A DNA stretch of 64,000 bases, from the NCBI GenBank assembly GCA_022827885.1, contig JAJEIP010000088.1, forward strand, positions 25,009-89,008. The letters are read 5' to 3'. Numbering within the stretch: position 1 is the first letter of the stretch; each line of letters opens with the position of its first letter. Below the pieces are notes generated by a model. The model made no database searches. It had not been told where the DNA came from and saw nothing but the letters and a program-made list of their open reading frames with translations. Made by a program: the position numbers and the translations under genes. This document shows positions 1 to 64,000 of this stretch, piece by piece. Source of the DNA: Candidatus Poribacteria bacterium (lineage in GTDB: Bacteria > Poribacteria > WGA-4E > WGA-3G).

Positions 1-2259
1 CATCACGGCGATCCGTTATACGGTCCATGGCTCGATCCAGACAACGGATTTCGACCCGTTGCGATTGAACCCTTCAGAGGTATTTTCTTCGGTCAACCCT
101 ACGACTATCAAACGCCTTACCGCGGACAGGATGTCACCGTTGCGGAGTTAGCGGAACGGGAAGGTGATGAACAGGTCGTCTTTACGGAGATTTTCCCGGG
201 CGTATATGCCGACAGGACGGAAAACCCACTCCAGCCCGTGATGGATCCGGAAACGGGGGAACCCCAAGTTAACCCCGATACGGGTGAAACAATCATGACA
301 CGCCAACCTTACAAGGATGCCGATGGCACTGTTATCGACTATGAGAAGAGACAGGTTACTTTATTAGATGGCTACGTCGTGGACCTGGAGCAGTATAGTG
401 GGTTGTTCAACAACACGAAGAAGTATGATCTATCGCCGAGCCATATCGGTGAATTTGCGCTCAGCGGACCGATATGGGGAAATCGGTTGACGTTCGCTGC
501 CTCCAGCCAACTGTCACGAAATCACAGTTATTTTCCGAATAGCAACGGGACATCATATATCTTCCAAGGGAAACTGAAGTTTGAAGTAACGCCGAGTATC
601 AAACTCACCGCAAGTGGGCTTTTCAATCGCGGCGAAAGTCATACCTATGGAGGGGCGCTCCGCTTTTGGCCCAGTGCCGCTCCAGTGTCAAATTCAAGCG
701 CGCGGAATACGTCTGTGAGACTCTCACATAATATCAACTCTGGGACTTTCTATACACTGACAGTTGGGCAATTTCATCGTTCTGGTGAGTCGCATCAACC
801 CGGAAAGGTGTGGGATCCGTTGGAAAAGGCGTTTGATGAAAACGCTTGGGATCCCGATAAATCCTTTGCACAGAATCAGGAAGAAGGCAGGATCAGAAAC
901 CCGCCTCAACAAGCATACAACGATACAACCTATTTCGTGGCAGGAGACAGCAATTCTTGGGGGTCCAGCAGGGCAACAACCTCAATCCTAAGAGCGGATT
1001 TTGCGAGCCAAGTCACGGCGAACCATCAAATCCAGACAGGCGTTGAGTTCTTGGGATACGATCTCTATAATCTCAGCACAACAAATTACGGCAGCTCCAA
1101 CCTCTATATGGAGTATTATGATGTCCAGCCTCAATCCTTAAGTATGTATCTCCAAGACAAGATGGAGTATGAAGGTATGATCGTCAACGCCGGCTTACGA
1201 TATGACCTGTATAATCCATCTGGAGTCTCACCCGCAGACCCGTTTGATCCACTCGAACTGAACGACGATGGCACTATCAAATTGGATAAAAGCACCTATA
1301 AAGTTGGGCTCCCGGTCATCAAAAATCCTGTTGAGGCTTCCACTAAACACATGGTCGCCCCACGCCTCGGCATCTCCTTCCCGGTTACCGATCGGTCGAA
1401 GTTGCACTTTACCTACGGGCATTACTACCAAATTCCACGCGGCGATGATCTCTACGAAAATCTAAATTTTGATATGCGGGGGGCAATCCGAAGAAGGGGC
1501 AACCCGAACTTGGAGCCAGAGCGGACGATCGCTTATGAAGTCGGTATCATACGGCAATTCACCGATGACTTGACGATTGATATCACAGGGTTCACCAAGG
1601 ATATTGATAAGCTTGTCAATAGCGTGCATGTTGACATCACCAACGATTACAGCTACTTCCTTAACGGTGAATTCGACGGTATGATCCACGGCATCTACGG
1701 TCGGGTGCAGGGATTTGAACTTACGATTCGCAAGTGGCGCACGGGGGGCGGTCGCGTCTCTGGCATGCTCAGTTATACCTATTCCGTTGCGAAGGGGAAG
1801 GGCTCCAGTCGAAATCTGGGGTACCTCACCTACTACCGACAGCAACCTGACGTAACCGAAAGTCATCCGTTGGCATGGGATCAACGTCATATCTTTTCTG
1901 GACTGTTAGACATCCAATTGCCCTTCGATGCTGCCGTCAATTTTGTTGGCAGATACGGGAGCGGTTTGCCCTACACACCGAATCCGAGAGCCCCCGTCAA
2001 GCCCGACATCAACTCGAAGCGGTACCCGCCGACCTATAATGTTGACGCACTTATCAGCAAACGGAGTCGGATTGGTGGGTTGACCTATACCTTCTTTGCG
2101 GACATCCGGAACATCTTCAACACGAAGAATCTGGACGATCTCTTAGACGCAGTAACATACGACCGATACGGCATCCCACTCGACAACCAGAAGCATTCGC
2201 ATCCGTTGTCCTGGAGTTCCCCGCGTCTGATTATGATGGGCGTGAGTTTGGATTTTTAG
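1..2259 (+). CDS. TonB-dependent receptor-like outer-membrane beta-barrel, 5' partial (frame open to window edge)
   Basis: Frame 1 has no stop codon from nt 1. The protein is long and beta-rich with Gly/Tyr/Asn-rich segments. It ends ...MMGVSLDF, an aromatic terminus typical of OM barrels and TBDRs. Confidence 0.6.
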   Translation, partial: HHGDPLYGPWLDPDNGFRPVAIEPFRGIFFGQPYDYQTPYRGQDVTVAELAEREGDEQVVFTEIFPGVYADRTENPLQPVMDPETGEPQVNPDTGETIMTRQPYKDADGTVIDYEKRQVTLLDGYVVDLEQYSGLFNNTKKYDLSPSHIGEFALSGPIWGNRLTFAASSQLSRNHSYFPNSNGTSYIFQGKLKFEVTPSIKLTASGLFNRGESHTYGGALRFWPSAAPVSNSSARNTSVRLSHNINSGTFYTLTVGQFHRSGESHQPGKVWDPLEKAFDENAWDPDKSFAQNQEEGRIRNPPQQAYNDTTYFVAGDSNSWGSSRATTSILRADFASQVTANHQIQTGVEFLGYDLYNLSTTNYGSSNLYMEYYDVQPQSLSMYLQDKMEYEGMIVNAGLRYDLYNPSGVSPADPFDPLELNDDGTIKLDKSTYKVGLPVIKNPVEASTKHMVAPRLGISFPVTDRSKLHFTYGHYYQIPRGDDLYENLNFDMRGAIRRRGNPNLEPERTIAYEVGIIRQFTDDLTIDITGFTKDIDKLVNSVHVDITNDYSYFLNGEFDGMIHGIYGRVQGFELTIRKWRTGGGRVSGMLSYTYSVAKGKGSSRNLGYLTYYRQQPDVTESHPLAWDQRHIFSGLLDIQLPFDAAVNFVGRYGSGLPYTPNPRAPVKPDINSKRYPPTYNVDALISKRSRIGGLTYTFFADIRNIFNTKNLDDLLDAVTYDRYGIPLDNQKHSHPLSWSSPRLIMMGVSLDF
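2232..2259 (+). repeat. 28-bp direct repeat, copy 1 (last codons of the receptor gene, MMGVSLDF-stop)
   Basis: tatgatgggcgtgagtttggatttttag. It is repeated at 2993-3020 with 2 mismatches. Confidence 0.9.
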
Positions 2260-2286
2260 TTGAGTAAGATAATAAGGAGGCAAACA

Positions 2287-2529
2287 ATGCGAATGCAAGA
2301 AATCGCAGAAGCCATAAAAACATTAAGTTCCACTGATCGGTATCACTTACGGGAACTATTGAAAGCGCAGGACGAAGCCGATAAACTGGAGGTATTTCAT
2401 CAAGTCTTGCTGTCGAAAGGCTTGGTTAAAGAGGTGAAGAATCCTCCTGTCACGCATACGATTAACCGGCAGCTCATTGAGGTCAAGGGGGCACCTGTCT
2501 CCCAAACAATTATTGAGGAGCGGAAGTAG
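2287..2529 (+). CDS. Type II antitoxin (VapB-like partner of the PIN toxin)
   Basis: Small acidic ORF directly upstream of the PIN gene, with a 3-nt gap. AAGGAGG at 2274-2280 lies 6 nt before the ATG at 2287. The TTG at 2260 in the ORF track is less likely. Confidence 0.6.
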   Translation: MRMQEIAEAIKTLSSTDRYHLRELLKAQDEADKLEVFHQVLLSKGLVKEVKNPPVTHTINRQLIEVKGAPVSQTIIEERK

Positions 2530-2532
2530 GCG

Positions 2533-2991
2533 GTGATCTACTATATGGATAGTAGTTGTCTTGTTAAACGTTACGTCAGTGAAATTGGTTCACAATGGGT
2601 TCTCAGCTTTACTGATCCTGTTGCAGGAAACGAAATTTACACTGTCTGTATTACAGGTGTTGAGGTTATTTCTGCTGTCTCACGACGGAAACGGGATGGC
2701 ACGATTGTTTCTGCTGATGCCACCATGGTAATTGCCACCTTAAAAAATGACTTATTGAACGAGTACCAGATCATTGAAGTGACTGATCAACTGGTGAATC
2801 GGGCGATGACTTTAGCTGAAACTTATGGTTTACGCGGCTTCGATGCGGTGCAGCTCGCAGCATGTGAAGTTCAGGCACTTTGCATCGCAAGTGGAATTCC
2901 TCCGCTCTCTTTTCTTTCTGCAGATAAGATGCTCAATGCCGCAGCTACAGCTGAAGGACTGTCAGTAGATGATCCAAATGCCCACCCTTAA
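2533..2991 (+). CDS. vapC: PIN-domain ribonuclease toxin (VapC family)
   Basis: N-terminus IYYMDSSCLVKRYVSE matches the PIN hallmark (acidic D in xLDSSxLVK). Size is about 150 aa and it is paired with a small upstream antitoxin. Confidence 0.75.
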   Translation: MIYYMDSSCLVKRYVSEIGSQWVLSFTDPVAGNEIYTVCITGVEVISAVSRRKRDGTIVSADATMVIATLKNDLLNEYQIIEVTDQLVNRAMTLAETYGLRGFDAVQLAACEVQALCIASGIPPLSFLSADKMLNAAATAEGLSVDDPNAHP

Positions 2992-2992
2992 A

Positions 2993-3020
2993 TATGATGG
3001 GCGTGAGTCTTGATTTTTAG
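2993..3020 (+). repeat. 28-bp direct repeat, copy 2 (displaced duplicate of the receptor gene 3' end)
   Basis: tatgatgggcgtgagtcttgatttttag. The two differences from copy 1 change Leu TTG to CTT, so the copy still encodes MMGVSLDF-stop. Confidence 0.9.
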
Positions 3021-3038
3021 GAAGGATAACTGACCTAA

Positions 3039-3866
3039 ATGAATCTTCAACAATTAATACCACTATCAGACATATACAATCGAGAAGAAGATTTTTCCAC
3101 AGACCTTGCCGATAATCTTGACGCACTCAGAATCGGAAGTTTTGAGGACGTGGAGACGGAAGCCAGAGTCGGCACGCGTAGGGCAGATATTGTCGGTATT
3201 GGAGAAGGTGGAACGCTTGTAGTCGAAAACCAATTTGGAAAAGCAGATTGGGATCATTGGGGCAGACTGGAGGCTTACGCACGCTTGAAAGAGGCCACGG
3301 TGGCAGTACTGGTGGCAGAGAGTTTTGAGGAACTGATGATTGTCACGTGCAGGTTACGAGATGAGGACAGTACCATTGACTGGTATCTCATTCAAGCACA
3401 AGCCAATTCACATAACGAACTCCTCTTTCACCATGTCGTTGGACCTGCAATAGATATCCAAACTGAGAAAAAAGCCGAAGGTGGGTATAGCGAATTCTGG
3501 CAGCCGATCCGAGATGGCGAACTCGGTGAACTATTTGCTGGTAAACCTGTGCCTATTAGTAATGAAGGTTGGATAAGCAAATCTATTCGCAATGTTGGAG
3601 TGAATCTCTTTCTTACCAACCAGCGATGCTACGTTCAATTGTATTTCGAGGGAAAAGACCGACTGGAACGCAGAGACAAAATTATGGCGTTATTTCCAGA
3701 ATCGGATTATCTTTATAAATATAACGATTCACCCAAACAGATAAGAGTTCAATTTCCTATCCTTGACAAAGGTAAAAACGATCGAGACAATTGGGATGAA
3801 ATCCGCGAGGAATTAGTCAGTTTGGGCACCGACATCTACAACAAAATTAGCGAATCTGGTTTATAA
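3039..3866 (+). CDS. PD-(D/E)XK nuclease-like N-domain + DUF4268-like C-domain protein
   Basis: ADIVGIGEGGTLVVENQFGKADWDHWGRLEAY fits a D...E-x-K restriction-endonuclease-fold core. The C-terminal half (EFWQPI...VQLYFEG) resembles DUF4268. Confidence 0.5.
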   Translation: MNLQQLIPLSDIYNREEDFSTDLADNLDALRIGSFEDVETEARVGTRRADIVGIGEGGTLVVENQFGKADWDHWGRLEAYARLKEATVAVLVAESFEELMIVTCRLRDEDSTIDWYLIQAQANSHNELLFHHVVGPAIDIQTEKKAEGGYSEFWQPIRDGELGELFAGKPVPISNEGWISKSIRNVGVNLFLTNQRCYVQLYFEGKDRLERRDKIMALFPESDYLYKYNDSPKQIRVQFPILDKGKNDRDNWDEIREELVSLGTDIYNKISESGL

Positions 3867-3969
3867 TAAGGAGATTTGGATAAAGCATCTTTGTAGCGTA
3901 AACTGTTAGTTTGCGCCAGACAAACGCTCTCATGCCAGCAGGGCGCGATGTCTATAAAAAGGATGATGT

Positions 3970-4599
3970 ATGCCTTTTGTTGTTGAACTGTATTTTGACC
4001 TCTCAACCGAAGAACGCATTCGCGGCGCATGGAAAACCCTTGATGAAGCAGGGATTAGTGATTCTATGCCTAAAGGTGGTTATCGTCCGCATGTATCGCT
4101 TGGGGTTTGCAACCATCTTGAAACAAATTCACTTGCACAGGAACTTACGACATTTGCCGCGGGTATTGCGCCGTTTCGACTGTCGTTTCCAAACATAGGT
4201 ATCTTTTCTACATCGGAAGGGGTTGTTTACTTAGGGACAACGGTCACTGAACAGTTGCTTAATGTCCACACGGCATTCCATAAAATCTTCAAAAAATACG
4301 CAAAGGAACAACGGGAATATTATACTGTTGGACAATGGGTGCCACACTGCACACTTGCTTTCGGACTGTCGGAGCATCAGATTACTGAAGCCATAACCGT
4401 TTGTCGGCGAATTGAGTTACCAGTTTCCACGGAAGTCACAGGAATTGGGTTACTGGAGGTTTCCGCTACGGGTTGTCAAACGCTGGCTGCGTTCAGCCTT
4501 AAAACGACTGATAGAACCGAACTTAAAGACGAATTACGACCTCAGTACGACGAAACACTTCTAAAAAACGGTATTCGTGGAAAATATGCGAAACAATAA
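3970..4599 (+). CDS. 2H phosphoesterase superfamily protein (2'-5' RNA ligase/LigT-like) with a short basic C-terminal tail
   Basis: Two H-x-(S/T)-x motifs, RPHVSLG and VPHCTLAF, at typical spacing. AAGGA lies upstream of the ATG. Confidence 0.65.
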   Translation: MPFVVELYFDLSTEERIRGAWKTLDEAGISDSMPKGGYRPHVSLGVCNHLETNSLAQELTTFAAGIAPFRLSFPNIGIFSTSEGVVYLGTTVTEQLLNVHTAFHKIFKKYAKEQREYYTVGQWVPHCTLAFGLSEHQITEAITVCRRIELPVSTEVTGIGLLEVSATGCQTLAAFSLKTTDRTELKDELRPQYDETLLKNGIRGKYAKQ

Positions 4600-4625
4600 G
4601 ATAATCAGTCAGGGAAAAATTTACC

Positions 4626-5027
4626 ATGAGAATATATGAATTCACACTCATTTTAACAGCCGACCCGAATGAAGAAGAAGCCGATCGGCTCTATAGCATT
4701 TTTGATGACGGAACTATTAACACTGTTGAAGGGGTCCCTCAAATTCATTTTCACCGTGAGGCATTTTCGTTGGAGTCGGCAATTGGTTCTGCACTCCTGG
4801 ATATTCAAAAAGCAGGTTTTGATGTTGACCATGTGCATATTAAACCAAAAGTTGTGCTTGGCGCAGTCGGCAATATAGATTTACGCGAACGCGGTATTGA
4901 CAAAGCACAAGCAGCAGAACTACGGGCTCGCTTGGCGTGCTTTGCCGAGGATTGGGAAAGTCCTGAAATGGATATCTATGACAACTATGATGAGGAAAAG
5001 GCCAAATTACAAACGCTGAATCTATAA
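4626..5027 (+). CDS. Hypothetical small acidic protein
   Basis: ORF sits 26 nt after the 2H phosphoesterase gene and 3 nt before the next gene. I recognise no diagnostic motif. The C-terminal AELRARLACFAEDWESPEMDIYDNYD segment resembles tails seen on some antitoxins (recollection only). Confidence 0.4.
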   Translation: MRIYEFTLILTADPNEEEADRLYSIFDDGTINTVEGVPQIHFHREAFSLESAIGSALLDIQKAGFDVDHVHIKPKVVLGAVGNIDLRERGIDKAQAAELRARLACFAEDWESPEMDIYDNYDEEKAKLQTLNL

Positions 5028-5030
5028 CTA

Positions 5031-6800
5031 TTGATGAACTTTGAGGGTTTCCGATTAAACAGCGAATCTACACTCGTAAAAATCGTCCTAATCTGTATTC
5101 TGATTGCCTCAGCAGTTTTGGTGCTGCAGAACCTCGGACACAGTGGCATTACATATTGGGACGAAGGGTTTCACGCCGTTGTGGCACGGAATTTGACGAA
5201 GCATCCGCTCAAATTCACGCTCTACGATCAACCCTGGCTCCCTTACAACTATAAAGGGTGGGGTGAAAACCACATCTGGCTACACAAACCACCGGTAGCG
5301 ATGTGGACGATCTGGCTCTCGCACCTGATTTTCGGTATCAATACGTTCGCACTCCGGTTGCCGTCCGCAATCAGTCTCGTTGTAACGACGTGGTTGGCGT
5401 TCCGAATCGCTTCGGATCTTTTTGACAAACGAGCAGGACTCATAGCGGCATTTCTTCAAGCGTTTAACCCGTTTCTCTTTGAGTCGATTCACGGCTATCG
5501 CTATTCGGATCACATTGACATCGCGCTATTGCTCTGGGTACAAGTCTCGTGTTGGTTCTTACTCCGCGCCATTCGGACAGGAAAACGGAAGAATTATATC
5601 TTATCCGGCGTTGCGATGGGTGTCGCGTATCTGTCGAAAAGCTACCTTGCACTCATCACCTTTGGCATTGCGTTGGTTGTTTGGGCGGTCAGTTGGTATA
5701 CTGGACGGGGCAATACCGCAAGGAAAATTAAAATAAGCGATGTTGGGTTACAGCTCTTAGCGGCAATTGCGACAGTCGCACCGTGGGTCATCTACTGCCT
5801 GATTTACTATCGCAAGGAATTCCTTTGGGAACATAAACGCGTATTGGATCATCTCAACACCGATGTCGAAAGCTGGGGAGCAAGTTGGGATCGACCGCTG
5901 TTTGACTATATGCCGCTCTTTTATCCGGTATTCTATGCTGCGCTTGTTGCGGCAGTGTTATGTCTAATTGTGGTCCTGTTCAGACGTTGGGAGTTGGCAG
6001 AACTCTTTGTGTTAGCTTGGGGGATCGGTGTGATTGTTCCGCACACGCTTGCGGAGACGAAAACACCATCGGCGACGATGATTGCTGTACCACCGCTGCT
6101 GATGTGTCTTGCAGCAGTGATCAGTCGGGCATGGCAACGACGGGATTGGATTTACACCGCTATTTGGATGGCGGGGATGCTTGTGATTACTATCATCTCT
6201 GGTGGACGGACGCTCGTCAAAAGCAGAGATCAGTTCGATGGACTCAAGAAATTCGCGCCTTTTATCCAGACAAATTTCTGGATTGTTGAGCAATTGATCG
6301 GGTTCGGGGTGTTGCTCGCAATTTTCGCGGGAGTGCATATGCTGGTTCGCCATCGCAACCTGCAGCGGTGGATGTGGTTGGGTCTCCGGACAACGGCACT
6401 AATAATCGCGTTGTTCTATGCAGGACGCTATGTGCAAGCTGCTTATAGGGTTACGGAGCGAAATAGTCAAGTCCCCCTATACGAAGTGAGTGGGCAACGT
6501 CTCCACCGTGAAATGCCAGAGAACGCCTGCTTTTTTCTTGACGATGAACGCGTCGGCGCGCATTTCGATTTGATGTATTATGCCGACAGGTCAACGTATC
6601 AGATTTATAATAAGCACATGAAGGAACCTCGCGATTTCAAGAACCAAGCGGAGATAGCGCGCGAAGCCGGTGCGATCCCTTATCTTTTCTCTGTCAAAGA
6701 AACGGTTTACAATTATCCGCTGTTCATTGAAGGCACCGTGGACAGCGGGAACGGAAAAATGCAACACTATCGAGTTTTTGAGATTACAGAAATTGAGTAA
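5031..6800 (+). CDS. Polytopic membrane glycosyltransferase, GT39/GT83 (ArnT/PMT-like) family
   Basis: About 12 predicted TM segments. The N-terminal loop motif YWDEGFH resembles the DE-containing first loop of ArnT/PMT_2 enzymes. There is a large C-terminal soluble domain. Confidence 0.55.
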   Translation: MMNFEGFRLNSESTLVKIVLICILIASAVLVLQNLGHSGITYWDEGFHAVVARNLTKHPLKFTLYDQPWLPYNYKGWGENHIWLHKPPVAMWTIWLSHLIFGINTFALRLPSAISLVVTTWLAFRIASDLFDKRAGLIAAFLQAFNPFLFESIHGYRYSDHIDIALLLWVQVSCWFLLRAIRTGKRKNYILSGVAMGVAYLSKSYLALITFGIALVVWAVSWYTGRGNTARKIKISDVGLQLLAAIATVAPWVIYCLIYYRKEFLWEHKRVLDHLNTDVESWGASWDRPLFDYMPLFYPVFYAALVAAVLCLIVVLFRRWELAELFVLAWGIGVIVPHTLAETKTPSATMIAVPPLLMCLAAVISRAWQRRDWIYTAIWMAGMLVITIISGGRTLVKSRDQFDGLKKFAPFIQTNFWIVEQLIGFGVLLAIFAGVHMLVRHRNLQRWMWLGLRTTALIIALFYAGRYVQAAYRVTERNSQVPLYEVSGQRLHREMPENACFFLDDERVGAHFDLMYYADRSTYQIYNKHMKEPRDFKNQAEIAREAGAIPYLFSVKETVYNYPLFIEGTVDSGNGKMQHYRVFEITEIE

Positions 6801-6835
6801 TTCACTGGGGGTAACGCCACTTACCAGAAACTATT

Positions 6836-6864
6836 ACTTATCCGCAAGGAACATTAAAAAAATG
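6836..6864 (+). promoter_or_regulatory. Conserved leader motif, copy A (acttatCCGCAAGGaacATTAAAAAaATG)
   Basis: Ends in the start codon of the 991-aa secreted protein. Belongs to the motif family described in the findings. Confidence 0.5.
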
Positions 6865-9837
6865 AAATTATTACGATTTATATGTATATCTACAATTTTT
6901 GCACTCGTCGCGTTATCGGCAAGTGCACAAGTGGATTGGAAAGCACTTGATGTCGGCAACCTATCGTCGGCTATCTATAATACAGCAGTTGTTGGGTTTC
7001 CGAGCAACCCTACCGCCAATCCTTCAGGCTGGTGGCCCGCTGGAACGAACGATTCTTATATCTTTGAAGGCGATATTTGGATTGGTGCCAAAAAAGGCGG
7101 CGAGATTGGCGTTTCTGCGTCAGACGGTAGACACAGCGAAATTTGGCCCACCGACGACGTGCCAGAGGTCATCTCAAACAAACCCGGTGTGACGACAAAA
7201 GAAACACCAACGAACCAAGCACTCATGTTCAAATGCTCTGACACAAATCCTGAGGCAAACAAGGATTTGATTTTGGGTTTAGAACTCATAGTTAACGGGT
7301 TTCAATGGAGTTACGCACCGCTCTACGATTTTTTTATTTTGGAGTATAACGTCAAAAATGTTGGGAGCGACACGCTCGAAGATGTATTTATGGCATTCCG
7401 ATACGACGTAGATATCTCCAGTAACGAGACAGGCACGGCGAGTTACTCCGCTGACGACTTCGTCGCCCTTGACCAGACGCCAGATGCCCTCAATCCCGTG
7501 GATCACCCCAATCGTTACCTTTCTTATGGATTCTCCAATGCCTCTGCCCCTGGGTATATCGGTTTACGGGTATTGGATGCGTATATCGGAGAGAATGCTG
7601 AGGATCCGGCGGCAAAAATCCCTTTCACAGCACACAAACGGATTACGATCTCCACCGACCCAACGACGGATGCGGAGATGTACGCGCTTATCAGCACGCC
7701 CGGTGTTGAGCCACTCCCCGCAAACTATGATGATCAACGGTTTATCCAATCATACGGACCGGTTGAATCGCTTGCCCCCGGAGATTCCTTCAATATTATT
7801 ATCGCAGTAGCGATTGGTGAAGGGCTTTCCGGTCTACAAGCATCTGCCGACTGGGCACAGAAATTATATGACGATGGCTACGTCGCACCCGCACCGCCGC
7901 CTTCACCCCTGGTAACCGCGTATCCTGCCGATAAACAGGTGACGCTCGTCTGGGAAAGCGAGGGACGCTGGGTTGATGCGGGTGTCAATAAGCGCATTGA
8001 AGAATATGTTGATGTGACCGATCCAGAAAAAATTTTTGAGGGGTATCGGGTTTATAGGCGTGGTGTTTCCTATGATGAATCCACGGGCAATCCGGTCGAG
8101 GATTGGACGATGCTCATGGAGTTCGACAAACCGAGTGCTACCGGCAATTTCTTTACGGTGGCGCATGTGGGTAAGCAGTCAGATGCGATCATTGAGAGCA
8201 TGGGCGATGAGCCTTTCTTCGCGGATTTCTTCAAAAACGCCGTCTACGTCATCAAATTCAACTCCAGCACAGATTTTGAAGTGATCAATACGACGCTGTG
8301 GGAAGTGATGGCGTATAACCCCGCCTTCCCAGGGAACGGCGGCGGATACGTCGTCATCAAAGACCCAAATACAGGTGAACCGCATCCCGATGGGACGTAT
8401 CGTTCCGGGGCTCGAATCTATTTTGGTGGACTCTACGTGCAAATTAGCGACGGTCCCTCAGGACCCCCTGTCGCTGGCGACGTTTTCCAAATCGTCTCGA
8501 CCCCTTCACAAGCACTCGGTGAAGACGCAGGCATCAAGAATTTTTACACCGATGAAGGCTTAACCAATGGACTTGAATACACGTATGCCGTGACCTCCTA
8601 TGATACAGGCAACCCAAAAACAGGGTTAATCGCGATGGAGAGTAGCCAGATTGAGACGATGGTTCATGTTGTTCCGCGCGCCCAACCCTCCGGATACCGA
8701 GAACCTACTGCTGATATAGAACAACACGGGCAGGGAACCGTTACTGTTGAACCGATGGTGCTTGCACCTAACAAGATAACAGGACATCAATACAAGATGG
8801 TCTGGTACGGTGCCAAGCAAACGGGTCCCGCGGCATATATCACGGGTCCCGGATATCAACCCCCTGCCTACGAGATCGTCAATATGACGACCGACGAAAC
8901 TGTTGTTGAACTACAATCCTTTGACTGGTTTGATCCGCTCCATCAAGAGGCTGTTGAAGTCCTTTCACCGATGTTCGATGGCATCGTTTTGAAGATAACC
9001 GGGGCGAACGTATCCTACGGAACTCCAATGGAAAATCCGATTAACGACGTTAAACTGACAGCCGGCACAGTGACAGGGTGGGAGGTGAACATCCAATCCC
9101 CAGGTTTCGGTGAGAATACCTGGCCGAATATTTTCTGGGCAACCTACTACCGTCCACACACGTACTCAATTACGTTTGTTGATGATACCCACGTCAAGGT
9201 GGTGGATGAAAATACGGGTGAAGAAATTCAATTCAACGACCAGCGCGCCGCTGGATACGCTATTCTCACAGGTACGGGCTGGAAGGATACATATAATCCA
9301 GCAGAAACACCAGGTTTCTTCCGAATCTACATTCGCGGCGGATATGTCTTTATAAAAGATCCGAACGCTGAAATCTCCGCTGGTGATGTTTTTACCGTTG
9401 AAATGGGCGGTATTAGTGCACCACAGGATGCGGATCAGTTCCTGCTCAATACAAGAGGGGAGACCCTCTCTCCTGAAGACATTGCAGCCGATCTTGGGAA
9501 AATTCGGGTCGTTCCAAACCCCTATTTCGTTACGAATAGAGCGGTACTCTCCGAAGGAACGGACAAGATTTTCTTCACGCACCTTCCACCGCAGTGTACG
9601 ATACGGATTTACACATTAGCGGGTGAATTAGTCCGAACCCTTGAACACGAGAGCACTGCCCTTTATAACCCGGGTGAACGGACACAGGGTGACAAGGGCG
9701 GTACAGCGTCATTTGAACTCCTCAATCGCTACAATCAGGCACTCGCAAGCGGTGTTTATATCTATCATGTTGAAGCCAGGGACGAGAGTGGTGAGGTCGT
9801 CGGTAACAAGATCGGCAGATTTGCTATTATCCGATAA
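6862..9837 (+). CDS. Large secreted protein with T9SS-type C-terminal sorting domain (Por secretion tail-like)
   Basis: ATG at 6862 gives the signal peptide MKLLRFICISTIFALVALSASAQ. The last ~100 aa (VVPNPYF...CTIRIYTLAGELVRTLEH...SGVYIYHVEA...) match the T9SS CTD pattern. The 6670 start in the track overlaps the upstream gene and is unlikely. Confidence 0.65.
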   Translation: MKLLRFICISTIFALVALSASAQVDWKALDVGNLSSAIYNTAVVGFPSNPTANPSGWWPAGTNDSYIFEGDIWIGAKKGGEIGVSASDGRHSEIWPTDDVPEVISNKPGVTTKETPTNQALMFKCSDTNPEANKDLILGLELIVNGFQWSYAPLYDFFILEYNVKNVGSDTLEDVFMAFRYDVDISSNETGTASYSADDFVALDQTPDALNPVDHPNRYLSYGFSNASAPGYIGLRVLDAYIGENAEDPAAKIPFTAHKRITISTDPTTDAEMYALISTPGVEPLPANYDDQRFIQSYGPVESLAPGDSFNIIIAVAIGEGLSGLQASADWAQKLYDDGYVAPAPPPSPLVTAYPADKQVTLVWESEGRWVDAGVNKRIEEYVDVTDPEKIFEGYRVYRRGVSYDESTGNPVEDWTMLMEFDKPSATGNFFTVAHVGKQSDAIIESMGDEPFFADFFKNAVYVIKFNSSTDFEVINTTLWEVMAYNPAFPGNGGGYVVIKDPNTGEPHPDGTYRSGARIYFGGLYVQISDGPSGPPVAGDVFQIVSTPSQALGEDAGIKNFYTDEGLTNGLEYTYAVTSYDTGNPKTGLIAMESSQIETMVHVVPRAQPSGYREPTADIEQHGQGTVTVEPMVLAPNKITGHQYKMVWYGAKQTGPAAYITGPGYQPPAYEIVNMTTDETVVELQSFDWFDPLHQEAVEVLSPMFDGIVLKITGANVSYGTPMENPINDVKLTAGTVTGWEVNIQSPGFGENTWPNIFWATYYRPHTYSITFVDDTHVKVVDENTGEEIQFNDQRAAGYAILTGTGWKDTYNPAETPGFFRIYIRGGYVFIKDPNAEISAGDVFTVEMGGISAPQDADQFLLNTRGETLSPEDIAADLGKIRVVPNPYFVTNRAVLSEGTDKIFFTHLPPQCTIRIYTLAGELVRTLEHESTALYNPGERTQGDKGGTASFELLNRYNQALASGVYIYHVEARDESGEVVGNKIGRFAIIR

Positions 9838-9849
9838 TAGGAGAAATAC

Positions 9850-10914
9850 ATGCGACATGTGATTTACAAGTTATTGTTCATACTTCTTTTACTCTGGGGG
9901 CTTCCCGCGCACGCCACAACCAATGTCGGTACGGCGGGTGCTCAGTTTCTGAAAATCGGTCCCGGCGCGCGGGTAGACAGTCTTGGAGGGGCGTTTGGCG
10001 CGCTCGCCAACGACGTAACCAGCATCTATTGGAACCCCGCAGGAATAAGCCAACTCGAAAAAACCAGTTTTTCGGACACACATACCGTCTGGCTTGCCGA
10101 TGTCCGGTATAATTATCTGGCGTTCGCAACGCCGATAAAAAACATCGGCACTTTAGGCGCCAGTGTCACATTTCTCAACGTCCCTGATACCGAGATTACC
10201 ACGCTCGCAAAGCCTGATGGGACAGGGCTCTGGTATTCCGCTTATGATACTGCTGTTTCGTTGGCGTATGCCCGACAACTTTACGAACGGGAATCCGGGG
10301 TTAAGTTGTCTGTCGGTATTAACGCCAAATACATTCATCAGCAGATCCACCGCGAAAGTGCCAAAGGGGTCGCTATTGATGTCGGTACCTTGTACCATAC
10401 CGGTTGGCGAAGTTTACGGATCGGGATGTGTTTCTCGAACTTTGGACCGGAGATGCGCTTCGGCGGTCCCGATTTGACAAGCGGGGCAGAGGTCGCAGGC
10501 GACCCACGGATCGCAAGCTACCGTCCATTTCCAGACACAACGAATCCAGAACGGAAAACGGAATTAGAGACGATTGAGTTCCCGCTACCCTCCAATTTCC
10601 GGCTCGGACTCGCCTATGATATTATTGATGCTGGTAGCAATCTTCTCACCCTTGCACTCGATGCCAACCATCCCAACGACAACAGCGAGCGATTGAACAT
10701 CGGTATGGAGTACTGGTACAGAAAAATGGCAGCAATTCGTGGCGGTTACAAGTTCCGCTTGGGTGAAGACCGCGCCGACGATGAAGAGGGACTTACACTC
10801 GGCTTGGGTATCCATCTGAACCTGGGCAGACGGATGCTTTCCCTTGATTATGCTTATGCTGACTTCGGACGTTTACAACAGGTCCACCGAGTGAGTGTGG
10901 GGCTCCAATTTTAA
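9850..10914 (+). CDS. porV: PorV/PorQ-family outer-membrane protein (T9SS-associated, UPF0164-like)
   Basis: Signal peptide, then TTNVGTAGAQFLKIGPGARVDSLGGAFGALANDVTSIYWNPAGI, the family's N-terminal signature. Beta-barrel-like C-terminus ending in F. Confidence 0.7.
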   Translation: MRHVIYKLLFILLLLWGLPAHATTNVGTAGAQFLKIGPGARVDSLGGAFGALANDVTSIYWNPAGISQLEKTSFSDTHTVWLADVRYNYLAFATPIKNIGTLGASVTFLNVPDTEITTLAKPDGTGLWYSAYDTAVSLAYARQLYERESGVKLSVGINAKYIHQQIHRESAKGVAIDVGTLYHTGWRSLRIGMCFSNFGPEMRFGGPDLTSGAEVAGDPRIASYRPFPDTTNPERKTELETIEFPLPSNFRLGLAYDIIDAGSNLLTLALDANHPNDNSERLNIGMEYWYRKMAAIRGGYKFRLGEDRADDEEGLTLGLGIHLNLGRRMLSLDYAYADFGRLQQVHRVSVGLQF

Positions 10915-10925
10915 GGACACCGAAT

Positions 10926-12326
10926 ATGACAAACAAACCAAACATCGTTTACCTCCTCGCAGATCAGATCCGTGCGTGTTCGTTGCCAGTATATGGTGAT
11001 ACGCAGATTGAGACACCACACATCGACCGGCTCGCACAGGAAGGGACCATTTTTTCAAACGCAATCGCTACTGCGCCTGTCTGCACCCCCTATCGTTCCA
11101 TGATGCTCACCGGACGGCACCCACAGACAACCGGACACCTCATTAATTTCGTCAGAACCCGGCACGATGAAATCGGGCTCGGAGACGTTTTCAACAGAAA
11201 CGGTTATCGGACAGCATGGGTGGGAAAATGGCATCTCCACACCGGTTCATTCCCAGAGATCGGCGGACGCGACTATGTCCCTGAAGGACGCGACCGGCTC
11301 GGATTCCAACACTGGCGCGGCTATAATTTCCACACCGACTATTTCAACGGAACTGTGAATCTTGACGATTGGCGGAACGAAAAATGGGAAGGCTACGAAA
11401 CCGATGCCCTGAACCGATACGCTTTCCAGTTCATGGATGATGTGGATGACGATACCCCGTTCTGTCTGTTTATCTCCCCCCACCAAGCGCACTCCACTCC
11501 TTACGAATTCGCACCACCGGAATACTATGACCGGCTACCCACCGAACTCCAACTACCGGAAAATGTTCCAGATTCGGTCAAAGAACAATCCTTAGAAATT
11601 TACCGGCACTATCTCGCCATGACGCTAACGGTGGATGATATGCTCGGTGAACTGATGGCGTATCTCGAAAGAACGGGACGTGTCGAGAATACACTGCTCG
11701 TCTTCAGTTCCGACCACGGAACACAAGGCGGCGGACAAGGCATTAATTTCTGGGCGAAGCGGGAGCCTTATGAAGAATCCATCAAAGTGCCGCTGATTAT
11801 GCGGCTGCCCGGCGTTTTTGAGGAGAATCGCACCTGTGATACACTCACCTCCCCCGTAGACCTATTCCCATCGCTTTGTGGTTTATGTGACATTCAACCC
11901 CCCCGGACCGTCGAAGGCTACGATCTATCAGCGTCTTGGCGTGGTGATGCTGATGCTTTTGAACAGGATGCCGTTTTGACGATGAACTTCGGATCGACCT
12001 ACGATTACCTGATTGATGGTAACGAGTGGCGTGGTGTCCGCACCAAAACGCATAGTTACGCCCGTTGGTTCGATGGTAAACGGATGCTGTATGACGTGGC
12101 GGCGGATCCCCTACAGATGAACAATCTGATTGACGCACCCGAATCGAGATCGTTAGCAGACGAAATGGAGAACACCCTCACAGGCTTGATGGATGCTCGG
12201 AACGACGCACTCCAGCCCGCGACAAGTTATACGGATTGGTATGACGCACAACGTCGCATCGTCCGCAACGCCCACGGTCCCCTCGGCGATCCAGAGGACG
12301 AACCCGATTGGTCCCTACTGAGTTGA
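10926..12326 (+). CDS. Sulfatase (formylglycine-dependent arylsulfatase family)
   Basis: IVYLLADQ N-terminus and the C-x-P-x-R motif in APVCTPYRSMMLTGRHP. Confidence 0.85.
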   Translation: MTNKPNIVYLLADQIRACSLPVYGDTQIETPHIDRLAQEGTIFSNAIATAPVCTPYRSMMLTGRHPQTTGHLINFVRTRHDEIGLGDVFNRNGYRTAWVGKWHLHTGSFPEIGGRDYVPEGRDRLGFQHWRGYNFHTDYFNGTVNLDDWRNEKWEGYETDALNRYAFQFMDDVDDDTPFCLFISPHQAHSTPYEFAPPEYYDRLPTELQLPENVPDSVKEQSLEIYRHYLAMTLTVDDMLGELMAYLERTGRVENTLLVFSSDHGTQGGGQGINFWAKREPYEESIKVPLIMRLPGVFEENRTCDTLTSPVDLFPSLCGLCDIQPPRTVEGYDLSASWRGDADAFEQDAVLTMNFGSTYDYLIDGNEWRGVRTKTHSYARWFDGKRMLYDVAADPLQMNNLIDAPESRSLADEMENTLTGLMDARNDALQPATSYTDWYDAQRRIVRNAHGPLGDPEDEPDWSLLS

Positions 12327-12401
12327 ATTAAAAATATTTATTATGATACAATGAATGTTTGAATAACTAATCCAAACGGAGTGTAGAAAGAAAAAACAGA
12401 T

Positions 12402-15400
12402 ATGACTCTTCAAGAAATAATTTTAGCGTTAGAGAAATTTTGGGCAGATCACGGGTGCATCATCCAGCAACCGTGTGATATAGAAGTCGGTGCAGGCACA
12501 TTTAACCCCGCAACATTTTTGCGATGCCTCGGTCCAGAACCGTGGCAAGTGGCGTATGTGGAGCCTGTCCGCCGTCCAACCGATGGCAGATATGCGGAAA
12601 ACCCTTTCCGTGTCGGGGCATATTATCAGTATCAGGTGATACTCAAACCAGCACCTGAGAACGTGCTTCCCCTCTACCTTGAGAGCCTTTATAGTCTCGG
12701 CATTTCACCCCGCAAGAACGATATCCGATTTGTAGAAGACGATTGGGAATCACCGACACTCGGTGCCTCTGGGCTCGGCTGGGAGGTCTGGTGGAACGGC
12801 GCGGAAGTCACACAATTTACCTACTTCCAACAGATGGGTAGCATTGATCTCGATCCAATATGTGCTGAGATTACTTACGGACTTGAGCGCATCGCTCTCT
12901 ACTTACAGGATGTCGATGATTTTTTTGACATCCGCTGGAACGAACACGTTAATTACGGTGACGTCCACCGGCAGAGCGAGGTGGAATACTCGACTTACAA
13001 CTTTGAGCGTGCGGATGTAGACATGCTTTTTGAGTTGTTTAGCACGTATGAGAAGGAGACCCACGCCTGTTTAGACGCGGGGTTAGTGCTACCTGCAACC
13101 GATCATGTTTTGAAATGCTCCCATACCTTCAATATGTTGGACGCACGCGGAGTCATCAGCGTCACGGAGCGGGTGAGTTACATTGAACGGGTCCGACGGC
13201 TCGCACAGCGGATCGCACGCGCGTATGTCAAACAGCGTGAAGAGATGGAACACCCACTTCTCGGAAAATGGGCTGCGGTAGGAGGGATTTGTAGTCCCGA
13301 TGCTTCTAAAACACAAACCTCTGAGGTAGGTGCGGTTTCTAAACGCACTGAATCTGACAAGGAACAGGAAACCGCTGACCTCCTCTTTGAAATCGGTACG
13401 GAAGAGATACCTGCGAGTTATGTCCCACCTGTCCTTGAACAACTACGCGAGATCGCGACTGAATCCCTCACAAGTCACAGGATCCCATTTGGCGAAGTTC
13501 AAACACTCGGCACCCCGCGTCGTATCACGCTCAGTATCAAGGACGTAAAAACGCTGCAGGAGAGCCAAGAGACAGAGGTCGTAGGACCCCCGAAACGTAT
13601 CGCCTACGATGAAAACGGCGAACCGACAAAAGCCGCAATCGGTTTCGCAAAAACACAGGGTGTTGACTTGACAGCACTCCGTATTGTTGAAACGGAACGC
13701 GGTGAATATGTCGCTGCCTCCAAACTCGAAACGGGGGGCCCAACACGAGACATCTTGAAAACCCTATTGACGGAATGGATTGAGGCACTTCGTTTTCCGA
13801 AAACCATGCGTTGGGAGACCGACGCCGAAGAACCACGTGCGTTCGCACGTTTTGCGCGTCCGATCCGATGGCTCGTGGCGTTACTCGGAGATACAGTTAT
13901 CGACTGCCCCTACGGTGCCGCACACGCAGGACGGTTAACCTACGGGCATCGCTCCTTACATCCTGAACCGATAACTTTAACTTCTGCTGACTTAGACACG
14001 TATGTTGAAAAACTGCGTGCTGTTGATGTCATTGTCTGTCCAAAAGAGCGCAGGGACACAATCGAGAAACAGGTCAGAGACGTTTTTGAGGTCGAGGGAT
14101 GCCTTCCAAAACTGGATGAAGAATTGCTGGATACAGTGAACTATCTCGTGGAGAACCCACAACCGATCGTGGGCAATTTTAGTGAGTCGCATTTGGAAAT
14201 ACCGTCTGAGGTGTTGATTACCGCAATGAAGACCCATCAACGCTATTTTCCGATGTGGCGAAGTGAATCTGTCCTTGCCGCGAAATTCGTCACGATTTCC
14301 AACGGGACGGACGGAAATATTGACGGGGTTCGGCACGGGAATGAGCGCGTCCTCCACGCCAGACTCAACGATGCAGAGTTCTTCTACAACGAAGACCAGA
14401 AAACCAGCCTCGCTGATAAGGTTGAACGTTTAGGCGCGGTTGTCTTCCACGCCAAGCTCGGTTCACTCTTGGATAAAGCCGATCGGCTTAAAGCGTTAGT
14501 TCAGTTCATCGGGGCAGAATTGCAAGTCCCAGAAACAACCGTCGGTCATGCTGAACGCGCAGCGTGGCTCTCTAAAGCGGATTTGACGACGCAAATGGTG
14601 ATCGAATTCCCATCATTGCAGGGAATTACGGGGAGATATTACGCAGAGAACGGTGGTGAAGCGGGACCTGTTACGACGGCTATTGCTGAGCATTACCAAC
14701 CGCTCGGTGCTGATACGCCGCTCCCTGAAACCGAAGTCGGCGCGCTCGTCGCAATCGCTGATAAGCTCGACACGATTGTCGGGTACTTCGGTATAGACGA
14801 ACGTCCCACGGGTTCACAAGACCCGTACTCCTTAAGACGGCATGCCCTCGGCACAATCCGAATCCTCCGAGACCGGAAACTACTGCTGTCTTTGGATGCC
14901 GTTGTCGAAAAAGCGATCTCCCTCTATACCGTCGAATTAGCCGAAGATACACGAACGAGTGTTCTTAACTTCATTAAAGAACGCCTACGCGTTATTTTGC
15001 TGGAGACACATCAATATGCGCCAGATCTCGCCGATGCTGTCTTGGCGATTGGTGCCGTTGACATTATTGATATTCTCGAACGCGCCAGTGCACTTGCCGA
15101 ATTTCGCTTGACACCAAATTTTGAGGAAGTGTATAATGCACTCAATCGGATATTGAGAATTTTACCGCCGGACGCGCCAGAAACTGTAGACCCTGTGTTC
15201 CTACACGACGATGCTGATAAGCAGTTGTATGCCTGTATTACCGAAGCAGAACCCGGTTTCCAGCAAAGCATTCAGGAACGCGACTACGCGAAACTACTGA
15301 CGCAACTCGCTGCTTTACAACCCGCGATAGACACATTCTTTGATGATGTGTTGGTTATGGCGGAGGATCCATCGCTGCGCGCAAATCGATTAGCGTTATT

Positions 15401-15467
15401 GAACCGAATTGGACGAAATGTCTACACTGTCGCAGACCTGACAAAACTCGTAATCGCTGGAAATTAA
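12402..15467 (+). CDS. glyQS: Glycine--tRNA ligase, fused alpha (GlyQ) and beta (GlyS) subunits
   Basis: The N-terminal ~290 aa ([22 protein letters not shown]...[10 protein letters not shown]) is GlyQ. A ~45-aa linker follows, then a GlyS-like body starting [11 protein letters not shown]. Confidence 0.9.
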
Positions 15468-15555
15468 CATTTTTAATTTATTGCTCCTGGGCCACTCTCC
15501 ATTTCATTGCAAGCGGGTTTCCGATTAGTTTTTACTGGGTTTGGGAATTTTGACT

Positions 15556-15576
15556 TTAAGGAAAAATTAAAAAATG
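15556..15576 (+). promoter_or_regulatory. Leader motif, partial copy H (ttAAGGAAAAATTAAAAAATG)
   Basis: Shares only the 3' half of the motif (SD plus A/T spacer plus ATG). Confidence 0.35.
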
Positions 15577-18500
15577 AAGCAACACCTCTTATGTAATATA
15601 TTGAAGATTTGTATCCATCTCTCGCTCATCGTAGCTACTGCCCTCGTGATAGGGTGTGGTGAGAAAGAGAACAGGGACATTATTGAAGCGCGAGCCGCTA
15701 TTGTTCGCGGAGATTATGCTGCTGCACAAGCCGCGGTCCAGAAGACAGATGCTGCAAATCAGGAGGCGCGACATCTCAAGGCTTTCCTGCAAAACCGCAC
15801 ACGCACTGAGACGGAGGGGTGGCACCAAGCGATTGCGCAATCGAACGCTTATCTTGAAACGCTCGCCGCAGACATCCTCGTTATCTCGTTGATGGAAGAT
15901 CCGGATTCTGACGAACTTGATCGACAGGAGAGACTCGTCCGCTCGCAGAACGCCATCTCTGGCCTCTTCGCTGTGTCGCTTGCTGAAGCGGTCGAAAAAC
16001 GTCCCGAATTGCTCTCTGAACTCGTAGCGCATTCGGATGCGGCTGTCGTTATAGGGCTTTTAGCCGCAGAAAAATGCTATCAACCGAACGCGCTCGCAGC
16101 GGTCTCAGAACTCATGACAAAACTCGGAAATGGAGAAGCGGTTGTTGAACGCTTGCAGCAGGCGATGCATCATAAAGATACAGCCATACAAAAGGAGGCT
16201 GTCCGTTATCTTGGGGCGATGCGAAACCCTGAACTCATCCCAATTTTTGAAGGAGCCCTTGCTGAAACGGAAAATGACCCTGAAGTCGCCTACAGAGCAA
16301 TCGTCGCACTTGAACAATCCGTGGGTAGTAGAGGTACGGTTACCTCGTCCCTACCTGCAGCCATTGTGCCGGGACTCCAACTCGCCCTCAGACACAACAG
16401 TGCGCAGGTCCGAATGCACGCCGCGAAACTCCTCGGGAGCCTCCAAACAGAAACGGCTGTGCCTGACCTCGTCCGACTTCTCGCAGATCCGAACAGTTAT
16501 GTCAAAGATACCGCCATAGGCGCGCTGAACCGTATCGGGGAACCCGCCGTTGCTCCGCTACTCGAGGTGTTAGACACTGGTGCCCGAAACCTTATTCCCG
16601 ATGAGGACCTCGGCTTTGCCACAGAGTATCGGTACATCGCGAGTGCTTATATTGATAGTTTATGGATGAAAAAATATAGGATCGGAACCTTATCAGCCGC
16701 GATCCAGGCCCTCGGGTTACTCAAAATGGAAGATGGCGTAAAGCCGCTCATAGACGAATTAGAAAACGAGGATTTGCAAGATGCAGCGTTGGCGGCACTC
16801 GTCGAAATGCGTGGCGTTGCTGTGTTACCGATGATCGACGCACTCAAAAACGGCACAGACGAAATCCGAGTGAGGGTCGCAGATGCGCTCGGACAAATCG
16901 CGGATCGGCGCGCAATTGTTCCGCTCGTTGAAGCATTGGACAGCGATCCATACAAAGAGGTAAAAGCATTTGCAGCGGTCGGGCTTGGTAATATGCGGGC
17001 ACGTGGTGAGAATAACAGGGTAGTCGTCGCGCTCACGAACGCACTCTCCTATGACGATACAACCGCGACAAATGCGGCAGAGGCACTCGGAAAAATTGAT
17101 GTATCCACAGAAGATGCCGTTCAAAAATTGATTCTCATAGCGATGGAAAAAAATATGCGTGAGACCTTACGCATTGCCGCGCTTACAGCACTCTGGCGGC
17201 TCAAGCCTCAAGAAGCAACGCAGTCGATGCTACTTCTGATGTTCAGTGACGAGACCAGTCCAGTCTTGCGCGCGAATGCTGTCAAGGTGTTGAGCCGAAT
17301 TCAAGCCCCTGAAACGATTCCTGTGTTACTCTGGGTGCTTTCCACACAATTTGACGAAATTTCAGATTTTCAACGGCATATGAAACGAGAATACAAAACG
17401 CTGGATACGCTCCGAACACAGGTTGACACCTTCCAGATTCAGTGGACACCTGACTATCCACGCGCAAACTATCGGACATGGGGTGAACTTAAACCGATTC
17501 CAAGTCTTGTTCGAAGTGAGGTTGCTCGAGCACTCGGTATCATCAAAGGGGACATTGTCATAGAGCCTCTGGCAAACGCACTTCGGGACGATGGGCGCGC
17601 AACCGTCCGACAAAGCGCAGCGTGGGCACTCGGTGAAGCCAAAGGGGATGATGCCATCCCACCGCTGGTTACTGCATTGAAAAAGGATAAACAGGGGGCT
17701 GTCCGACAGGAAGCAGCGATCGCACTCGGGAAAATAAAAGGACTGAAGGTTGTTGACCCACTCGTAGATGCCCTGAAAAACGATAAATATGAAACCACGC
17801 GCTTTGAAGCCGCAAAGGCACTCCGAGAGATTCAAGCCGGGGATAAAGGGCTTGTTGATGTTGTCAAAAAGGGCTTGGGAAGTTTTGATGATGGATACGA
17901 AGTACAATCTGTTCAGGACGAAGTCATTGGCGCATTGGTCAAAGATAACAATATTCCAACAGCCCAATTTGCACTCGATGCTCTGAAATCTGCAGATGAT
18001 GAGTGGGTCCGATGGAAACTCGTTCATGTGATCGGAGCGTCTGCGAAAAAAGTTGGCGTTGATGCTATGGTCGAAGAACTCAAACACCCGAGTTATGTCG
18101 TCCGTAGGCGCGCCGCAGAGTCGCTCGGTGGGTTCAAAGAACGCCGCGTCGTTGAACCGTTGATCGCTATTCTCGAAAATATGGAGGAGATGAAGTCCAT
18201 TCGTGCGGCGGCGGCGTTCTCACTTGGTGCCCTGAAAGATGAACGTGCGTCTGCATCGCTGCTAACCGCACTTTCCGACCCAAATGCCGAGATCCGATTG
18301 CAAGCCGCCGTCGCCTTGGGAAAACTCAAAGATACCAAAGTGATTCCGCGACTGAGTGAGATTGTTGAGGATCCATTAGAACCGGATACTGTCCGTGATG
18401 CTGCTGTGGCGGCACTCGGCAATATTGGGAACATGGCAGCTGAAGCCGTCCTGATGCGTGCTTTGGATGTCCGGATCGGAAATATATCAAAGAATGCTGT

Positions 18501-19443
18501 TGTTGCTTTGGGGCAGCTCAAAAGTGAAGCAGCGGTTCCGGCGTTAATCGCTATTTTGGAAGACAAACGAGTCGTGTTGGATGCGAATACCGACGCGTTG
18601 GCTAAGGCGTCTGCTCGGACAAAAGCCGCAACGGCACTTGGTGAAATTGGGGGGGCGCGTGCCGCTGAGGCGGTTGGAAAACGGCTCGTTGATGATGCGG
18701 AATATATCGTCGCACTTGAGGATGCCGCAAATAGGAAAGCCATCGGCGCAGACGACCTGAAACGGAACTGGAGTTGGGAAGTTTTCGTCAACGCCGCTAA
18801 AAAACTGGATTTACCCGCGTTTGTCGCACCGAAAATGGCAGTCCGTGCTGAGGATGGGTGGGAAAATCACCAAGTCAGAAATGCGGCAATGGTTGCGCTC
18901 GGTAGGTGCGATGCAACGGATGTCGCCTTGGACCTTTCACAACTCAGACAGCGGTTGACTGATCCCGATGTGGACACCCGAAAAGCGACAGCACTGAGTG
19001 TCGGGCAAGCCGGAATTAGCGAACTCATACCGGAACTCGTGCAGATAATGAAAGGTGAAAGCGAAGCCGAAAAGGATGTCCGCCGAGCAGCAACGCAGGG
19101 GCTTGGTGAGTTGGCTGATGAAACAACAACCGACGCGCTCATTGAAGTGATGAACAACGATGAAAACCACGTCGAAATTCGACGCGATGCATCGCGGGCG
19201 TTGGGTAAAATCGCGACGGACACGGCGGTGACAGCGTTGGTGGAAAAACTAACCGCACTCCATGAAGCTCAGATTACGAGAGGTTTCCGTCTTGATGCTA
19301 TCAAGGCGCTTGGAGAGGCTAAGAACTCGAAGGCAGTAACGCTGCTTGAACTGATTCTCCAAGACCAGGACGCCGAGATTCACTTCCAAGCGGCGGCAGC
19401 ACTCTTTGAAATTACAGGTAAAGGCTACGGTTATAACCGATAA
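15574..19443 (+). CDS. Giant HEAT-repeat (PBS-lyase HEAT-like) lipoprotein
   Basis: Lipobox LVIGC near the N-terminus. Dozens of ~31-aa repeats of the form D..VR..AA.ALG.I......PL...L.D. Confidence 0.75.
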   Translation: MKQHLLCNILKICIHLSLIVATALVIGCGEKENRDIIEARAAIVRGDYAAAQAAVQKTDAANQEARHLKAFLQNRTRTETEGWHQAIAQSNAYLETLAADILVISLMEDPDSDELDRQERLVRSQNAISGLFAVSLAEAVEKRPELLSELVAHSDAAVVIGLLAAEKCYQPNALAAVSELMTKLGNGEAVVERLQQAMHHKDTAIQKEAVRYLGAMRNPELIPIFEGALAETENDPEVAYRAIVALEQSVGSRGTVTSSLPAAIVPGLQLALRHNSAQVRMHAAKLLGSLQTETAVPDLVRLLADPNSYVKDTAIGALNRIGEPAVAPLLEVLDTGARNLIPDEDLGFATEYRYIASAYIDSLWMKKYRIGTLSAAIQALGLLKMEDGVKPLIDELENEDLQDAALAALVEMRGVAVLPMIDALKNGTDEIRVRVADALGQIADRRAIVPLVEALDSDPYKEVKAFAAVGLGNMRARGENNRVVVALTNALSYDDTTATNAAEALGKIDVSTEDAVQKLILIAMEKNMRETLRIAALTALWRLKPQEATQSMLLLMFSDETSPVLRANAVKVLSRIQAPETIPVLLWVLSTQFDEISDFQRHMKREYKTLDTLRTQVDTFQIQWTPDYPRANYRTWGELKPIPSLVRSEVARALGIIKGDIVIEPLANALRDDGRATVRQSAAWALGEAKGDDAIPPLVTALKKDKQGAVRQEAAIALGKIKGLKVVDPLVDALKNDKYETTRFEAAKALREIQAGDKGLVDVVKKGLGSFDDGYEVQSVQDEVIGALVKDNNIPTAQFALDALKSADDEWVRWKLVHVIGASAKKVGVDAMVEELKHPSYVVRRRAAESLGGFKERRVVEPLIAILENMEEMKSIRAAAAFSLGALKDERASASLLTALSDPNAEIRLQAAVALGKLKDTKVIPRLSEIVEDPLEPDTVRDAAVAALGNIGNMAAEAVLMRALDVRIGNISKNAVVALGQLKSEAAVPALIAILEDKRVVLDANTDALAKASARTKAATALGEIGGARAAEAVGKRLVDDAEYIVALEDAANRKAIGADDLKRNWSWEVFVNAAKKLDLPAFVAPKMAVRAEDGWENHQVRNAAMVALGRCDATDVALDLSQLRQRLTDPDVDTRKATALSVGQAGISELIPELVQIMKGESEAEKDVRRAATQGLGELADETTTDALIEVMNNDENHVEIRRDASRALGKIATDTAVTALVEKLTALHEAQITRGFRLDAIKALGEAKNSKAVTLLELILQDQDAEIHFQAAAALFEITGKGYGYNR

Positions 19444-19462
19444 CTATTAAAAAGGAGATTTC

Positions 19463-19786
19463 ATGGCTTTTTTTGAACTACGACAGTATAGAACGAAACC
19501 CGGTCAACGCGAGAATTGGGTGAAATACATGGAAGAGACGGTCCTTCCGTTCCAGATTTCTAAAGGGATGGTTGTGATTGGCAGTTTCATCGGTGAAGAA
19601 GAGGACGATCTTTATGTCTGGATTCGGCGGTTTGAGAGCGAAGCGCAGCGAGAACAACTCTATGCAGCGGTTTATGAAGACGACCGATGGCTAAATGAAA
19701 TCTCTGCCCGCGTCGGCGAACTGATTGACAGAGAACAGATCCTTGTGACACGGTTGGAACCCACTTCACGCTCGGCACACCAATAA
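19463..19786 (+). CDS. NIPSNAP family protein
   Basis: MAFFELRQYRTKPGQ...VWIRRFESEAQRE pattern typical of NIPSNAP domains. AAGGAG lies upstream. Confidence 0.65.
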   Translation: MAFFELRQYRTKPGQRENWVKYMEETVLPFQISKGMVVIGSFIGEEEDDLYVWIRRFESEAQREQLYAAVYEDDRWLNEISARVGELIDREQILVTRLEPTSRSAHQ

Positions 19787-19794
19787 GGAAAATA

Positions 19795-19831
19795 GGGCTT
19801 ACGTAATTTATTATAAAGCGAGCGTAAGCCC
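19795..19831 (+). terminator. Hairpin downstream of the NIPSNAP gene (possible terminator, no U-tract)
   Basis: gggcttacg (19795-19803) pairs perfectly with cgtaagccc (19823-19831). Confidence 0.35.
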
Positions 19832-19882
19832 AACCAACGGGCGGCTGGTTTGACGGATAGGCATGCGAAGGCCCCAATCCAT

Positions 19883-19913
19883 CTAACCGAACCGCAAGGA
19901 AAATTAAAAAATG
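19883..19913 (+). promoter_or_regulatory. Conserved leader motif, copy B (ctaACCGAACCGCAAGGAAAATTAAAAAATG)
   Basis: Ends in the start codon of the PhyH gene. Confidence 0.5.
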
Positions 19914-20657
19914 GGACCCGAAGATAAATATCTGTTCGACCTTTGGGGGTATGTGAACATCGAAAACGTTTTAGGGACAGACGAGATCGCAGAACTCAAT
20001 GCCCTTATCGATGCACAAAATTACCCAGATCCAGTGGATGATGATGTCTATTCACAAAGGTTCGGAGGATTCTTGAGTTGGGAAAACGACGCGTTCCGCA
20101 AACTCCTCAGCCACCCGCGTATTATGCCGTTTTTAGCAGAGATCGTGGGTCCAAAATTCCGATTGGATCATGTCTACGGCATCTTAATGATAGAGGGGAA
20201 CCCAGGTGGAATGCTTCACGGTGGCGGGACACCTTATGACCCAGCGCAGTATTACGTCTTCCGAAATGATCGGATGTATAACGGATTAACCGTTGTGTCG
20301 TGGGCTTTAACGGATATGCTGCCCGGACATGGAGGTTTCTGTTGTATCCCCGGCAGCCATAAGAGCAACTATCCGTGTCCCTCACAGTTCCGACCCGTGG
20401 AGGACAACAAGACGTGTATGGCACCCGTGCATCAGAAGGCGGGGGACGTTGTCATCTTCACAGAGGCGTTGACGCACGGGACCCTTCCGTGGACCGCTTC
20501 GCACGAACGACGCTCCATTCTGTTCAAGTACTCACCCGGACATGCCTCGTGGGGACAAGGCAGATACGACGACGAACTCCGCAACCTCATGTCAGACGAT
20601 GACCAGAAGTTGATGCTTGAACCGCCTTACGTTGCCAACCGGAAACCCGTGGTTTAA
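19911..20657 (+). CDS. Phytanoyl-CoA dioxygenase (PhyH) family Fe(II)/2-oxoglutarate oxygenase
   Basis: N-terminal YLFDLWGYVNIENVL and a later FCCIPGSHK...FTEALTHG (H-x-D/H...H-type) pattern. Confidence 0.65.
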   Translation: MGPEDKYLFDLWGYVNIENVLGTDEIAELNALIDAQNYPDPVDDDVYSQRFGGFLSWENDAFRKLLSHPRIMPFLAEIVGPKFRLDHVYGILMIEGNPGGMLHGGGTPYDPAQYYVFRNDRMYNGLTVVSWALTDMLPGHGGFCCIPGSHKSNYPCPSQFRPVEDNKTCMAPVHQKAGDVVIFTEALTHGTLPWTASHERRSILFKYSPGHASWGQGRYDDELRNLMSDDDQKLMLEPPYVANRKPVV

Positions 20658-20735
20658 TACATAACTCAGATTGAAGGCAGGAAAACGTTGGGTTCACTCG
20701 GTATCTCTACGATGTTACTGATAATTGACAACTAA

Positions 20736-21881
20736 CTACCAATCTGCGACGCTGCCGTCGGTGTCGTAATAAAATTCGCCACCGAGCTCCTCTGGATAGG
20801 TATCCAGTATCCGTTCCGCTTCCTTTTCATCGATCTCAAAACCGAGTCCCGGCTGTGTCGGCAACGCAATATGGCCATCTGTGACCTGCCATTCTTCAGT
20901 CAATAAACCTGCCCCCAGACCGTCATCGATCTGTTCCTGGATTAGGAAGTTCGGGACAACGGCATCAACATGAAGAGAGGCGGAAAAAGCGACGGGTCCG
21001 ATCGCACAATGCGGCGCGATGTGCATATAATAGACCTCCGCCATGTTCGCAATCTTTTTCAGTTCGGTGATGCCGCCAGCATGTGAAGTATCGGGTTGTA
21101 AGTAAGCGACCGCCTGTTTCTCAAATATCTCTCGGAACCCCCAGCGGGTGAGCAGACGTTCCCCAGTCGCGATGGGAAAGGGCACATGGTCGGACACCTG
21201 TTTAAGTGCATCGACATTCTCTTGCGGGATAGGTTCCTCGACGAACATGGGACGCATCCCTTTAAGTTCGTGACAAATCTCGATTGCAAGGGCGGGGGTC
21301 ATCTTACCGTGAAAGTCGAAGGCGAGTTCGACATCGGGGCCTACCCATTCACGCATGAGATAGGCACGCGCCACAAATTCATCGATCACTGCAGGAGGTT
21401 CATGCCCACGCCATTTACCGCCGGGACCACTTTTAAACGCTGTGTAACCACCTTTTTGCTGTAAGAATTCAAGGCGTTCTTTCGCGGATGCTTTGCCTTC
21501 ATCTGTCAAGCTTCCGATACCCCAGTGTGCATAAACGCGGATACGATCGCGCACCGCACCACCTAAGAGTTGATAGGCGGGTAAGCCGTGGTGTTTACCG
21601 GCGATGTCCCACAACGCCTGATCGATACCGGACAGGGCAGACATGAGAATATTTCCGCCTCGGAAAAAGGCAGAGCGGTAAACGTGTTGCCAATGGTGTT
21701 CAATACGGAGCGGATCTTTGCCGATAAAATAATCGGAGAGTTCTTCGACAGCCGCCCAAGTACTTTTGGGTTTACCTTCAAGTGTAGTTTCTCCCCATCC
21801 GACAATGCCGGTATCCGTTGTAATCTTCACGAGACGCATCCGACGACGTGGATAGAATTGTTCAATCTTAGCAATCTTCAT
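20736..21881 (-). CDS. dgoD: D-galactonate dehydratase-like enolase-superfamily enzyme
   Basis: MKIAKIEQF...ITTDTGIVGWGETTLEGKP...GIDQALWDIAGKHHGLPAYQLLGG resembles DgoD. GGAGG lies upstream of the ATG at 21881. The longer 21947 start lacks an RBS. Confidence 0.7.
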   Translation of the reverse strand: MKIAKIEQFYPRRRMRLVKITTDTGIVGWGETTLEGKPKSTWAAVEELSDYFIGKDPLRIEHHWQHVYRSAFFRGGNILMSALSGIDQALWDIAGKHHGLPAYQLLGGAVRDRIRVYAHWGIGSLTDEGKASAKERLEFLQQKGGYTAFKSGPGGKWRGHEPPAVIDEFVARAYLMREWVGPDVELAFDFHGKMTPALAIEICHELKGMRPMFVEEPIPQENVDALKQVSDHVPFPIATGERLLTRWGFREIFEKQAVAYLQPDTSHAGGITELKKIANMAEVYYMHIAPHCAIGPVAFSASLHVDAVVPNFLIQEQIDDGLGAGLLTEEWQVTDGHIALPTQPGLGFEIDEKEAERILDTYPEELGGEFYYDTDGSVADW

Positions 21882-22073
21882 TTTTAAATTTATAGCCTCC
21901 TGGGCACCGCACCATTCCATTACGCAGTGGTTTTCGGTGTATTTCACTATGGGTTAAGAGTTTTGGGGTTTCTATTCTCGTAAAAAATAAAGTAAAATTG
22001 TAGCCTGCAACAATACGCAGAAACACCCTATCAAAAACACGCAGGCGGGTCTACGGAGAGGTACTTCATAAGC

Positions 22074-22114
22074 GAAACCTACCTGACCGAACCGCAAGGA
22101 ATAATTAAAATATG
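22074..22114 (+). promoter_or_regulatory. Conserved leader motif, copy C (gaaacctacctgACCGAACCGCAAGGAAtAATTAAAAtATG)
   Basis: Ends in the sulfatase start codon. Shares an extended 5' part (aaacctacct.accgaacc) with copy D. Confidence 0.5.
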
Positions 22115-23446
22115 TCACGACCCAATGTTCTTTTCATGATCGCGGACGACCATCGATGGGACGCTATCGGTGGCATGGGCGACCCAACGGTCCAAACACC
22201 AACAATGGACTCCCTCATGGCACGCGGGACAACTTTCCGACAAACCCACATTATGGGATCGCTTGTCGGAGCCGTTTGTGTACCAAGCCGCGCCGCCGTC
22301 CTCACAAGTGCTAACCTTTTCCGCAGCGGTGGCAACCAAATTAACCAAGATTTGGCAGTTTGGCCACAGGTCATGCGAGACGCAGGCTATCACACATTTT
22401 TTAGTGGCAAATGGCACAATGATCGACAAACATTTACCGACAGTTTCGATGCCGGTGCGAAGATTTTCTTTGGTGGAATGAGCGATCAATATAAAGTGCC
22501 GGTTTTCGATTTCGATCCAACAGGAAAATACCCGGAGGATGCCAGGTACATTGGAGAAAAGTTTTCTACGGAACTCTTCACAGACGCCGCGGTGCAATTT
22601 ATAGAAAACTACGACGAAACGGATCCTTTTTTCCTCTACCTCTCCTTTACTTCGCCACACGATCCGAGAACAGCACCCGGAGAATACGCGACAATGTATT
22701 CACCGGAGGATATACCTGTCCCCGAAAACTTCCTCCCCGAACATCCGTTCGACAACGGTGAAATGCGCATCCGGGATGAAGTGTTAGCACCCTTCCCGCG
22801 CACGCCAGAAATCGTTCAGCAACACATCGCCGACTATTACGGGATGATTACGCACATGGATGCCGAAATGGGACGCGTGCTAAGCACATTGGCGGCAACC
22901 GGACACCTCGACAACACAATCATCATCTACACCGCCGACCATGGACTCGCTGTTGGGCAACATGGGCTGTTGGGCAAACAGAATCTCTATAACCATAGCA
23001 TCCACGTGCCTTCCATCTTTGCTGGACCGGGGATCCCCGAAGCGGAAACGGTTGATGCGCTAACCTATCTGTATGATGTGTTTCCCACTGTCTGTGATCT
23101 CACCGATGTTACCTGTCCAGATACGACTGAGGGACGCAGTTTAGTGCCATTGATGGATGGTCGTGTAGAACGGGTACGCGCTACAGTCTTCGCGGCGTAT
23201 AGAGACATTCACCGCACCATCAGGGATGGACGTTGGAAATTGATTCGTTACTATGTCTCTGAAGAGACAGGTGCCGGCACGGATTGCATCCAATTTTTCG
23301 ATTTAGGGCAGGATCCTTGGGAGACAACAAACCTTGCCGATCTGCCTGAACATGCCGATCGCATTCGGTCACTCGCTGCAGATATGAAGCAGTGGCAAAT
23401 CGAGACGAACGATTTCATGAAAGACACACCGGTGTTGTTACAGTAG
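22112..23446 (+). CDS. Sulfatase (formylglycine-dependent)
   Basis: NVLFMIADDHRWD and the C-x-P-x-R motif in AVCVPSRAAVLTS. Confidence 0.85.
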   Translation: MSRPNVLFMIADDHRWDAIGGMGDPTVQTPTMDSLMARGTTFRQTHIMGSLVGAVCVPSRAAVLTSANLFRSGGNQINQDLAVWPQVMRDAGYHTFFSGKWHNDRQTFTDSFDAGAKIFFGGMSDQYKVPVFDFDPTGKYPEDARYIGEKFSTELFTDAAVQFIENYDETDPFFLYLSFTSPHDPRTAPGEYATMYSPEDIPVPENFLPEHPFDNGEMRIRDEVLAPFPRTPEIVQQHIADYYGMITHMDAEMGRVLSTLAATGHLDNTIIIYTADHGLAVGQHGLLGKQNLYNHSIHVPSIFAGPGIPEAETVDALTYLYDVFPTVCDLTDVTCPDTTEGRSLVPLMDGRVERVRATVFAAYRDIHRTIRDGRWKLIRYYVSEETGAGTDCIQFFDLGQDPWETTNLADLPEHADRIRSLAADMKQWQIETNDFMKDTPVLLQ

Positions 23447-23518
23447 TAGACATCCTCTGTTTCTTGTGGGAGGGCTTTGTAAGCCCGATTTCGGTGTTTA
23501 TTGTCTGAACTAAGATTG

Positions 23519-24667
23519 CTATCGGCTACTGAGCGCATCCCCAATCGCAATTAACCGAGCAGCTTGCTCCGCTATGTCAGCGATCAACCGGGACGCGTCT
23601 GTAACGGCATTTTCAAGAGACATCGGTTCTTGGACAATACCTAACATCGCATCAATACCCGCATCGTGAACGGCTTCAGCCCCTTCAGCGATACCACCCG
23701 CAATCGCTATAACCGGAATCCCGTATGCTTTCGCAACCTTCGCAACACCGACAGGTGTTTTCCCGAACGCCGTCTGAAAGTCCAGTTGTCCTTCTCCAGT
23801 GAAAACGACGGTCGCCCCTTTTATCCGTTCCTTGAGGTTCACGGCATCAATCATAATATCGACACCGAGCCGCAGTTCGGCATTGAGAAACGCCATCAAT
23901 CCCGCACCTAATCCACCGGCTGCGCCCGCGCCCGGAATATCATTAAAGGATTTTCCAAACGTCTGGGTCAAGACTCCGTCAAAATGTGCGAGATGCCCAT
24001 CTAACGTTTCAATCATTTCAGGGGTCGCCCCCTTCTGCGGTCCATAGACGTGTGATGCCCCGTCTGGTCCAGTCAAAGGGTTATTAACATCACAGGCAAC
24101 AACGGTTTCGGTTTCGACAATAGCAGGATGTAAGTGGGTTACATCTATTGACCTTAATGCGCTGAGATTCCCGCCACCGCGCTGAAGCTGTTTTCCGTTT
24201 GTGTCCAACAATCGGACACCGAGTGCCTCCGCCATGCCAGCACCGCCATCGTTTGTTGCACTTCCACCGATACCGATGATCAAGCGTCTACACCCCGCTT
24301 CCAGAGCGGCATGAATCAGTTCTCCGGTGCCGTAGGTCGTGGTCCGAAGTGGATTCTGTTCGTGCGGTTTGACGAGTGTGAGACCAGAGGCGGATGCCAT
24401 CTCAATCACGGCGGTCTCTCCATCAGAGAGGATACCGAATTGGGCATCGACCTCGTTTTCGAGGGGGGCAAGTACACGGTGTGTTTGAAGGTGTCCGCCG
24501 GTGGCATCTACAAGCGATTGCACTGTGCCTTCACCGCCGTCCGCCATCGGTATTTTCTCAATGACGGCATCAGGAAACACGCGCCGGAGTCCCTGCTCCA
24601 TCGCATTTGCAGCTTCCAGAGCACTGACACTCCCTTTAAATGAATCAGGTGCAACTACAATTTTCAT
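23519..24667 (-). CDS. Glycerate kinase
   Basis: MKIVVAPDSFKGS hallmark N-terminus. GIGGSATNDGGAGM and a C-terminal TGEG...D.QT..GK motif. Start placed at the MKIVV methionine. Confidence 0.85.
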   Translation of the reverse strand: MKIVVAPDSFKGSVSALEAANAMEQGLRRVFPDAVIEKIPMADGGEGTVQSLVDATGGHLQTHRVLAPLENEVDAQFGILSDGETAVIEMASASGLTLVKPHEQNPLRTTTYGTGELIHAALEAGCRRLIIGIGGSATNDGGAGMAEALGVRLLDTNGKQLQRGGGNLSALRSIDVTHLHPAIVETETVVACDVNNPLTGPDGASHVYGPQKGATPEMIETLDGHLAHFDGVLTQTFGKSFNDIPGAGAAGGLGAGLMAFLNAELRLGVDIMIDAVNLKERIKGATVVFTGEGQLDFQTAFGKTPVGVAKVAKAYGIPVIAIAGGIAEGAEAVHDAGIDAMLGIVQEPMSLENAVTDASRLIADIAEQAARLIAIGDALSSR

Positions 24668-24829
24668 GGTTGATAGTTTATCACAGGTGCCGCGAATTGT
24701 CAACAGCAGGCAGCACAATCGCAGAACGGTTCAATTCTCCGATAGAAGGAATCTCCGAATTCCGATTTTTTCTGACTTGATTTTTCTATGAGGCACGGCT
24801 ATAATAAAAGCACTCAAAGGAGGAGCATA

Positions 24830-25597
24830 ATGGACTGGCAATTGGAAACGACTGTCTCTGATGGGCAGGTCGAATTTTATAAAGAAAACGGGTATCTTAC
24901 GTTTGGACGGATTTTCACAAAAGCGGAATTGAATACACTCCGGGATTATGTGGACGAGATGATCGAGAATTTGCCCGAAGGGAGACGTCCTGAACAGATG
25001 GATGTCCCGCATTTTGAGCATCCGTTTTTGTTTAAATATCTAACACATCCACGGGTGTTGAAGGTGATAGAGCGGTTTATTGGACCGGATATTGTGCTCT
25101 GGTCAAGCCACTTTATTAGCAAGCGCGAACACGATGGCATGGCGGTCCCGTGGCATCAAGATGGGGTCTACTGGGGAAAATCTCTGGAGCCGATGGACGT
25201 TATCACGATGTGGTTGGCGGTAGATGAATCGAAAGTCGAAAACGGCTGTATGCGTGTTATCGCTGGGAGCCACAAATTGCGGGATCGCCGCTATGAAGAG
25301 GTCGATCGCAAAAATAATCTCTTCGGCAGTGAAGTTGTGGAGGATGACTTGGACACATCAAAGGTCGCCAATTTGGAGTTGGAAGTCGGCGAGTGCCATT
25401 TTCACGACGCATGGACCATCCATAACTCCAGTCCGAATGTCTCGCAGAAACGGCGATGCGGTTACACGATGCGCTATATGCCTGCGAGTGTCCGCTATCC
25501 GGGGGCGGAGTGGCGTCGTAAGCACTATATTTATCTGCTGCAAGGCGAAGATAGGACAAACGGTTTTAATACCTACACCCCTGTACCCGAATTCTAA
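24830..25597 (+). CDS. PhyH family dioxygenase
   Basis: AGGAGG lies upstream of the ATG at 24830. VEFYKENGYLTF..., WHQDGVYW and GSHK motifs. Confidence 0.75.
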   Translation: MDWQLETTVSDGQVEFYKENGYLTFGRIFTKAELNTLRDYVDEMIENLPEGRRPEQMDVPHFEHPFLFKYLTHPRVLKVIERFIGPDIVLWSSHFISKREHDGMAVPWHQDGVYWGKSLEPMDVITMWLAVDESKVENGCMRVIAGSHKLRDRRYEEVDRKNNLFGSEVVEDDLDTSKVANLELEVGECHFHDAWTIHNSSPNVSQKRRCGYTMRYMPASVRYPGAEWRRKHYIYLLQGEDRTNGFNTYTPVPEF

Positions 25598-26004
25598 CGA
25601 TTGAAGGATACCTGAATCGTTCATCTGAAGCAAGCGCTGGAGAACTTTCATACGATACGCGCTATCCGCGACCCTTTTAATTTTTTCGTTTAAAACTGTT
25701 CATTTTACTATCATACGCATTTTTTTGGTCAAATCCCAAAAAAAATATAAAATTTATCAAAAATTATGCAATTTACCCTAAACTTTTTTGATTTTATATC
25801 TATAGTTAAGTAACAGGAGTTATAAAGCTCCGTAGTTTAAAGTAACGGCGTTCATAAGGCAAACGGCGAGTATTTGCATAAGATTAGATAAAATGGCTGT
25901 ATTGGCAGGGAACGTTCTCCAGCGGCTATCAGACCCCACCCTAATTTATTTCTACAGTGATGCTCTGAAAAAATTCTATTTGTCAAACAAAAAGGAGAAA
26001 ACTC

Positions 26005-26376
26005 ATGGCAATTACGATCCATCTGAAAGGTGGCGTTCCAATTTTGGAACCCAATGGGAAAATTGTGGGCCCCGTGGTATCGGAATTGCGAGAAAAACTC
26101 GCTTTGTGGTTAGATGATGCCAATGCTCCCTATCTGCTGATCAATTTCGAGCATATCCACAAGATAGATAGTTCCTGTCTCGGCATGCTGGTGCATGTGC
26201 ATGACATAGCAGCACTGAAGGGAACCCGTATCGGGCTCATCAATGTTGGAAAACACATCAAGAATCTGCTAATTCTCAGTCGACTCATGAATGTTTTTGA
26301 GCATTTTGATACCGAAGATGCTGCAATTGCAGCATTCGCGCCTGCCCCGAAGTGGAAATATCATTTGAATCCATAG
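26005..26376 (+). CDS. STAS-domain anti-sigma-factor antagonist (SpoIIAA/RsbV-like)
   Basis: ~120 aa with the IDSSCLGMLV and GLINVGKHIKNLLILSRLMNVF pattern of STAS proteins. AAGGAG lies upstream. Confidence 0.7.
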   Translation: MAITIHLKGGVPILEPNGKIVGPVVSELREKLALWLDDANAPYLLINFEHIHKIDSSCLGMLVHVHDIAALKGTRIGLINVGKHIKNLLILSRLMNVFEHFDTEDAAIAAFAPAPKWKYHLNP

Positions 26377-26504
26377 TCTTTTTTGGGTTGAATTTTTCCT
26401 GTGAGAGCAATATAATAACTTGCAGGCGTAATGGGCTGCCGGCATCACTGGTTTTTGCCGGATATGTGGGAATGTGCGGACTTCGGAAAGTGGAGGGTAA
26501 ACAG

Positions 26505-27155
26505 ATGGCCTTAAGGTGTCAATTGACAGGTATTAAATGTCCACCCTACAAACATCAAGGCATCTTCCTACCGGATAATGAAACGGTGAAATCGTTTTTA
26601 CCGGATTTAACGTATTGTGCGATGTGTATAGCCAATGCAGCACCGCGCCGCGTTGACCTTCGAGACGATTTGTTGCAGGTCGCTTCCCTAACACTCATTG
26701 ATAAGGGACCCGCGTTCAATCCGGAGCATAAAAGTGGTGCCAATTTCAGGAGTTTTATCCGCGTGCGCATCTGCGGTGCCCTAATGGATGCAAAAGAAAG
26801 AGAAGTGAGACACAATACCCGCGAAGTGTCTATGCCTGATGAGGAGTGGAACCCCCATGAAGTCTCAGATTCAGCGGACGAGCCGGAAATCGAATCTCTG
26901 GGGCGATTTCCCGACCCTCACGCAGAATTTGAGAATAAACTCGTTCGAGACATCAGTTTTGCATCTGTGCTGCCCGAACTCTTAAAAATACTCACACCTC
27001 GCGAACGTAAAGTTTTCATCTGTCTCCGTGAAAATCGGCAAAACCACGAAATTGCTGAAGTGCTAAATGTCTCTAAATCCCGCGTTAGCCAACTCGTGGC
27101 ACAAGTAACGCTGAAATTGACAAACGCTGCACAAGGGTTTGGGTTGGTAGAATAG
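26505..27155 (+). CDS. Sigma-70 family RNA polymerase sigma factor with atypical Cys-rich N-terminus
   Basis: Region-2-like DLLQVASLTLIDKGPAFNPEHKSGANFRSFIRVRICGALMDAKER. Region 4 HTH LTPRERKVFICLRENRQNHEIAEVLNVSKSRVSQLV. GGAGGG lies 7 nt before the ATG at 26505. Confidence 0.65.
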   Translation: MALRCQLTGIKCPPYKHQGIFLPDNETVKSFLPDLTYCAMCIANAAPRRVDLRDDLLQVASLTLIDKGPAFNPEHKSGANFRSFIRVRICGALMDAKEREVRHNTREVSMPDEEWNPHEVSDSADEPEIESLGRFPDPHAEFENKLVRDISFASVLPELLKILTPRERKVFICLRENRQNHEIAEVLNVSKSRVSQLVAQVTLKLTNAAQGFGLVE

Positions 27156-27187
27156 CCGTTTTTCGAGATGCTATTTTAACAGAAATT

Positions 27188-28048
27188 ATGCGTCCCTATT
27201 TTGATGTCCATTGTCATATCGGTATGACTGTGTCCCGCGCCCCGACTCTAGGACAGAGCGTGGGACGGTGCCTCGCGCGGCTGGCATCTGCCGGTGTTAT
27301 CGGTGCGATTCCGTGTCCAACGGGTGGGAGTCCGCAGGCACGGGGTGTATTGGACACACGCGCACAACACGAAACAATCGCCAACGCATGCAAACTCTAT
27401 CCAGAACGTTTTCCCATTGGACTTGGGATCGCTGAAGTCCGACACGAACAAGCAGGTGCTGACGAATTGGACAGAGCCATGCAGGAAGACGGTTTGGTCG
27501 GCTTTATGTGCCATCCAGGACTCTCTGGACATTCACTCGGCGGTGAGCTGCACGTCTTCCTTGAAGTGGTCGCGATGCACAATGGGCTGTGTCTGCTACA
27601 TCAGGCGGGCTCCACGCAAAATATCGCTGCTTACGCGCAGCGGTTTCCGTCGATAACGTTTATTATCGGGCATGTTTCGATGAACAAAGCCGGACATCTC
27701 GATGCAATTACGCACTGTGGGAAATGCGAGAATGTCTGGTTCGATGTGGCGCAGAAACCGGAAGGGGCGGATGCAAGTTGGGATCTGGTCCACCTCGTTA
27801 ACCATCTTGGTAATGACAGGATTATGTTCGGGAGTGATCTGCCCTATTACGATTTTCGTCTGGTGCAAGCGCAGATTGAATCCGCACGGCTTGACGATAA
27901 AACAAAGGAACGGATTGCCTACCAGAACGCGGCGCGGTTAGTCCAAAAATTTCGTGCGGACTGGACACCGACGTTGACCCCAATAACACCGCCACAGGTC
28001 TATTCTGAAGCTGAGATGTGGGATGCCAATGGCGCAAGATTACGCTAA
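27188..28048 (+). CDS. Amidohydrolase-2-type metal-dependent TIM-barrel hydrolase
   Basis: N-terminal FDVHCHIG metal-binding motif, internal HxG and a late FGSDLPY motif. Confidence 0.6.
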   Translation: MRPYFDVHCHIGMTVSRAPTLGQSVGRCLARLASAGVIGAIPCPTGGSPQARGVLDTRAQHETIANACKLYPERFPIGLGIAEVRHEQAGADELDRAMQEDGLVGFMCHPGLSGHSLGGELHVFLEVVAMHNGLCLLHQAGSTQNIAAYAQRFPSITFIIGHVSMNKAGHLDAITHCGKCENVWFDVAQKPEGADASWDLVHLVNHLGNDRIMFGSDLPYYDFRLVQAQIESARLDDKTKERIAYQNAARLVQKFRADWTPTLTPITPPQVYSEAEMWDANGARLR

Positions 28049-28084
28049 CCTGTGAGAGCGAGCAGTGCTAACGGTTCCGTATCG

Positions 28085-28951
28085 CTACTTGACGATTTCG
28101 ACTGCCTGAATCCGACGGTGGAGCACGAAGAGGCAAATGGCTATCAAGGCAATCTGGATGAGGAGTGCCCATACCCAATGCACGGCGTAGTTGTATGAAC
28201 CGGCAAATAGGACCGTGCCGAGGATGTCGTAGTGTGCCCAAATAGAGACTAACGCTATTTTACTGGTGCGGGTGATCGCTGTGAGTATTTCGTAGATAAT
28301 CGGCGAGCCGAACCACACGGCACAGAAACCGATGATAGCATAACGGGGATTTGAGGTGAGTGATGAGAACAATAACATCAATAGACTGGAAGAGAGCGTG
28401 ATAATCACCGAGTAGGCAATGATCGAAAGAGGGATCCAATAGTTCTCTTTCAGGAAGGAAGTATCGGTCAGCAGGACGTGTTCAAGAAACAGCAAGAGTC
28501 CGGGAACCAACGTGAGGCAACCGAGCAAAATACCGATGACGGCACATTTCCCAATCAGGTAATCTATCCATGAGATAGGTTTGGAGAGGTAGAGCGTGAG
28601 TGCGTTGTTCTTCAGGTCGGTGGCGATTAACCCTGAGCCACCGAAAATAGCGATCAGCGCGATGAGAAATGAGGAAGGGGGACCTGCGCCGGGGTTTCGG
28701 AATAGGAATTGCTGAAAAAATTCGTTGTCAATGTTAAACGAAAACTCCGCTCCCGGTACCTGATTCAGGATATAGATAAGGACTGCGTGAACCAAGATGT
28801 AGATTGCCGGAGGAATAGCGACAATTAATCGGACAATTTTACGTTGTGCCAGCAGTTTTAACTCTGCCTTTGTAATAATCCACCACCGTGTATAAGGACG
28901 GGGGTTCAATGTGCCTTCCCAATGTCGGTAGTCTTGTGTATGAATGGGCAT
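28085..28951 (-). CDS. ABC-2-type transporter permease-like membrane protein
   Basis: Six to seven TM segments. TDLKNNALTLYLSKPISWIDYLIGK resembles the conserved ABC-2 permease loop. Confidence 0.5.
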   Translation of the reverse strand: MPIHTQDYRHWEGTLNPRPYTRWWIITKAELKLLAQRKIVRLIVAIPPAIYILVHAVLIYILNQVPGAEFSFNIDNEFFQQFLFRNPGAGPPSSFLIALIAIFGGSGLIATDLKNNALTLYLSKPISWIDYLIGKCAVIGILLGCLTLVPGLLLFLEHVLLTDTSFLKENYWIPLSIIAYSVIITLSSSLLMLLFSSLTSNPRYAIIGFCAVWFGSPIIYEILTAITRTSKIALVSIWAHYDILGTVLFAGSYNYAVHWVWALLIQIALIAICLFVLHRRIQAVEIVK

Positions 28952-28980
28952 TCTTTTAATTTACCTTGCGGATAAGTAAT
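28949..28980 (-). promoter_or_regulatory. Conserved leader motif, copy F (minus strand: attacttatCCGCAAGGtAAATTAAAAgaATG)
   Basis: The reverse complement of 28949-28980 ends in the start codon of the permease gene. Confidence 0.5.
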
Positions 28981-29080
28981 ACCGTTAAGGACTTGATCAG
29001 TTTTCGTGTTCGAGTCGTCCTCCACTTCGTTTCGGACTTGTTTTTTCAGGAACCATCGGTGTCTGTAGCGTGCAGTCTCC

Positions 29081-29599
29081 TTAGTACTTATAGATGGCGG
29101 TTCTCTCTAAGGTGTCCGAAAAGGGTCCCTGTTTTTCAGTCTGAACTTCAACGATAATGATGCCTAAATACGTATCCCGTTCCGGATCTTCATCGATAAA
29201 GCCACGCGGAATTTCCGCAGTCATGAGCCGATCGAGTCTATTGAGTTCCTGTGACCAACGGAGGTCGATGAGTCGTCCATCGTAGACTTTTTTATGTGGC
29301 TTCCCGTCGCGCATGGAGTAAACCTTGGCGTTGGTGGTGAAATCTGCCTCAGAAACGGTGCTCACCCCCACACTCGGACTGAGAATACTCTGATTCCATA
29401 TCAGCGGTATGCCGTTTCTATCCACCAGATAAATCCGTAGATCGATCCTATCAACGCGTGGATCTGATTGGAGCCGGATGCCCTCAAAATTCTGAATTAC
29501 CCCGCTCCCGCATGAGAGCGTAGCGAAAACACAGATGCCGACGAGCACGATTCTCTGACTCTTTAATATAAGTTTGCGGGGCAGATTAAAACGAAGCAC
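29081..29599 (-). CDS. Hypothetical lipoprotein
   Basis: Signal peptide with lipobox ATLSCGSG. No recognisable domain. Confidence 0.45.
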   Translation of the reverse strand: MLRFNLPRKLILKSQRIVLVGICVFATLSCGSGVIQNFEGIRLQSDPRVDRIDLRIYLVDRNGIPLIWNQSILSPSVGVSTVSEADFTTNAKVYSMRDGKPHKKVYDGRLIDLRWSQELNRLDRLMTAEIPRGFIDEDPERDTYLGIIIVEVQTEKQGPFSDTLERTAIYKY

Positions 29600-29817
29600 A
29601 TTGATCCTCCTTTATTGCATCTTTAAGGGCAGCTAATAGGCTTCCGATAGAAATCCATTTCAAGGGAATAGTCGGTTTTGGAATCCCAATCCTTTAGGTT
29701 TGGGAGGAAAAACCGCCCTCTTGGAAAGAACCAAAGCGTTGTTTTTTTCTTCACACTTGGTCCGAAATTATGGTATGATAAGAGTATCAGGTTGGCAAAC
29801 ATACACAGCATTGTCGC

Positions 29818-29847
29818 TTGACAATGTGTTGCCTCCCACTGTATAGA
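29818..29847 (+). promoter_or_regulatory. Sigma70-like promoter for tnpB (TTGACA-18-TATAGA)
   Basis: TTGACA at 29818-29823 and TATAGA at 29842-29847. Confidence 0.4.
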
Positions 29848-29874
29848 GGATAAACGCCTGATACCTGATAGACT

Positions 29875-31161
29875 ATGAGATTCACATTTAAGTATCCTGT
29901 GTATCCGACACGGTCACAAGAAAAAACATTATTAGGGTGGTTTGACCACCTGTGTGAACTTCAGAACTCTGCTCGCCACGATCGACTTGTCGCGTATGAG
30001 ACGCTAGGCACTTTTGTTTCGCTCTCTGACCAGCAGACACTTCTCACTCAAGCCCGTGAGAAATATGAGGACTTCCGTGAAGTGCCGCAAGATTTTCAGA
30101 ATCACGCCCTGCGAAGAAACGGTAAAGCGTTCACTACCTTCTATAAACGGTGGAAAGAAAACGCTGGCAAAAAAGGGTATCCTCGCTACAAAAAGCGTGT
30201 CCGTTCTCTAACGTGGAGTCTCCGCAAATATACCAAAGTTGTTCGTCCAAAGACGAAAGATGCGGAAAAGCAAACAGTGCGCGTCCGTCAAAATCCCATC
30301 CGAGAAACCGCATGGAAACATGACCGCTTGAAAGTGCCAACACTCGGAGAAGTCAAGATATACATGCACCGCCCGCTTGAAGGTGACCCCAAAGAAGTCA
30401 CGATCGTCAAAAAAGCGTCGGGGTGGTACGCTCATATTACCTGTGAGTTGCCTGACACTCCGAAAGTTGAACCGACGGATGCGATTGCGGTTGATGTTGG
30501 CACGACACACTACCTAACGACTTCCGAAGGTGAAAAGGAAGATAACCCCCGCTATTATCGTCAAGCAGAAGGTTTGCTCCACAAACATAATCAGACGATG
30601 GCACGTCGAAAGAAAGGGAGCAACCGTTGGCGAAAAGCCGTGCATGCGTCTGCCTTACACCAAGAACGTACTGTCAACAAACGTAAAGACTTTATCGGCA
30701 AACTCGTCTATAAACTCTACCACCACAAAAAAAACAATGTTTTAGTGGCAGAGGATTTAAGCGTCTCCAATATGGTTCAGAACAAACACCTCAGCAAGAG
30801 CATTTCGGATGCGTCTTGGGGTATCTTCTTCAAATGGTGTGCGAGTATAGCCGAAAGAGACGGCTTGCACTTCCACCAAGTTGATCCTAAGAACACTTCG
30901 CAAACGTGCTCGGCTTGTGGTAAGAAATCGCCAAAGAAACTCTCTTTAGCGATACGCACCTTTGATTGTAGTTTTTGCGGCACGGTTTTAGACCGGGACC
31001 ACAACGCTGCGCTAAACATACTTCTCAGGGCAGCTACTGCCCTTCGTGGAGAGCCGTGGGTTACCACTCTCTGTGAAGCGAGAAACACCAACGAAGCACG
31101 AGACGCGGGCTTGCAAAACGCAAAACAACTACTGCTTTTTGCGACAAGTCCAAGTCTTTAG
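29875..31161 (+). CDS. tnpB: TnpB (IS605 OrfB) RNA-guided endonuclease
   Basis: N-terminal MRFTFKYPVYPTRSQEKTL. RuvC triad contexts IAVDVGT, LVAEDLS and DRDHNAALNI. Zn finger CSACG...CSFCG. Confidence 0.85.
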   Translation: MRFTFKYPVYPTRSQEKTLLGWFDHLCELQNSARHDRLVAYETLGTFVSLSDQQTLLTQAREKYEDFREVPQDFQNHALRRNGKAFTTFYKRWKENAGKKGYPRYKKRVRSLTWSLRKYTKVVRPKTKDAEKQTVRVRQNPIRETAWKHDRLKVPTLGEVKIYMHRPLEGDPKEVTIVKKASGWYAHITCELPDTPKVEPTDAIAVDVGTTHYLTTSEGEKEDNPRYYRQAEGLLHKHNQTMARRKKGSNRWRKAVHASALHQERTVNKRKDFIGKLVYKLYHHKKNNVLVAEDLSVSNMVQNKHLSKSISDASWGIFFKWCASIAERDGLHFHQVDPKNTSQTCSACGKKSPKKLSLAIRTFDCSFCGTVLDRDHNAALNILLRAATALRGEPWVTTLCEARNTNEARDAGLQNAKQLLLFATSPSL

Positions 31162-31322
31162 GCTTGGGTAGTTTGACTCTATTATAGCGTTTTTAGAGAC
31201 GGATGTCAATCTTAAAAGTTGTCGATTGTCGGTTATCAGTCATGGGTTAAAGAGGATTCTGATGTCACCACGAACATTACGTAACCGTTAACCAATCACT
31301 GAATGCCGCTGAAAATCCTACC

Positions 31323-31350
31323 TTGTATCTTTTCCCAAAAGTGATATAAT
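31323..31350 (+). promoter_or_regulatory. Sigma70-like promoter (TTGTAT-16-TATAAT) upstream of the adh-like gene
   Basis: Hexamers at 31323-31328 and 31345-31350. Confidence 0.4.
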
Positions 31351-31428
31351 AGTAATCGTGACAACGACTAAAGTCTTAATCGGTTCAGAGACTGCTGGAT
31401 CTCGCCATACCAAGTTCGGAGGAACCTC

Positions 31429-32511
31429 ATGAAAGCTGCAGTATTATATGAAACGGACACACACTTAAAGATTGAAGAGTTCGATTTACCGCGTCCGAGC
31501 GCGAATCAGGTCCGGGTGCGATTGGTCGCCAGTGGCGTTTGTCATTCTGATTGGCACGTCGTTAAGGGCGATTGGCCCTTCGTCAGGTTACCTGTCATCC
31601 TTGGGCATGAAGGGGCAGGGGTCGTAGAAGAGATCGGAAGCGACGTGACACAGGTCCAAGTCGGCGATCATGTAATCCTTTCATGGAAACGGAACTGTGG
31701 ATACTGCGAAATGTGTCAGAAAGGGTATCCGAATTTGTGTGCACTCCCCTCCGACGGGTCAGGGAGACCGGCGATAAAAACGAGTGGACGCGAGATCGAC
31801 CAGATGTCGGGATTAGGAACATTCGGTACTGAAACGATTGTCCCACAGGACGCAGTTGTTCCGATTGATAAGGATATGCCGTTTGCACAAGCCGCGCTCA
31901 TCGGGTGTGGCGTGATGACAGGGGTCGGCGCGGCTATCAATACTGCAGAAGTTTCACCCGGCAGTTCGGTCGCTGTCTTTGGATGTGGTGGGGTCGGACT
32001 CAATTGCATACAAGGTGCTGCGATGTCTGGGGGTGAACCTATTATTGCCGTTGATGTCCTCGACAACAAGCTCGAACTCGGCAAGCAGTTTGGCGCGACA
32101 CACACGGTTAACGCTTCGGAGGTAGACGCTGTGGAACGGATTAAGGAAATTACCGATGGGCGCGGTGTCCACTATGCTTTTGAGGCAATCGGGTTAATCG
32201 GGGAGACGTTCCGACAGGCGATCCTCTGCACGCGGAGTAGGGGCATAACGGTGTTTGTCGGGCATGCCCCGGAGAACACATCCGTCGAATTCGATGCCCG
32301 GATGCTGATAGCTGAGAAAACCGTTATTGGCTCTATGTATGGAACTGCGCGCCCGCACGTGGATTTCCCGCGGTTGGTTTCGCTCTATAAAGCAGGGCAA
32401 CTGAAGTTGGACGAACTCGTCACGCGCACCTATCCGTTGGAAGGGATTAACGATGCCTTCGAGGCATTGGCAAGAGGCGAAGTCGCACGGAGTGTGCTGG
32501 ATTTGACCTAA
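31429..32511 (+). CDS. Zinc-dependent alcohol dehydrogenase (class III / medium-chain dehydrogenase family)
   Basis: GVCHSDWH catalytic-Zn motif, the structural-Zn Cys cluster CGYCEMCQKGYPNLC, and the GxGxxG motif FGCGGVG. Confidence 0.8.
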   Translation: MKAAVLYETDTHLKIEEFDLPRPSANQVRVRLVASGVCHSDWHVVKGDWPFVRLPVILGHEGAGVVEEIGSDVTQVQVGDHVILSWKRNCGYCEMCQKGYPNLCALPSDGSGRPAIKTSGREIDQMSGLGTFGTETIVPQDAVVPIDKDMPFAQAALIGCGVMTGVGAAINTAEVSPGSSVAVFGCGGVGLNCIQGAAMSGGEPIIAVDVLDNKLELGKQFGATHTVNASEVDAVERIKEITDGRGVHYAFEAIGLIGETFRQAILCTRSRGITVFVGHAPENTSVEFDARMLIAEKTVIGSMYGTARPHVDFPRLVSLYKAGQLKLDELVTRTYPLEGINDAFEALARGEVARSVLDLT

Positions 32512-32512
32512 G

Positions 32513-33325
32513 TTATTCGAGAATCCGCGCCATACGTTCGCGAATCCACGCTTTGTGCTCAGGATGTGTGTGGATGTAGAAGGTGCCGTTCTGAATTGCG
32601 TTATAGACATGTTCCGCTACTTCCGCAGGGGACAATCCTGCCTCCATCTCAGCGCGGGTATTCCGTGAACCACCAATGATTATTTCCTCGGGACGCTCTG
32701 TCTCTACCGGATTTTGTAATGCATCTGGACGGTTTCGGACGGAATCCAGAATCCCTGTGCGAACCCATCCGGGACACAGCACATGCACCTGAATATTAGC
32801 CCCTTTCTGTGCCAATTCATCGGCGAGGGTTTCGGAAAGCACAACGACACCGTGTTTGCTCACTTTATAGATACCTTCACCACTGCCGCCGACCAGCCCC
32901 AAGATAGAAGCAGTATTCACAATATGACACGCGTCCCCTTGCGCCAGCATACGGGGGACAAACGCTCGGATGCCGTGGATCACGCCCCACAAGTTAACGC
33001 CTAACACCCATTCCCAATCGGCGAGGCTATGTTCCCAAACAGGTCGGCTACAGACGACACCTGCATTGTTGCAGAGGATATGCACCGCGCCGAAAGTGTC
33101 TAACGTCCGCTCGGCAAGGTTTTCGACCTCTGCTGCGTTTGAGACATCCGTTCTGACAGTGAGAACCGCCGCACCTTTCGCCTTTAAATCTGCCTCGAGT
33201 TTTGCTAACGGTTCCTCTTCAACGTCGGCGAGGACGACTTTCATCCCTTCAGCCGCGAACCGTTCTGCCAGTCCTCTCCCAATACCGCTCGCTGCGCCGG
33301 TGATAACAGCAACATTTTGCATCAC
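32513..33325 (-). CDS. SDR family oxidoreductase
   Basis: VAVITGAASGIGRG cofactor motif, NNAG, and YKVSK catalytic Y-x3-K. Confidence 0.8.
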   Translation of the reverse strand: MMQNVAVITGAASGIGRGLAERFAAEGMKVVLADVEEEPLAKLEADLKAKGAAVLTVRTDVSNAAEVENLAERTLDTFGAVHILCNNAGVVCSRPVWEHSLADWEWVLGVNLWGVIHGIRAFVPRMLAQGDACHIVNTASILGLVGGSGEGIYKVSKHGVVVLSETLADELAQKGANIQVHVLCPGWVRTGILDSVRNRPDALQNPVETERPEEIIIGGSRNTRAEMEAGLSPAEVAEHVYNAIQNGTFYIHTHPEHKAWIRERMARILE

Positions 33326-33327
33326 AT

Positions 33328-33552
33328 TTAAATCTCCATTACATACATATTGTATAAGGTGTCCCGTGCTTGAGTTGATGGATACGATCCAAGAACGGCA
33401 ATATCAATCGCATCGGGCGCGAATCTTGCAGCTTCAAGGGCACGAAGTGAACGGGTGAGTCCGATTGGTCGGTACCCGAGTTCATAACAAGAGGTCAAGA
33501 GGACTGCGCCGGGGGCGCGCATCGCTGAGGGGATTCGCGTTTCCGTTTTCAT
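33328..33552 (-). pseudogene. Possible N-terminal fragment of a B12-binding-domain radical SAM enzyme
   Basis: VLLTSCYELGYRPIGLTRSLRALEAARFAPDAIDIAV resembles the N-terminus of that family (recollection). The ORF is only 74 aa and then diverges. Confidence 0.3.
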
Positions 33553-33752
33553 ACCAAATAGGATAGCACACCATCACGCAATTGGCAATATGTTTGTAGG
33601 CGGGGTCTCCGAATTCCGACCTTCCAACTCCAATTCCGCTAAACACTTGAAAAGTGCATCCAAACGGGGATATAGATGAAGCTTGTATGATCATTTGAAG
33701 ATTAAAAAGAAGCGAGTGCCACTCCAGCAAAATGTGAAAATGGAAACAACAA

Positions 33753-35207
33753 GTGATTTGGACGCTGATTCGACATGAACTTTTAATCAATTTAATGACG
33801 TTCCGGTTTTTGGTAACCCTGATTTCGTATCTGCTCCTTGTGCTCGCCGGCAGCATTGTCTTAACAGACAACTATGAACGAAGGCTTGCGAGTTACAACG
33901 CCGCAGTCCAAGAACACAAGGAGCGAGCTGCTCGTGCGGAAACCTACTCAGATTTTACGCCCTTTCTTGACAGAGCCCCGAATCCGTTGAGTCTCTTCAA
34001 TCAAGGACTTGACAAGCGTGCGGGAAATTCTATCCAGATCCGCCTTGGAGAGGTCCCCTTCTTATGGGCGGATGTCTACCGCAGTGCTGGCTTCAATAAT
34101 CCGTTCCGACATCTCCTTGCTGATATAGATCTGGTTTCTATCTTTCAAATTCTTTCAAGCCTCCTTGCCCTGATGTTTGCTTACGACGCGATTGCTGGCG
34201 ACCGCGAGAATGGTACGTTACGCCTAATCCTTGTCAACCCTGTTGGACGCGGCTTGATTGTGTTGTCAAAATATTTGGGGGCTATGTTATGCTTGACACT
34301 ACCCCTGTTAATGAGTTTCTTATTGGCACTCCTGCTGCAATTTCAATCTAATGCTATCCATTACACCCCTGATGAGTTCCTACGCGTCGGAGCCATCTTC
34401 CTCACAACGGTCATTTATACCTCCACGTTCTATCTCCTTGGATTGCTTATTTCCAGCATGATTCACCGCACGGCAACATCCCTTATTGTTTCAATGTTCA
34501 TCTGGGTAGGACTGACGTTGCTCTATCCGAACGTGAGCCTATTTCTTGTGAACCGCTTTATGGATACCTCGGAGAGAATGGAGCAAGCACATCAACACAT
34601 TGAACAGTTCGCTGAGCGTTTCTATCGCGAGGAAGAAAAGTTACAGAACCCCTTTGAGCATCTCGGACGAGGGTGGCATAGCAGTTACACCCATCGGAGT
34701 AAGACGATCACATCTATTCCGGTGGAAAGCGAGCTGGATGTCCCCGCCGTGAAAGCCTATTTTGAAACCTTAACAGCATTGCAGATGAACACAGCGAAAG
34801 CAGTCTGGCGGGTCCGAGAGCAGGCCTTTTCTGAAACGTATATCCGTAAATCGCGTACCGCCCGAAACGTCCTCCGATTTTCACCTACAGGTTTGTATCA
34901 ACTCTCAACTGCTGCATGGGCAGGCACAGATATCGCCAGAATGGAAGACTTCTTCAACGCAGGTCGGCAGTACAGAGGGACGCTCTTAGACTATTTTTAC
35001 GACCAAAAGGCATTCGATTCACGCCAATGGTTTGCGAGTGATAAAGGCGCTGTCCGATGGGTGGATGTCCCCCGATTCTCGTATCACCCGCCAAGTGTTT
35101 CTGGAGATGCCAGTAACCGTGCACTCCCAAACCTCTTCCTCCTTTTCCTTCTTAACCCTGTGCTATTTATGACCGCTTTTGCTGTCTTCTGCCGACAGGA
35201 GATATGA
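33753..35207 (+). CDS. ABC-2-type transporter permease with large extracytoplasmic domain
   Basis: DAIAGDRENGTLRLILVNPVGRGLIVLSKYLG signature loop and multiple TM segments. Confidence 0.6.
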   Translation: MIWTLIRHELLINLMTFRFLVTLISYLLLVLAGSIVLTDNYERRLASYNAAVQEHKERAARAETYSDFTPFLDRAPNPLSLFNQGLDKRAGNSIQIRLGEVPFLWADVYRSAGFNNPFRHLLADIDLVSIFQILSSLLALMFAYDAIAGDRENGTLRLILVNPVGRGLIVLSKYLGAMLCLTLPLLMSFLLALLLQFQSNAIHYTPDEFLRVGAIFLTTVIYTSTFYLLGLLISSMIHRTATSLIVSMFIWVGLTLLYPNVSLFLVNRFMDTSERMEQAHQHIEQFAERFYREEEKLQNPFEHLGRGWHSSYTHRSKTITSIPVESELDVPAVKAYFETLTALQMNTAKAVWRVREQAFSETYIRKSRTARNVLRFSPTGLYQLSTAAWAGTDIARMEDFFNAGRQYRGTLLDYFYDQKAFDSRQWFASDKGAVRWVDVPRFSYHPPSVSGDASNRALPNLFLLFLLNPVLFMTAFAVFCRQEI

Positions 35208-35208
35208 C

Positions 35209-36657
35209 ATGCTGTGGTATATTATCAAACGCGAATTATTTGAGCAAATCAGCAGTCTCCGTTTCGCACTCGCGATGCTACTGACCGTTTTTTTGATGAT
35301 CGTCAACGCCTTGGGGCATATAGGCGCGTCTAAAGTACAGCAAGCAGAATATCGGCAAAACGTCTCAAAGGCTTTGGCAGGGATAGAACGCGATAGCCGT
35401 CAGTTCTACAACCTCGTCATCCGCGGGCCCGGTGAACTTTACAAAAAACCTTCACCACTCTCGTTCTGTGCACACGGTAGTGAAAATAATCTACCGGAGT
35501 CTGTATTGGGCTGGAGTGCCGGTTGGGGCTGGAATTCCGTTATAGATGGAAAGAACTATCCTTTTTCGGGTATCTGGAGACTGAAGTATACCAGTTTTCC
35601 GCCAATCCGAGCAGCCGACATCTTTCCGATCTTCTTAAGAATCGACTGGACGCTTATCATCGCAAACATTCTCAGTTTCCTTGCACTGATTTTTACCTTC
35701 GACGCGGTTGCTGGTGAAATGGCACAAGGCACCCTCCGGTTGACCTTGTCAAATTCCGTTGCACGCCGAACGCTGCTCACTGGGAAATTCTTAAGCAATC
35801 TGTTCAGCCTTGGTGCTGTTTTCATGAGCGGGGTACTGGTTAATCTCCTACTGCTCTATCTCTCTGGAAACCTGCAATTAAACACCCAAGAATGGTACAG
35901 AATCGGTGGTATTTTCGTCGTAGGTTTGATATATATATCTGTCTTTATTGCTTTGGGGCTTTTCATCTCAACACTTCTTAACACCCCTTCAACAAGCCTC
36001 GTCATCCTGCTGCTCGTATGGGTAATTTGGGTTATCCTCGTACCGTCAATGCTTGGGACAATTATGAGCGGACTAAACCTACCATCAATTCGGAAGGGAC
36101 CGAACCCTATATATTTCACGCGTAGTGGACTCTATGAACGCTACAAGGCACGTGGATTAGAGGAAGGTGCCCCAACCCGTCAACGTCCACCAACACCAGC
36201 AACGATGCTGTGGGCGGAGTTTCTCAATGAAGAACTCCAAGAGGGAAAACGCTTAAATAAAATGTTCTTGCGTGCCCAAATCAATCAAATTCAGATTGCA
36301 AGGGAGGTTAATCGGATCTCACCCACTGCGGTCACACAATATGCAATCGAATCCCTCGCAGGAACAGGGTTCCAAAGGTATCTGAATTTTTTGAAAAATG
36401 CCGAGCGTTATGCCGATGAATTCAATGATTTCCTCATCTCTGCCGATCGCGCGGATCCAGATAGTTTACACATCCCTTTTGTTAGAGAAGGTATGTCTGA
36501 TAAGCCCGTTCCCTTTGAAAGTATTCCTAAATTTCAGGACCGAGTGCGTTTAGAGGATGCCTTCAAGGGCGCGATTCTGGACGTGATGCTGCTATTACTC
36601 TTTTTTATGGTGTTATTTGCAGCAGCACACGTCTCATTTCAGCGTAAAGAGATATAA
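35209..36657 (+). CDS. ABC-2-type transporter permease (paralog of the preceding gene)
   Basis: AGGAG precedes the ATG at 35209, 1 nt after the upstream stop. DAVAGEMAQGTLRLTLSNSVARRTLLTGKFLS loop. Confidence 0.6.
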   Translation: MLWYIIKRELFEQISSLRFALAMLLTVFLMIVNALGHIGASKVQQAEYRQNVSKALAGIERDSRQFYNLVIRGPGELYKKPSPLSFCAHGSENNLPESVLGWSAGWGWNSVIDGKNYPFSGIWRLKYTSFPPIRAADIFPIFLRIDWTLIIANILSFLALIFTFDAVAGEMAQGTLRLTLSNSVARRTLLTGKFLSNLFSLGAVFMSGVLVNLLLLYLSGNLQLNTQEWYRIGGIFVVGLIYISVFIALGLFISTLLNTPSTSLVILLLVWVIWVILVPSMLGTIMSGLNLPSIRKGPNPIYFTRSGLYERYKARGLEEGAPTRQRPPTPATMLWAEFLNEELQEGKRLNKMFLRAQINQIQIAREVNRISPTAVTQYAIESLAGTGFQRYLNFLKNAERYADEFNDFLISADRADPDSLHIPFVREGMSDKPVPFESIPKFQDRVRLEDAFKGAILDVMLLLLFFMVLFAAAHVSFQRKEI

Positions 36658-36664
36658 CGCGGAC

Positions 36665-38038
36665 TTATCCTGTGAGCCGCCGCAGGACGTTGTGCGTGAT
36701 GCGTTCAACCGTTGCATCACCACCCGCCAATCCGTGCGACCAGTCGGTTGTAGCAGCAGTGAAGACTGTCCCACCTTTCGTGTAAATACCCATCGTTGCG
36801 GCACCGGTTCTCCCTCTTTCCCAGCGTTCATACCATTCACAGTCGTCAGGATGCCAACGGACAGGAGCCGTTGCGAGAATCGTAAAGCCTTCAGGCGTGC
36901 CGTCTTGATAGGTCGGGACCGGCAACCCGTCTACGAGGGTCCACTCGCATCCGTCGCATTCGTAACCGACAATGGTGTTTTCGCCACCGAAGGTGTCGTC
37001 TCGTGAGAGGTGCGTGCCTTCAAATACCCAGTGTTCTGGATGATGGACGGTGTATTCCCCTGGACCGTCCATAAATTGACCGTGACTCAGGTGATAACCT
37101 CCCTGAAGGAAGCCGACACCTGTCAATTGGTTCTCAGGACGATCCACCAGATAGTGGCTCCACAACGTGCTCAGGGTACTGAGGTCATCGGTCTTAAAAA
37201 CCGGATCCTGGTTATAGGTTTGCTTCCAGCAGACAAGAGCTCTGCCAGCATCTTCGGATCGAACCTGCCAGCAGACGGAATTCCCGCTGAAAAAGGCAGC
37301 ATTTCCGCCGTTTGCGATGAATACCTCAAGGCTATCGCGCATCGGAGCAGACCAGTATTCATCGTGCCCAACACTTAAGACGAGTTTGTAGTGCTCTAAC
37401 ATTTCAGGGCAGAATTCCAAATCGGAGTTCGCGGCGTAATCGAACGTATATCCGTTCTGCTCTGCCCAGACGATAAAGGGCAATTCCCAGTTCCTGAAAA
37501 TGCCGCGGGTCGGTCGATCAAACGAGACGCGGTTCCCCTGTATCTTGCTTGCCCCGTGATACCCGTAAAGACTAAACCCACCCCAGTTGTTGTATGCGTT
37601 ATAGGTGTTAGTAGAGAGTTGGAGCAGAATAGGCGTGTTCGCTCCCGGTTTCGAGGGACGGACAATAAAGAAGAGCGTGCTTTCAGCCGTGCGATGATTT
37701 CTATAGACATGATCACCGCCGCCATCCGTCGCACGGAGGGTGCCTTCATAATAGCCGCTCTGCCACGTTTCAGGCACTTCGAGCGTAAAAATAGGAGACC
37801 ATCCACATCCCTGCGATGACGCATCTGTCGGAATCGGTTGTGCTTCACCTGGAAGTTCCGCTTGACGCCAGACGACCTCGCGTGTCGCGCCGATACGAGC
37901 AATCTCAAGTGAATAGTTTTCTGCACTCGTTGAGATGTGGAACGCGATTTCTTCACCTGCGACATAACTGAGTTGATGGGTGTATCCGTCAATATACAGC
38001 GGTCTGATTTGGTTCTCGGTTTGCGTTAAAGTTGCCAT
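36665..38038 (-). CDS. N,N-dimethylformamidase beta-subunit-like (DUF6605-type) protein
   Basis: AAAGGAGG precedes the ATG at 38038. STNTYNAYNNWGGFSLYGYH resembles the family's YNAYN.WGG.SLY motif (recollection). Confidence 0.45.
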   Translation of the reverse strand: MATLTQTENQIRPLYIDGYTHQLSYVAGEEIAFHISTSAENYSLEIARIGATREVVWRQAELPGEAQPIPTDASSQGCGWSPIFTLEVPETWQSGYYEGTLRATDGGGDHVYRNHRTAESTLFFIVRPSKPGANTPILLQLSTNTYNAYNNWGGFSLYGYHGASKIQGNRVSFDRPTRGIFRNWELPFIVWAEQNGYTFDYAANSDLEFCPEMLEHYKLVLSVGHDEYWSAPMRDSLEVFIANGGNAAFFSGNSVCWQVRSEDAGRALVCWKQTYNQDPVFKTDDLSTLSTLWSHYLVDRPENQLTGVGFLQGGYHLSHGQFMDGPGEYTVHHPEHWVFEGTHLSRDDTFGGENTIVGYECDGCEWTLVDGLPVPTYQDGTPEGFTILATAPVRWHPDDCEWYERWERGRTGAATMGIYTKGGTVFTAATTDWSHGLAGGDATVERITHNVLRRLTG

Positions 38039-38163
38039 TCTGCGTCCTCCTTTGGTGTGTAGGGTATCATTTTTTGGGCGAAATGTCAATTTTTTAGTTA
38101 TCGGTTTTCAGTTATTTACTGGGTTTTGCACGTTCAATCCAACCGACTATAATTCTGCTTTTT

Positions 38164-38192
38164 TTGACTTTTTTCGTCAGGTATGTTATGAT
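38164..38192 (+). promoter_or_regulatory. Sigma70-like promoter (TTGACT-17-TATGAT) for the PhyH gene
   Basis: Hexamers at 38164-38169 and 38187-38192. This places leader-motif copy G inside the 5' UTR. Confidence 0.5.
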
Positions 38193-38240
38193 TTCTACAG
38201 AATTTTCAAACTGCAGCAATAGCAATCAGCATCCACATTG

Positions 38241-38267
38241 CTTATCCGCAAAGTAAAATTAAAAATT
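38241..38267 (+). promoter_or_regulatory. Conserved leader motif, copy G (cttatCCGCAAaGtAAAATTAAAAAtt), 13 nt before the ATG at 38280
   Basis: Same cttatccgcaagg subtype as copies A and F. Confidence 0.45.
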
Positions 38268-38279
38268 GGAATTGGAAAA

Positions 38280-39137
38280 ATGAAAACAGATCAAAAACAG
38301 ATGACTCCGTTATCACCTGAGCAGATGGATCAGTGGGAAAACGATGGATATTTGCTCTTAAAAGGCGTTGTCCCAGAATCTGCCATCAATGGCGTGCGGG
38401 AGAGTTTTGCCCGTGTGGTAGACGGCATCATCCGCGAGTTGAAAGCGGATGGGATTATCGAAGATGAAGGGACAGAACTCCCCTTTGAGACGCGATTCTC
38501 ACAGGTCGCGGGTGAACACGCCAACCGCTTTGGGCGTTCTTGGCGAAACCAGGTTGCGACACCAGAGGTCTTCGAGCTGCACCACGCGCCGCGCCTCGTG
38601 GACGCAATCGGTCAACTTACAGGGACGGATGTTATCGGACATCCCGTCTTCAATGCGCGTCCGAAACTCCCCGGTCAGCAGTTGACTGTCGTGCCATGGC
38701 ATCAAGATAGTGGCTATTTTGGGACAGTAAGTGAAACTTCGCTCATCCCGACTGCATGGATACCGTTGGTGCCAGTAGATGAGAGCAACGGCTGTTTACA
38801 AGTGGTTGCAGGTTCACATCGATTAGGCGTGGTGAATCATCACACGGAAGAGCGGGAAGGGAAATTTCTTGAGGTTATGGATGAACTTATTGAGGACTCG
38901 CGCGTCGTGACGTGTCCAATGGAATTAGGGGATGCCTTAGTGTTCCACAATCTAACGCTCCACCGATCCCTACCGCACACCACCAGCGAGAGTATCCGTT
39001 GGGCAATTGACATCCGGTATCTCCGAGATGGCGATCATCCGGGCACAATTTACTGGCAGGATCCGGATTTCAAGTGGGTCATCCATAGCGAAACGCAGCC
39101 TGTAACGCCCGTTACCCAATGGCTTGAAATGTGGTAG
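38280..39137 (+). CDS. PhyH family dioxygenase
   Basis: QWENDGYLLLKGVV, WHQDSGYF and GSHRLG motifs. Confidence 0.75.
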   Translation: MKTDQKQMTPLSPEQMDQWENDGYLLLKGVVPESAINGVRESFARVVDGIIRELKADGIIEDEGTELPFETRFSQVAGEHANRFGRSWRNQVATPEVFELHHAPRLVDAIGQLTGTDVIGHPVFNARPKLPGQQLTVVPWHQDSGYFGTVSETSLIPTAWIPLVPVDESNGCLQVVAGSHRLGVVNHHTEEREGKFLEVMDELIEDSRVVTCPMELGDALVFHNLTLHRSLPHTTSESIRWAIDIRYLRDGDHPGTIYWQDPDFKWVIHSETQPVTPVTQWLEMW

Positions 39138-39150
39138 GAGAAAAAAGCGT

Positions 39151-40161
39151 ATGAAACGTGTGCCTTTCCAAATTTTACGAGATGAATTTTATCGTGTGCT
39201 TGCAGCAATCGGGTTTGATGGCGAGCGCGGGATGCTGTGTGCGCGACTGTTCGCCGAAAATCAGCGTGACGGCGTGTACTCGCACGGACTCAATCGCTTC
39301 CCCGGATTCGTTGCTGGACTGGAGAACAAACAGATCGATTTTCGGGCGCAACCAGAGAAAATTGAGGGGTTCGGTGCCTTAGAACGATGGGATGGCAAGA
39401 TGGGGGTCGGACTCGTCAATGCTCACCTCTGTATGCAACGGGCAACGGAACTCGCTGATGTCCACGGTATTGGGTGTGTTGGGCTTTCAAATACAAATCA
39501 CTGGATGCGTGGTGGTGCCTATGCCTTACAAGCCGCAGAAGCCGGATACGTCGGGATATGCTGGACGAATACGACGCGACTCATGCCACCGTGGGGTTCT
39601 GCGGAAAAGAAGATTGGGAACAATCCGATGGCGATTGCTGTGCCGCGACAAGAGGGACACATTCTGCTGGATATGGCGATGAGCCAGTATTCAAACGGGA
39701 AATTGGAAGTGCTGCAGCTACAAGGAAAACAATTGCCGTTACCGGGTGGATACGACACCAAAGGGGCGTTAACAGTTGAACCGGGAGAGATTCTCGATTC
39801 CGCAAGAGCACTGCCGATCGGCTATTGGAAGGGATCGGGTTTGGCATTGGTGCTTGACACGATGGCATCCGTTATTTCGGGTGGGCAAGCGACACACGAA
39901 ATAGGAAAGCAGGGTTCTGAATACGCCGTCTCTCAGGTGTATATTGCGATTAATGCCACCGGAATGATGGGGCAAGCGGTGTTGGAAGAAACGGTTGCAG
40001 CGATTATTGATGACTTCCAAACGGCTATCCCTTTGGACGAAGATGAGAGTGTGAGGTATCCTGGGGAAGGCATGTTGGGGACACGGCAAGAAAGCCTTGA
40101 AAAGGGGGTCCTTGTGGATGAGGCGCAGTGGCAGGCGTTATTAGAGATGACTATCTCTTAA
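39151..40161 (+). CDS. Ldh_2 family oxidoreductase (malate/L-lactate dehydrogenase family 2; 3-dehydro-L-gulonate 2-dehydrogenase-like)
   Basis: AGGAG precedes the ATG at 39151. GVYSHGLNRFP and SNTNHWMRGGAY motifs. Confidence 0.65.
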   Translation: MKRVPFQILRDEFYRVLAAIGFDGERGMLCARLFAENQRDGVYSHGLNRFPGFVAGLENKQIDFRAQPEKIEGFGALERWDGKMGVGLVNAHLCMQRATELADVHGIGCVGLSNTNHWMRGGAYALQAAEAGYVGICWTNTTRLMPPWGSAEKKIGNNPMAIAVPRQEGHILLDMAMSQYSNGKLEVLQLQGKQLPLPGGYDTKGALTVEPGEILDSARALPIGYWKGSGLALVLDTMASVISGGQATHEIGKQGSEYAVSQVYIAINATGMMGQAVLEETVAAIIDDFQTAIPLDEDESVRYPGEGMLGTRQESLEKGVLVDEAQWQALLEMTIS

Positions 40162-40179
40162 AATTAGTTCCACAAACAC

Positions 40180-40219
40180 AAACCTACCTCACCGAACCGC
40201 AAGGAAAATTAAAAATATG
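40180..40219 (+). promoter_or_regulatory. Conserved leader motif, copy D (caaacctacctcACCGAACCGCAAGGAAAATTAAAAAtATG). Its ATG opens only a 17-codon ORF (40217-40270).
   Basis: Lies 19 nt after the Ldh_2 stop and upstream of the next gene's promoter. Confidence 0.5.
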
Positions 40220-40221
40220 GC

Positions 40222-40249
40222 TTGCACTCTTTTTTTAACAGCGTATAAT
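40222..40249 (+). promoter_or_regulatory. Sigma70-like promoter (TTGCAC-16-TATAAT) for the Gfo/Idh/MocA gene
   Basis: Hexamers at 40222-40227 and 40244-40249. Confidence 0.4.
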
Positions 40250-40316
40250 ACATCTGAGCACGAAATCTGAAACGACACCCAAATCACCAATCTAAGCTGG
40301 ATTCAGGAGATAACTC

Positions 40317-41433
40317 ATGGCATTACGCGCAGGGATTGTCGGGTGTGGCGGGATTAGCCGAAGCCACGCGGGCGCGCACGCAAACTTGGAAGGCGTCGAT
40401 CTCGTCGCGATGTGTGACATAAACCAAGATGCGCTCAACAGCCGCGCCGACGAATACGGTGTTTCAAACCGATATACCGATTACGAAGAGATGTTCGCAC
40501 GCGAGGGACTCGATATCGTAAGTGTGTGCACACGCACCGTTACACGCACCGGTTGCGATTGCTGCCGCGAAAGAAGGTATCCACGTTTTATGTGAGAAAC
40601 CGTTGTCCGTTGATTTGGAAATGGCAGACCAGATGCGCACAGCATGTCGTGAGGCAGGTGTGCACTTGGCGGTGAGTCATCAGTTCCGATTTACCCCGCT
40701 TTTTCGGCACGCGAAATCTCTGGTCGATGCCGGTAAAATTGGAGAACTCCGTTCGATTCGTGAAGTCGGCAAAGGACGTGAAGCCGGATTCGAGTTGATG
40801 GAGATGGGGGTCCACTATTTTGATGAGATGGATTTTTTCTTAGACGGTATCTCTTGGATTCAGGCGCATATCACATATCAGGGACACGATGTGACGGAAG
40901 CGGACATTATGCACAGCAGCGAATTGTGCAAAACCGACCGACGCGACAACGGTATCGTTGCCGGAGATACAATGCTCGTGCATATCGGTGGTGGAAACAG
41001 TGCCTACGGTATCATGGAACTTTATTGCCGCGAACCCAGACACGGGTGGATGATGGGACCGCATCTGCTCGGTTCAGAGGGGCAATTGATGGTAAAACCG
41101 CACCCAGACACCGGTATAGATGAAATGTGGTACTGTCCGTTTGATGTCTCTTTTGCAGCGCATACACCCGCATGGGAACAGATAGAACTTGACCCATCAG
41201 CGTTTCTGATCTCCGGAAAATCGTGGCAGTCGCGCCACACCATCTGGAGCGCAAAAAATATGCGAGACGCAATTCTTAACGAAAACCAACCAGAACTCGG
41301 TGGATGTAACGCCCTGACTTCCCTTGAGTGTGTCAGCGCAACCTACGTCTCCCATTTCAGTGGGAAAAAGGTACAACTGCCGTTAGAGGAGCGGAGTCAT
41401 CCGCTTGTGACACGTCTTGAGGAGAAAAAATGA
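40317..41433 (+). pseudogene. Gfo/Idh/MocA family oxidoreductase interrupted by a +1 frameshift near 40530-40536
   Basis: ORF 40317-40595 carries the Rossmann N-terminus (GIVGCGGISRSH). ORF 40522-41433 continues with PLHAPVAIAAAKEGIHVLCEKPL. Skipping one nt after codon ACA (40530-40532) joins them as DIVSVCT-APLHAPVAI. Confidence 0.7.
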
Positions 41434-42278
41434 AACTTGCCTTTTTTAATGATTATCAGCTCGGTGTAATAACAGAAGATGGAATCGTTGACATCGGCGG
41501 AGCACTCAGTAGTGTTTCCTACCATACGCCACAAGAACTCATACGAACGGTGATTGAGGATTTTGATAATCTACGTCCGACAATAGAGGAAGCAGTCGAA
41601 AATGGCACTGCTACCGCTTTGGATGATGTCAGTTTTCAAGCATCCGTCCCGCGTCCGGGACAACTCGTCTGCCTTGCCGGCAATTACATTGAGCCAGATA
41701 GTCCGTCGCGCGGGGATTTCAATGCCTTTCTGAAGTCACCGACCGGCATCATTGCTACGAAAGCAACAGTAGACCTACCAGAGGCTGATGTGACCGTGTT
41801 TCACTTTGAACCGGAATTAGCCATTGTGATTGGTAAGACGGCGAAACATCTTTCCGAAGAGAACGCCTTGGACTGTGTGTTTGGTTACACGCAATTTATT
41901 GATGTTTCCGCGCGGGGGTTACCAGGCGGGTTCTTCTTGGGAAAAAGCTGGCACACGTTTGCACCGATGGGTCCAGCGATCGTTACTGCTGATGAAGTGG
42001 CTGACGGGAACGCACTCGGCGTGCAACTCTGGATTAACGACGGACTTCAGCATGATTTCTCTACAAATTCCATGGCACGCTTTATCCCTGAATTGCTCGC
42101 AGAGGTGACCAATGTGGTAACGTTGGAACCGGGTGATGTTGTATCGACAGGGACGCACCATGAGGCACTCACCGCAATTGGAGACGGAGACACGGTAAAG
42201 TTATCCGTAGAAGGTTTCGGTCCAGCGCTAACCGTTCGTGTGAGCGACCCACTCAAGCGGACGACTTGGCGCGGTTAG
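41430..42278 (+). CDS. Fumarylacetoacetate hydrolase (FAH) family protein
   Basis: GNYIEP..., FEPELAIVIGK and TGTH...GD motifs. 4-nt overlap with the upstream gene. Confidence 0.7.
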   Translation: MKLAFFNDYQLGVITEDGIVDIGGALSSVSYHTPQELIRTVIEDFDNLRPTIEEAVENGTATALDDVSFQASVPRPGQLVCLAGNYIEPDSPSRGDFNAFLKSPTGIIATKATVDLPEADVTVFHFEPELAIVIGKTAKHLSEENALDCVFGYTQFIDVSARGLPGGFFLGKSWHTFAPMGPAIVTADEVADGNALGVQLWINDGLQHDFSTNSMARFIPELLAEVTNVVTLEPGDVVSTGTHHEALTAIGDGDTVKLSVEGFGPALTVRVSDPLKRTTWRG

Positions 42279-42324
42279 GATATTTATGACGCAGGTTTTT
42301 GTTTACAGTCCCTGCAAAAAAGTG

Positions 42325-42354
42325 TTGACAACTGCTCCAATTTGTGTGTATAAT
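42325..42354 (+). promoter_or_regulatory. Near-consensus sigma70 promoter (TTGACA-18-TATAAT)
   Basis: Hexamers at 42325-42330 and 42349-42354, about 150 nt upstream of the lipoprotein start. Confidence 0.55.
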
Positions 42355-42508
42355 AATCTAAGGTATGATTTAGAGGCTTCCCTCTAACCACGAAATCCTT
42401 CTTCTAATAGAAATCGCAAGTTTTGGCTTGCCGGCTGCGTTACTTTCAACAGTAAAATTTAGCGCGATCCGAAATGAGAGCCTTCTTGACCATAAGGAGA
42501 CAGAATTA

Positions 42509-43471
42509 ATGAAAAAACCCAGGATTTTCAACAGCAAGTTTTGGCTTGCCAGCGTCGCCAAAAAAGCCGTGCCTGTTGTCCTCGCGATTGTCTGCGCGTG
42601 GATAGCGGGATGTGCTGGCTGTAATCCGGAACCGATACCGAGTGGAATGAGTCCTACAGAGGGACCCGAAACCGGTGGGACGACTGTCCAGATTACTGGC
42701 GAAAAATTTGATATGAAAAACGGCGTAACCGTGACGTTCGGTGGAAAAAATGCGCAAAGTGTAACCGTCCCAAGTGAAATGCAGATCACGGCAGTAACTC
42801 CGGGTGGCATGGCAGGAGAATCTGTGTCCATCGTTGTTACCAATAAGGGTAAACCGGAAGTACCGGTCACACTTTCACAGAGATTTACTTACACGGACGC
42901 GACCCCGCCGACGGTGACAATGAACGAGCCTGTAGATGGCACGGTTATCTCTGAATACGAGAATTCCTTGAATGTGATGGATAGCCTGTCGGTCTCCTTC
43001 AGCGAACCGATTGACAGCAACAGCGTGGTCGTGGATGTGACGGTTACGAAAACGGAAGATTCGATGAGTGAACCGATGAACGCGACGCTGTCTGGGACAG
43101 TGACAGGAAGTGGCGATTCTGTGACGTTTACATCCGATATGCCGATGCGCGCCGGACGTATGTACACTGCCACCGTCTCCGGTGCTACCGATATGGCGGG
43201 CAATGCCCTCGAAAGTTCGCACAGTTTCAGTTTCAGCATCACCAGCCCTGAAGTACTCGACAGATACCGTGTGAAGGAAGAGGATATTCAGGAAGAGAAC
43301 GGCGAAGCGGCACTCAAGCGCATCGCTTCGCGTCCTGAGATTTTTGATGACGCGGAGATGTGGAAACGATTGGTCGCCGCGAACCAAGACGATTATATCT
43401 TTGATCGGAGAAAACTGAGCGTGGGACAACTGTTATTGATTCCACGTGGGCGCGCTTGGGGCGATAAGTAG
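42509..43471 (+). CDS. Lipoprotein with IPT/TIG domain, Ig-like domain and LysM-like C-terminus
   Basis: AAGGAG precedes the ATG at 42509. Lipobox WIAGC. SPTEGPETGGTTVQITGEKF...VTFGG is IPT/TIG-like. The C-terminal ...LSVGQLLLIPRG is LysM-like. Confidence 0.55.
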   Translation: MKKPRIFNSKFWLASVAKKAVPVVLAIVCAWIAGCAGCNPEPIPSGMSPTEGPETGGTTVQITGEKFDMKNGVTVTFGGKNAQSVTVPSEMQITAVTPGGMAGESVSIVVTNKGKPEVPVTLSQRFTYTDATPPTVTMNEPVDGTVISEYENSLNVMDSLSVSFSEPIDSNSVVVDVTVTKTEDSMSEPMNATLSGTVTGSGDSVTFTSDMPMRAGRMYTATVSGATDMAGNALESSHSFSFSITSPEVLDRYRVKEEDIQEENGEAALKRIASRPEIFDDAEMWKRLVAANQDDYIFDRRKLSVGQLLLIPRGRAWGDK

Positions 43472-43503
43472 TCCTAAACGAACCGCAAGGAAAGCTTAAA
43501 AAA
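43472..43503 (+). promoter_or_regulatory. Conserved leader motif, vestigial copy E (tcctaaACGAACCGCAAGGAAAgcTTAAAAAATc)
   Basis: Starts right after the stop codon of the lipoprotein gene. The ATG position reads ATC and a terminator follows. Confidence 0.45.
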
Positions 43504-43506
43504 TCG

Positions 43507-43537
43507 AAAAGCCGTGTACCCGCTGCACGGCTTTTTT
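43507..43537 (+). terminator. Rho-independent terminator
   Basis: gccgtg (43511-43516) / cacggc (43526-43531) stem followed by T6. Confidence 0.7.
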
Positions 43538-43557
43538 GTTTAGTGAAAGAGGAAATT

Positions 43558-45318
43558 ATGTTTGGTCCGCAAAGAGATTTTAAGAACCGTATCACCGAGC
43601 ACCGAAGCAATTTAGTGGGTATAAAACACCTTCACCGATTAAATCTACCGCTTACGAACCCGTCGCGACCCAAACCGAATCAACCGATTGACATTTATGT
43701 TACAACTTCTGGCGGTGTCCCCTATGATTCGGTTCGCTGTTGGGTGGATGTAGCTGGTCAGGAATCTACGTTTGAACTCGCCTCGAGTGGGTCGGTATGG
43801 AACACACTTGAATGGCGATATGTGCGCCACTGGCATGGACAAATTCCACCACAATCCAGCGGGACGGTCGTCCACTATAGAATTGGTGGACGCGTCGTGG
43901 GATCAGATGGATGGATCTTTGCGGATAACCAAGCGCGGGTGTTCTCCGAAGCAACCGAATTCGGCCTCTCTATTGACGATTACGACGTGCCGAAGTGGGT
44001 CCGCGATGCCGTTATCTATCACATCTTTCTTGATCGATTCTATCCAGGAGACGGTGTGCAGTGGAAGAAACCGACAAATCTCTCTGGGTTTTTCGGTGGA
44101 ACGCTCCGGGGCGCAATTCAGAAACTTGACTACATTCAATCGCTTGGATGCAATGCAATCTGGCTTTCACCCCTCTTTGCAAGTCCATCTCACCACGGCT
44201 ACGATGCGACAGATTATTATACCGTTGAACCTCGATTCGGCACGAACGCAGAACTGATAGAACTCATTAACGAAGCACATCAACGTGGCATACGGATTAT
44301 TCTCGATTTTGTTGCCAACCATTGGTCGAACCACCATCCGACGTTTCAAGCGGCGCAGCGGGACCCAGACAGTGAGTATCGAGCGTGGTACACATGGCAG
44401 CGCTGGCCCGATGAATACGCAAGTTTCTTCACTGTGAAGGGAATGCCACAACTGAACTTAAAACACAAACCCGCGAGCGATTATTTATTGAAGTGTGCAC
44501 AGCATTGGCTTCAGCAAGGTGTTGATGGATATCGGCTCGACTACGCACCAGGACCGCCACGGACGTTCTGGGCAGATTTTCGCCGAGCTTGTAAAGCCGT
44601 GAAGCCTGACGCTTTTCTGTTCGGGGAAGTCGTGAGTCATTCCGAAGTCATCGCGTCCTATATTCCACATTTTGATGGGTGCCTCGATTTCCTGCTTGCG
44701 GATGCCCTCCGACGAACGTTTGTCCTTGAAACTTCGACACTGCTGGAATTTGAAGCGTTTTTAGCATCGCATGAGACATACTTTCCAGACGACTTTTCAC
44801 TTCCAGCGTTTCTGGATAACCACGATATGACGCGTATCCTCTATTTGGCAAGGGAAGATGAGGCGAAAGTCAAATTGGCGGCATTGGTGCTCTTCACACT
44901 TCCCGCACCGCCTGTAATGTACAATGGAACCGAAGTCGGCGTTTCGCAAAGGAACCCACTTGGGTGGTTTGAGGAGGCGCGGTTACCGATGCCGTGGGCG
45001 GATGAAGCAGACAACGACCTGTTGAATTATTTCCGACGCTTGGGAGCGTTACGGAACCAGTTTCCAGGACTTACTTCTGGTAGGCGACAAGTTGTTCATT
45101 TGAACGTTCAAAAGGGGACTTACGCGTATCTACGCACTTCAGAAACGGATTCTATCCTAATCGCATTCAATACGGGGCGATGTTCTCAAACGATAGATGT
45201 TCCGGTTTCGGCGTTTCAAATTTCTGCGAAGGACCTGCTCAATGGAAATCGAGTGACAGTCTCAGAAGATACCGTAAGCGTTTCACTGCCAGCGCAAAGC
45301 GGAGCGTTTGTCGTCTGA
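43558..45318 (+). CDS. GH13 alpha-amylase family glycoside hydrolase
   Basis: The conserved GH13 regions are present: DAVIYHIFLDRF, GIRIILDFVANH, GVDGYRLDYA, FLFGEV and FLDNHDMTR. Confidence 0.8.
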   Translation: MFGPQRDFKNRITEHRSNLVGIKHLHRLNLPLTNPSRPKPNQPIDIYVTTSGGVPYDSVRCWVDVAGQESTFELASSGSVWNTLEWRYVRHWHGQIPPQSSGTVVHYRIGGRVVGSDGWIFADNQARVFSEATEFGLSIDDYDVPKWVRDAVIYHIFLDRFYPGDGVQWKKPTNLSGFFGGTLRGAIQKLDYIQSLGCNAIWLSPLFASPSHHGYDATDYYTVEPRFGTNAELIELINEAHQRGIRIILDFVANHWSNHHPTFQAAQRDPDSEYRAWYTWQRWPDEYASFFTVKGMPQLNLKHKPASDYLLKCAQHWLQQGVDGYRLDYAPGPPRTFWADFRRACKAVKPDAFLFGEVVSHSEVIASYIPHFDGCLDFLLADALRRTFVLETSTLLEFEAFLASHETYFPDDFSLPAFLDNHDMTRILYLAREDEAKVKLAALVLFTLPAPPVMYNGTEVGVSQRNPLGWFEEARLPMPWADEADNDLLNYFRRLGALRNQFPGLTSGRRQVVHLNVQKGTYAYLRTSETDSILIAFNTGRCSQTIDVPVSAFQISAKDLLNGNRVTVSEDTVSVSLPAQSGAFVV

Positions 45319-45335
45319 GGTTTAGGTGAAAAAGT

Positions 45336-45382
45336 AAAAAGGGGACCGACAGCTACAGAATGCTGTTCTCGGTCCCCTTTTT
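45336..45382. terminator. Bidirectional rho-independent terminator between convergent genes
   Basis: A5-ggggaccga (45341-45349) ... tcggtcccc (45369-45377)-T5. Confidence 0.7.
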
Positions 45383-45404
45383 GTGGGTGTGTTATGAGAT
45401 GTGA

Positions 45405-46253
45405 CTATTGGGCATCACCGGCACCATTTCCATTACCGGCATGATCACCATCACCAGCTCCGTTGCCATTACCGGTACCATTTCCATTACCAGCATCAGC
45501 CTCAGGCATTTCAGGTGTTTCAGGCATCTCGGGCATTTCAGGCATTTCAGGTGTTTCACCAGCACCTTCAGGCATTTCAGGCATTTCAGGTGTTTCAGGC
45601 ATCTCAGACATTTCAGGCATTTCAGGCATGGAGAGTGAGACGAAGACACTGTCGTTTGTGGCTTTGGCGTGGCAACCGTGACAACCGTTGCCTTCATGTC
45701 CTGGAACGTGAGATCCCGCCTTCAGCTCGGGCGTGCCATCACTGGAAAGAAAATATTTGGCATACATCCACCCATTGTGGCCCGCATACATCGGATCGTC
45801 GTCTTTCATCATTACAGCAACTTTATCGACAGATGTTTCGGTCTCATCCATAATTGCTTTGACAATTATGGTCCCAACGGGATATTCTGTTGCTCCTGCC
45901 TTGTTCGCCATAGCACCGACCTCGTTGATATAGACCGTGCGTGAGGTAAAAACATCGCTGCCTGGATTGTGAGCTGCCCCGGTTCCCGCAGCATTCCCGG
46001 CTGCAGCAGCCTCTGCTACGGTCATCGTTGGTGCTGGAAGCGCGACATGCGCCCACGACATATACATTGTCGGGTCCAGCAGCTTCGTCATATCCATCAT
46101 CATGTCTGTTGACATGTCATCGCTTGTCGTCATGTCATCGTCTGTCATCATATCGTCAGCGGCTGGTTCTAACATTTTTTGCGCGCGCTCACAAGATACG
46201 AAAGCGACACAGGCGATCAAAATCGCAATCAAAGCGATTTGGGGTTTTAACAT
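45405..46253 (-). CDS. Lipoprotein: Met/Asp-rich linker + cytochrome P460-like heme domain (CHGCH) + (P-E-M)n repeats + Gly/Asn-rich tail
   Basis: Lipobox AFVSC. PVGTIIVKAI...GWMYAKY...GNGCHGCHAKATNDSVFV fits the P460 family with a C-terminal CxxCH. AAGGAG lies upstream. Confidence 0.6.
   Translation of the reverse strand: MLKPQIALIAILIACVAFVSCERAQKMLEPAADDMMTDDDMTTSDDMSTDMMMDMTKLLDPTMYMSWAHVALPAPTMTVAEAAAAGNAAGTGAAHNPGSDVFTSRTVYINEVGAMANKAGATEYPVGTIIVKAIMDETETSVDKVAVMMKDDDPMYAGHNGWMYAKYFLSSDGTPELKAGSHVPGHEGNGCHGCHAKATNDSVFVSLSMPEMPEMSEMPETPEMPEMPEGAGETPEMPEMPEMPETPEMPEADAGNGNGTGNGNGAGDGDHAGNGNGAGDAQ
45501..45629 (-). repeat. In-frame 9-bp tandem repeat (ttcaggcat and variants) encoding PEM/PET/SEM units
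   Basis: Read directly. About 14 units with one short interruption. Confidence 0.85.
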
Positions 46254-46378
46254 TATTAAATATACTCCTTGTCTATTAAAATAAGAATCAACGAAGAGTT
46301 GCAGGCTTTTAAGTGATAAAGTTTATCCATTGTATTCTGTTACTCTTCGAGTTCATCTATTACACAACTTCACTTTAA

Positions 46379-46407
46379 ATAATACGATATTTCGCTTTAA
46401 TTTTCAA
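46379..46407 (-). promoter_or_regulatory. Sigma70 promoter (minus strand TTGAAA-17-TATTAT) of the P460 lipoprotein gene
   Basis: -35 at 46402-46407 and -10 at 46379-46384. Homologous to the promoter at 47136-47164. Confidence 0.6.
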
Positions 46408-46550
46408 TAAAAATATATCGTAGCGGATCGCTATTCGGAGACTGATCCTACTGAACGTAAGTTCTATATAAAAATTTAGAACGCATAGGTTGGCTTAAAA
46501 TGAGACGCAGCATGTTCGACAATCGAGGGATGGTGGAGTGTTGGACAACG

Positions 46551-46596
46551 AAAAGGAGACCAGCAACCATAGTATACAGTTACTGGTCTCTTTTTT
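46551..46596 (-). terminator. Rho-independent terminator after the Met/Asp-repeat gene
   Basis: gagaccag (46556-46563) / ctggtctc (46583-46590) flanked by A- and T-tracts. Confidence 0.7.
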
Positions 46597-46619
46597 AGAA
46601 ATATTGTGAAATGGACTTA

Positions 46620-46979
46620 TTAGGCATCATCCTCCATATCCTCTTCCATGTCCTCTTCCATGTCCTCTTCCATCATGCCGTCGTCCATGGTGTCATCCAT
46701 CATGCCGTCATCCATCATGCCGTCGTCCATCATGGTGTCATCCATCATGGTGTCATCCATCATGGTGTCGTCCATCATGGTGTCGTCCATCATGGTGTCA
46801 TCCATCATGGTGTCATCCATCATGGTGTCATCCATCATGGTGTCGTCCATCTTTTCCGAATCGCTGTCTGCCATCATATCATCCGTAACCGGTGTCATGA
46901 TCTGCTGTGCTCTGTCACAAGATACAAAGGCGAAACAAGCGACCAAAACGGCAATTAAAATCATCTGAAATTTTAACAT
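46620..46979 (-). CDS. Small lipoprotein made almost entirely of Met/Asp(Glu) repeats (MDDTM x8, MDDGM, MEED x3)
   Basis: Signal peptide and lipobox MLKFQMILIAVLVACFAFVSC are homologous to those of the 45405-46253 gene. AAGGAG lies 8 nt before the ATG. Confidence 0.7.
   Translation of the reverse strand: MLKFQMILIAVLVACFAFVSCDRAQQIMTPVTDDMMADSDSEKMDDTMMDDTMMDDTMMDDTMMDDTMMDDTMMDDTMMDDTMMDDGMMDDGMMDDTMDDGMMEEDMEEDMEEDMEDDA
46635..46850 (-). repeat. In-frame tandem repeats: 12-bp unit x3 (46635-46670), then 15-bp unit catcatggtgtc(a/g)tc x~12 (46671-46850)
   Basis: Read directly. Eight consecutive near-identical 15-mers at 46728-46847. Confidence 0.9.
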
Positions 46980-47135
46980 TGTTAGTGCTCCTTATACTGT
47001 AGACTTCCTTATTTCTATATTCTGAAGTCAGTAGTTACGGAAAAGTCACAAATCTCATAGTGCGGCTTGAAAACAATAAAGTTTATTCAGGTTAAATGTG
47101 ACTCTCCACATCTATTGACCATACAATTTGGGTAA

Positions 47136-47164
47136 ATTATACTATTTTTTACTTTAATTTTCAA
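47136..47164 (-). promoter_or_regulatory. Consensus-like sigma70 promoter (minus strand TTGAAA-17-TATAAT)
   Basis: -35 at 47159-47164 and -10 at 47136-47141, about 150 nt upstream of the start at 46979. Confidence 0.65.
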
Positions 47165-47200
47165 CAAAAAAACGCGGAAGTCATAATTTGGAAGTTGCCT

Positions 47201-48883
47201 TTATGGATCGACTTTCAGGATTTCTGAGCGAACTCTCAGGATATAGGGGTTTTTCGGGGTTTGAGCAAAAGCAGTTTCGATTTCACGGCGTGCATCGGGA
47301 ATGCGGTTGAGGCGATAGTAAACGAAGGCAAGTGTGGCGCGATGTATCGGTTGATCGTCGCTTTCGACTGCAGTCTTGGCAAGGGTCAATGCTTCGTCCA
47401 ATTTCCTGTTTTCCGTTGCGAGTAAGGATGCTAATGCCTCTTTGGGAAACGGAACGTCTGGGGCGAGTTGGAGGGCGCGACGGAAATCTATCTCTGCCAT
47501 ACCGGATTTATTCTGTTTTTGGTAAATCTTGCCACGCCACAAGTATCCAGGTGCCCATGTCGGTTCGTGTTGTATCCCCATCGTGAGTGCGTTTGCGGAA
47601 GCTTGTAAGTCCCCGGACTTCTCATGCAAGTTTGCGAGTTGAACGTAGGTGTCCATAAAATCCGGTTCGTGTTGGATAAGCGAGAGATAGTGTGAAACCG
47701 CTGCGGCTTGGTTACCGAGTCTGGTGTCTATCATGCCGAGGTGCAGAAGTGCCTGACGCGAGGTAGGTTCCATTATAAGAACCTGTTGATACGATTGCTT
47801 GGCATCTACGAATTTTCCGAGTTGCATCTGAACGTAGGCATAATCTTTCAAAGCGGGGATAAAGGTTTCATCCGTTTCGATGGCTTTTTGGAGAGGCGTT
47901 AAGGCGCGCTCCGGTTGTTTCTTCTCAATGAGCCAATGGGCTTGCCCGCGATAACGTTCCGCCAGCCTTCGACGATAACGCGCTTCAGCAATTTCGGCTT
48001 CTCTGGTGTTCCCCATATTACTGAGAACAGCTGCGAGCGATTTGTAAAAAATGGGTTCTTCTGGAGCATATCGAATGGCACGTTCATAGAAATGTTGGGC
48101 GACAGTGAATTGTCCGCGTCTCGCGCTAACCTCACCCCGCCCGAAAGCAGCACTGGCGAGCGTCTCGTCTTGGGTGAGTGCTTCCCGAAATACGGCATCG
48201 GCTTCGTCGATGCGGTTGAGTTTGAGGAGAACGTGCCCAAGGTTATTATAGGCAGCGGTCGCCTCTGGATGTAGTTGCACAGCGACGATATAGTATCTCC
48301 GTGCCTGCTCTAAATTTCCACGCTCGGTTTCAATCTGTCCTAAAGCAAGATACCACGCCACGGGGGCGTCTTCACCGGCGCCTTTAACGGCTTTTTGGAA
48401 CCACATATCGGCTTCGTCGAGTTGTTTATTGCGATGATATGCAGCAGCGAGTTTGCCTTGCACCGTAAGCTGTAGGCGGGATATTGTAATATTGCCTTGC
48501 GGGTGTGTTGAAAGGACTCGCAAGGCACGTTGGAAAGCAGTAATAGCGGTGGGATAGTCCTTCAGTTTTGCGGCGGCATCTCCCGTGCCGATGTAGACAA
48601 GTGGAAAATCTGGTGCCGTTTTACCGAGTGCCTGATATAAACGGAGTGCCTCGCGCCATTCCTCCGCTTGAAGCGCACGCTCGGCATCTTTCAACTGTTT
48701 CTGGAATTCTTTAGGAAAGTCCGCTATATCGTCTCCAGATGCCAACGCAGTGAGGATAAACAGAAGTGTAGCAATGACAAAATGGGCCCAGCCATTTGTA
48801 GTCTGTTTACCTATCGCATGTCTTCGGGGCTGATTGTGCCGCATCCGTTTACTTCGCCTCACTCTTCTCTTGTGCAAGTTCAT
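47201..48883 (-). CDS. Membrane-anchored TPR-repeat protein
   Basis: One N-terminal TM segment (FVIATLLFILTALA) followed by many 34-aa TPR-like repeats. The start could also be the Met at 48844. Confidence 0.65.
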   Translation of the reverse strand: MNLHKRRVRRSKRMRHNQPRRHAIGKQTTNGWAHFVIATLLFILTALASGDDIADFPKEFQKQLKDAERALQAEEWREALRLYQALGKTAPDFPLVYIGTGDAAAKLKDYPTAITAFQRALRVLSTHPQGNITISRLQLTVQGKLAAAYHRNKQLDEADMWFQKAVKGAGEDAPVAWYLALGQIETERGNLEQARRYYIVAVQLHPEATAAYNNLGHVLLKLNRIDEADAVFREALTQDETLASAAFGRGEVSARRGQFTVAQHFYERAIRYAPEEPIFYKSLAAVLSNMGNTREAEIAEARYRRRLAERYRGQAHWLIEKKQPERALTPLQKAIETDETFIPALKDYAYVQMQLGKFVDAKQSYQQVLIMEPTSRQALLHLGMIDTRLGNQAAAVSHYLSLIQHEPDFMDTYVQLANLHEKSGDLQASANALTMGIQHEPTWAPGYLWRGKIYQKQNKSGMAEIDFRRALQLAPDVPFPKEALASLLATENRKLDEALTLAKTAVESDDQPIHRATLAFVYYRLNRIPDARREIETAFAQTPKNPYILRVRSEILKVDP

Positions 48884-49823
48884 CGTCCAAAATATGCCAA
48901 GTTTCCTCTGCTTTCCTTTGGGTTAACCATGCTTCAAATTGTTCATTTGCCAACTCCTGCCGAATCCGCTCTGTAATCTCCCCACTGACGTCTTGGTATG
49001 TTTTTTGGTACGCTGAATTATTCCGAATGCGTTCAACGATCTGGTATCCCTCCGAAACGCGGAAGGGTATGCTCCGTTCAGAAACTTGTAATTTCGTTAC
49101 GATAGTCCCCAAGGGTGTGTCTATTTCAAGCGTTGTGACCTCGAGCCTGAGTTCTAACTGTGTTTCATAAATTTCACGGACTGCCTGAAATGTCTGTCCC
49201 TGTTGTAAACGTTCATTGAGTTTTTGCACCAGGGTCTCAGCTTCCTGTTTTTCTACCTCGGATCCATTCTTTGGCATGACGATAAGTAGGGATTTGAAGG
49301 TGACTGTCGGTGGCACAATAAACTCGGCACTATTGGCGTTGTAATACGATTTGGCTAATTGCGCGACCTTTTCGCTGTTGACGGTATTGAAAAATATGCG
49401 GCGAAAGAATTCATCGTAAATCAACTGATCGTAGACCCATGCTTCTATTGCTGATTTTTCCAATTCGGAGTGCTGCAAAGTGCTTTGAAGTGCTGTATCC
49501 GAAGCATATTCGACAGAAATTTCTGCTATTTTTGCGGCAACTTGTGTGTTACGTTCGGTTACGACGATGCCGCGCCGTTCGGCTTCTTGTAGGACGAATG
49601 TGCGGTTGATGATAGTATTGAGTGCCGCGCGTTTCTCAGCAAGGGTCGGCGGCGCGGCGGCGCGTATTCCTAAAAAAACTGTAGCAATACGAAATTCATC
49701 TTCGAGCTCACTACGTGTGATAGCGTCCTCGTTGACGACCGCGACAATTGAATCGATAAGTGTTTGGGTGTATACGTTACCACCGATACAGAATAGGATC
49801 AGAAAGGTGATGTAGCGCATCAT
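48849..49823 (-). CDS. SurA N-terminal-domain periplasmic chaperone-like protein
   Basis: Signal peptide, then LIDSIVAVVNEDAITRSELEDE, typical of SurA/PpiD-type N-domains. Confidence 0.45.
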   Translation of the reverse strand: MMRYITFLILFCIGGNVYTQTLIDSIVAVVNEDAITRSELEDEFRIATVFLGIRAAAPPTLAEKRAALNTIINRTFVLQEAERRGIVVTERNTQVAAKIAEISVEYASDTALQSTLQHSELEKSAIEAWVYDQLIYDEFFRRIFFNTVNSEKVAQLAKSYYNANSAEFIVPPTVTFKSLLIVMPKNGSEVEKQEAETLVQKLNERLQQGQTFQAVREIYETQLELRLEVTTLEIDTPLGTIVTKLQVSERSIPFRVSEGYQIVERIRNNSAYQKTYQDVSGEITERIRQELANEQFEAWLTQRKAEETWHILDDELAQEKSEAK

Positions 49824-49824
49824 A

Positions 49825-51000
49825 TTACCGCGGATTCCTCGGCGTTAGCCACGCCTCTTCAATGTGCAAGCCGAGTCCGGGTCCGTCATTCGGAGCGATA
49901 TAACTATCCGTTGGGAGCGACTCACCTTCGAAGCGTTTCGTTTCCTCTAACGGGACACCTGGCGGCGTACCGAGATAGTATTCTACCCACGGCGTGTTCG
50001 GCATAGCAGCGGAAAGATGGAGGCCAGATTGACGGAGTCCACCGCCGTGGAAGATAACAGTGAGACCAGCAGCATCTGCGAGATGACAAATTTTGACGCA
50101 TTCCGTTATCCCGCCTACCCAGAAGGTATCGGGTTGCAGAATATCCAAGCACCGTTTTTCGATAATCTGCTGAAACGGGAAACGGGTATAGTGGTGTTCG
50201 CCACTTGCTAAACTCACCCAATCGACCGCCTCTCTGACTTTGACTAAGCCCTCGATATCTTCTGGGATGAGGAACTCCTCAATCCATTTGAGGCGATACG
50301 GACGGAGACGGTGTGCTAAGCGGATGGTGTAATCGACATCGAAAGCCATGTAGCAGTCGAGCATGATTTCAACATCGTCACCGACTGTTTCTCTGGTCTT
50401 CGCGACCAGTTTTTCGTTCTCTTTCAAGCCCCATTCGCCGTCTACCGGTCCATAGGGACACGCCAATTTCACGGCTTTGAAACCGAGTGCCAACTGCCAA
50501 TCGGTATCGTTGCCTGTGGCGTAAGCGAACATCTTTTCGCGCAACGGTCCACCGAGCAGCTCATAGACGGGCTGATTTTTGATCTTGCCGTTCAGGTCCC
50601 ACAAGGCGATGTCAACCCCACTCATCGCGCAACTGGTTAAGCCTTGCGAACCGTAAGGTTTGGACATACGGAACATCATGTCCCAAATCTTTTCAACGGC
50701 AAAGCAGTTCTCACCGATGAGCATCGGTGCGAAGTGTTCATCGATGATTGCGGCGACCGGTGTGCCGAAAGAGGTTTCTCCTATACCCCAAGTGCCGTCT
50801 TCGGCAGTGACTTTGACGTAGACTTGATCCCACGTCTGCGGCATCCAACTGGAGCGGTGGCGTTTGTATTGTGGGTAGCGCGACATCGGGTTGGCGACTT
50901 CAGCGTGGACATTCCACGATTCACGGCGGGGTTCCGTGCGTTTAATGTCTCGTTCTGGCACGTTGATGCGGACTGTCTGTATGTCTCTGATTTTCATCAT
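49825..51000 (-). CDS. L-rhamnonate dehydratase-like enolase-superfamily enzyme
   Basis: Collinear with my recollection of RhmD: ANPMSRYPQY..., VDIALWDLNGK...PVYELLGG, MLDCYMAFDV, YRLKWIEE, SGEHH, QPD..W.GG. Confidence 0.65.
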   Translation of the reverse strand: MMKIRDIQTVRINVPERDIKRTEPRRESWNVHAEVANPMSRYPQYKRHRSSWMPQTWDQVYVKVTAEDGTWGIGETSFGTPVAAIIDEHFAPMLIGENCFAVEKIWDMMFRMSKPYGSQGLTSCAMSGVDIALWDLNGKIKNQPVYELLGGPLREKMFAYATGNDTDWQLALGFKAVKLACPYGPVDGEWGLKENEKLVAKTRETVGDDVEIMLDCYMAFDVDYTIRLAHRLRPYRLKWIEEFLIPEDIEGLVKVREAVDWVSLASGEHHYTRFPFQQIIEKRCLDILQPDTFWVGGITECVKICHLADAAGLTVIFHGGGLRQSGLHLSAAMPNTPWVEYYLGTPPGVPLEETKRFEGESLPTDSYIAPNDGPGLGLHIEEAWLTPRNPR

Positions 51001-51162
51001 CTTACTCCATTCAAGGTTTATCGCATGATACCATAACTCATTACTTAATTCAACTGATTTTGCGAGTGATTTGGATTATTTCGTTTTCGGCTTTTCGCTT
51101 GACATCTACTAATTGAACATGTTATCATTACCCACAAGTAACCCGCATTGTAGAGGTAAAAA

Positions 51163-52182
51163 GTGATGTTGCAACTGAATCAAGAACTTGCTCTTGCATC
51201 TTTTAATTTCAGTTTTGCTTATACTGGCAATACGCCATCTGCCAAAAGGGACATGGTTGAAATCCTCAATGCCAGAGGCATTGCTCACGCTGAAAAGGGT
51301 GAGTACAATCTTGCTATTGACGAATTCAACAAAGCGATAGAGAAGGATCCGTGCTATGCAGACTCCTATTGCAATCGTGGAATCACTTATTACCTTAAAG
51401 GTGAACATGAAAAAGCAATTGAAGACTATAACACAGCAATTAAACACAAGCCTGGTTATGCCGAAGCGTATTATAATCGCGGGGCTGCCTACGGCATCAA
51501 AGGCAAAACTGACCTTGCCATTAAAGACTTTAACAAGTCAATAAAACTTAAACCTGATCATGTTGATGCTTATTACAATCGCGGCGGTGCTTGTCTTATA
51601 AAACACGATTTTAACCACGCTATCAAAGACTTTACCACGGTGATAGAATTGAACCCAGACTATGCTGAGGCATATAGTCATCGTGGTAACGCCTATCGCT
51701 ACAAAGGTGAGTTGAATAAAGCCATTGCCGACTATAGTCAAGCGATAGTCCTGAAGCCAAAGGTTGCTGAGTCATACTATACGCGGGGTGAAGCGTGGTT
51801 GCGTATCGAAAAATGGGAAGAAGCACAACACGATCTGACCGCTGCCATACTCCAAGGCGTAGATATTGCTGAAACATTTCACAACACACACGACAGTGTT
51901 GCTGCCTTTGAGAAAAAAACAGGGGTTGAATTGCCTGAGGATATCATAGATCTATTGACTCCACGGCAAGAACCACTTGAAATTGATAAGGAAACGCGCA
52001 TCGCGTTAGCGATGAAGTATTACGAAAACGAAGAGTTAAGTAGTGGCCTCGCCGCCCGTCTCGCAGGCGTGTCGCGCGAAGAGTTTATGTATCTTATGGG
52101 AGATTACGGGCTTTCTCCTTTTGGCACAGCTGAAGATCTCCGAACGGAACTTGAGAATGCCCGAAAATCCAGTCATCAGTAA
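51163..52182 (+). CDS. TPR-repeat protein fused to a C-terminal UPF0175 (antitoxin-like) domain
   Basis: About 6-7 TPR units (AI.D.N.AI...P.YAEAYYNRG). C-terminal ...RIALAMKYYENEELSSGLAARLAGVSREEFMYLMGDYGLSPF matches UPF0175. Confidence 0.6.
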   Translation: MMLQLNQELALASFNFSFAYTGNTPSAKRDMVEILNARGIAHAEKGEYNLAIDEFNKAIEKDPCYADSYCNRGITYYLKGEHEKAIEDYNTAIKHKPGYAEAYYNRGAAYGIKGKTDLAIKDFNKSIKLKPDHVDAYYNRGGACLIKHDFNHAIKDFTTVIELNPDYAEAYSHRGNAYRYKGELNKAIADYSQAIVLKPKVAESYYTRGEAWLRIEKWEEAQHDLTAAILQGVDIAETFHNTHDSVAAFEKKTGVELPEDIIDLLTPRQEPLEIDKETRIALAMKYYENEELSSGLAARLAGVSREEFMYLMGDYGLSPFGTAEDLRTELENARKSSHQ

Positions 52183-52364
52183 TAACAGTCCACTTGTTGC
52201 GCTTCGGATTACCATTCATAGGCACAGTAGGCATTTTGCTGAAGGCAAAAGAAGAAGGCTTGATTGGCGAAATCAAGCCTCTTTTAATTACCTTGCAAGA
52301 AAAGGGAATATATCTGGATGAATCGCTTATTGCTTATGCATTAGAAGAAGCAGGCGAGATATAG
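52157..52364 (+). pseudogene. Degraded DUF3368 (PIN-like) toxin gene
   Basis: The ATG at 52157 overlaps the UPF0175 end and encodes MPENPVISNNSPLVAL (DUF3368 N-terminus). The frame is then lost. Frame 0 from 52230 encodes GILLKAKEEGLIGEIKPLLITLQEKGIYLDESLIAYALEEAGEI-stop (DUF3368 C-terminus). The middle is missing. Confidence 0.55.
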
Positions 52365-52439
52365 TAAATAGATGCGGTTGGAAACAACATCTACTATTTG
52401 GTGGAATCGCGACCAGGAGGTTGCTCTTACAGAATGAGA

Positions 52440-53144
52440 TTATTCCTTTAATGTTATCAAACCGCAACCGATTTTGGCACCGCCGCCTGGCAGGATTGTG
52501 GGGATCGTCGTCTGCGTGTTGGTGTGGGAGTGTGCTGGTGTCCCTGGTGGATGGAAATGCGGTTGGACCGTCTCCATATTTATGTCCGTTTGCATGTTCA
52601 TGGGTTGCGCGTGCGGATGGGTTAGGAAAGTGTCCCCAGTTTCATGAATCATAATCAGTTTGCCGAGGATATCGGTATTTGGATCTCCACCGAGAGACCA
52701 GAACGGGGTCTTAAATTCCAGAATACCCATGCCTGCCTCGCCGACTGTGATGTTACCGACTTCGCCTACACCGATAGGTGGCGTATCGAGTACCGCTTGG
52801 ACGACAGGGATACCGGATGTCCCCGCTGGAACTTCCATAGGATGCCAATGCGGTCCTATATCGTCGCAGCTGCTACCTGTATGGAGATGAATGGCGTGCA
52901 AGCCCGATGTAGCACCCTGAATTTCGATGACAACATGAACCCCTTCATCCATTTCTGTGAAGGTCGCTGTGCCGGTTAGACCACTCCCCTCTATTTCAGA
53001 AATGGTGGCAACTGCGACTTTGTCAATGGATTCTGTGGTGATCATCTGGGTTGGAATTTTTTCGCAACCCGTTACAAGGCATATTGCGATAATAAGAATT
53101 ATGATTACTTTGCGCGTGTCGCGTTTAAAAGCCATGAAGGTCAA
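52440..53144 (-). CDS. Cu/Zn-superoxide-dismutase-fold lipoprotein with degenerate Zn site and a His/Met-rich insertion
   Basis: Lipobox LVTGC. GLHAIHLHTGSSC, GPHWHP, LIMIHETGD and terminal GGGAKIGCGLI mirror SodC motifs. The insertion HPHAQPMNMQTDINMETVQPHFHPPGTPAHSH lies before the last strand. Start is either the TTG at 53144 or the ATG at 53135. Confidence 0.5.
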   Translation of the reverse strand: MTFMAFKRDTRKVIIILIIAICLVTGCEKIPTQMITTESIDKVAVATISEIEGSGLTGTATFTEMDEGVHVVIEIQGATSGLHAIHLHTGSSCDDIGPHWHPMEVPAGTSGIPVVQAVLDTPPIGVGEVGNITVGEAGMGILEFKTPFWSLGGDPNTDILGKLIMIHETGDTFLTHPHAQPMNMQTDINMETVQPHFHPPGTPAHSHTNTQTTIPTILPGGGAKIGCGLITLKE

Positions 53145-53236
53145 ATGGCTCCTTTCGGTGTGGTGCTATACGTATTATATTACATTTCGGTGTTGAAGTC
53201 AATCAAGCCTTACGTTTCAGCAACTGAGATTATTGC

Positions 53237-53264
53237 TTGACATTCCACTCGATATTGATACAAT
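53237..53264 (+). promoter_or_regulatory. Sigma70-like promoter (TTGACA-16-TACAAT)
   Basis: Hexamers at 53237-53242 and 53259-53264, upstream of the 53298 gene. Confidence 0.5.
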
Positions 53265-53297
53265 AAAGGCATACTACCCAAAACATGGAGGAATGAG

Positions 53298-54143
53298 ATG
53301 GGTTATAAATTAGATCCGAACGCGATGTATCGGATGCCGACACATTTTGGACCGAGAACGGGACCGAGATACGGGCCCGATGGTAGAAAATTTGAGTGTA
53401 AAGATAACCCGAAATCAACGTCAGTTTCAGTGAGTTTCCTGACAAACAGCGAGCAACTTGAAGCATTTCTGCCGCCAGGCTTCTCACTCAACGGCGAACC
53501 CGTTGTGTCTGTGTCTGGGGGCTATATGAAGGAAATTGAATGGCTCGCAGGACGGGGTTACAATACACTCGGTGTGAGTTTCCCAGTGGTTTATGAAGGT
53601 GAGGTGGACAGGGCAACAGGTTCTCTGTTGACGGTGCTGTGGGAAAATCTGACGGATCCGATTTTGACAGGACGTGAGGAATTAGGGTTCTCCAAAATCT
53701 ATTGCGCACTGCCAGATCCGATAACTTTTAATGGTGAGACACACTGCACTGCCAGTTGGCTCGGTTTTAAGTTTATGGACATGCGCGTGAGGGCGACGGA
53801 ACAGGTCCCGATACCCCCCGCGTCCCCGCCGCCGCAGGCGAGTGATGAGCAACCGCTTACGGGTAGCTTACATTACAAATACATGCCGAGAACGGGTGTA
53901 TGGGGCACCGAGGATATTGCCTACGCCGTGCTGACACCATCGCATACACCGAACCGGGTCGTGCAGGAGCAGTGGCGCGGCGAGGGAACCGTTGAATTCC
54001 ACAAAGCGCGTTGGGAAGACCTACCGACGCAATACAACATTGTCAACGCCTTCCACGACTTGGAAGTCAAGGAGTGGCGTGGTGCCTCTATCGTCAAGAG
54101 CGTCGGTGGAAAGGACCTGAGCGACCAACGCATCTTGCGTTAA
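53298..54143 (+). CDS. Acetoacetate decarboxylase (ADC) family protein
   Basis: Size and N-terminal MYRMPTHFGP, plus a later HYKYMPRTG pattern, resemble ADC-family proteins (recollection). Confidence 0.4.
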   Translation: MGYKLDPNAMYRMPTHFGPRTGPRYGPDGRKFECKDNPKSTSVSVSFLTNSEQLEAFLPPGFSLNGEPVVSVSGGYMKEIEWLAGRGYNTLGVSFPVVYEGEVDRATGSLLTVLWENLTDPILTGREELGFSKIYCALPDPITFNGETHCTASWLGFKFMDMRVRATEQVPIPPASPPPQASDEQPLTGSLHYKYMPRTGVWGTEDIAYAVLTPSHTPNRVVQEQWRGEGTVEFHKARWEDLPTQYNIVNAFHDLEVKEWRGASIVKSVGGKDLSDQRILR

Positions 54144-54146
54144 TGC

Positions 54147-54983
54147 TTAGTCCATTACGGTGCCGCCTGCAACGGTGATGGAAACCCCTGATAGGTAGGC
54201 GGCTTCGTCTGAGGCGAGGAAAGCAGCCATCTTGGCGACATCTGCTCCCTCGGCGAGTCGCCCAATGGGGACGGCTGCCTTAGAGCGGCGTGTGTATTCC
54301 GAAAGTTGTTCATCAGCAGAAAGATTCTGAGGCATTAGCACAGAGGCAAGATGTCCAAATCGCTCTGTGTCCACAAGCCCAGGGCAAATCGCGTTTACGT
54401 TGACCTGATAGGGTGCCAACTCAGACGCGAGCGATTGGGTGAAACCGATCACAGCGAATTTCGAGGCACTGTATGCGGCGAAGCGCGCCGACCCCCGTTT
54501 CCCGGTGACGGAAGACATATTGATAATTTTGCCGCCCGTTCCTTGGGCGATGAGATGACGTGCTACCGCTTGCGAACAGAGGAATACGCCTTTCACATTG
54601 ACCCCTTGTACTCTGTCCCAATCCTCTTCAGCCAGATCTACGACAGGCACACGATCCTTGCCAGCCATCGTCCCGGCGTTGTTGACGAGGATGTCGATTT
54701 TGCCGAAGTGTGCGACGGTCTGGTCCACCATCTTTTTCACCTGTTCTGCGTCCGTAACGTCCGCGACGACGCTGAGAGCCCGTTGTCCCATCGCCTCTAT
54801 TTCACGAACGACATCGGGTAGACCCTGCCAATCCGGTTGATCTGCGGCGTAGGGATGCTCGGTCATGTCGTTAACAGCGACATCGGCACCCTCTTGTGCC
54901 AAGCGGGTTGCAATGGCGCGTCCAATACCGTTTTTGCCCCCTGCCCCTGTCACTAAGGCGACTTTTCCATTTAGATTGTACAT
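54147..54983 (-). CDS. SDR family oxidoreductase (FabG-like)
   Basis: KVALVTGAGGKNGIGRA, NNAG and YSASK motifs. Confidence 0.8.
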   Translation of the reverse strand: MYNLNGKVALVTGAGGKNGIGRAIATRLAQEGADVAVNDMTEHPYAADQPDWQGLPDVVREIEAMGQRALSVVADVTDAEQVKKMVDQTVAHFGKIDILVNNAGTMAGKDRVPVVDLAEEDWDRVQGVNVKGVFLCSQAVARHLIAQGTGGKIINMSSVTGKRGSARFAAYSASKFAVIGFTQSLASELAPYQVNVNAICPGLVDTERFGHLASVLMPQNLSADEQLSEYTRRSKAAVPIGRLAEGADVAKMAAFLASDEAAYLSGVSITVAGGTVMD

Positions 54984-55038
54984 TGGGATATACCTCCTTT
55001 AACTAACTTGTGTTGTTTAATCCGGCTTTGTGTATGCT

Positions 55039-56967
55039 TCAAGGCGACCAGAGGACATAAGTTGGCATATCGAACAGCGTGCCGATGAGTGCCCAGCCCC
55101 CTACGAATACATAATCGCCCATGACCAATCCGAGAAAGAAGGGGATTGCACGTTGATGGGCACGTAGACCGAAGATTGAGACAATGATAACCTTTATCAT
55201 CCAACCGATATACACGGAGAACCAGAAATCAGCAAGACCTCCCCAGGTTGCGGCTGTCATCACGTATCCGATCGGATGGAAGGGCCACCAGATGAATTTA
55301 TGCCGCAGGAAATAGAGAATCCATGTCATCCCCGCACCGATTCCCATGGATTGCGAGCCATCCCAATTCGGACCGGTAGGATTGTTAAGCCACCGTTCTA
55401 AACGTCTACCGAAAACCTCCTCACCAATACCGATGACGTAGCCGTGGACAGCAAATGCCCCGGTCTCATAAAGGAGATAGAGGAACGCCCAAAACGAGGC
55501 GAGTGTCCCGATAACAATCGCGAACATCATCACCCAAACCAATTTTCGGCTGTTTATGCCTGCACGTTCTGCAAGTTTGAAACCTTCTAATTGGTTTGGC
55601 ATCGGGTGTGAAACATTGAGGCGGTTGAGCCAGTAGTAGAAGGATATGATTGTGAGATTACCCGTCCCGACGAATCGCGCGCCGAAGGTGACGACCATCA
55701 ACCGTGCTGGATCGAGAGCGAGGATCTCATGGGAGGGGGGTCCAAATTCGGCACGCACACGTGTAACCCCGAGCGCCATTAAGGTGAAAATGACAATAAA
55801 ACCGAGGACACCGCCCAAGGACATACCCGCTTTTACCGAAAATAACGTGAGTCCGATACTCCCGAGGATTAATCCAGCGACAGCAACACGGTAAGGCATC
55901 GGCTCGTTTGAATCGTCATACGCTTTTTTGGTCATCAAGCAATTCAGGATCACATCGCGGAGATGTTTCCGGGTTCCCCAGAGTGCCAAAATACCGACGG
56001 CGAGCCATGCACCACCCGCGCGTTCTGCAAAATAGAGTTCACCTTCACCTAACATCCCCGTCCGAACCACCCGTTCCGCTTTGCCGAACAGATAGAAGAA
56101 CCATGCGGACATCGAGATGTCCAACGGGACAAAAAATGTGAGTCCTATAATAAACGGGTAGATGGATAAAGGTACCCACCCGACAGCGTTCCACGGCTTA
56201 TCCGTGAACAGATGCGTAATCGAAATAGAACTCAGCCGAATAGCCGGGACTTGGGGGAAAAGATGGCTTAATCCGGCGAGGAGTTCAATAAAGGCGGCGA
56301 CCGAAAAGCCTACCCACATCGTGGTGTTTCTGTAAAAACTTTTCCGTCCTTGCGCCATCTGGAGCGGTAATTGGATGATCGGGTATGCCAACTTTTCACG
56401 CTCCGTCCACTGAACGCGGATAATGCTATTGAGACATATGAGTGTGAACCAGAGGAGCGCAACAAATCCTGTCCAGACGAGGATCGGCACCATCCAGCCC
56501 CGTAGATGCTTCGGGAGATAAAAACTCAAGCCTCCCTTAAAGTAGGCATCCAGTGCGTAGTCTTCAGGCACAAACCATGTCGGGATATAACGCCAAAAGA
56601 GAGATGCCCATTCGTTTTCGATGGTAGCGAACCGGAACGGATGGGCAAGTGTGCCGATCAGGAACGTCATCATGGAGTGCCCGCCGATCGTTGATACCAT
56701 GACGACCATAATATAGATAACAAGAAGTTCCTGGGCAGTCAAGGCGTGTTTCGGCGCAAGTTTTTTCCAAACAAGGTTAAAAGCAATAACGGCGAAAAGG
56801 GTGAAGAGCGCGTTGAAAAAAAGCGAGACGAAATTGAGGAGGAACTGCGGTTGGATCATCTCCGCCGCATAGGCGAGCCAGTAGGCGTTCCCGATAACGA
56901 GGAGTGTGCCAATCAGAAGCGCGCGGAGCGTAATTCCAGATGTAAAGGAAGCATCGGATTTTGACAT
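55039..56967 (-). CDS. Large polytopic membrane protein of unknown function (about 16 TM segments; possibly DUF6785/DUF6784-like)
   Basis: Very hydrophobic 643-aa ORF starting at the MSKSD methionine (56967). I recognise no catalytic motif. Confidence 0.5.
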   Translation of the reverse strand: MSKSDASFTSGITLRALLIGTLLVIGNAYWLAYAAEMIQPQFLLNFVSLFFNALFTLFAVIAFNLVWKKLAPKHALTAQELLVIYIMVVMVSTIGGHSMMTFLIGTLAHPFRFATIENEWASLFWRYIPTWFVPEDYALDAYFKGGLSFYLPKHLRGWMVPILVWTGFVALLWFTLICLNSIIRVQWTEREKLAYPIIQLPLQMAQGRKSFYRNTTMWVGFSVAAFIELLAGLSHLFPQVPAIRLSSISITHLFTDKPWNAVGWVPLSIYPFIIGLTFFVPLDISMSAWFFYLFGKAERVVRTGMLGEGELYFAERAGGAWLAVGILALWGTRKHLRDVILNCLMTKKAYDDSNEPMPYRVAVAGLILGSIGLTLFSVKAGMSLGGVLGFIVIFTLMALGVTRVRAEFGPPSHEILALDPARLMVVTFGARFVGTGNLTIISFYYWLNRLNVSHPMPNQLEGFKLAERAGINSRKLVWVMMFAIVIGTLASFWAFLYLLYETGAFAVHGYVIGIGEEVFGRRLERWLNNPTGPNWDGSQSMGIGAGMTWILYFLRHKFIWWPFHPIGYVMTAATWGGLADFWFSVYIGWMIKVIIVSIFGLRAHQRAIPFFLGLVMGDYVFVGGWALIGTLFDMPTYVLWSP

Positions 56968-57117
56968 TTTTAAATGGCGGTCGACTTCGGCGTTCAACCG
57001 TCGGTGAAGACGGCCATCGACTATCGGATCATCGCATCCAATAAACACTGATAACGGGTAATATTGACAGTGTCAGTTCCCGATTATGGATTGTTGATAG
57101 TCGATGGCTGACAATCT

Positions 57118-57900
57118 TTATTGTTTCAGAGTTCCCCACGTGAGTGCAAGCTTGCCTGAAGGCACAACGGGTAATACTTCGTCGTCAAAGATGAGGTCGC
57201 CGTAGGCGAGACCATCCCAGGCACCGCCCGGTGTCCATCCGATCTGATGTTCGCGCCCGCCACCCTCACAATCGTTGACATGAAAACTAAGCCCGATGAG
57301 TAAGCCATCTTTCGCTTTGAAGTTTTTTCCCTTCGCCGGATTGGCAAACTGGGGATTACCACGGGGCTTTGTTGGGTCGATAGCGACTTCATAGATGTAA
57401 TCATTTCCATTGTTGATCAGCACCCATTCAGTATTGTCTTTGGATGCAGCGGCGGATAGATCCTTACCATTTGCGCCGAGTGTCCACTGAACGAGGCTCT
57501 CTCTGACCATCCCGTTGTCAAAATCAAACATGAATTCGACGCTATCATCATTCCACCAATTGGCATTGGGCGGGTGAATATCTTGGAGTTTATCGTCGGT
57601 GATTTCAACAGCGAAATAGATACGGGTTGGGTCTTGAGCACGCCACGCAACCCTGCCTTGTCCGGTAAAGTCGTTGGCTTTCGGGACACCGTCGCCGACA
57701 TCTTTCAGTTCATCAAACGCAACGATTTCAGCGCGTTCCCATTCGCTGAGATCGCCGTCTACTTTAAGGTTCGTGATTTGTTTGGCGACGTACTGTTTAT
57801 CACGTTTTGCAACTGCTGTTAAATGTGCTGCGAAGAATATCAACGTGACAACTGTTATCAGTCTACCTATGCCCTTACCGAAATTCATAAGTTTTTTCAT
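57118..57900 (-). CDS. Secreted CBM9/DOMON-like carbohydrate-binding protein with C-terminal ...GKLALTWGTLKQ tail
   Basis: GGAGG precedes the ATG at 57900. N-terminal signal/anchor. VDGDLSEWE...AWRAQDPTRIYFAVEITDD...DDSVEFMFD fits CBM9-like domains. Confidence 0.55.
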   Translation of the reverse strand: MKKLMNFGKGIGRLITVVTLIFFAAHLTAVAKRDKQYVAKQITNLKVDGDLSEWERAEIVAFDELKDVGDGVPKANDFTGQGRVAWRAQDPTRIYFAVEITDDKLQDIHPPNANWWNDDSVEFMFDFDNGMVRESLVQWTLGANGKDLSAAASKDNTEWVLINNGNDYIYEVAIDPTKPRGNPQFANPAKGKNFKAKDGLLIGLSFHVNDCEGGGREHQIGWTPGGAWDGLAYGDLIFDDEVLPVVPSGKLALTWGTLKQ

Positions 57901-59270
57901 GAGAGAATTCCTCCGTTTTTCAACAGGTGAATCGGTTGATCCTGTATGCCGTGTTCCTTCATCAATTTGCACGTTCCACACAACAACTGAAGATTGTCGG
58001 AAGTATCCGTGCCGCTTTGGGATCGTGCTACAATGTGGTCAACTGTCATATTGCGAAATGCGGATAACGTTTGGCAGCCATCGCATCTGCCTTCCTGACG
58101 TCCAAAGAGTGTATGCTTAAGGGTTCGTTCCTGCTGGTAAATTTGAGGATGACCCTTTCGATGGATGACCTGCTTGGTAATACCGTGCTGTTCAAGCCGA
58201 AGTTTCGCCAGTTTGAAAGATTCAGGGCTTAAATCAATGCCGATCCAGTGGCGTTGTAGTCGTTCCGCGGCAATACATGTGGTAGCGCATCCGCAGAAAG
58301 GGTCGAGCACCATGTTTCCCGGATTGCTGCTGGCACGAATAATTCGTTCTAACAAAGCGATCGGTTTCTGTGTGGGATACCCGATCCGCTCCTTATTGCG
58401 TGCCGTTAAGTTCGGAATATCTACCCAGATGTTATTTAGTGTTTTCCCTTTTTGTTCGTCAAGATACCGTTTGTATCGAGGGACATTTCCGGGGCGTGTT
58501 TGCACGACGCGTCCGGCTTCGATCTCCTTTAGCATCCGAGATTCCGACCACCGCCAGGTTCTGGTGACACCCATCACGTCATAAGTGAGATGAGAATCGG
58601 GGTTTTGCGTTTGAGCAGTTATAGAAGTATGCGATACGAGTCGTCCGGTACCGGGTTCAACATAATAATATTGGCGTTTGGTTTTTTCGTCGAGATCCTG
58701 CATATCGTAGGGGATCGTGACGGCCTCAGGATTCCATACGAAATCGTTGCTTTTTGAGTATCGGAGGATAAGATCGGAGTCTCGTGCCAATCCTTTTTTG
58801 AGGTTCCCTTTGCTGGTTACGGCTCTTTGCCAAATGATCTCGTTCCTAAAATTGTCTTTCCCGAAAATGCCATCCATCATCATTTTCAGGTAGTGGCTTG
58901 CGTTGTCATCGCAATGAAGATAGAGCGTTCCTGTCGGTTTCAGAATTCGATACATCTCTAACATCCTGATACCCATCATAATCAGATAGGCTTTCATGGA
59001 TGTCCCGTGCGTGAATTCAGCAGTGCTGATGGCGTGATAAAGATCGGGTGCTTTCTCGGCAAGTTCACCGTGCCACGCGCTATCTAAATCGTTTGGTGTC
59101 CAGGAATCTTTGAATGCTGCGCCGGCTGCTTCGCTTTCTGTTGCTGCTTCAAAGGTTCGATTGGAGTTGAAAGGTGGGTCGAGATAGATCAGATCAATGG
59201 TATCAGCGTCAAGACCCCGAAGCACATACAGATTGTCACCTTCAAAGATGGTTCGGTTCTCGACATTCAT
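57897..59270 (-). CDS. DNA methyltransferase (beta-class N6A/N4C, DPPF motif) fused to a C-terminal HNH nuclease domain
   Basis: Motif IV DLIYLDPPFNSN lies near the N-terminus and motif I VLDPFCGCATT lies later. C-terminal CDGC...DHIVARSQSGTDTSDNLQLLCGTCK is HNH. The stop overlaps the downstream start (ATGA). Confidence 0.8.
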   Translation of the reverse strand: MNVENRTIFEGDNLYVLRGLDADTIDLIYLDPPFNSNRTFEAATESEAAGAAFKDSWTPNDLDSAWHGELAEKAPDLYHAISTAEFTHGTSMKAYLIMMGIRMLEMYRILKPTGTLYLHCDDNASHYLKMMMDGIFGKDNFRNEIIWQRAVTSKGNLKKGLARDSDLILRYSKSNDFVWNPEAVTIPYDMQDLDEKTKRQYYYVEPGTGRLVSHTSITAQTQNPDSHLTYDVMGVTRTWRWSESRMLKEIEAGRVVQTRPGNVPRYKRYLDEQKGKTLNNIWVDIPNLTARNKERIGYPTQKPIALLERIIRASSNPGNMVLDPFCGCATTCIAAERLQRHWIGIDLSPESFKLAKLRLEQHGITKQVIHRKGHPQIYQQERTLKHTLFGRQEGRCDGCQTLSAFRNMTVDHIVARSQSGTDTSDNLQLLCGTCKLMKEHGIQDQPIHLLKNGGILS

Positions 59271-59302
59271 TCTATCACCTACGATGTCGTGCAGATGTGT
59301 TT

Positions 59303-59330
59303 AGAGGCGCGTCTCGGGGAGCGCGCCTCT
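59303..59330. terminator. GC-rich hairpin between the LamG gene and the methyltransferase gene (possible terminator, no U-tract)
   Basis: agaggcgcg (59303-59311) / cgcgcctct (59322-59330). Confidence 0.35.
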
Positions 59331-59344
59331 TGAGGGGATAACAT

Positions 59345-60139
59345 TTATCGACGTGCTTTGAGAGTGCCCCATGTCACGGCGAGTTTGCCGTTCGGTTCAA
59401 CAGCGAGTCCTGTGTCAGACTTGAAGTTCTGATTGACTTCGGCTTCGTCAAGCACTCGATCATAGATGCTGAATTCGTCTATGATACCCGTAAACACACC
59501 GAATTCGCCGTCGGCTCTACCATCTAAACCGATAAACATGTGAATACTTGCCCAGTCATCCTCAGGGAATTGGGCGAGGTTCAGTACTCCCTCGGCCGTT
59601 GCTTCACCATCAACAAAGAATTGGACCTTACTATCCTCTGGTGTCCCCGCGACAGCAATGTGATGCCATTTATTATCGTCAATGTTGTTTCCGGCATCTT
59701 CGACATTGCCTACCCAGCCGGTGTCAAGATTAAGGACACTATTGCGAACCCATAGGGTTTTGGGCCCCTTATCATCGGTACCGGGACCGCCTGTCTTGGC
59801 GAAGATTACACCGGGACCCGAATTGGCGGTCTTTATCCATGCCGACCAAGTGAAATCGGCGTTGAAATCAAACGCTTCTGGGCTGTCGATTTCGACAAAA
59901 TTCGTATCGTCTTCGTCGAACTCCAACGCGTCGCCGATTTTACCGCCTACTTTTTTCAGATTTCCCTTGATAGAGCCATTATAATTGCCGGTTCCGTCCT
60001 TAACGGTCTTTCCGTCGATATTGTTTGCATCGAAGCTCCAATAACTAACCAGTCCATCTTCGACGATTTGGGCGGACAGGGTGGTTCCCATAAAACTGAT
60101 AGTCAGAATGAGTAAGAAAAGAATAGTCTTTTGCAACAT
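59345..60139 (-). CDS. Secreted LamG (concanavalin A-like lectin) domain protein with ...GKLAVTWGTLKARR tail
   Basis: Signal peptide. GLVSYWSFDAN N-terminal LamG motif. WHHIAV..., GIIDEFSIYDRVLDEAEV. AAGGAG lies upstream. Confidence 0.75.
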   Translation of the reverse strand: MLQKTILFLLILTISFMGTTLSAQIVEDGLVSYWSFDANNIDGKTVKDGTGNYNGSIKGNLKKVGGKIGDALEFDEDDTNFVEIDSPEAFDFNADFTWSAWIKTANSGPGVIFAKTGGPGTDDKGPKTLWVRNSVLNLDTGWVGNVEDAGNNIDDNKWHHIAVAGTPEDSKVQFFVDGEATAEGVLNLAQFPEDDWASIHMFIGLDGRADGEFGVFTGIIDEFSIYDRVLDEAEVNQNFKSDTGLAVEPNGKLAVTWGTLKARR

Positions 60140-60206
60140 AAGTGAATCTCCTTTGATTCTTTTGCGTATGGGAAACGTGCAAACGAGCCTTACGTGGACA
60201 TGTCTT

Positions 60207-60374
60207 CTATCCTCTGAAAATTTTTCTGAGAATCAGAAACGCGCCGCCAACGACAATGATGAACAAGGCGACGGAGAACAGGAAGGCGAAGATCGCTTGC
60301 AAAATTTGGAAAAGAATCAGGATACATACAACGAAAATGACGATCCCGAAAATGACAAGTAAAATTGTTCCCAT
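60207..60374 (-). CDS. Possible 55-aa two-TM membrane peptide (below the ORF-track cutoff)
   Basis: Minus-strand ATG at 60374 to TAG at 60207 encodes MGTILLVIFGIVIFVVCILILFQILQAIFAFLFSVALFIIVVGGAFLILRKIFRG. No clear SD. Confidence 0.3.
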   Translation of the reverse strand: MGTILLVIFGIVIFVVCILILFQILQAIFAFLFSVALFIIVVGGAFLILRKIFRG

Positions 60375-60588
60375 ACGTTAATGTGTGTGGATATGAATCC
60401 ACGTTGTAGATGGTTATCGGTGGTCATCAGTAGAAAGTCTTCAAAAGTTGTAAAGTGTGCTAAAGTTGTGAAGTTGTCAGAAGCGATGAAACCAACTTCC
60501 GAACCTCGCAACTTGCAAACTTTCATATTGACATCTAACTAACAAGCCCTTTTCCTGAAAACCCAACCAGTGACCACTGATAACTATA

Positions 60589-61362
60589 TTAATAGCGTGC
60601 TTTGAGCGCGCCCCAAACAGTTGGAAGTTTGCCAGTTGCCTGAACAGCGAGGATCTCATCGGGTGTGCATTCGTCAGCCGTCTCGCAAATTGCCCAATTG
60701 TCAAATGAGACAATGGTCAATGCGGGCGCGCCTCTGCTTGAACCCCCGTTGAGCCCAACTTGCCCACTCTCAGGTCTGACGTTTCCAAAATCGAGTTTAC
60801 TTTCAAGGAGCCAATCTTTGGGTTCATCTTTGCCATCTTCCCAAATTTTACCGGTAAACCCGTCGTCGGATATTTCGGCTTTCATCCAGTACCATGTACC
60901 GAGGTCTACTTCTCCGAAAGGCGGTTCGGTATCGTTCTGTTTCCAAGCGAGATGGTCGTTGAGGAACTCCATATTATTGAGGAAATGGTGAATCAGGAAG
61001 GCATAACCGGAGGCATCTCCCGGATCAAGACGGAATCCGAGTCCACACCGAGCAAGGTCACCATCGCCCCAATCATCGACGCGAATCATCACTAACCCCG
61101 TATGGGGTTCTGGGAAACCGCCGTCTAAGACGAGGTAGGTGTGGTCGCCAGGGGCTTCATGGGTTTGACTGATAACGCCCCCCTTTTCTACCCAATCACC
61201 GTCATGGTTCTTGAATTCATATTTTCCGTCAATTTTTCCATCTTCAAAATCGTCAAGGTATAACACTTCACCAAAACTGGTTGAACTCCATGCGAGTATA
61301 GCAGTACACGCCAGTATGGAGAGGAAGGATTTGTGGGTTAAGAGTCTCTTAGTAATACGCAT
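60589..61362 (-). CDS. Secreted concanavalin-like/DUF1080-like lectin-fold protein with ...GKLPTVWGALKARY tail
   Basis: Signal peptide. DDFEDGKIDGKYEF...GDWVEKGGVISQ..., GYAFLI and TWYWMKAEISDDGFTGKIW patterns. Confidence 0.5.
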   Translation of the reverse strand: MRITKRLLTHKSFLSILACTAILAWSSTSFGEVLYLDDFEDGKIDGKYEFKNHDGDWVEKGGVISQTHEAPGDHTYLVLDGGFPEPHTGLVMIRVDDWGDGDLARCGLGFRLDPGDASGYAFLIHHFLNNMEFLNDHLAWKQNDTEPPFGEVDLGTWYWMKAEISDDGFTGKIWEDGKDEPKDWLLESKLDFGNVRPESGQVGLNGGSSRGAPALTIVSFDNWAICETADECTPDEILAVQATGKLPTVWGALKARY

Positions 61363-61446
61363 CGGAACATCCTCCTTTACAGTAATTCTTTGTTGGTTTA
61401 ACGTGAGATCAGGAAAGCAATCGCCGCTGTCCGAATTTTGATGTCC

Positions 61447-62235
61447 TTATGGAGTTGACCTGCGTTTGCCGCCATCCATATAAAGCGCGCTTCCAAACAT
61501 ATAGGAACAGGCTTCAGAGGCTAAGAAGGTTACAACATTCGCAACCTCTTCGGGTTCGGCAATTCGTCCCGCAGGGAGTTCTCCTCCGAGTTCCTTTAAC
61601 AACACTTCGACGTCGCGTCCCTCACGCTTGGCTCTTGCCCCCTGCTGTGTCCGTGCTCGACCGGTGTTTGTCAATCCCGGACAAACAGTATTTACCGAAA
61701 TGCCATCACCCGCGACAGCATCTGAGAGCGCACGCGTAATGTTAAGAATAGTGATGTTCGCAGCACCAGTGGGTATGTTGCCACGCGTTGGACTTGTACC
61801 GGCTGAACCTGCGATATTAATGATGCGTCCCCACCGGTTTTCCTTCATGTAGGGGATAACCAATTGAGACATCCGAAGGTAACTATAGGTTTTCAATGAC
61901 AGTGCTTCATCAATCAGGTGAGGTGACAATCCCAAAATATCGGCATTCCGAGCGGCACCGACATTGTTGACGAGGATATCAACACCACCGAAATGATTCA
62001 CTGTCTCCTGCACCACCTTCTCACAATTCGCGGGTATATTTAAATCGCCTGCGACGGCATGCCCTTCGGATCCAGTCTGTTTAAGTGCCGCGAGCGTTTG
62101 ATTGAGTGCGTCGTGGGTTCGGGCAGCGATACAGACGTGAGCACCTTCTCGGGCAAGTGCGAGCGCGCACTGCCTACCGATGCCTCGACTACCGCCGGTA
62201 ACGATTGCGCGTTTTCCACGCAGTCCTAAGTCCAT
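61447..62235 (-). CDS. SDR family oxidoreductase
   Basis: RAIVTGGSRGIGR, NNVG, and the Y-x3-K context in a typical SDR layout. Confidence 0.75.
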   Translation of the reverse strand: MDLGLRGKRAIVTGGSRGIGRQCALALAREGAHVCIAARTHDALNQTLAALKQTGSEGHAVAGDLNIPANCEKVVQETVNHFGGVDILVNNVGAARNADILGLSPHLIDEALSLKTYSYLRMSQLVIPYMKENRWGRIINIAGSAGTSPTRGNIPTGAANITILNITRALSDAVAGDGISVNTVCPGLTNTGRARTQQGARAKREGRDVEVLLKELGGELPAGRIAEPEEVANVVTFLASEACSYMFGSALYMDGGKRRSTP

Positions 62236-62393
62236 GTATCGTGCGTCCTTTACGTTGTTCCTGGTTTCTTAAAGGGTTACGGGAGTCTACTGTGGTGTTT
62301 TCAATCTTATACAACTCACGAGGAGATGCCCACCTCATTTTGGCGGACATCTCATTTTCAACACATTCTGTAAGCGCACGTTTCGATGCGTAT

Positions 62394-63242
62394 CTATTGG
62401 GAAGATTTGAGGGATCCCCAAGTTGTCGCTATTTTTCCAGCGGCATCGACCGCTAACGCGCCTTCAATACCTTCACCGAGTTTTACGACATCGTCATCAG
62501 AGAGCACCATGTCAAAGATAACAACTTCGTCAATAATACCGTTCCATTGGCAGCGTTTACCACAACCCGGGTCGGCGCCGATATAGACCTCTTCAGGAGA
62601 TGCCCACGGGGGTCCCTTGGCATCTTCGGAATTCTCAAGTTTACCGTTAACGTAAACATGCAGTTGAGATCCGTCCCATGTGCCGACGAGGTGGATCCAC
62701 TCTCTGCCTTGAAGTTCGTCGCCGAGGACTTCAAGTTTTCCACCACCGTTAGCAACACGAATGTGAAATGAAGCGTTCCTGCTATTTTCACCGTTCTCGT
62801 GTGCACCGGTGCCGAGTAAAAACTGGGACCAGGTTGAACATCCGAGTCCTTTCCATATCACACATTTACCGTTTGGATCTTCTGCCGCGTAGACCCAAGA
62901 ATGGATTGAGAACCCTTTGGAGTCCTTGAAATCCAAGGCAGCTAATGTCTTTTCTTCACCCTTCGTGCCGAGTTTGACCCAAGTGTCGTTGCCGTTAAAC
63001 TCTAAACCGCCGCCGAATTTGCCATCCACCCATTTCAGGTCGCCGACAAATTCACCGTGGGTGTCGTTACCGGAAAGATCTTTTACCTCTTTACCTTTAC
63101 CTTCTTCAAAGGTCCACATCCCCGCAATGTCGCCTTCATCAAACGCCGCATGGCTCGTAGCCGTTACCGCGAAGCTGAAAGCAATAGCAACAATTGCAGT
63201 GAGTGTATAATTCAGATAGCGTTTTGCCAAAAACATATTCAT
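62394..63242 (-). CDS. Secreted LamG domain protein with ...GKIATTWGSLKSSQ tail
   Basis: Signal peptide. DIAGMWTFEEGKG. WIHLVGTWDG...VYVNG. GIIDEVVIFDMVLSDDDV. Confidence 0.75.
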   Translation of the reverse strand: MNMFLAKRYLNYTLTAIVAIAFSFAVTATSHAAFDEGDIAGMWTFEEGKGKEVKDLSGNDTHGEFVGDLKWVDGKFGGGLEFNGNDTWVKLGTKGEEKTLAALDFKDSKGFSIHSWVYAAEDPNGKCVIWKGLGCSTWSQFLLGTGAHENGENSRNASFHIRVANGGGKLEVLGDELQGREWIHLVGTWDGSQLHVYVNGKLENSEDAKGPPWASPEEVYIGADPGCGKRCQWNGIIDEVVIFDMVLSDDDVVKLGEGIEGALAVDAAGKIATTWGSLKSSQ

Positions 63243-63278
63243 TTCCTTTTTGAGAGCGATGCGATGATCGTTTCTCCC

Positions 63279-64000
63279 TTATTTTTTCAGGCTGCCCCAT
63301 GTGACAGCTAATTTCTCTTTCGCGTCTACGGCAAGCGTCGTTTCGAAGCCGTCATTCATAACCGCTTGGACGTCATCTTCATCGAGGAAAGTGTTGAAGA
63401 TGATGAATTCGTCTAACAGCCCTTCCCATTGCCGAGACTGGTTCCAGTCACCAATTCGGGCAGGATCAAGGACACCGGGATTTCCACCCCAATCGTTTTC
63501 GATATCGAGTTCACCGTTAACGAAAAAGCGGATTTTCTTTTCCTTTGCACTATAAGCGGTTGCGATGTGGACCCATTTATCCATCTGATCGCCTGCCAAC
63601 ATATAGTTCGCAAAAGTGTCGTTCCCGCCTGGGTTACTGTGAATGGAGAACTCGACTTTGTTATTCGGATGCATCTGGTAATGGATGTCCCCGGCTTTCC
63701 AACCGTTGACGTTGAAGAAAACACGCCATGCCCCCTCGCGTCCAGTGGATTTGACCCAATGTGCGAAGGTAATTTCTTCAAATTCGCCGATCCGCTTCGG
63801 GATTTCGACCCAATCACCTGCGCCGTCGAGTTCGATGGCATCACCGAATTTCCCAGCGACAAAGTTTCCACCTTTAACCTCACCATCAAACCCGTTCCCG
63901 GATATATCTTCGGCATCGCCCTCAAACAGCCATGCTGCCGCGATCATATCTTCGGTGATTTCTGCAGAACTCAGCATACTGACACCTAATAGGAGCAGCA
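63279..64000 (-). CDS. Secreted LamG domain protein with ...EKLAVTWGSLKK tail, 5' partial at window edge
   Basis: The frame stays open upstream of the Met at 63977 (..LLLLGVS-MLSSAE, the end of a signal peptide). AAAWLFEGDAED. WVHIATAY. GLLDEFIIFNTFLDEDDV. Confidence 0.75.
   Translation of the reverse strand, partial: LLLLGVSMLSSAEITEDMIAAAWLFEGDAEDISGNGFDGEVKGGNFVAGKFGDAIELDGAGDWVEIPKRIGEFEEITFAHWVKSTGREGAWRVFFNVNGWKAGDIHYQMHPNNKVEFSIHSNPGGNDTFANYMLAGDQMDKWVHIATAYSAKEKKIRFFVNGELDIENDWGGNPGVLDPARIGDWNQSRQWEGLLDEFIIFNTFLDEDDVQAVMNDGFETTLAVDAKEKLAVTWGSLKK

Follow-up and report, generated by a model that had tools for sequence, protein, structure and literature searches.

Two neighbouring lipoprotein genes, their promoters and their leaders

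On the reverse strand of the 64-kb window (the whole stretch of Candidatus Poribacteria DNA that was analysed) lie two neighbouring paralogous genes for predicted lipoproteins, each with its own transcription. The first, at 46620..46979 (-), encodes a haem-less Met/Asp-repeat protein of 119 aa and has 13 clusters of homologues; the second, at 45405..46253 (-), encodes a cytochrome P460-family protein of 282 aa with 384 homologues, of which all the named members belong to Candidatus Poribacteria. Both open reading frames were found at the positions and on the strand proposed in a first-pass annotation, and both products display, as that annotation had it, the signal pattern of a lipoprotein: a basic N-terminus, a hydrophobic core and ...AFVSC. 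A lipobox pattern scan places the signal peptide and lipobox of the small protein (MLKFQMILIAVLVACFAFVSC, with Cys21) at 46917..46979 (-); those of the P460 protein (MLKPQIALIAILIACVAFVSC) were located at 46191..46253 (-) by the scan and by alignment, in which the lipobox Cys is invariant, its status as a lipoprotein being predicted.

The paralogy of the pair, already proposed, is borne out by a common signal peptide, lipobox and early mature region. The two N-termini had been called nearly identical, which overstates the case since they are 64% identical over the first 36 residues, but their homology is unambiguous because the promoter and the ~90-nt 5' leader are duplicated as well. Indeed, the entire transcription unit has been duplicated. 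The sigma70-like promoter of the small gene (TTGAAA-17-TATAAT, 11/12 matches, 47136..47164 (-)) is kept in orthologues, and that of the P460 gene (TTGAAA-17-TATTAT, 46379..46407 (-)) is homologous to it; the promoters look strong and constitutive, not stress-specific. Each is followed by a structured leader. That of the small gene, at 47024..47113 (-), contains a long-range stem, GGAGAGTCAC/GTGACTTTTC, enclosing about 50 nt, and its paralogue in front of the P460 gene, at 46278..46354 (-), the stem CGAAGAGT/ACTCTTCG. Among 22 small-gene leaders, 89% of the cells are paired, compared with 45-62% in slid controls, with compensatory changes at 4 of 10 pairs; when 45 leaders are pooled, the figures are 84.7% and 51-58%. 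The leader alignment was trimmed before folding, three outlier rows having masked the structure in an untrimmed RNAalifold run. A model of this leader, R1, matches solely upstream of genes of the family in 761 kb of Poribacteria DNA, the P460-gene leader scoring 29.1 bits (E 0.002), and an Rfam scan of 43-49 kb at E<=1 returned no known RNA family. The coding frame of the small gene is preceded by the Shine-Dalgarno sequence AAGGAG. Both genes end in intrinsic terminators, at 46556..46590 (-) for the small gene (a 16-bp stem, then a T run) and at 45335..45382 (-) for the P460 gene (-28.5 kcal/mol, z -5.6, then a U run).

A predicted lipid-anchored haem protein of the P460 family

The 282-aa product is an extracytoplasmic haem protein of the P460 family, predicted to be lipid-anchored, with a CHGCH c-haem site, a Lys at the cross-link position and an Arg cap, whose haem domain sits between disordered segments rich in Met and in Asp, Glu and Pro. 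The P460-like domain that had been suspected was recognised by PF16694 over residues 102-204 (E 1e-10; 42.5 bits against a gathering cut-off of 27), and Pfam, profile searches against the PDB, AF2 and Foldseek together delimit a P460-fold domain at residues ~59-207 (45633..46079 (-)). An AF2 model of this core (pLDDT 80.7, pTM 0.80) served to assign the fold: its top 21 Foldseek matches are all P460 or c'-beta proteins (probability 0.7-1.0, TM 0.34-0.56). The full-length AF2 model (pLDDT 53, with disordered tails) was used solely as evidence of tail disorder. Upstream of the domain, the Met/Asp-rich linker of residues 22-58 (ERAQKMLEPAADDMMTDDDMTTSDDMSTDMMMDMTKL; 46080..46190 (-)) is mostly modelled with low confidence (pLDDT <50 for residues 20-53) and has a short helix at its end. 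Downstream, Tandem Repeats Finder detects a 9-bp array of 13.9 copies encoding PEM/PET units (45502..45629 (-)), in place of which a close orthologue, P0004, carries MDEMMDETMMDD. The open reading frame and the alignment define a Gly/Asn/Asp-rich C-terminal tail ending in ...GDAQ (45408..45501 (-)). The CHGCH motif (residues 191-195; 45669-45683 (-)) and the GNG tail are thus both present, as annotated. In some relatives, a dockerin or spondin-N domain occupies the tail position, and the linkers of outgroup P460 proteins are ordinary.

In the characterised P460s, the Lys cross-linked to haem is Ne Lys70, Mc Lys78 or Ns Lys106 and the cap is Mc Arg50 (PMC11928373). Conservation of the cross-link Lys, a point on which the first-pass annotation advised a check, is complete here. 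Lys132 (45858-45860 (-)) is invariant and aligns with McP460 Lys78, a position taken by Phe61 in McCP-beta, and Arg105 aligns with the cap residue in the profile comparison with the PDB. In an alignment of 20 sequences K132, C191, H192, C194, H195 and R105 are all invariant, and in one of 71 sequences the same residues remain so, except H192, which is nearly invariant. At the sequence level, the protein therefore has the Lys that distinguishes P460 proper, and the Lys-haem cross-link is predicted. The distal carboxylate (Ne Glu96/Mc Asp102) is another matter. It is needed by the characterised hydroxylamine-oxidising P460s, and the AL212 enzyme NsP460, with Ala131, is inactive on hydroxylamine (PMC11928373). 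No catalytic carboxylate is found at this position in the Poribacteria protein, which has Val147 (V, T, M or I across the family) and in this respect resembles the inactive AL212 enzyme, nor do the alignments reveal a conserved carboxylate within +-2 residues on the same strand. Lacking it, the domain may not be a hydroxylamine oxidase, and it would more likely be a binder or slow detoxifier of NO and NH2OH than an efficient oxidase of hydroxylamine.

The members of the P460/c'-beta superfamily used for comparison were CytL of N. europaea (2JE3), the M. capsulatus (6HIU) and Nitrosomonas sp. AL212 (6AMG) proteins, and McCP-beta (6HIH). The Poribacteria protein has in common with them the Pfam family, the fold, a near-C-terminal CXXCH, the cross-link Lys, the capping Arg and export. 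Its domain has little sequence similarity to the solved members (profile E about 1e-3, TM 0.34-0.56), and the protein is a predicted lipoprotein whereas the solved P460s are soluble periplasmic proteins. Unlike known P460s, it has disordered flanks rich in Met and Asp, often occurs with tandem P460 domains or in fusions to dockerin or spondin-N, and has a Met-rich core: Met makes up on average 8.1% (4-13%) of the folded domain against a background of 2.1% in the window proteome, a 2- to 6-fold enrichment.

A methionine- and aspartate-repeat paralogue

The 119-aa product is a strongly acidic, disordered chain, predicted to be tethered to the membrane, with a Met or Met-Met every 3-5 residues. 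Behind the signal peptide and lipobox come a conserved early mature region, DRAQQIMTPVTDDMM, a (MDDT/GM)n array and (MEED)3. Tandem Repeats Finder recovered the repeats that had been claimed, as a 15-bp array of 11.1 copies with 94% identity (46686..46851 (-); MDDTM/MDDGM) and a 12-bp array of 3.4 copies (46633..46673 (-); (MEED)3), in addition to the 9-bp array of the P460 gene. The 11 units of 15 bp differ solely at synonymous GAT/GAC sites and in Thr/Gly. The mature protein is 30% Met, ~34-35% Asp and 42% Asp plus Glu; it has no Pfam or NCBIfam match. To our knowledge, such partner proteins, with 26-34% Met across genomes, are among the most Met-rich natural proteins. With almost no Lys or Arg, they would be invisible to tryptic proteomics, and this, together with their being often missed by gene callers, would explain why they have gone undescribed.

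The annotation viewed the pair as a repeat protein one copy of which had been fused to a P460 domain. The common N-terminal module stands, but the direction is better reversed. The C-terminal order of the small protein, Met/acid repeats followed by a G/N/D-rich stretch and a terminal Gln, is that of the P460 lipoprotein, and a terminal ...G[DE]xQ is found in both paralogue lineages. Because both the N-terminal module and the organisation of the C-terminal tail match, the small protein resembles the P460 protein minus its haem domain; it looks as though it derives from it by loss of that domain rather than the reverse, a direction that these similarities suggest but do not prove.

Conservation in Poribacteria

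The annotation had also advised looking for the common signal-peptide module in relatives, and the pair recurs throughout the phylum. All 57 related genome loci (57/57), located through orthologues of the 282-aa protein, are from Candidatus Poribacteria. A small Met/acid-repeat lipoprotein gene adjoins the P460 gene in 41 of 60 sources (26 upstream, 15 downstream), the two positions belonging to different clades, and no adjoining small gene was found in 17 of the 60. Over the first 36 residues, the N-termini of 25 small-gene orthologues are 82% identical, while the identity of small to P460 N-termini is 60% in the same genome and 57% across genomes. Since identity between the paralogues is similar within and between genomes, recent gene conversion is rejected; the duplication is old and both copies have been retained. 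Thus, the pair, with its promoter and its private structured leader, is a conserved, Poribacteria-specific module. In the literature search, no paper was found that links Poribacteria with P460, Met-rich proteins or methionine sulfoxide reductase, in keeping with the initial opinion that Met/Asp repeats combined with a P460 haem domain are not a described system.

The repeats themselves evolve differently. Units as dissimilar as MMDDG, MDD, MDGD, EEPM, DPMA, PEPDM and GMGGMAND6 are found, at least 10 of them unrelated, in expanded arrays of as many as about 40 units. Both the unit and its copy number change fast, while composition and Met spacing are retained. Across genomes, the arrays contain 35% Asp, 26% Met, 0.4% His and 1.3% Lys plus Arg, with acidic residues at about 40%, and successive Met residues are separated by 0 residues in 31% of cases and by 2-4 residues in 58%. 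The clustered Met conform to the spacing of a candidate thioether-only Cu(I) "Mets motif" (MX1-4M). A few departures exist: the L053 orthologue has a His/Asp-rich tail, the repeats of L017 and L054 contain an occasional His, an Asp/His linker stands in the equivalent place in P0215, a lipoprotein P460 of the outgroup, and several small-gene orthologues contain RRHDG, which are frameshifted repeats.

With segments defined by a minimum of 7 Met and 9 Asp/Glu per 30 residues, all 63 D/M-rich ORF segments in the 761 kb of Poribacteria DNA fall at the present locus, which, with a background of 2.1% Met, excludes a chance origin of the tracts. D/M linkers are not a general habit of the lipoproteins of this organism either: this idea was rejected because the other predicted lipoproteins of the window have ordinary linkers and the 761 kb hold no further D/M tract.

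Gene neighbourhood

The neighbours of the pair encode TPR, SurA_N, MR_MLE, alpha-amylase and TIG proteins. At 52440-53144, 5.5 kb away and within a conserved neighbourhood, lies a Cu/Zn-SOD lipoprotein gene (PF00080, 58.7 bits) whose product has the His/Met-rich insertion ascribed to it earlier; this link is one of conserved gene order only, within a clade in which gene order is generally conserved. The neighbours that the annotation had named for checking did not materialise: neither MsrP/Q, nor copper efflux, nor sigma/anti-sigma genes occur in the 64-kb window or in the ~12-kb flanks of 59 related loci. MsrA/B and genes for copper oxidases, sensors or chaperones are likewise absent from the window and the flanks retrieved, and N-cycle genes from the window. 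The adjoining TPR protein was considered as a Slam-type surface-lipoprotein exporter, which is unsupported: its PF24575 score is 34.6 for a threshold of 35.2, TPR models being prone to cross-match, and it has no barrel domain.

Possible functions of the pair

Scavenging of oxidants or soft metals in the envelope is the probable function of the pair. Between the two, we tentatively infer that the Met/Asp segments surround a haem protein, itself a binder of NO and NH2OH, with a disordered oxidant sink rich in thioethers. The exposed Met thioethers would be the working groups of a high-capacity sacrificial sink, being converted to Met-sulfoxide and perhaps recycled, and would take up reactive species of oxygen, nitrogen or halogens there. 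In sponge tissue, rich in nitrifiers and host oxidants, they would thereby shield a haem protein whose task would be to bind or detoxify NO and hydroxylamine. Asp and Glu would keep the Met-rich chain soluble and extended, and the stand-alone small paralogue would add to the capacity of the sink.

A precedent exists in MrpX of Azospira suillum, the one periplasmic Met sink demonstrated by experiment; this unfolded protein is 20% Met, has 44% charged residues and no sequence conservation, and is encoded in an operon with yedYZ (PMC4436054). Like MrpX, the small protein is exported and rich in Met and charged residues, presumed unfolded (the equivalent tails are of low confidence in AF2), conserved in composition rather than in sequence, and associated with a haem-enzyme pathway generating reactive species. 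The match in composition (26% Met, about 40% acidic residues and 0.4% His across genomes) supports the oxidant sink. So do the chemistry of P460, which involves NO and NH2OH and a peroxide-dependent maturation of the cross-link (PMC11928373), and the Cu/Zn-SOD lipoprotein in the conserved neighbourhood. Moreover, the Met enrichment within the folded P460 core fits an antioxidant role better than a metal site. There are differences: the two proteins are not homologous, and the small protein is a predicted lipoprotein, purely acidic in charge, built of tandem repeats, higher in Met and a paralogue of the haem protein itself. What weighs against the sink is that, whereas mrpX is linked to Msr functions and SigF/NrsF, no yedYZ/msrPQ operon, Msr or stress sigma/anti-sigma gene accompanies the pair in the window or in the flanks of the 59 loci, and that the promoters look constitutive. 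The spacing of Met and its replacement by His in the tail of L053 and the linker of P0215 also count against it, the first being that of Cu(I) Mets motifs as well and the second being expected of metal ligands.

These last observations also speak for the chief rival explanation, possible if somewhat unlikely, according to which the pair is a soft-metal buffer or chaperone. In the oxidising envelope, Cu(I) or Ag(I) would be ligated by the Met arrays, with Asp/Glu binding Cu(II) or acting as solubilisers. This would make the small protein a copper sponge tethered to the membrane, and the tails of the P460 protein would shield the haem enzyme or pass copper to cuproenzymes such as the Cu/Zn-SOD, whose own His/Met-rich insertion and conserved synteny suit this scheme, as does the occasional His in the L017 and L054 repeats. 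The pattern of adjacent Met or Met 2-4 residues apart (MM/MX2-4M) is that of the Mets motifs of Ctr1, CopA and PcoA. Disordered, Met-rich periplasmic "molecular sponges" for Ag and Cu do exist in SilE/PcoE, which have ten conserved His (PMC5008109). With these proteins and with the Mets-motif regions of CopA, PcoA, CueO and Ctr1, the repeats share disorder, an extracytoplasmic location, abundant Met and a spacing compatible with thioether coordination of Cu(I)/Ag(I). They are without homology to them, however, having no Pfam or NCBIfam match; His is almost excluded, whereas SilE/PcoE and the other Cu/Ag proteins known to us have conserved His besides Met; composition is conserved but no ligand positions are; P460 is not known to require copper; and neither a metal-resistance operon nor copper genes of any of the kinds sought lie in the window or the related flanks. 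Finally, the Met enrichment extends into the folded core, for which a metal site has no need.

It is distinctly improbable that the D/M segments are passive, that is, flexible acidic tethers or Ca2+/Mg2+-binding brushes in which Met is chemically idle, setting the distance between P460 and the membrane or attaching a partner as in the dockerin relatives, and that the small gene is a near-functionless remnant of domain deletion. The modular use of the tail position, the hypervariability of the tails in unit and length, the RRHDG repeats, which suggest decay or errors, and the 17 sources without an adjacent small gene are all as such a view would have it. Yet any polar residue would serve in a spacer, as the ordinary linkers of outgroup P460s illustrate, whereas 26% Met is kept here through at least 10 unrelated units; the arrays are expanded, not eroded; and in 41 sources, drawn from both clades, the small gene still has its promoter, leader, Shine-Dalgarno sequence, signal peptide and terminator.

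An origin of the arrays as such in faulty assembly, or in non-coding simple repeats with chance ORFs, is effectively refuted. Short-read assembly can get the length of a 166-bp array at 94% identity wrong, so that the exact copy number in the window may be incorrect, and repeat-derived ORFs also occur in other frames and on the opposite strand of a mechanical ORF list. The coding frame, however, has expression signals and a conserved lipobox, differences between units are synonymous or conservative, and dozens of independent assemblies, many of them chromosome-level and of 5-6 Mb, single-contig chromosomes included, contain intact small-protein orthologues 90-168 aa long.

Significance

Nearly all study of cytochromes P460 has concerned their production of N2O and NO in nitrifiers and methanotrophs. 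The Poribacteria, an entire candidate phylum of symbionts abundant in sponges, prove to have a conserved, fast-evolving P460 lineage with a predicted lipid anchor, in which the cross-link Lys is kept and the catalytic carboxylate is missing. This points to a different job, the scavenging of NO and hydroxylamine in a nitrifier-rich host. The preservation of composition through complete turnover of the repeat units amounts to a clean natural experiment on exposed thioethers as an oxidant sink or soft-metal ligand, and the common leader RNA provides a handle for finding the inducing signal. A more elaborate proposal, unlikely as it stands, is that of a two-part envelope system, in which a Lys-cross-linked P460 and a co-regulated, lipid-anchored poly(Met/Asp) "thioether polymer" derived from it would form a renewable redox or Cu(I) buffer under a private leader RNA of a new kind, sensing the stress or ligand concerned. 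If true, such a system would enable the symbiont to live among nitrifiers and host oxidants.

Gene pair and transcription units

The first-pass annotation had claimed two repeat-bearing genes on the minus strand, and the ORF listing bears this out: one (45405-46253) encodes a 282-residue lipoprotein with a haem domain (the P460 protein), the other (46620-46979) a 119-residue Met/Asp-repeat lipoprotein (the small protein). Tandem Repeats Finder resolves the repeats of the small gene into a 15-bp unit present 11.1 times at 94% identity (46686-46851, minus strand) and a 12-bp unit present 3.4 times (46633-46673, minus strand), and those of the P460 gene into a 9-bp unit present 13.9 times (45502-45629, minus strand). 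Each 15-bp unit codes for MDDTM or MDDGM; apart from this Thr/Gly choice, the units vary only at synonymous GAT/GAC sites. ORFs listed in other frames over the repeats are by-products of the repeat DNA.

The two genes appear to form separate transcription units. All signals lie on the minus strand: the small gene has a predicted promoter TTGAAA-17-TATAAT (47164-47136) and a putative terminator (46590-46556), the P460 gene a predicted promoter TTGAAA-17-TATTAT (46407-46379) and a putative terminator (45382-45335; -28.5 kcal/mol, z -5.6), and the Shine-Dalgarno sequence AAGGAG precedes both.

Paralogy and the shared leader

Over their first 36 residues the two proteins share 64% identity, and the homology of the upstream DNA extends from the -35 box across roughly 90 nt of leader. 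Both leaders (47024-47113 for the small gene and 46278-46354 for the P460 gene, minus strand) contain a long-range stem common to the paralogues, which covaries: in 22 small-gene leaders, 89% of alignment cells are paired against 45-62% in slid controls, with compensatory changes at four of the ten stem pairs, and in 45 pooled leaders the figures are 84.7% and 51-58%. A covariance model of the leader gave 52 matches in 761 kb of Poribacteria DNA, all directly upstream of a small or P460 gene of the family; an Rfam scan of the leader region matched no family. The shared leader of about 90 nt may be a cis-regulatory RNA. The duplication is old: N-termini of small and P460 proteins from one genome (60% identity) resemble each other no more closely than those from different genomes (57%). 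Those 36 N-terminal residues are 82% conserved between species among small genes.

The small protein is conserved in composition, not in repeat unit

The small gene is a conserved gene and not debris. Direct searches found 13 protein clusters, and an adjacent small Met/acid-repeat lipoprotein gene occurs in 41 of 60 sources, upstream of the P460 gene in 26 and downstream in 15, the latter forming the more divergent clade; of the 17 sources without one, five end at a contig edge, and in another the gene lies at a distance of 3.5 kb. Its repeat units are wholly different between genomes (MMDDG, MMDDD, MMDDT, about 40 copies of MDD, MDGD, MDMD, EEPM, DPMA, PEPDM, GMGGMANDDDDDD, TGMGD), while composition is held constant: 36 mature small proteins average 35.3% Asp, 26.0% Met (2.1% in the window proteome), 12.4% Gly and 5.1% Glu, with 1.3% Lys plus Arg, 0.4% His and essentially no aromatics. 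Met residues are adjacent in 31% of the Met-to-Met gaps and 2-4 residues apart in 58%. All 63 Asp/Met-rich ORF segments in the 761 kb are at this locus, and the remaining predicted lipoproteins of the window have ordinary linkers.

Small and P460 lipoproteins share the N-terminal module and a tail that runs from Met/acid repeats into a G/N/D-rich stretch, and most orthologues close with Gln; one small protein (P0131) bears the TPE and GNG...GDAQ tail type of the window P460 protein. The simplest history would be that a duplicated P460 gene lost its haem domain, a direction that we infer. Nearly all family members, P460 and small alike, end in G[D/E]xQ; the window small protein ends in DDA because a TAA stop (46620-46622, minus strand) replaces the CAA (Gln) of its relatives. 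Four small-gene orthologues (P0122, P0125, P0129, P0132) and an ORF of the related locus L002 (8001-8405) end in RRHDG or RYHDG, which is MMDDG repeat DNA read in a frame shifted by one base, and in L002 a second Asp/Met ORF follows the frameshifted one. Such ends could come from errors in sequencing, from decay of the gene or from phase variation by slippage.

The haem domain

Residues 102-204 of the P460 protein match Pfam PF16694 (Cytochrome_P460; E 1e-10, 42.5 bits, gathering score 27), and a PDB search with the family profile returned the cytochrome c'-beta and P460 of M. capsulatus (E 1e-3 to 6e-3). An AF2 model of residues 45-212, from a 71-sequence alignment, has a pLDDT of 80.7 and a pTM of 0.80, and the 21 PDB structures closest to it in fold are without exception cytochromes P460 or c'-beta. 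R105, K132, C191, C194 and H195 are invariant in both the 20- and the 71-sequence family alignments, as is H192 in the former and nearly so in the latter. Positions were mapped by counting through HMMER profile-versus-PDB alignments, with residue roles taken from Table 2 of PMC11928373. K132 corresponds to the cross-linking Lys78 of M. capsulatus P460 and to Phe61 of its cytochrome c'-beta, and R105 to the capping Arg50; by sequence, the window protein is a P460-type (Lys) member. Val147 aligns with the distal carboxylate on which hydroxylamine oxidation depends (Glu96 in N. europaea P460, Asp102 in that of M. capsulatus; PMC11928373); the family alignment has no conserved carboxylate within two residues of it on the same strand, and the pocket resembles that of the Nitrosomonas sp. 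AL212 enzyme, which has Ala131 and is inactive with hydroxylamine. Met is enriched inside the folded core (mean 8.1%, range 4.2-13.4% across members).

Within the known P460 family, the domain represents a new and divergent lineage. Every one of the 384 homologues that carries a source name is from Candidatus Poribacteria, as are all 57 loci found when one genome for each GTDB species was scanned with peptide patterns specific to the family. Among 1.84 billion representatives, searched exhaustively with a profile, there were only 201 matches, 38 at E<=1e-30; the more distant ones are multi-domain P460-like proteins that keep the GTxIVKE Lys motif and have ordinary linkers.

Gene order and other window content

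About 40 loci keep the order MR_MLE, SurA_N, TPR, small gene, P460 gene, alpha-amylase (opposite strand), TIG, FAA hydrolase. The housekeeping proteins encoded around the pair have diverged far less than the P460 protein: identity is 91-99% for MR_MLE in every locus but one and 40-76% for the P460 protein. The same-strand genes immediately upstream (47201-48883 and 48849-49823, minus strand), syntenic in about 40 loci, encode a membrane-anchored 560-residue TPR protein that matches PF23914 (CcmH/CycH apocytochrome-chaperone TPR; 49.2 bits against 42) and a SurA_N-like chaperone. Both could serve the P460 lipoprotein in maturation or as chaperones, although TPR models cross-match readily.

Elsewhere, the window holds a TnpB/IS605 OrfB-type gene with OrfB_IS605 and Cas12f1-like TNB domains (29875-31161, plus strand), with a similar element at the margin of L001, a syntenic locus; a single 457-residue ORF joining an N6/N4 DNA methylase domain to a C-terminal HNH endonuclease domain (57897-59270, minus strand); and fused glycyl-tRNA synthetase alpha and beta subunits in one 1021-residue ORF (12402-15467, plus strand). 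A 1289-residue predicted lipoprotein consisting largely of HEAT repeats (15574-19443, plus strand), two sulfatases (10926-12326 and 22112-23446, plus strand) and several PhyH dioxygenases are also present. Eukaryote-like repeat proteins and sulfated-glycan use are typical Poribacteria content.

Tails as a module

The Met/acid tails behave as a module. P0004, a close orthologue whose core is 96% identical, has MDEMMDETMMDD in place of the PEM/PET of the window protein, and two-domain members carry Asp/Met linkers between their domains. Other members end in a type I dockerin (L022 6001-7422; L018 6001-6876) or a spondin-N domain (L037 6001-7272; L038 229-1491). The dockerins hint at attachment of some P460s to a cohesin scaffold, which may lie on the cell surface. 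P0161 is a P460 fused to a Peripla_BP_6 solute-binding domain, and beside the P460 protein of L037 is a lipoprotein (7650-8549) that shares its signal peptide and has spondin-N as its only domain. In the first full-length AF2 model, pLDDT falls below 50 at residues 20-53, 205-221 and 248-282, consistent with disorder of these segments.

Function

Neither the window nor the related flanks contain Msr, copper-homeostasis, sigma/anti-sigma or nitrogen-cycle genes, and the reasoning on function therefore starts from composition and partner. Exposed thioethers would suit two chemistries, sacrificial oxidation and Cu(I)/Ag(I) binding. We tentatively favour the former. To our knowledge, no periplasmic Met-rich peptide other than MrpX has been established by experiment. 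MrpX is described as having 20% Met and 44% charged residues, as unfolded and lacking sequence conservation, and as rapidly oxidised by hypochlorite (PMC4436054), a description that suits the Poribacteria proteins more than any metal protein. Sacrificial oxidation is also favoured by the company of a haem protein in whose chemistry NO and hydroxylamine take part and whose cofactor matures in a peroxide-dependent way (PMC11928373), and by the extension of Met enrichment into the P460 fold.

The main rival, that the Met arrays bind Cu(I) or Ag(I), is only slightly less probable. Met spacing is compatible with Mets motifs, the tail of the L053 protein is His/Asp instead of Met/Asp, (DHVDDDT)n, and the outgroup protein P0215 has an Asp/His linker in the same place; the conserved neighbourhood also includes a Cu/Zn superoxide dismutase-family lipoprotein (52440-53144, minus strand) with a His/Met-rich insertion near its C-terminus (HPHAQPMNMQTDINMETVQPHFHPPGTPAHSH), reminiscent of metal-capture extensions in some bacterial SodC proteins. 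However, His is almost completely excluded from the small proteins, ligand positions are not fixed and no copper genes lie nearby, whereas SilE and PcoE have ten conserved His and are located in efflux operons (PMC5008109). That the tails are a passive spacer or polyanion is improbable, and an artefactual origin of the repeats can practically be dismissed, since many related loci sit in chromosome-level assemblies of 5-6 Mb.

We found no published description of a small/P460 paralogue pair with a private leader RNA. The small protein would be a functional analogue, rather than a homologue, of MrpX and of SilE/PcoE.

Follow-up and report, generated by a model that had tools for sequence, protein, structure and literature searches.

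The window (i.e., the whole 64-kb stretch of DNA that was analyzed) comes from Candidatus Poribacteria, a phylum of uncultivated sponge symbionts, and contains two neighboring Met-rich genes, each with its own promoter and a long leader. The locus raises the question of whether the likeness of the two upstream regions reflects a dedicated control element or a duplication and, if the former, at which level such an element would act. To our knowledge, almost nothing is known about gene regulation in Poribacteria. The genes and their upstream features are as follows.

45405-46253 (-): gene 1, a 282-aa lipoprotein; cytochrome P460-family domain (CXXCH) between N- and C-terminal tails that are rich in Met
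46254-46374 (-): gene 1 leader, a derived allele of type A; about 119 nt from the inferred +1 (about 46373) to the base before the ATG
46265-46270 (-): gene 1 Shine-Dalgarno (SD) sequence AAGGAG; the ATG is at 46253-46251
46379-46407 (-): gene 1 promoter; -35 TTGAAA (46407-46402), 17-nt spacer, -10 TATTAT (46384-46379)
46556-46590 (-): intrinsic-terminator-like hairpin 3' of gene 2, dividing the two transcription units
46620-46979 (-): gene 2, a 119-aa Met/Asp-rich lipoprotein consisting largely of DDTMM-type repeats
46980-47130 (-): gene 2 leader, type B; about 150 nt, covered in relatives by RNA contigs ending at 47110-47114
46988-46993 (-): gene 2 SD sequence AAGGAG; the ATG is at 46979-46977
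47136-47164 (-): gene 2 promoter; -35 TTGAAA (47164-47159), 17-nt spacer, -10 TATAAT (47141-47136)

Genes, promoters, and transcription

Gene 1 matched Pfam PF16694 (E = 1e-10) and had 384 homologs, of which all the named ones were from Candidatus Poribacteria. A Pfam search with gene 2 gave no match; at its N-terminus, signal peptide included, the protein is homologous to gene 1. Judged from these sequences, a Met-rich lipoprotein and a Met-rich cytochrome-P460-family lipoprotein form a two-gene module throughout Candidatus Poribacteria, and these periplasmic lipoproteins, one with a P460-type heme domain, appear linked to how metals or oxidants are dealt with in the host. The terminator-like hairpin also occurs upstream of type A leaders at other loci, and the gene 2 leader carries a second, duplicated SD-like AAGGAAG at 47010-47004.

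All features listed in the initial annotation lie at the positions it gave. Both genes have near-consensus sigma-70-type promoters (10 of 12 and 11 of 12 consensus matches), with the 17-nt spacers and the TATTAT and TATAAT hexamers that the initial annotation had described; the gene 2 type is additionally backed by the ends of RNA contigs. The string TTGAAAATTAAAG occurs exactly twice in the 64 kb (0.2 expected), and TTGAAAATTAAAGCGAAA.AT.GTATAAT is common to 69 homologous promoters. In the gene 1 promoter, the spacer sequence itself is kept across the phylum.

In four metatranscriptomes, RNA contigs spanned the gene-2-type coding sequence through the leader, ending at 47110-47114; these contigs are unstranded and derive from relatives 90 to 95% identical, not from the window's genome. 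Coverage of the gene-2-type leader reached to within about 15 to 20 nt of the predicted +1, ending 22 to 26 nt after the -10 hexamer. The RNA depth was 99 to 887 at the contig ends versus 0 to 27 upstream of the promoter, and 860 to 1230 in the gene 2 bin versus 15 to 28 for a neighboring TPR gene. These results show that the gene-2-type leader is transcribed and that its mRNA is very abundant. Gene-1-type RNA contigs continued through the promoter, and the type A +1 is the predicted one. The unusually long 5' untranslated regions (UTRs) proposed earlier (from the predicted +1, about 119 nt for gene 1 and about 150 nt for gene 2) were retained, the gene-2-type leader being seen in RNA contigs.

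A promoter-plus-leader unit across Poribacteria

The promoter-plus-leader unit recurs at about 60 Poribacteria loci in two old versions, type A before the P460 gene and type B before the Met-rich gene, each conserved separately. A covariance model (R1) searched against about 444 kb centered on P460 genes gave 41 matches, all on the coding strand and upstream of either gene family; the gene 1 leader scored 67.7 bits (E = 1e-14). The spacer and early transcribed sequence are kept even between clades with P460 proteins that are about 40% identical.

In the window, the two upstream regions are 74% identical on alignment, and the genes share a signal peptide, as would be expected if the leader similarity were the unconstrained leftover of a recent duplication. 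However, each type is represented in dozens of species by separate orthologs with diagnostic features of that type, and this separate conservation across Poribacteria argues against recent duplication. Identity is, moreover, 0.6 to 0.99 from the -35 to the SD sequence versus about 0.25 (i.e., saturated) just upstream of the -35. We regard the chance of a recent origin as practically negligible. Sequence comparison instead indicates that one ancient promoter-plus-leader unit gave rise to both regions as paralogous copies. The earlier proposal of a dedicated cis element common to the pair, with a conserved promoter, a long leader, and an equivalent helix, fits this picture, and the element is not a residue of recent duplication.

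A predicted fold in the leader

Comparison of the leaders points to a conserved RNA fold; an ancient unit with this fold, acting in the RNA, is probably the explanation of the locus. The fold has a closing stem (P1), lengthened by an extension, and inside it two hairpins, the small P2 and P3, the latter with a conserved loop. The long-range helices that had been noticed at the equivalent place of each leader (CGAAGAGU/ACUCUUCG and GGAGAGUCACA/UGUGACUUUUC) turned out to be P1 of this fold, and the 42 to 46 nt enclosed by P1 ancestrally formed two hairpins (i.e., P2 and P3). The family form of P1 is GAAGAG(U)/(A)CUCUUC in type A and GGAGAGUNNC/GNNACUYUUCC in type B, and its flanks extend the helix by sequences that differ between species yet are mutually complementary. 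The family form of P3 is GGGCUUU/AAAGCCC, with the conserved loop UGUCGCUU. The gene 1 leader is composed as follows.

46350-46372 (-): conserved 5' segment GUGAAGUUGUGUAAUAGAUGAAC (identity, 0.8 to 0.99 versus about 0.25 upstream of the -35)
46342-46349 (-): P1 5' arm CGAAGAGU, pairing with ACUCUUCG
46327-46340 (-): P2 region, degenerate; AACAGAAUACAAUGG here versus ACCACAAUGAAGUGG in the family
46315-46327 (-): 13-bp palindrome GATAAAGTTTATC, running from the P2 end through the P2-P3 linker and the P3 5' arm into the P3 loop
46303-46324 (-): P3 hairpin, weakened; 5' arm AAACUUU (46324-46318), loop AUCACUUA (46317-46310), 3' arm AAAGCCU (46309-46303)
46292-46299 (-): P1 3' arm ACUCUUCG, partner of CGAAGAGU

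Within the 5' segment, GAAGUUGUGUAG comprises the most conserved leader bases of the family, and the 3' part of the segment is the 5' side of the P1 extension according to the flank co-variation test. The gene 2 leader has the following parts.

47097-47107 (-): type B P1 5' arm GGAGAGUCACA, pairing with UGUGACUUUUC (z = -5.0 for the full type B P1)
47075-47087 (-): palindrome AATAAAGTTTATT, the type B P3 5' arm plus loop
47071-47084 (-): possible short hairpin P3a; AAAC (47084-47081), loop UUUAUU, GUUU (47074-47071)
47051-47063 (-): conserved insertion GCACUAUGAGAUU, specific to type B and located between P3 and the 3' arm of P1 (CACCAAGAGAUUCG in the family)
47040-47050 (-): type B P1 3' arm UGUGACUUUUC, partner of GGAGAGUCACA

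In types A and A', 90.5% of the cells in the proposed columns pair, versus 31 to 51% with the partners slid; P3 is 98.8% paired, with four pairs changed on both sides. For type B, the corresponding values are 84% versus 32 to 55%, with four doubly changed pairs each in P1 and P3. RNAalifold recovered P1 and P3. The P3 stacks ranked 1, 2, 3, 6, and 8 among 1378 possible stacks, and the type B P1 stacks ranked 3, 4, 5, and 9 among 5943. We also compared, independently of register, each arm paired with its own partner and with a partner from another species. In this partner-swap test, which ignores kinship among the sequences, own partners were favored for P1 (z = -6.6), P2 (z = -3.5; type A, -4.5), P3 (z = -6.4), and the full type B P1 (z = -5.0). 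The flanks forming the P1 extension gave -3.89 versus -2.63 +/- 0.24 kcal/mol, and 0 of 5000 permutations were as good. G-U pairs are many (e.g., 18 at one type B P1 position) and fit the transcribed strand only.

A phylogeny-aware null, in which substitutions were redealt along a neighbor-joining tree of 56 sequences (G-test with APC), gave no significant proposed pair (best p = 0.014 to 0.03; E = 0.2 to 0.5 over 15 pairs). The power of this test is low because the helices are nearly invariant; in a naive G-test, clade signal dominates. Across homologs, pairing is kept at 84 to 99%, with compensatory changes and strong partner-swap signals, but no pair is significant once phylogeny is considered. 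A kissing interaction between the P2 and P3 loops was not significant.

The inner architecture varies by leader type, with a register shift in P2, the insertion in type B, and a rebuilt core in type C. The distant type C leaders have a P1 analogue of different sequence (UGACAAGUGC/GCAUCUUGUCA), an extra hairpin, and nine doubly changed pairs. Two loci (L002 and L004) have about 330 nt inserted between the fold and the gene. A scan of metagenome contigs with the exact pattern GAAGAGN{19,25}TTTRTCGCN{9,14}ARYTCTTC added no instances of the leader; its 59 matches were all due to chance, lacking P2 and P3.

The window leaders are eroded copies. The type A copy has undergone a burst of changes, mostly G to A, by which both P2 and P3 were weakened; five of the seven P3 pairs are left. 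The folding energies of the window leaders are no better than those of shuffled sequences (z = -0.33 for gene 1 and +0.49 for gene 2), and the minimum-energy fold of the gene 2 leader prefers a local hairpin over the long-range helix. Canonical leaders (that of L122 and both of L042) folded better than shuffles (z about -2.2). Two relatives (L118 and L121) share with the window the erosion of P2 and P3, the genes nonetheless being retained, and the copies in the window may work less well or differently. It is the comparison with about 60 homologous loci that places the helices, though not the palindrome, above chance; the window alone does not show that.

Several other pairings and features were considered and either rejected or left without support. 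The 5' segment as an anti-P1 strand (GAAGUUGUG with CGCAAC..CUUC) was compensated in one of five variant sequences, and none of the candidate anti-P1 pairings co-varied. The P1 3' arm as an anti-SD strand (ACUCUU/AAGGAGU) was not supported: SD accessibility equaled that of shuffles, and the type C P1 sequence differs. With the type B insert AAGAGAU as a local competitor for P1 (versus the P1 3' arm), z was +0.7. An AUG follows the SD-like GAAGAG in some type A leaders, but neither the AUG nor the frame of this upstream open reading frame is conserved.

For the window and 20 related loci, Rfam 15 gave 0 matches at gathering thresholds; in E-value mode, both window leaders and both L042 leaders had only chance-level matches to unrelated families. 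On this comparative evidence, the element is a predicted conserved structured leader absent from Rfam 15. Its conservation and structure would make it a defined handle on posttranscriptional control in Poribacteria, and it is amenable to in vitro probing or surrogate-host reporters.

The palindromes within the leaders

The two 13-bp palindromes, GATAAAGTTTATC (46315-46327) and AATAAAGTTTATT (47075-47087), had been read as a core hairpin or as the operator of a dimeric repressor, with outer positions changing symmetrically from G:C to A:T. Both exist as perfect 6-1-6 palindromes at equivalent places of the two leaders, but they are not conserved, and their halves do not co-vary (z = -1.4). Most homologs are nonpalindromic at this site (GATGGGCTTTGTC in type A; ACAGGCTTTGTC/ATAGGCTTTATT in type B), which speaks against both readings. 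As an RNA hairpin with G-U pairs, the palindrome is pairable in about 84 to 90% of cells, equal to shuffle controls. The apparent symmetric change dissolves into residues fixed separately in each leader type: type A has G at the P2 end and C in the P3 loop, and type B has A and U.

The palindrome is a local, recently derived feature, which arose within one sublineage from the 5' arm and the loop of P3. The gene 1 palindrome GATAAAGTTTATC is the derived state of the family sequence GAUGGGCUUUGUC, and five of the six changes that create the type A palindrome bring this stretch into identity with type B. The shared ATAAACTTTAT could stem from gene conversion by type B, although this would leave the accompanying P2 changes unexplained. 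The gene 2 palindrome AATAAAGTTTATT is confined to a subclade.

An operator for a dimeric, possibly metal-responsive repressor at both promoters would be consistent with several features of the window genome. The core ATAAAGTTTAT is common to the two palindromes and has only these two exact matches in 64 kb (one-mismatch matches in the window, 25747, 27653, and 55187 only), the arms are retained in L118 (centre C to T) and L121, and the type A changes converge on the type B sequence. The Fur box has the core GATAAT-N-ATTATC, and the CopY "cop box" is TACAnnTGTA. The gene 1 palindrome (GATAAA-G-TTTATC) is one base per half-site off the 6-1-6 Fur core, and the genes look metal or oxidant related. 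However, the palindrome is absent from most homologs, including the near relative L122 (GATGGGCTTTGCC) and L001, L003, L012, and L039, which have canonical type A leaders, and the type B palindrome is broken in L012, L021, and L031 while the P3 pair survives. Unlike operators of metal repressors, the site is not over the promoter but well downstream of it (52 to 64 nt from the -10 hexamer for gene 1 and 49 to 61 nt for gene 2; about +45 to +60 from the predicted start). Pfam detected no DNA-binding regulator in the eight neighboring ORFs (39.1 to 53.1 kb), and there is no transcription-factor gene within about 7 kb, which is compatible with a distantly encoded regulator. Together with the missing co-variation of the halves, these points make an operator very unlikely. 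For a sequence-only reading, the case is a caution: what stands out most locally, the palindrome, is conserved less than any other part of the element. The core-like site at 25747 is AT-rich and intergenic and bears no likeness to the leader.

Possible modes of action

Transcription would start from a constitutively strong promoter, and the leader would probably act thereafter, in cis and in the RNA, to set the fate (i.e., stability and/or translation) of a very abundant message. No terminator-like site lies between the fold and the ATG, and SD accessibility gave no signal of sequestration (0.41 versus 0.38 in shuffles; n = 38). We favor the leader as a putative recognition platform for a protein or a small ligand acting in trans, because conservation of the single-stranded 5' segment and P3 loop, and even of P1 in its sequence, goes well beyond the needs of pairing.

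A close second is a passive stabilizing, translation-competent leader without a sensor, in which the 5' end would be tucked into the long P1 rod, or lie beside it, and the message would be shielded from 5'-end-dependent decay while the SD sequence stays open. The 5' UTR of Escherichia coli ompA is such a stabilizing leader; it protects the mRNA of an abundant envelope protein from 5'-end-dependent decay. The Poribacteria leaders resemble it in their length (about 120 to 150 nt), the high expression of an exported protein, the 5'-proximal pairing, and the open SD sequence; unlike ompA, to which they have no sequence relationship, they keep unpaired segments conserved phylum-wide and form a unit duplicated before two genes. 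The very abundant mRNA, the near-consensus promoter, and the absence of a terminator and of SD sequestration suit a stabilizer. In most type A leaders the 5' end pairs with the pre-SD region (AAAGUGAA/UUCACUUU), the P1 extension co-varies, and P1 is kept while the inner hairpins vary or erode. On the other hand, a protective stem needs none of the conservation seen across deep divergence in the unpaired GAAGUUGUGUAG, the P3 loop UGUCGCUU, and the P1 sequence, the eroded leaders of the window are no more stable than shuffles, and the contig ends at 47110-47114, if real, would put the far 5' segment outside the stable RNA. We consider a purely passive role possible, if tentative; a true stabilizer would be a compact, portable high-expression leader.

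A small-molecule or ion riboswitch is unlikely; its aptamer would be the P1-P2-P3 junction, and its ligand a metabolite or a metal connected with the Met-rich periplasmic proteins. In such a riboswitch, the ligand would shift P1 or P3 and alter translation or decay. The three-way-junction layout in a 5' UTR, the conserved loop and junction bases, and the presence of the element on both genes of one functional module recall the purine riboswitch (RF00167) and related aptamers, in which a closing P1 surrounds two hairpins before a defined gene set. However, the Poribacteria leader matches no Rfam 15 model, its P2 has only 3 to 4 bp in a register that shifts between types, its loop-loop pairing is unsupported, and its P1, instead of covarying freely, is nearly constant in sequence. 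Neither a terminator nor SD accessibility provided an expression platform. The core differs among types A, A', B, and C, which argues against a single ligand pocket; it is eroded in the window, and the element was seen before two gene families in one phylum only.

P3 and P3a share the P3 5' arm and both have a partner-specific pairing signal; P3a is mutually exclusive with the long P3 and with the palindrome hairpin. A new, Poribacteria-confined class of sensory RNA could be envisaged, a three-way-junction switch in which the P3 5' arm would toggle between P3 and P3a on binding a dedicated protein or a ligand related to the Met-rich periplasmic proteins (e.g., copper or an oxidant-derived signal) and so set the output of one of the most abundant mRNAs of the symbiont, the palindrome allele of the window being retuned or disabled. 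We hold this scenario to be unlikely. The P3a signal came mostly from one clade and was absent in type A. If the leader is a true sensor, it would offer a new ligand-RNA pair.

The "Poribacteria-1" motif, which Weinberg et al. reportedly found in 2017 by comparative genomics, is said to be an orphan structured RNA. It is alike in being restricted to Poribacteria, upstream of protein-coding genes, and of unknown function; it does not match the leaders if it is among the Rfam 15 models. A literature search on Poribacteria with riboswitch or with P460, or on "Poribacteria-1", returned nothing relevant.

Compared with the favored recognition platform in the RNA, control at the DNA level would make the fold secondary: the unusually conserved block that begins with the -35 and reaches about +25, and to which the spacer ATTAAAGCGAAA.AT and the AAAGTGAAGTTGTGTAG near the start belong, would bind a regulator or a specialized RNA polymerase holoenzyme. 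This is quite unlikely, as it leaves the pairing-specific signals downstream unexplained and no regulator gene is nearby, although the spacer and early transcribed sequence are conserved between clades with P460 proteins of about 40% identity. A loose direct repeat in this block (ATTAAAGCGAAA / TTTAAAGTGAAG, at a distance of about 22 bp) is readable by eye in types A and C but poor in type B.

The Met-rich gene pair and its promoters

The two genes and the hairpin between their units are located in the window as follows.

45405-46253, minus strand: gene 1, a 282-aa lipoprotein with a cytochrome P460-family domain and Met-rich tails
46620-46979, minus strand: gene 2, a 119-aa lipoprotein consisting mostly of DDTMM-type repeats
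46590-46556: intrinsic-terminator-like hairpin between the gene 2 and gene 1 units

The gene 1 product matched PF16694 (E = 1e-10) and contained CXXCH, and no match to the gene 2 product was found in Pfam. Regarding gene 1, there were 384 homologs, and all of the named ones were from Candidatus Poribacteria. The number of DDTMM repeats differed among relatives.

The initial annotation had proposed near-consensus promoters and homologous long leaders for both genes, with each leader containing a long-range helix around a 13-bp palindrome. All of the listed elements were located at their coordinates: the promoters (gene 1, TTGAAA-17-TATTAT, 46407-46379; gene 2, TTGAAA-17-TATAAT, 47164-47136), the homologous upstream regions (74% identity when aligned), and the helices of 8 and 11 bp together with both palindromes, which were readable as claimed. 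The extended -35 string TTGAAAATTAAAG was present at just two sites in 64 kb, namely, the two promoters (0.2 hits expected). In terms of folding energy relative to dinucleotide shuffles, the leaders had z values of -0.33 (gene 1) and +0.49 (gene 2), and the minimum-energy fold of the gene 2 leader did not include the long-range helix. Judged on the window alone, none of the features was above chance.

A conserved leader family

We compared 58 loci recovered from Poribacteria genomes. Their upstream regions contained a strongly conserved block from the -35 element to the SD, with a pairwise identity of 0.6 to 0.99 over the promoter and leader versus approximately 0.25 directly upstream of the -35 element. 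Leaders of types A and A' precede P460 genes (type A for gene 1), and type B leaders, which carry a 13-nt conserved insertion, precede the small Met-rich gene (gene 2). Type C leaders are longer and belong to a distant clade, in which the Met-rich gene is downstream of the P460 gene. The promoter, including its spacer, was kept across all leader types. Many genomes, among them those closely related to the window, share one gene order (TPR gene, type B leader and Met-rich gene, then type A leader and P460 gene). The two window leaders thus belong to two old orthologous series, types A and B, and are not a recent duplicate pair. A covariance model produced 41 matches in 444 kb, every one in a leader position. 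We conclude that these sequences form a family of structured 5' leaders not catalogued before, restricted as far as sampled to Poribacteria and two gene families, and that the two copies in the window are derived, weakened examples.

Conservation of the leader fold

The core of type A/A' leaders consists of a closing stem, P1 (CGAAGAGU/ACUCUUCG; the long-range helix of the initial annotation), that encloses two hairpins: P2, with 4 bp and a loop of 6 nt, and P3 (GGGCUUU/AAAGCCC), the loop of which, GUCGCUUA, is conserved. A MAFFT alignment made without reference to structure was scored column by column: in type A/A', 90.5% of cells paired, versus 31 to 51% with the partners slid; P3 was 98.8% paired, with four pairs altered on both sides. 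The corresponding value for type B was 84% versus 32 to 55%, with four doubly changed pairs in the 10-bp P1 and four in P3. RNAalifold recovered P1 and P3. When every possible 4-bp stack was ranked, those of P3 came 1, 2, 3, 6, and 8 among 1378, and those of type B P1 came 3, 4, 5, and 9 among 5943. P2 varied in sequence by type (CCAC/GUGG in A, AUUC/GAAU in A', and GUUC/GAAC or CGCG/CGUG-like in B), and the P1 extension varied by species (GAUC/GAUC, GGAU/AUCC, GUUGA/UCAAC, and GUUCG/CGAAC).

In a register-free test, the 3' partner of each 5' segment was either its own or was taken from another species. Without correction for phylogeny, the partner-swap z values were -6.6 for P1, -3.5 for P2 (type A, -4.5), and -6.4 for P3; the full type B P1 had a z value of -5.0. 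The flanks of the P1 extension paired at -3.89 versus -2.63 ± 0.24 kcal/mol, and none of 5000 permutations reached the observed value. Frequent G-U pairs were compatible with the transcribed strand only, and canonical leaders folded better than shuffles (z of about -2.2). Type C leaders kept a P1 analogue of different sequence and had an added hairpin before the SD.

We also applied an R-scape-like null (neighbor-joining tree, parsimony substitutions re-dealt per branch, and G-test with APC; 56 sequences), under which no proposed pair was significant (best p = 0.014 to 0.03); power was low because the helices are nearly invariant in sequence. The signal of a naive G-test was dominated by clade-defining changes. 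These results indicate conserved pairing potential with compensatory change; in this sense the fold is well supported, but it is not formally proven.

Alternatively, the P3 5' arm can pair within the loop, with its 3' part, to form a short hairpin, P3a (GGGC/GCUU; AAAC/GUUU in gene 2 of the window). Pairing of P3a in type B was 95.5%, a level matched by 1 of 500 shuffles, with a signal largely from one clade; type A gave no support for it. Since P3a excludes P3, a conformational switch is possible on this thin evidence.

Derived origin of the palindrome

The palindrome had been read as a hairpin or as the operator of a dimeric repressor. The gene 1 palindrome (GAUAAACUUUAUC, 46315-46327) aligns in type A leaders with GAUGGGCUUUGUC, which is not a DNA palindrome and extends from the last P2 base through the linker and the P3 5' arm into the P3 loop. 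We compared the leader stretches L122:1381-1500, L118:1381-1500, and L121. Locus L122, whose protein is 94% identical to that of gene 1, has the canonical sequence and a canonical P2; the derived allele is present in L118-L120 (96%), with a C-to-T change at the center in L118, and in L121 (84%). Compared with L122, the derived allele (46303-46340 in the window) has 13 changes over 30 positions, mostly G to A and confined to P2 and the 5' part of P3; between the start of the P3 3' arm and the ATG, one base is different. The presence of the allele in L118 and L121 but not L122 points to an old polymorphism, to recombination, or to conversion of a short tract towards type B. Five of the six changes creating the palindrome match the type B sequence of the same genome, which hints at short-tract conversion or convergence in the lineage of the window.

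The type B palindrome (AAUAAACUUUAUU, 47075-47087) was found in one subclade only and is broken in L012 (UUUUUU) and in L021 and L031 (CUUCAUU, with a P3 pair left intact by the change). When the palindrome was scored as an RNA hairpin and G-U pairs were allowed, 84 to 90% of cells were pairable, no better than shuffles (210 and 366 of 500 as good). In partner swaps, the halves showed no preference for their own partner (z = -1.4 for all leaders together; type A, -0.1; type B, -0.8). Absent from canonical type A leaders, broken in type B relatives, and with halves lacking partner signal, the palindrome is not sustained as a hairpin or operator, and a palindromic-operator model is unlikely.

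Transcription of the leaders

RNA contigs from four sponge or marine metatranscriptomes represented relatives with 90 to 95% identity. Gene-2-type contigs extended from the coding sequence into the leader and covered at least 131 nt of it, so the predicted long leader held, as opposed to a transcription start close to the start codon. The contigs ended at 47110-47114 in all four runs, 22 to 26 nt past the -10 element, with a depth of 99 to 887 at the ends versus 0 to 27 upstream of the promoter. These ends are consistent with either a start near 47129 with the usual loss of the 5' extreme or a processed end at the foot of P1. Bin depth was 860 to 1230 for gene 2 versus 15 to 28 for the neighboring TPR gene and 30 to 106 for the P460 gene. 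Gene-1-type contigs cross the promoter (read-through or DNA) and mark no type A start.

The gene-2-type mRNA (46620-46979 and 46980-47112) was far more abundant in the four metatranscriptomes than the mRNAs of its neighbors: its contigs had a depth of 550 to 5800, and those of the TPR gene next to it had a depth of 13 to 28. Short, very deep contigs resulted from collapse of the DDTMM repeats.

Possible function of the leader

The leaders matched no family in Rfam 15, no terminator was found between the fold and the ATG, and SD accessibility was the same as in shuffles. Alternative pairings (anti-SD, anti-P1, and kissing loops) yielded candidates without covariation. No regulator gene was found within about 7 kb of the pair; among the products encoded there are TPR proteins, a SurA-like protein, and a Cu/Zn superoxide dismutase. 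On the basis of these results, we commit only to a cis-acting RNA leader, which would set the fate of the mRNA. We favor a recognition platform for a trans factor, because conservation of the unpaired segments and of the P1 sequence goes further than pairing needs. A passive stabilizer is a close second, in line with the extreme mRNA abundance, the paired 5' end of the leader, the lack of a detected expression platform, and the tolerated erosion of P2/P3 in the window itself.

The conserved upstream neighbor encodes a TPR protein that is anchored in the membrane and has a CcmH/CycH-like TPR domain (47201-48883). A gene for a SurA-like chaperone comes next (48849-49823), and one for a periplasmic Cu/Zn superoxide dismutase (52440-53144) is 5.5 kb away. 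These neighbors are in keeping with an envelope, metal, or oxidant context of the Met-rich pair.

Additional sequence features

The 17-nt promoter spacers (46385-46401, ATTAAAGCGAAATATCG; 47142-47158, ATTAAAGTAAAAAATAG) are kept phylum-wide, even between clades with P460 proteins approximately 40% identical. Their A-tracts are phased, and together with the start-proximal TTTAAAGTGAAG they form what reads as a loose direct repeat. Type B leaders of the window's subclade contain a tandem duplication of AUAGAAAUAAGGA (47004-47016 and 46988-46998), generating a second SD-like AAGGAAG approximately 17 nt upstream of the real SD that might be a ribosome standby site. Type C leaders (approximately 170 nt; L038, L041, and L044-L056, about 4100-4440; L036-L051, about 2830-3000) have a rebuilt interior and an extra well-covarying hairpin (CGUAGC...GCUACG) right before the SD, with the promoter and the 5' segment GAAGUUAUGUAGAAUAUGAAU retained.

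In loci L002 (2672-3000) and L004 (2710-3000), the type A fold is separated from the start codon of the P460 gene by an element of approximately 330 nt. This element carries a promoter-like TTGAC(C/A..)TATTATAAC string, stands in place of the usual promoter in L016 and L017 (about 2740-2880), and looks like a small mobile or repeat element with its own promoter. Finally, an intergenic stretch of approximately 40 nt (ACCTACCTCACCGAACCGCAAGG..., about 40180-40220, within 40161-40317) was matched in all four runs by dozens of RNA contigs that diverged on both sides, with a local depth of up to 550 to 2470, and is probably a dispersed repeat. Similar hairpin repeats of the CCTAC.../GGGTTTCTAACCCC type were present upstream of several related loci.

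Follow-up and report, generated by a model that had tools for sequence, protein, structure and literature searches.

The window (the whole 64-kb stretch of Candidatus Poribacteria DNA analysed here) contains five minus-strand genes, with ORFs ending at 57118, 59345, 60589, 62394 and 63279, whose products share the C-terminal ending L-A-V-[ED]-[PA]-x-G-K-L-A-[TV]-T-W-G-x-L-K followed by one to four mostly basic residues (Table 1). Translation of the ORFs confirmed all five tails as they had been read in the original prediction. The genes are co-directional, as had been stated, but they are not contiguous: a methyltransferase–HNH gene, which appears to be an insertion, separates tail genes 1 and 2 (in locus L041 nothing lies between the LamG and CBM9 orthologues), and an SDR gene is interspersed further along. 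Of the proposed domain types, CBM9_1 was recovered in protein 1 (E=1.9e-14, covering residues 80-250 only) and Laminin_G_3 in three proteins, the model of protein 2 resembling lectin-like jelly-rolls in a structure match. Protein 3 has no Pfam match, even at E<=10, but aligns over its full length with a poribacterial DUF1080 (3keto-disac_hyd)-family tail protein (27% identity, E=3e-8), so that 'DUF1080-like' is plausible only. Signal peptides, claimed for all five, are present in four and likely in the fifth, whose ORF runs off the window end; its in-frame upstream residues (..LLLLGVS-MLSSAE) resemble the end of a signal peptide, and its orthologue at locus L087 has an identical tail and a hydrophobic N-terminus. 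The true start of protein 1 is likely the ATG near 57903 (MKKLMNFGKG...).

Table 1. Tail-bearing genes, their tails and neighbouring genes in the window
Feature	Position	Strand	Description
Tail protein 1	57118..57981	-	secreted, CBM9-like
Tail of protein 1, LPVVPSGKLALTWGTLKQ	57121-57174	-	
Tail protein 2	59345..60139	-	secreted LamG (Laminin_G_3, Pfam)
Tail of protein 2, LAVEPNGKLAVTWGTLKARR	59348-59407	-	
Tail protein 3	60589..61362	-	secreted, remotely DUF1080-like
Tail of protein 3, LAVQATGKLPTVWGALKARY	60592-60651	-	
Tail protein 4	62394..63242	-	secreted LamG (Laminin_G_3, Pfam)
Tail of protein 4, LAVDAAGKIATTWGSLKSSQ	62397-62456	-	
Tail protein 5	63279..64000	-	LamG (Laminin_G_3); N-terminus lost at window end
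Tail of protein 5, LAVDAKEKLAVTWGSLKK	63282-63335	-	
DNA methyltransferase (N6/N4) fused to HNH nuclease	57897..59270	-	Pfam; unrelated to the tag
Short-chain dehydrogenase (SDR)	61447..62235	-	Pfam adh_short; interspersed
DUF6785+DUF6784 polytopic membrane protein	55039..57048	-	Pfam E=4e-151; neighbour outside the tag system

Six-frame translation of the whole window revealed six occurrences of W-G-x-[LIVM]-K, five of which are the tail C-termini, with the stop codon one to three residues on. The sixth is an internal WGELK at 17479, unrelated to the tails. A degenerate DNA pattern for G-K-[LIM]-A-x-T-W-G-x-L-K matched three times, against 0.00 expected from 100 shuffles, and a strict pattern matched the gene of tail protein 1 at 57124-57156.

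Beyond the window, a back-translated DNA probe compared with 185,579 reference genomes (species) matched at least 118 loci, against about 6 expected by chance (a pattern of ~37.4 bits over 1.2e12 positions), and 118 of 118 loci among the matches listed belong to Candidatus Poribacteria or to unnamed MAGs; viral contigs gave no match to the tail DNA pattern. A profile scan run exhaustively on 1.84 billion protein representatives returned 1,030 clusters with the tail, which is far commoner than the window showed. Among named records, the tail is restricted to the sponge-symbiont phylum Poribacteria, every name attached to a match being poribacterial, although absence outside the phylum is not proven because the count of genome matches is a lower bound and most protein matches carry no taxonomy. 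Tail genes number at least 10 per genome and form co-directional arrays (75 of 79 adjacent pairs in the same direction).

The motif lies almost invariably at the extreme C-terminus. All 126 strict matches among those listed end 1-7 residues before the stop codon, 194 of 196 loose regex matches and all of the roughly 160 HMM matches of at least 10 bits are terminal, and of 139 newly returned matches in a library-wide search, 132 carry the motif 0-7 residues from the C-terminus, the other seven looking like read-through on fragments; there is no internal copy among about 190 examined. The carriers are exported by Sec through SPase-I signal peptides: 89% passed a signal-peptide test, a crude home-made heuristic rather than SignalP, compared with 22% of control ORFs, and lipoboxes (2/181) and Tat-like signals (8/181) are rare. 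Thus, the internal or cytoplasmic occurrence named beforehand as evidence against a tag was not seen.

Selection acts on the tail at the peptide level, as the differing DNA of the five copies had suggested. In 192 unique tail DNAs, all synonymous codons are used for every conserved residue, and positions that the regex left free are conserved (V 97%, G 80%, L 83%, A 82%, T 87% and G 94%). The tail is kept where protein-body identity is only 26-35%, and 98 of 107 homologues of tail protein 2 retain it. The one to four residues after the motif are variable, mostly R, K or Q, so the free carboxylate is not the recognised feature.

The passengers fall into 19-29 sequence-unrelated groups and at least 12 Pfam folds (among them LamG, CBM9, DUF1080, NPCBM, CBM4/9, Kelch, YWTD, ankyrin and LRR-peptidase). 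Most carriers are small single-domain glycan binders; others are beta-propellers, LRR proteins and ankyrin-repeat proteins, the last being all-alpha. The Pfam envelopes of LamG and CBM9 end upstream of the tail, and the LamG homologues P0099 and P0106 stop at the fold end, tail-less. In the AlphaFold2 model of tail protein 2, the LamG domain has a pLDDT of about 86-98 and the tail of about 50 (a low pLDDT is not proof of disorder); the tail is not docked as a strand on LamG, and a low-confidence helix is drawn at residues 249-263. Beta-sandwich lectins being the majority of carriers, the tail might be read not as a module but as one or more structurally conserved strands that close each lectin fold, a reading that is almost certainly wrong and, as far as the tools used allow, refuted by the same tail on ankyrin, Kelch, YWTD, LRR-peptidase, NPCBM and CBM4/9 proteins, by the tail-less LamG homologues, by the Pfam envelopes and by the unpacked tail of the model.

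The tail has no counterpart among described sorting signals. Neither Pfam nor NCBIfam yielded a match, even with isolated tails at E<=10, in a search that matched a poribacterial T9SS CTD to TIGR04183 as positive control, and a literature search found no paper describing it; the caveat that it might belong to an already described family is not borne out. Like the T9SS CTDs (type A, TIGR04183/PF18962; type B, TIGR04131), with which it coexists in Poribacteria, the tail occupies the extreme C-terminus of Sec-exported passengers, often lectin, propeller or repeat-type, and occurs in many copies per genome as a module on unrelated proteins. The tail, however, has about 20 residues and is modelled as unstructured, whereas the T9SS CTD folds into an Ig-like domain of about 70-100 residues, and the two profiles align with an hhalign probability of 0.7%. 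The window itself encodes a PorV/PorQ-family protein, and the protein at 6670/6862-9837 ends, as had been noted, in a T9SS-type-A-like, although divergent, CTD. A DUF3108-like passenger is paired either with the tail or, in another protein, with a C-terminal T9SS CTD, a hint of a choice-of-anchor arrangement.

In size, the tail is similar to the small tripartite sorting domains (LPXTG/sortase, PEP-CTERM/exosortase, GlyGly-CTERM/rhombosortase, MYXO-CTERM/myxosortase and others; about 20-30 residues), and of the published criteria for small C-terminal sorting domains (Haft, bioRxiv 10.1101/2023.06.07.544157) it conforms to 1, 2, 3, 6 and 7 and partly to 5. Unlike these domains, however, it lacks a hydrophobic transmembrane stretch ahead of the basic end, in agreement with the original prediction: the 12 residues that link the motif to this end, among them two each of Lys, Thr and Gly, have a negative mean hydrophobicity. 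Substrates of the sortase, exosortase and rhombosortase type are held at the membrane for processing by the transmembrane helix that the tail lacks, and no candidate intramembrane sorting enzyme was seen near tail genes. The OMP beta-signal recognised by BAM is likewise a short C-terminal motif of exported proteins with Gly and an aromatic residue, but there the aromatic residue is the last of a beta-barrel, whereas the tail mostly ends in R, K or Q, one to four residues after the motif, and its passengers are soluble domains.

Because the tail is carried by more than 1,000 exported families and matches no described signal, it probably represents a new label for addressing or attachment, with a putative reader. 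We tentatively interpret it as an autonomous peptide module of about 20 residues that may act as a Poribacteria-specific sorting or attachment signal, which is in keeping with the modular, uncharacterised sorting, anchoring or docking tag first proposed; none of the three outcomes named as refuting that proposal occurred. In our scheme, a passenger bearing a short flexible linker, the motif and one to four mostly Arg/Lys residues before the stop would be exported to the periplasm by Sec through its SPase-I signal peptide. There, one shared component of the envelope, which could be a translocon or shuttle or else a processing or transpeptidase-type enzyme, would recognise the unfolded tail in a sequence-specific manner and either deliver the passenger to the outer membrane or cell surface or attach it there. 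We infer, that is, a common partner that reads the tail, with surface localisation as the outcome. The genes that recur beside tail genes have metabolic functions or encode a TRAP transporter or an OPT-like transporter, and no reader, enzyme or translocon gene was found among them. If the scheme is correct, the tail is a functional analogue of T9SS CTDs or sortase-type signals without their fold or transmembrane helix, in a phylum for which the export routes of surface and eukaryote-like proteins were left unresolved (Kamke 2014, PMC3909097).

A non-covalent docking peptide is a somewhat unlikely alternative. Such a handle, dockerin-like but much shorter, would attach to one scaffold or receptor shared by the tail proteins, through beta-strand augmentation or as a hairpin, and so display exchangeable lectin modules in arrays on the cell without taking part in translocation or cleavage; the partner might be a protein of the surface or S-layer-like kind, or a further tail protein. 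Dockerin–cohesin modules are likewise interchangeable C-terminal handles on carbohydrate-binding or enzymatic passengers with genes in arrays, but a dockerin is a Ca-binding domain of duplicated helices, about 60-70 residues long; no tail protein has a Dockerin Pfam match, and no cohesin-like partner was found. The tail's passengers, overwhelmingly small single binding modules in tandem arrays, suggest a cellulosome-like assembly logic. The strong residue-specific conservation (K, T, W, G, K) fits a protein–peptide interface, and the lack of structure of the tail itself in the AlphaFold2 model and the variable residues that follow the motif also favour docking. However, no recurrent cohesin-like receptor gene adjoins tail genes. 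Docking would also leave outer-membrane crossing unexplained, and a docking peptide could sit between domains, where none of about 190 tail copies lies.

Distinctly less probable is an interfacial membrane anchor, in which K-L-A-T-T-W-G-x-L-K-x-R-R would lie in the leaflet plane and hold periplasmic lectins at the inner or outer membrane, no protein partner being needed. The C-terminal amphipathic anchor of Escherichia coli PBP5/DacA is such a short segment on a Sec-exported soluble domain and shares with the tail Trp/Leu flanked by basic residues. The tail's short C-terminal position on Sec-exported proteins, its Trp flanked by Lys/Arg, the low-confidence helix and a modest amphipathicity (hydrophobic moment of 0.48 as a helix) are consistent with this. 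Yet the tail is weakly hydrophobic and Gly/Thr-rich, with a negative mean hydrophobicity and only three or four apolar residues; the core, with Gly and two beta-branched Thr, is ill suited to a helix, and the conserved upstream L-A-V-E-P part is not amphipathic. Moreover, lipid-binding helices tolerate drift, whereas V, G, K, L, A, T, W, G, L and K are 80-100% conserved, even across passengers of 26% identity, far above what such a helix needs.

The tail could also be a regulatory or quality-control tag, a site for a periplasmic protease or chaperone that serves as degron or removable pro-peptide and controls lectin abundance or activation rather than location. Its C-terminal, unstructured and conserved nature and its limitation to exported proteins would suit this role, and tail-specific proteases are known in diderms (Prc/Tsp, CtpA). 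These read apolar extreme C-termini, however, while the last one to four residues here are variable and basic; no S41 or PDZ protease gene recurs nearby, and a shared need for the same degron in more than 1,000 binding-protein families of one phylum is difficult to explain. We regard this role as very unlikely.

Slighter still is the chance that tail proteins capture periplasmic substrates and dock through the tail onto the adjacent DUF6785 protein (55039-56967 in the original prediction, which suggested it as a partner). Its model (AlphaFold2; pLDDT 87, pTM 0.90) matches 7wst_A (Foldseek, E=5.8e-9), and by predicted fold it is probably an OPT/Yellow-Stripe-like importer. Of the 118 tail-selected loci, about 12 have DUF6785 directly beside tail genes, three passenger types being represented, and the P0177 locus shows the same arrangement; the protein is transporter-like and the neighbours are sugar-modifying enzymes. 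Against this, when DUF6785 loci were chosen irrespective of tails, only one of six further locus types had a tail gene within 5 kb. DUF6785 is missing from most tail loci, and the sample holds 194 tail genes against 12 DUF6785 genes. No use of binding proteins is known for OPT-family transporters. Adjacency is thus only occasional, and DUF6785 is not supported as the tail's partner. SDR genes are recurrent neighbours of both tail genes and DUF6785 genes.

The tail, with consensus L-A-V-[ED]-[PA]-x-G-K-L-A-[TV]-T-W-G-x-L-K followed by a few residues, is a peptide of ~20 residues that occurs in multiple copies, strictly at the C-terminus and independently of fold, on Sec-exported proteins; it is restricted to Poribacteria as far as organism names allow. 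All five tails of the original prediction were found on the minus strand of the window, at the ends of the ORFs listed in the table. Translated in all six frames, the window contains W-G-x-[LIVM]-K at six places: the C-termini in question account for five, one to three residues from the stop, and the sixth is an internal WGELK without relation to them. Three matches to a degenerate DNA pattern encoding G-K-[LIM]-A-x-T-W-G-x-L-K were found in the window, where 0.00 are expected from shuffles. The domain types first proposed were borne out by Pfam for the CBM9 protein and three LamG proteins, with all domain envelopes stopping short of the tail. The DUF1080-like assignment of the third protein is by remote alignment only: it has no Pfam match even at E<=10, and an end-to-end alignment with a poribacterial tail protein of the DUF1080 family shows 27% identity. 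Signal peptides had been described on all five, but the fifth ORF passes the window end; its upstream in-frame residues resemble the end of a signal peptide, and its orthologue in another locus (L087) has a hydrophobic N-terminus. The genes are co-directional as stated, but with a methyltransferase-HNH gene and an SDR gene interposed. The former separates tail genes 1 and 2, and part of it coincides with the upstream extension of the CBM9 ORF. No gene intervenes between the LamG and CBM9 orthologues of locus L041 (RKRR01000180.1), so the methyltransferase-HNH gene looks like an insertion in the lineage of the window, one that is also present in the Logan contig L001.

Coordinates of tail genes and associated features, in the window unless a locus is named
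Feature	Position	Strand	Assignment
ArnT/PMT-like (GT-C type) polytopic glycosyltransferase gene	5031-6800	+	Weak NCBIfam matches to lipid IV(A) L-Ara4N transferase and archaeal STT3
Secreted protein with T9SS-type-A-like CTD	6670/6862-9837	+	~1,000 residues; CTD without Pfam match
PorV/PorQ-family outer-membrane protein	9850-10914	+	NF033709, 229 bits against a cutoff of 90
DUF6785+DUF6784 gene	55039-57048	-	Pfam
Tail gene 1	stop end 57118	-	CBM9_1 (Pfam)
Methyltransferase-HNH gene	57897-59270	-	N6/N4 DNA methyltransferase + HNH nuclease fusion
Tail gene 2	stop end 59345	-	Laminin_G_3 (Pfam)
Tail of protein 2	59348-59407	-	
Tail gene 3	stop end 60589	-	DUF1080-like
Tail of protein 3	60592-60651	-	
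Tail gene 4	stop end 62394	-	Laminin_G_3 (Pfam)
Tail gene 5	stop end 63279	-	Laminin_G_3 (Pfam)
Small ORF family, locus L115	142-708	+	Putative; 189 aa; no Pfam match
Small ORF family, locus L062	1962-2522	+	Putative; 187 aa; no Pfam match
Short-tail DUF3108-like protein, locus L083	5639-6451		

A profile built from 186 unique tails reads L (60%) A (65%) V (97%) E/D (72%) P/A (88%) x G (80%) K L (83%) A (82%) T/V (78%) T (87%) W G (94%) x L/I (94%) K, where the search regex prescribed K, W and the final K and left the remaining positions free. These 17 residues are followed by one to four more, most commonly three, enriched in R (17%), K (12%), A, S and Q. R and K are the commonest last residues, and together with Q they end 116 of the 186 tails, among which an Arg cluster is not consistent. 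Upstream of the motif, 5-8 variable residues with a high content of G, E, D, P and S suggest a linker. Every conserved residue uses all its synonymous codons, which argues for selection at the peptide level, as originally proposed, and rules out a DNA- or RNA-level explanation of the tail. Of the 10 residues that are identical between the tails of proteins 2 and 3, 9 also agree in the third codon base, against 30-56% agreement for all other pairs; this could reflect local gene conversion between neighbours, or chance.

Scanning one genome per species (185,579 species) with the tail DNA pattern returned at least 118 stretches, and the matches listed are all Candidatus Poribacteria MAGs or SAGs or one of a few 'uncultured bacterium' MAGs; about 6 chance matches are expected over the whole genome collection (pattern ~37.4 bits, ~1.2e12 positions). 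The same pattern had no match in 2.9 million viral contigs. A stop codon lies one to seven residues away in 126/126 of the DNA-pattern matches listed. On 0.93 Mb of loci, the tail profile gave about 160 matches of at least 10 bits, all terminal, and a loose regex gave 194 terminal and 2 internal matches. Searching 1.84 billion representative proteins exhaustively with hmmsearch and a tail profile, whose seeds included 34-79 aa gene-call fragments from a 5.8-billion-protein word index, yielded 1,030 clusters at E<=0.001. The motif ends 0-7 residues from the C-terminus in 132 of the 139 sequences that were new in this search; in seven, mostly fragments, it is followed by a further 10-43 residues resembling read-through. 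Most protein matches are without taxonomy, and the organism names attached to matches are all Candidatus Poribacteria, as is the one name among the clusters of divergent matches. Single genomes hold at least ten tail genes, two to five lie together in 51 of 115 loci, and adjacent pairs are co-directional in 75 of 79 cases. Matches are nearly all terminal, and the carriers tested mostly have signal peptides, in line with the original prediction.

By a crude heuristic, 89% of complete carriers have a signal peptide, compared with 22% of control ORFs, and the failures are mostly fragments or have a hydrophobic N-terminus behind a non-ATG start. Few carriers have a lipobox (2/181) or a twin-arginine motif (8/181), which indicates signal peptides of the Sec/SPase-I type. 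The carriers have a median stop-to-stop length of 271 residues, and their bodies, stripped of the tail, form 19 clusters at E<=1e-3 and 29 at E<=1e-10. Pfam assigns representatives to Laminin_G_3 (dominant), CBM9_1, 3-keto-disaccharide hydrolase/DUF1080, NPCBM, CBM_4_9, DUF3108-like and DUF4960; further carriers comprise a six-bladed Kelch propeller, LDL-receptor class B (YWTD), ankyrin-repeat and LRR-plus-metallopeptidase proteins, the last with a degenerate tail, and several representatives have no Pfam match at all. Non-lectin carriers likewise start with signal peptides.

Residue-specific conservation across such unrelated passengers points to recognition by a common macromolecular partner, and the strict terminal position, together with exported cargo of a binding type, suggests a signal by which proteins are sorted or attached to the outer membrane or cell surface. 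We favour this sequence-based reading tentatively, at a little short of an even chance. The wider claim, that the tail is a sorting, anchoring or docking tag and not a named signal, is supported by its position, its modularity, the export of its carriers and the lack of any model match. A non-covalent docking handle, which would point to a modular lectin-display system on the symbiont surface, seems unlikely. Dockerin (PF00404) is a duplicated Ca-binding loop-helix of ~60-70 residues, for which the tail is too short, and Dockerin_1 matched no tail protein. The tail contains no hydrophobic stretch (GKLATTWGxLK has an Eisenberg mean hydrophobicity of -0.16 to -0.23) and its amphipathic moments are modest; that it acts as an interfacial membrane anchor is improbable.

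A short C-terminal tag on unrelated exported proteins is a known general kind, and the Haft criteria for small C-terminal sorting domains (bioRxiv 10.1101/2023.06.07.544157) served as our yardstick for the favoured reading of a sorting or attachment signal. The tail has the C-terminal location, the multiple copies per genome and the invariant signature residues; its carriers have N-terminal signal peptides and no similarity apart from the signal (19-29 passenger clusters); and the tendency towards basic terminal residues may correspond in part to the cluster of 2-5 basic residues that ends such domains. Judged by sequence and predicted structure, the tail departs from every described class in having no transmembrane helix, folded CTD or HMM match. 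Full-length proteins and isolated 41-45-residue C-termini gave no Pfam or NCBIfam model on the tail even at E<=10, and in a further run none of nine isolated tails matched an NCBIfam family at this threshold, while a poribacterial T9SS CTD, as positive control, reached 24.2 bits against the TIGR04183 cutoff of 23. This agrees with the earlier view that no named signal family is involved. Literature searches returned nothing on the motif or on Poribacteria with 'sorting signal', and nothing useful on Poribacteria with LamG or T9SS. In LPXTG, PEP-CTERM, GlyGly-CTERM and MYXO-CTERM signals a hydrophobic segment of transmembrane length follows the motif, unlike in the tail. The OMP beta-signal has a terminal aromatic residue closing a beta-barrel, whereas the tail ends mostly in R, K or Q on soluble lectin, propeller or repeat domains. 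Bacterial microcompartment encapsulation peptides are amphipathic helices on cytosolic cargo enzymes, whereas tail carriers are Sec-exported, lectin-type proteins and not BMC enzymes.

With the T9SS type A CTD (TIGR04183/PF18962) the tail has in common the N-terminal Sec signal peptide and the extreme C-terminal location. However, that class requires an HMM match, which the tails do not give, and is a folded beta-sandwich of ~70-100 residues, whereas the tail model shows no beta-sandwich; with an hhalign probability of 0.7% between the profiles, we rejected the tail as a truncated T9SS CTD. A CTD-like domain ends eight ORFs in the poribacterial sample, seven of them canonical (Por_Secre_tail) and the eighth the divergent one in the window (..LASGVYIYHVEARDESGEVVGNKIGRFAIIR), which confirms the CTD noted earlier on that protein. 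Its gene is directly followed by the PorV/PorQ-family gene, and the glycosyltransferase gene lies directly upstream of the pair. The T9SS machinery consists of PorV, SprA/Sov, PorU and PorK-N, and in the window it may be represented by the PorV/PorQ-family gene. For Poribacteria, Kamke et al. 2014 (PMC3909097) described CTDs without any T9SS structural genes. The PorV-like protein was rejected as a recurrent tail neighbour, having one full-length homologue in the 118 loci listed. The CTD protein of locus L108 (OX638352.1; 874-aa ORF) has a DUF3108-like N-terminal domain in common with two short-tail proteins, one in L083 and the other an L008 ORF (33% identity, E=3e-28), suggesting that one passenger family can bear either C-terminal module.

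The sorting reading can be extended, with more doubt than confidence, to a private poribacterial envelope-sorting pathway. In the periplasm, a dedicated outer-membrane translocon or transpeptidase would recognise the pathway's ~20-residue, non-membrane-spanning signal, on a route separate from the T9SS-type CTD route of the same cells, and a large, rapidly diversifying 'eukaryote-like' repertoire of lectin, propeller, ankyrin and LRR proteins would be delivered to the symbiont surface and so come into contact with the matrix of the sponge host. Poribacteria belong to the dominant marine sponge symbionts and have yet to be cultivated; the foremost candidates for binding the host matrix and recognising the host are their lectin-like and eukaryote-like proteins. 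One short tag on more than 1,000 exported protein families would provide a sequence rule predicting the poribacterial surface or secreted proteome and, as a synthetic peptide or profile HMM, a handle for fishing out its reader or machinery. The tail may represent a new class of diderm C-terminal signal without a transmembrane helix or folded CTD, and offers a phylum-specific marker motif. How lectin-like and eukaryote-like proteins reach the cell surface was raised as an open question by Kamke et al. 2014 (PMC3909097).

Recurrent neighbours of tail genes in the locus census are PhyH, GFO/IDH/MocA, SDR, ADH, MR_MLE, LarA, TRAP DctQ/M, TPR, CotH-Ank, PD40 propellers, PolA and CTP synthase; peptidases, sortases, OMPs and secretins are absent from among them, and the census thus yields no candidate for a translocon or for a cognate sorting enzyme of the kind co-distributed with LPXTG, PEP-CTERM and similar signals. 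That the tail is a proteolytic or regulatory tag is very improbable. The putative small ORF families of L115 and L062 each recur in 7-8 tail-selected loci.

The membrane protein at 55039-56967, suggested earlier as a partner, belongs to the DUF6785+DUF6784 gene, which directly adjoins tail genes about 12 times in the tail-selected loci listed, with CBM9, LamG and DUF4960 passengers. In a reverse test from DUF6785 homologues chosen regardless of tails, tail genes were found at one of six further locus types (P0177); no tail gene lies within 5 kb at P0165, P0208/P0188, P0224, P0141 or P0202. The P0177 locus (L120-L122) reads DUF6785, SDR and three LamG tail genes, mirroring the order in the window (DUF6785, tail genes, SDR) and suggesting a recurrent transporter/dehydrogenase/lectin cassette in some poribacterial lineages. 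The AlphaFold2 model of DUF6785+DUF6784 (pLDDT 87, pTM 0.90) matches the OPT-family transporter barley Yellow Stripe 1 (7wst_A; E=5.8e-9, TM 0.67/0.71), and for one homologue the precomputed Pfam results include an OPT match; a literature search on DUF6785 returned nothing. The protein is thus probably an OPT-like solute importer, at times encoded in carbohydrate-type loci beside tail genes. With the reverse test failed and a predicted fold that is a transporter and not an enzyme or translocon, we rejected it as reader of the tail and no longer regard it as the partner; docking of the tail to an OPT-like transporter is scarcely credible.

That the tail is merely part of the fold can be practically discounted, given the diversity of folds that carry it, the existence of tail-less LamG homologues and the AlphaFold2 model. 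The same tail ends all-alpha repeats, propellers and lectin folds, and so behaves as a module, not as a closing strand, as first proposed. Of 107 homologues of a LamG protein of the window, 98 retain the tail, even where the bodies are as little as 26% identical; among the remaining nine, several narrowly miss the regex. Two LamG homologues stop at the end of the fold. In the AlphaFold2 model (67-sequence alignment) the LamG sandwich has a pLDDT of ~86-98, and from residue 245 onward the tail is drawn as a detached, low-confidence helix with a pLDDT of ~50, a value that is not proof of disorder. The nearest PDB neighbours of this model are lectin-type jelly-rolls, namely a neurotoxin Hc N-domain, a trans-sialidase lectin domain and a GH43 accessory domain.
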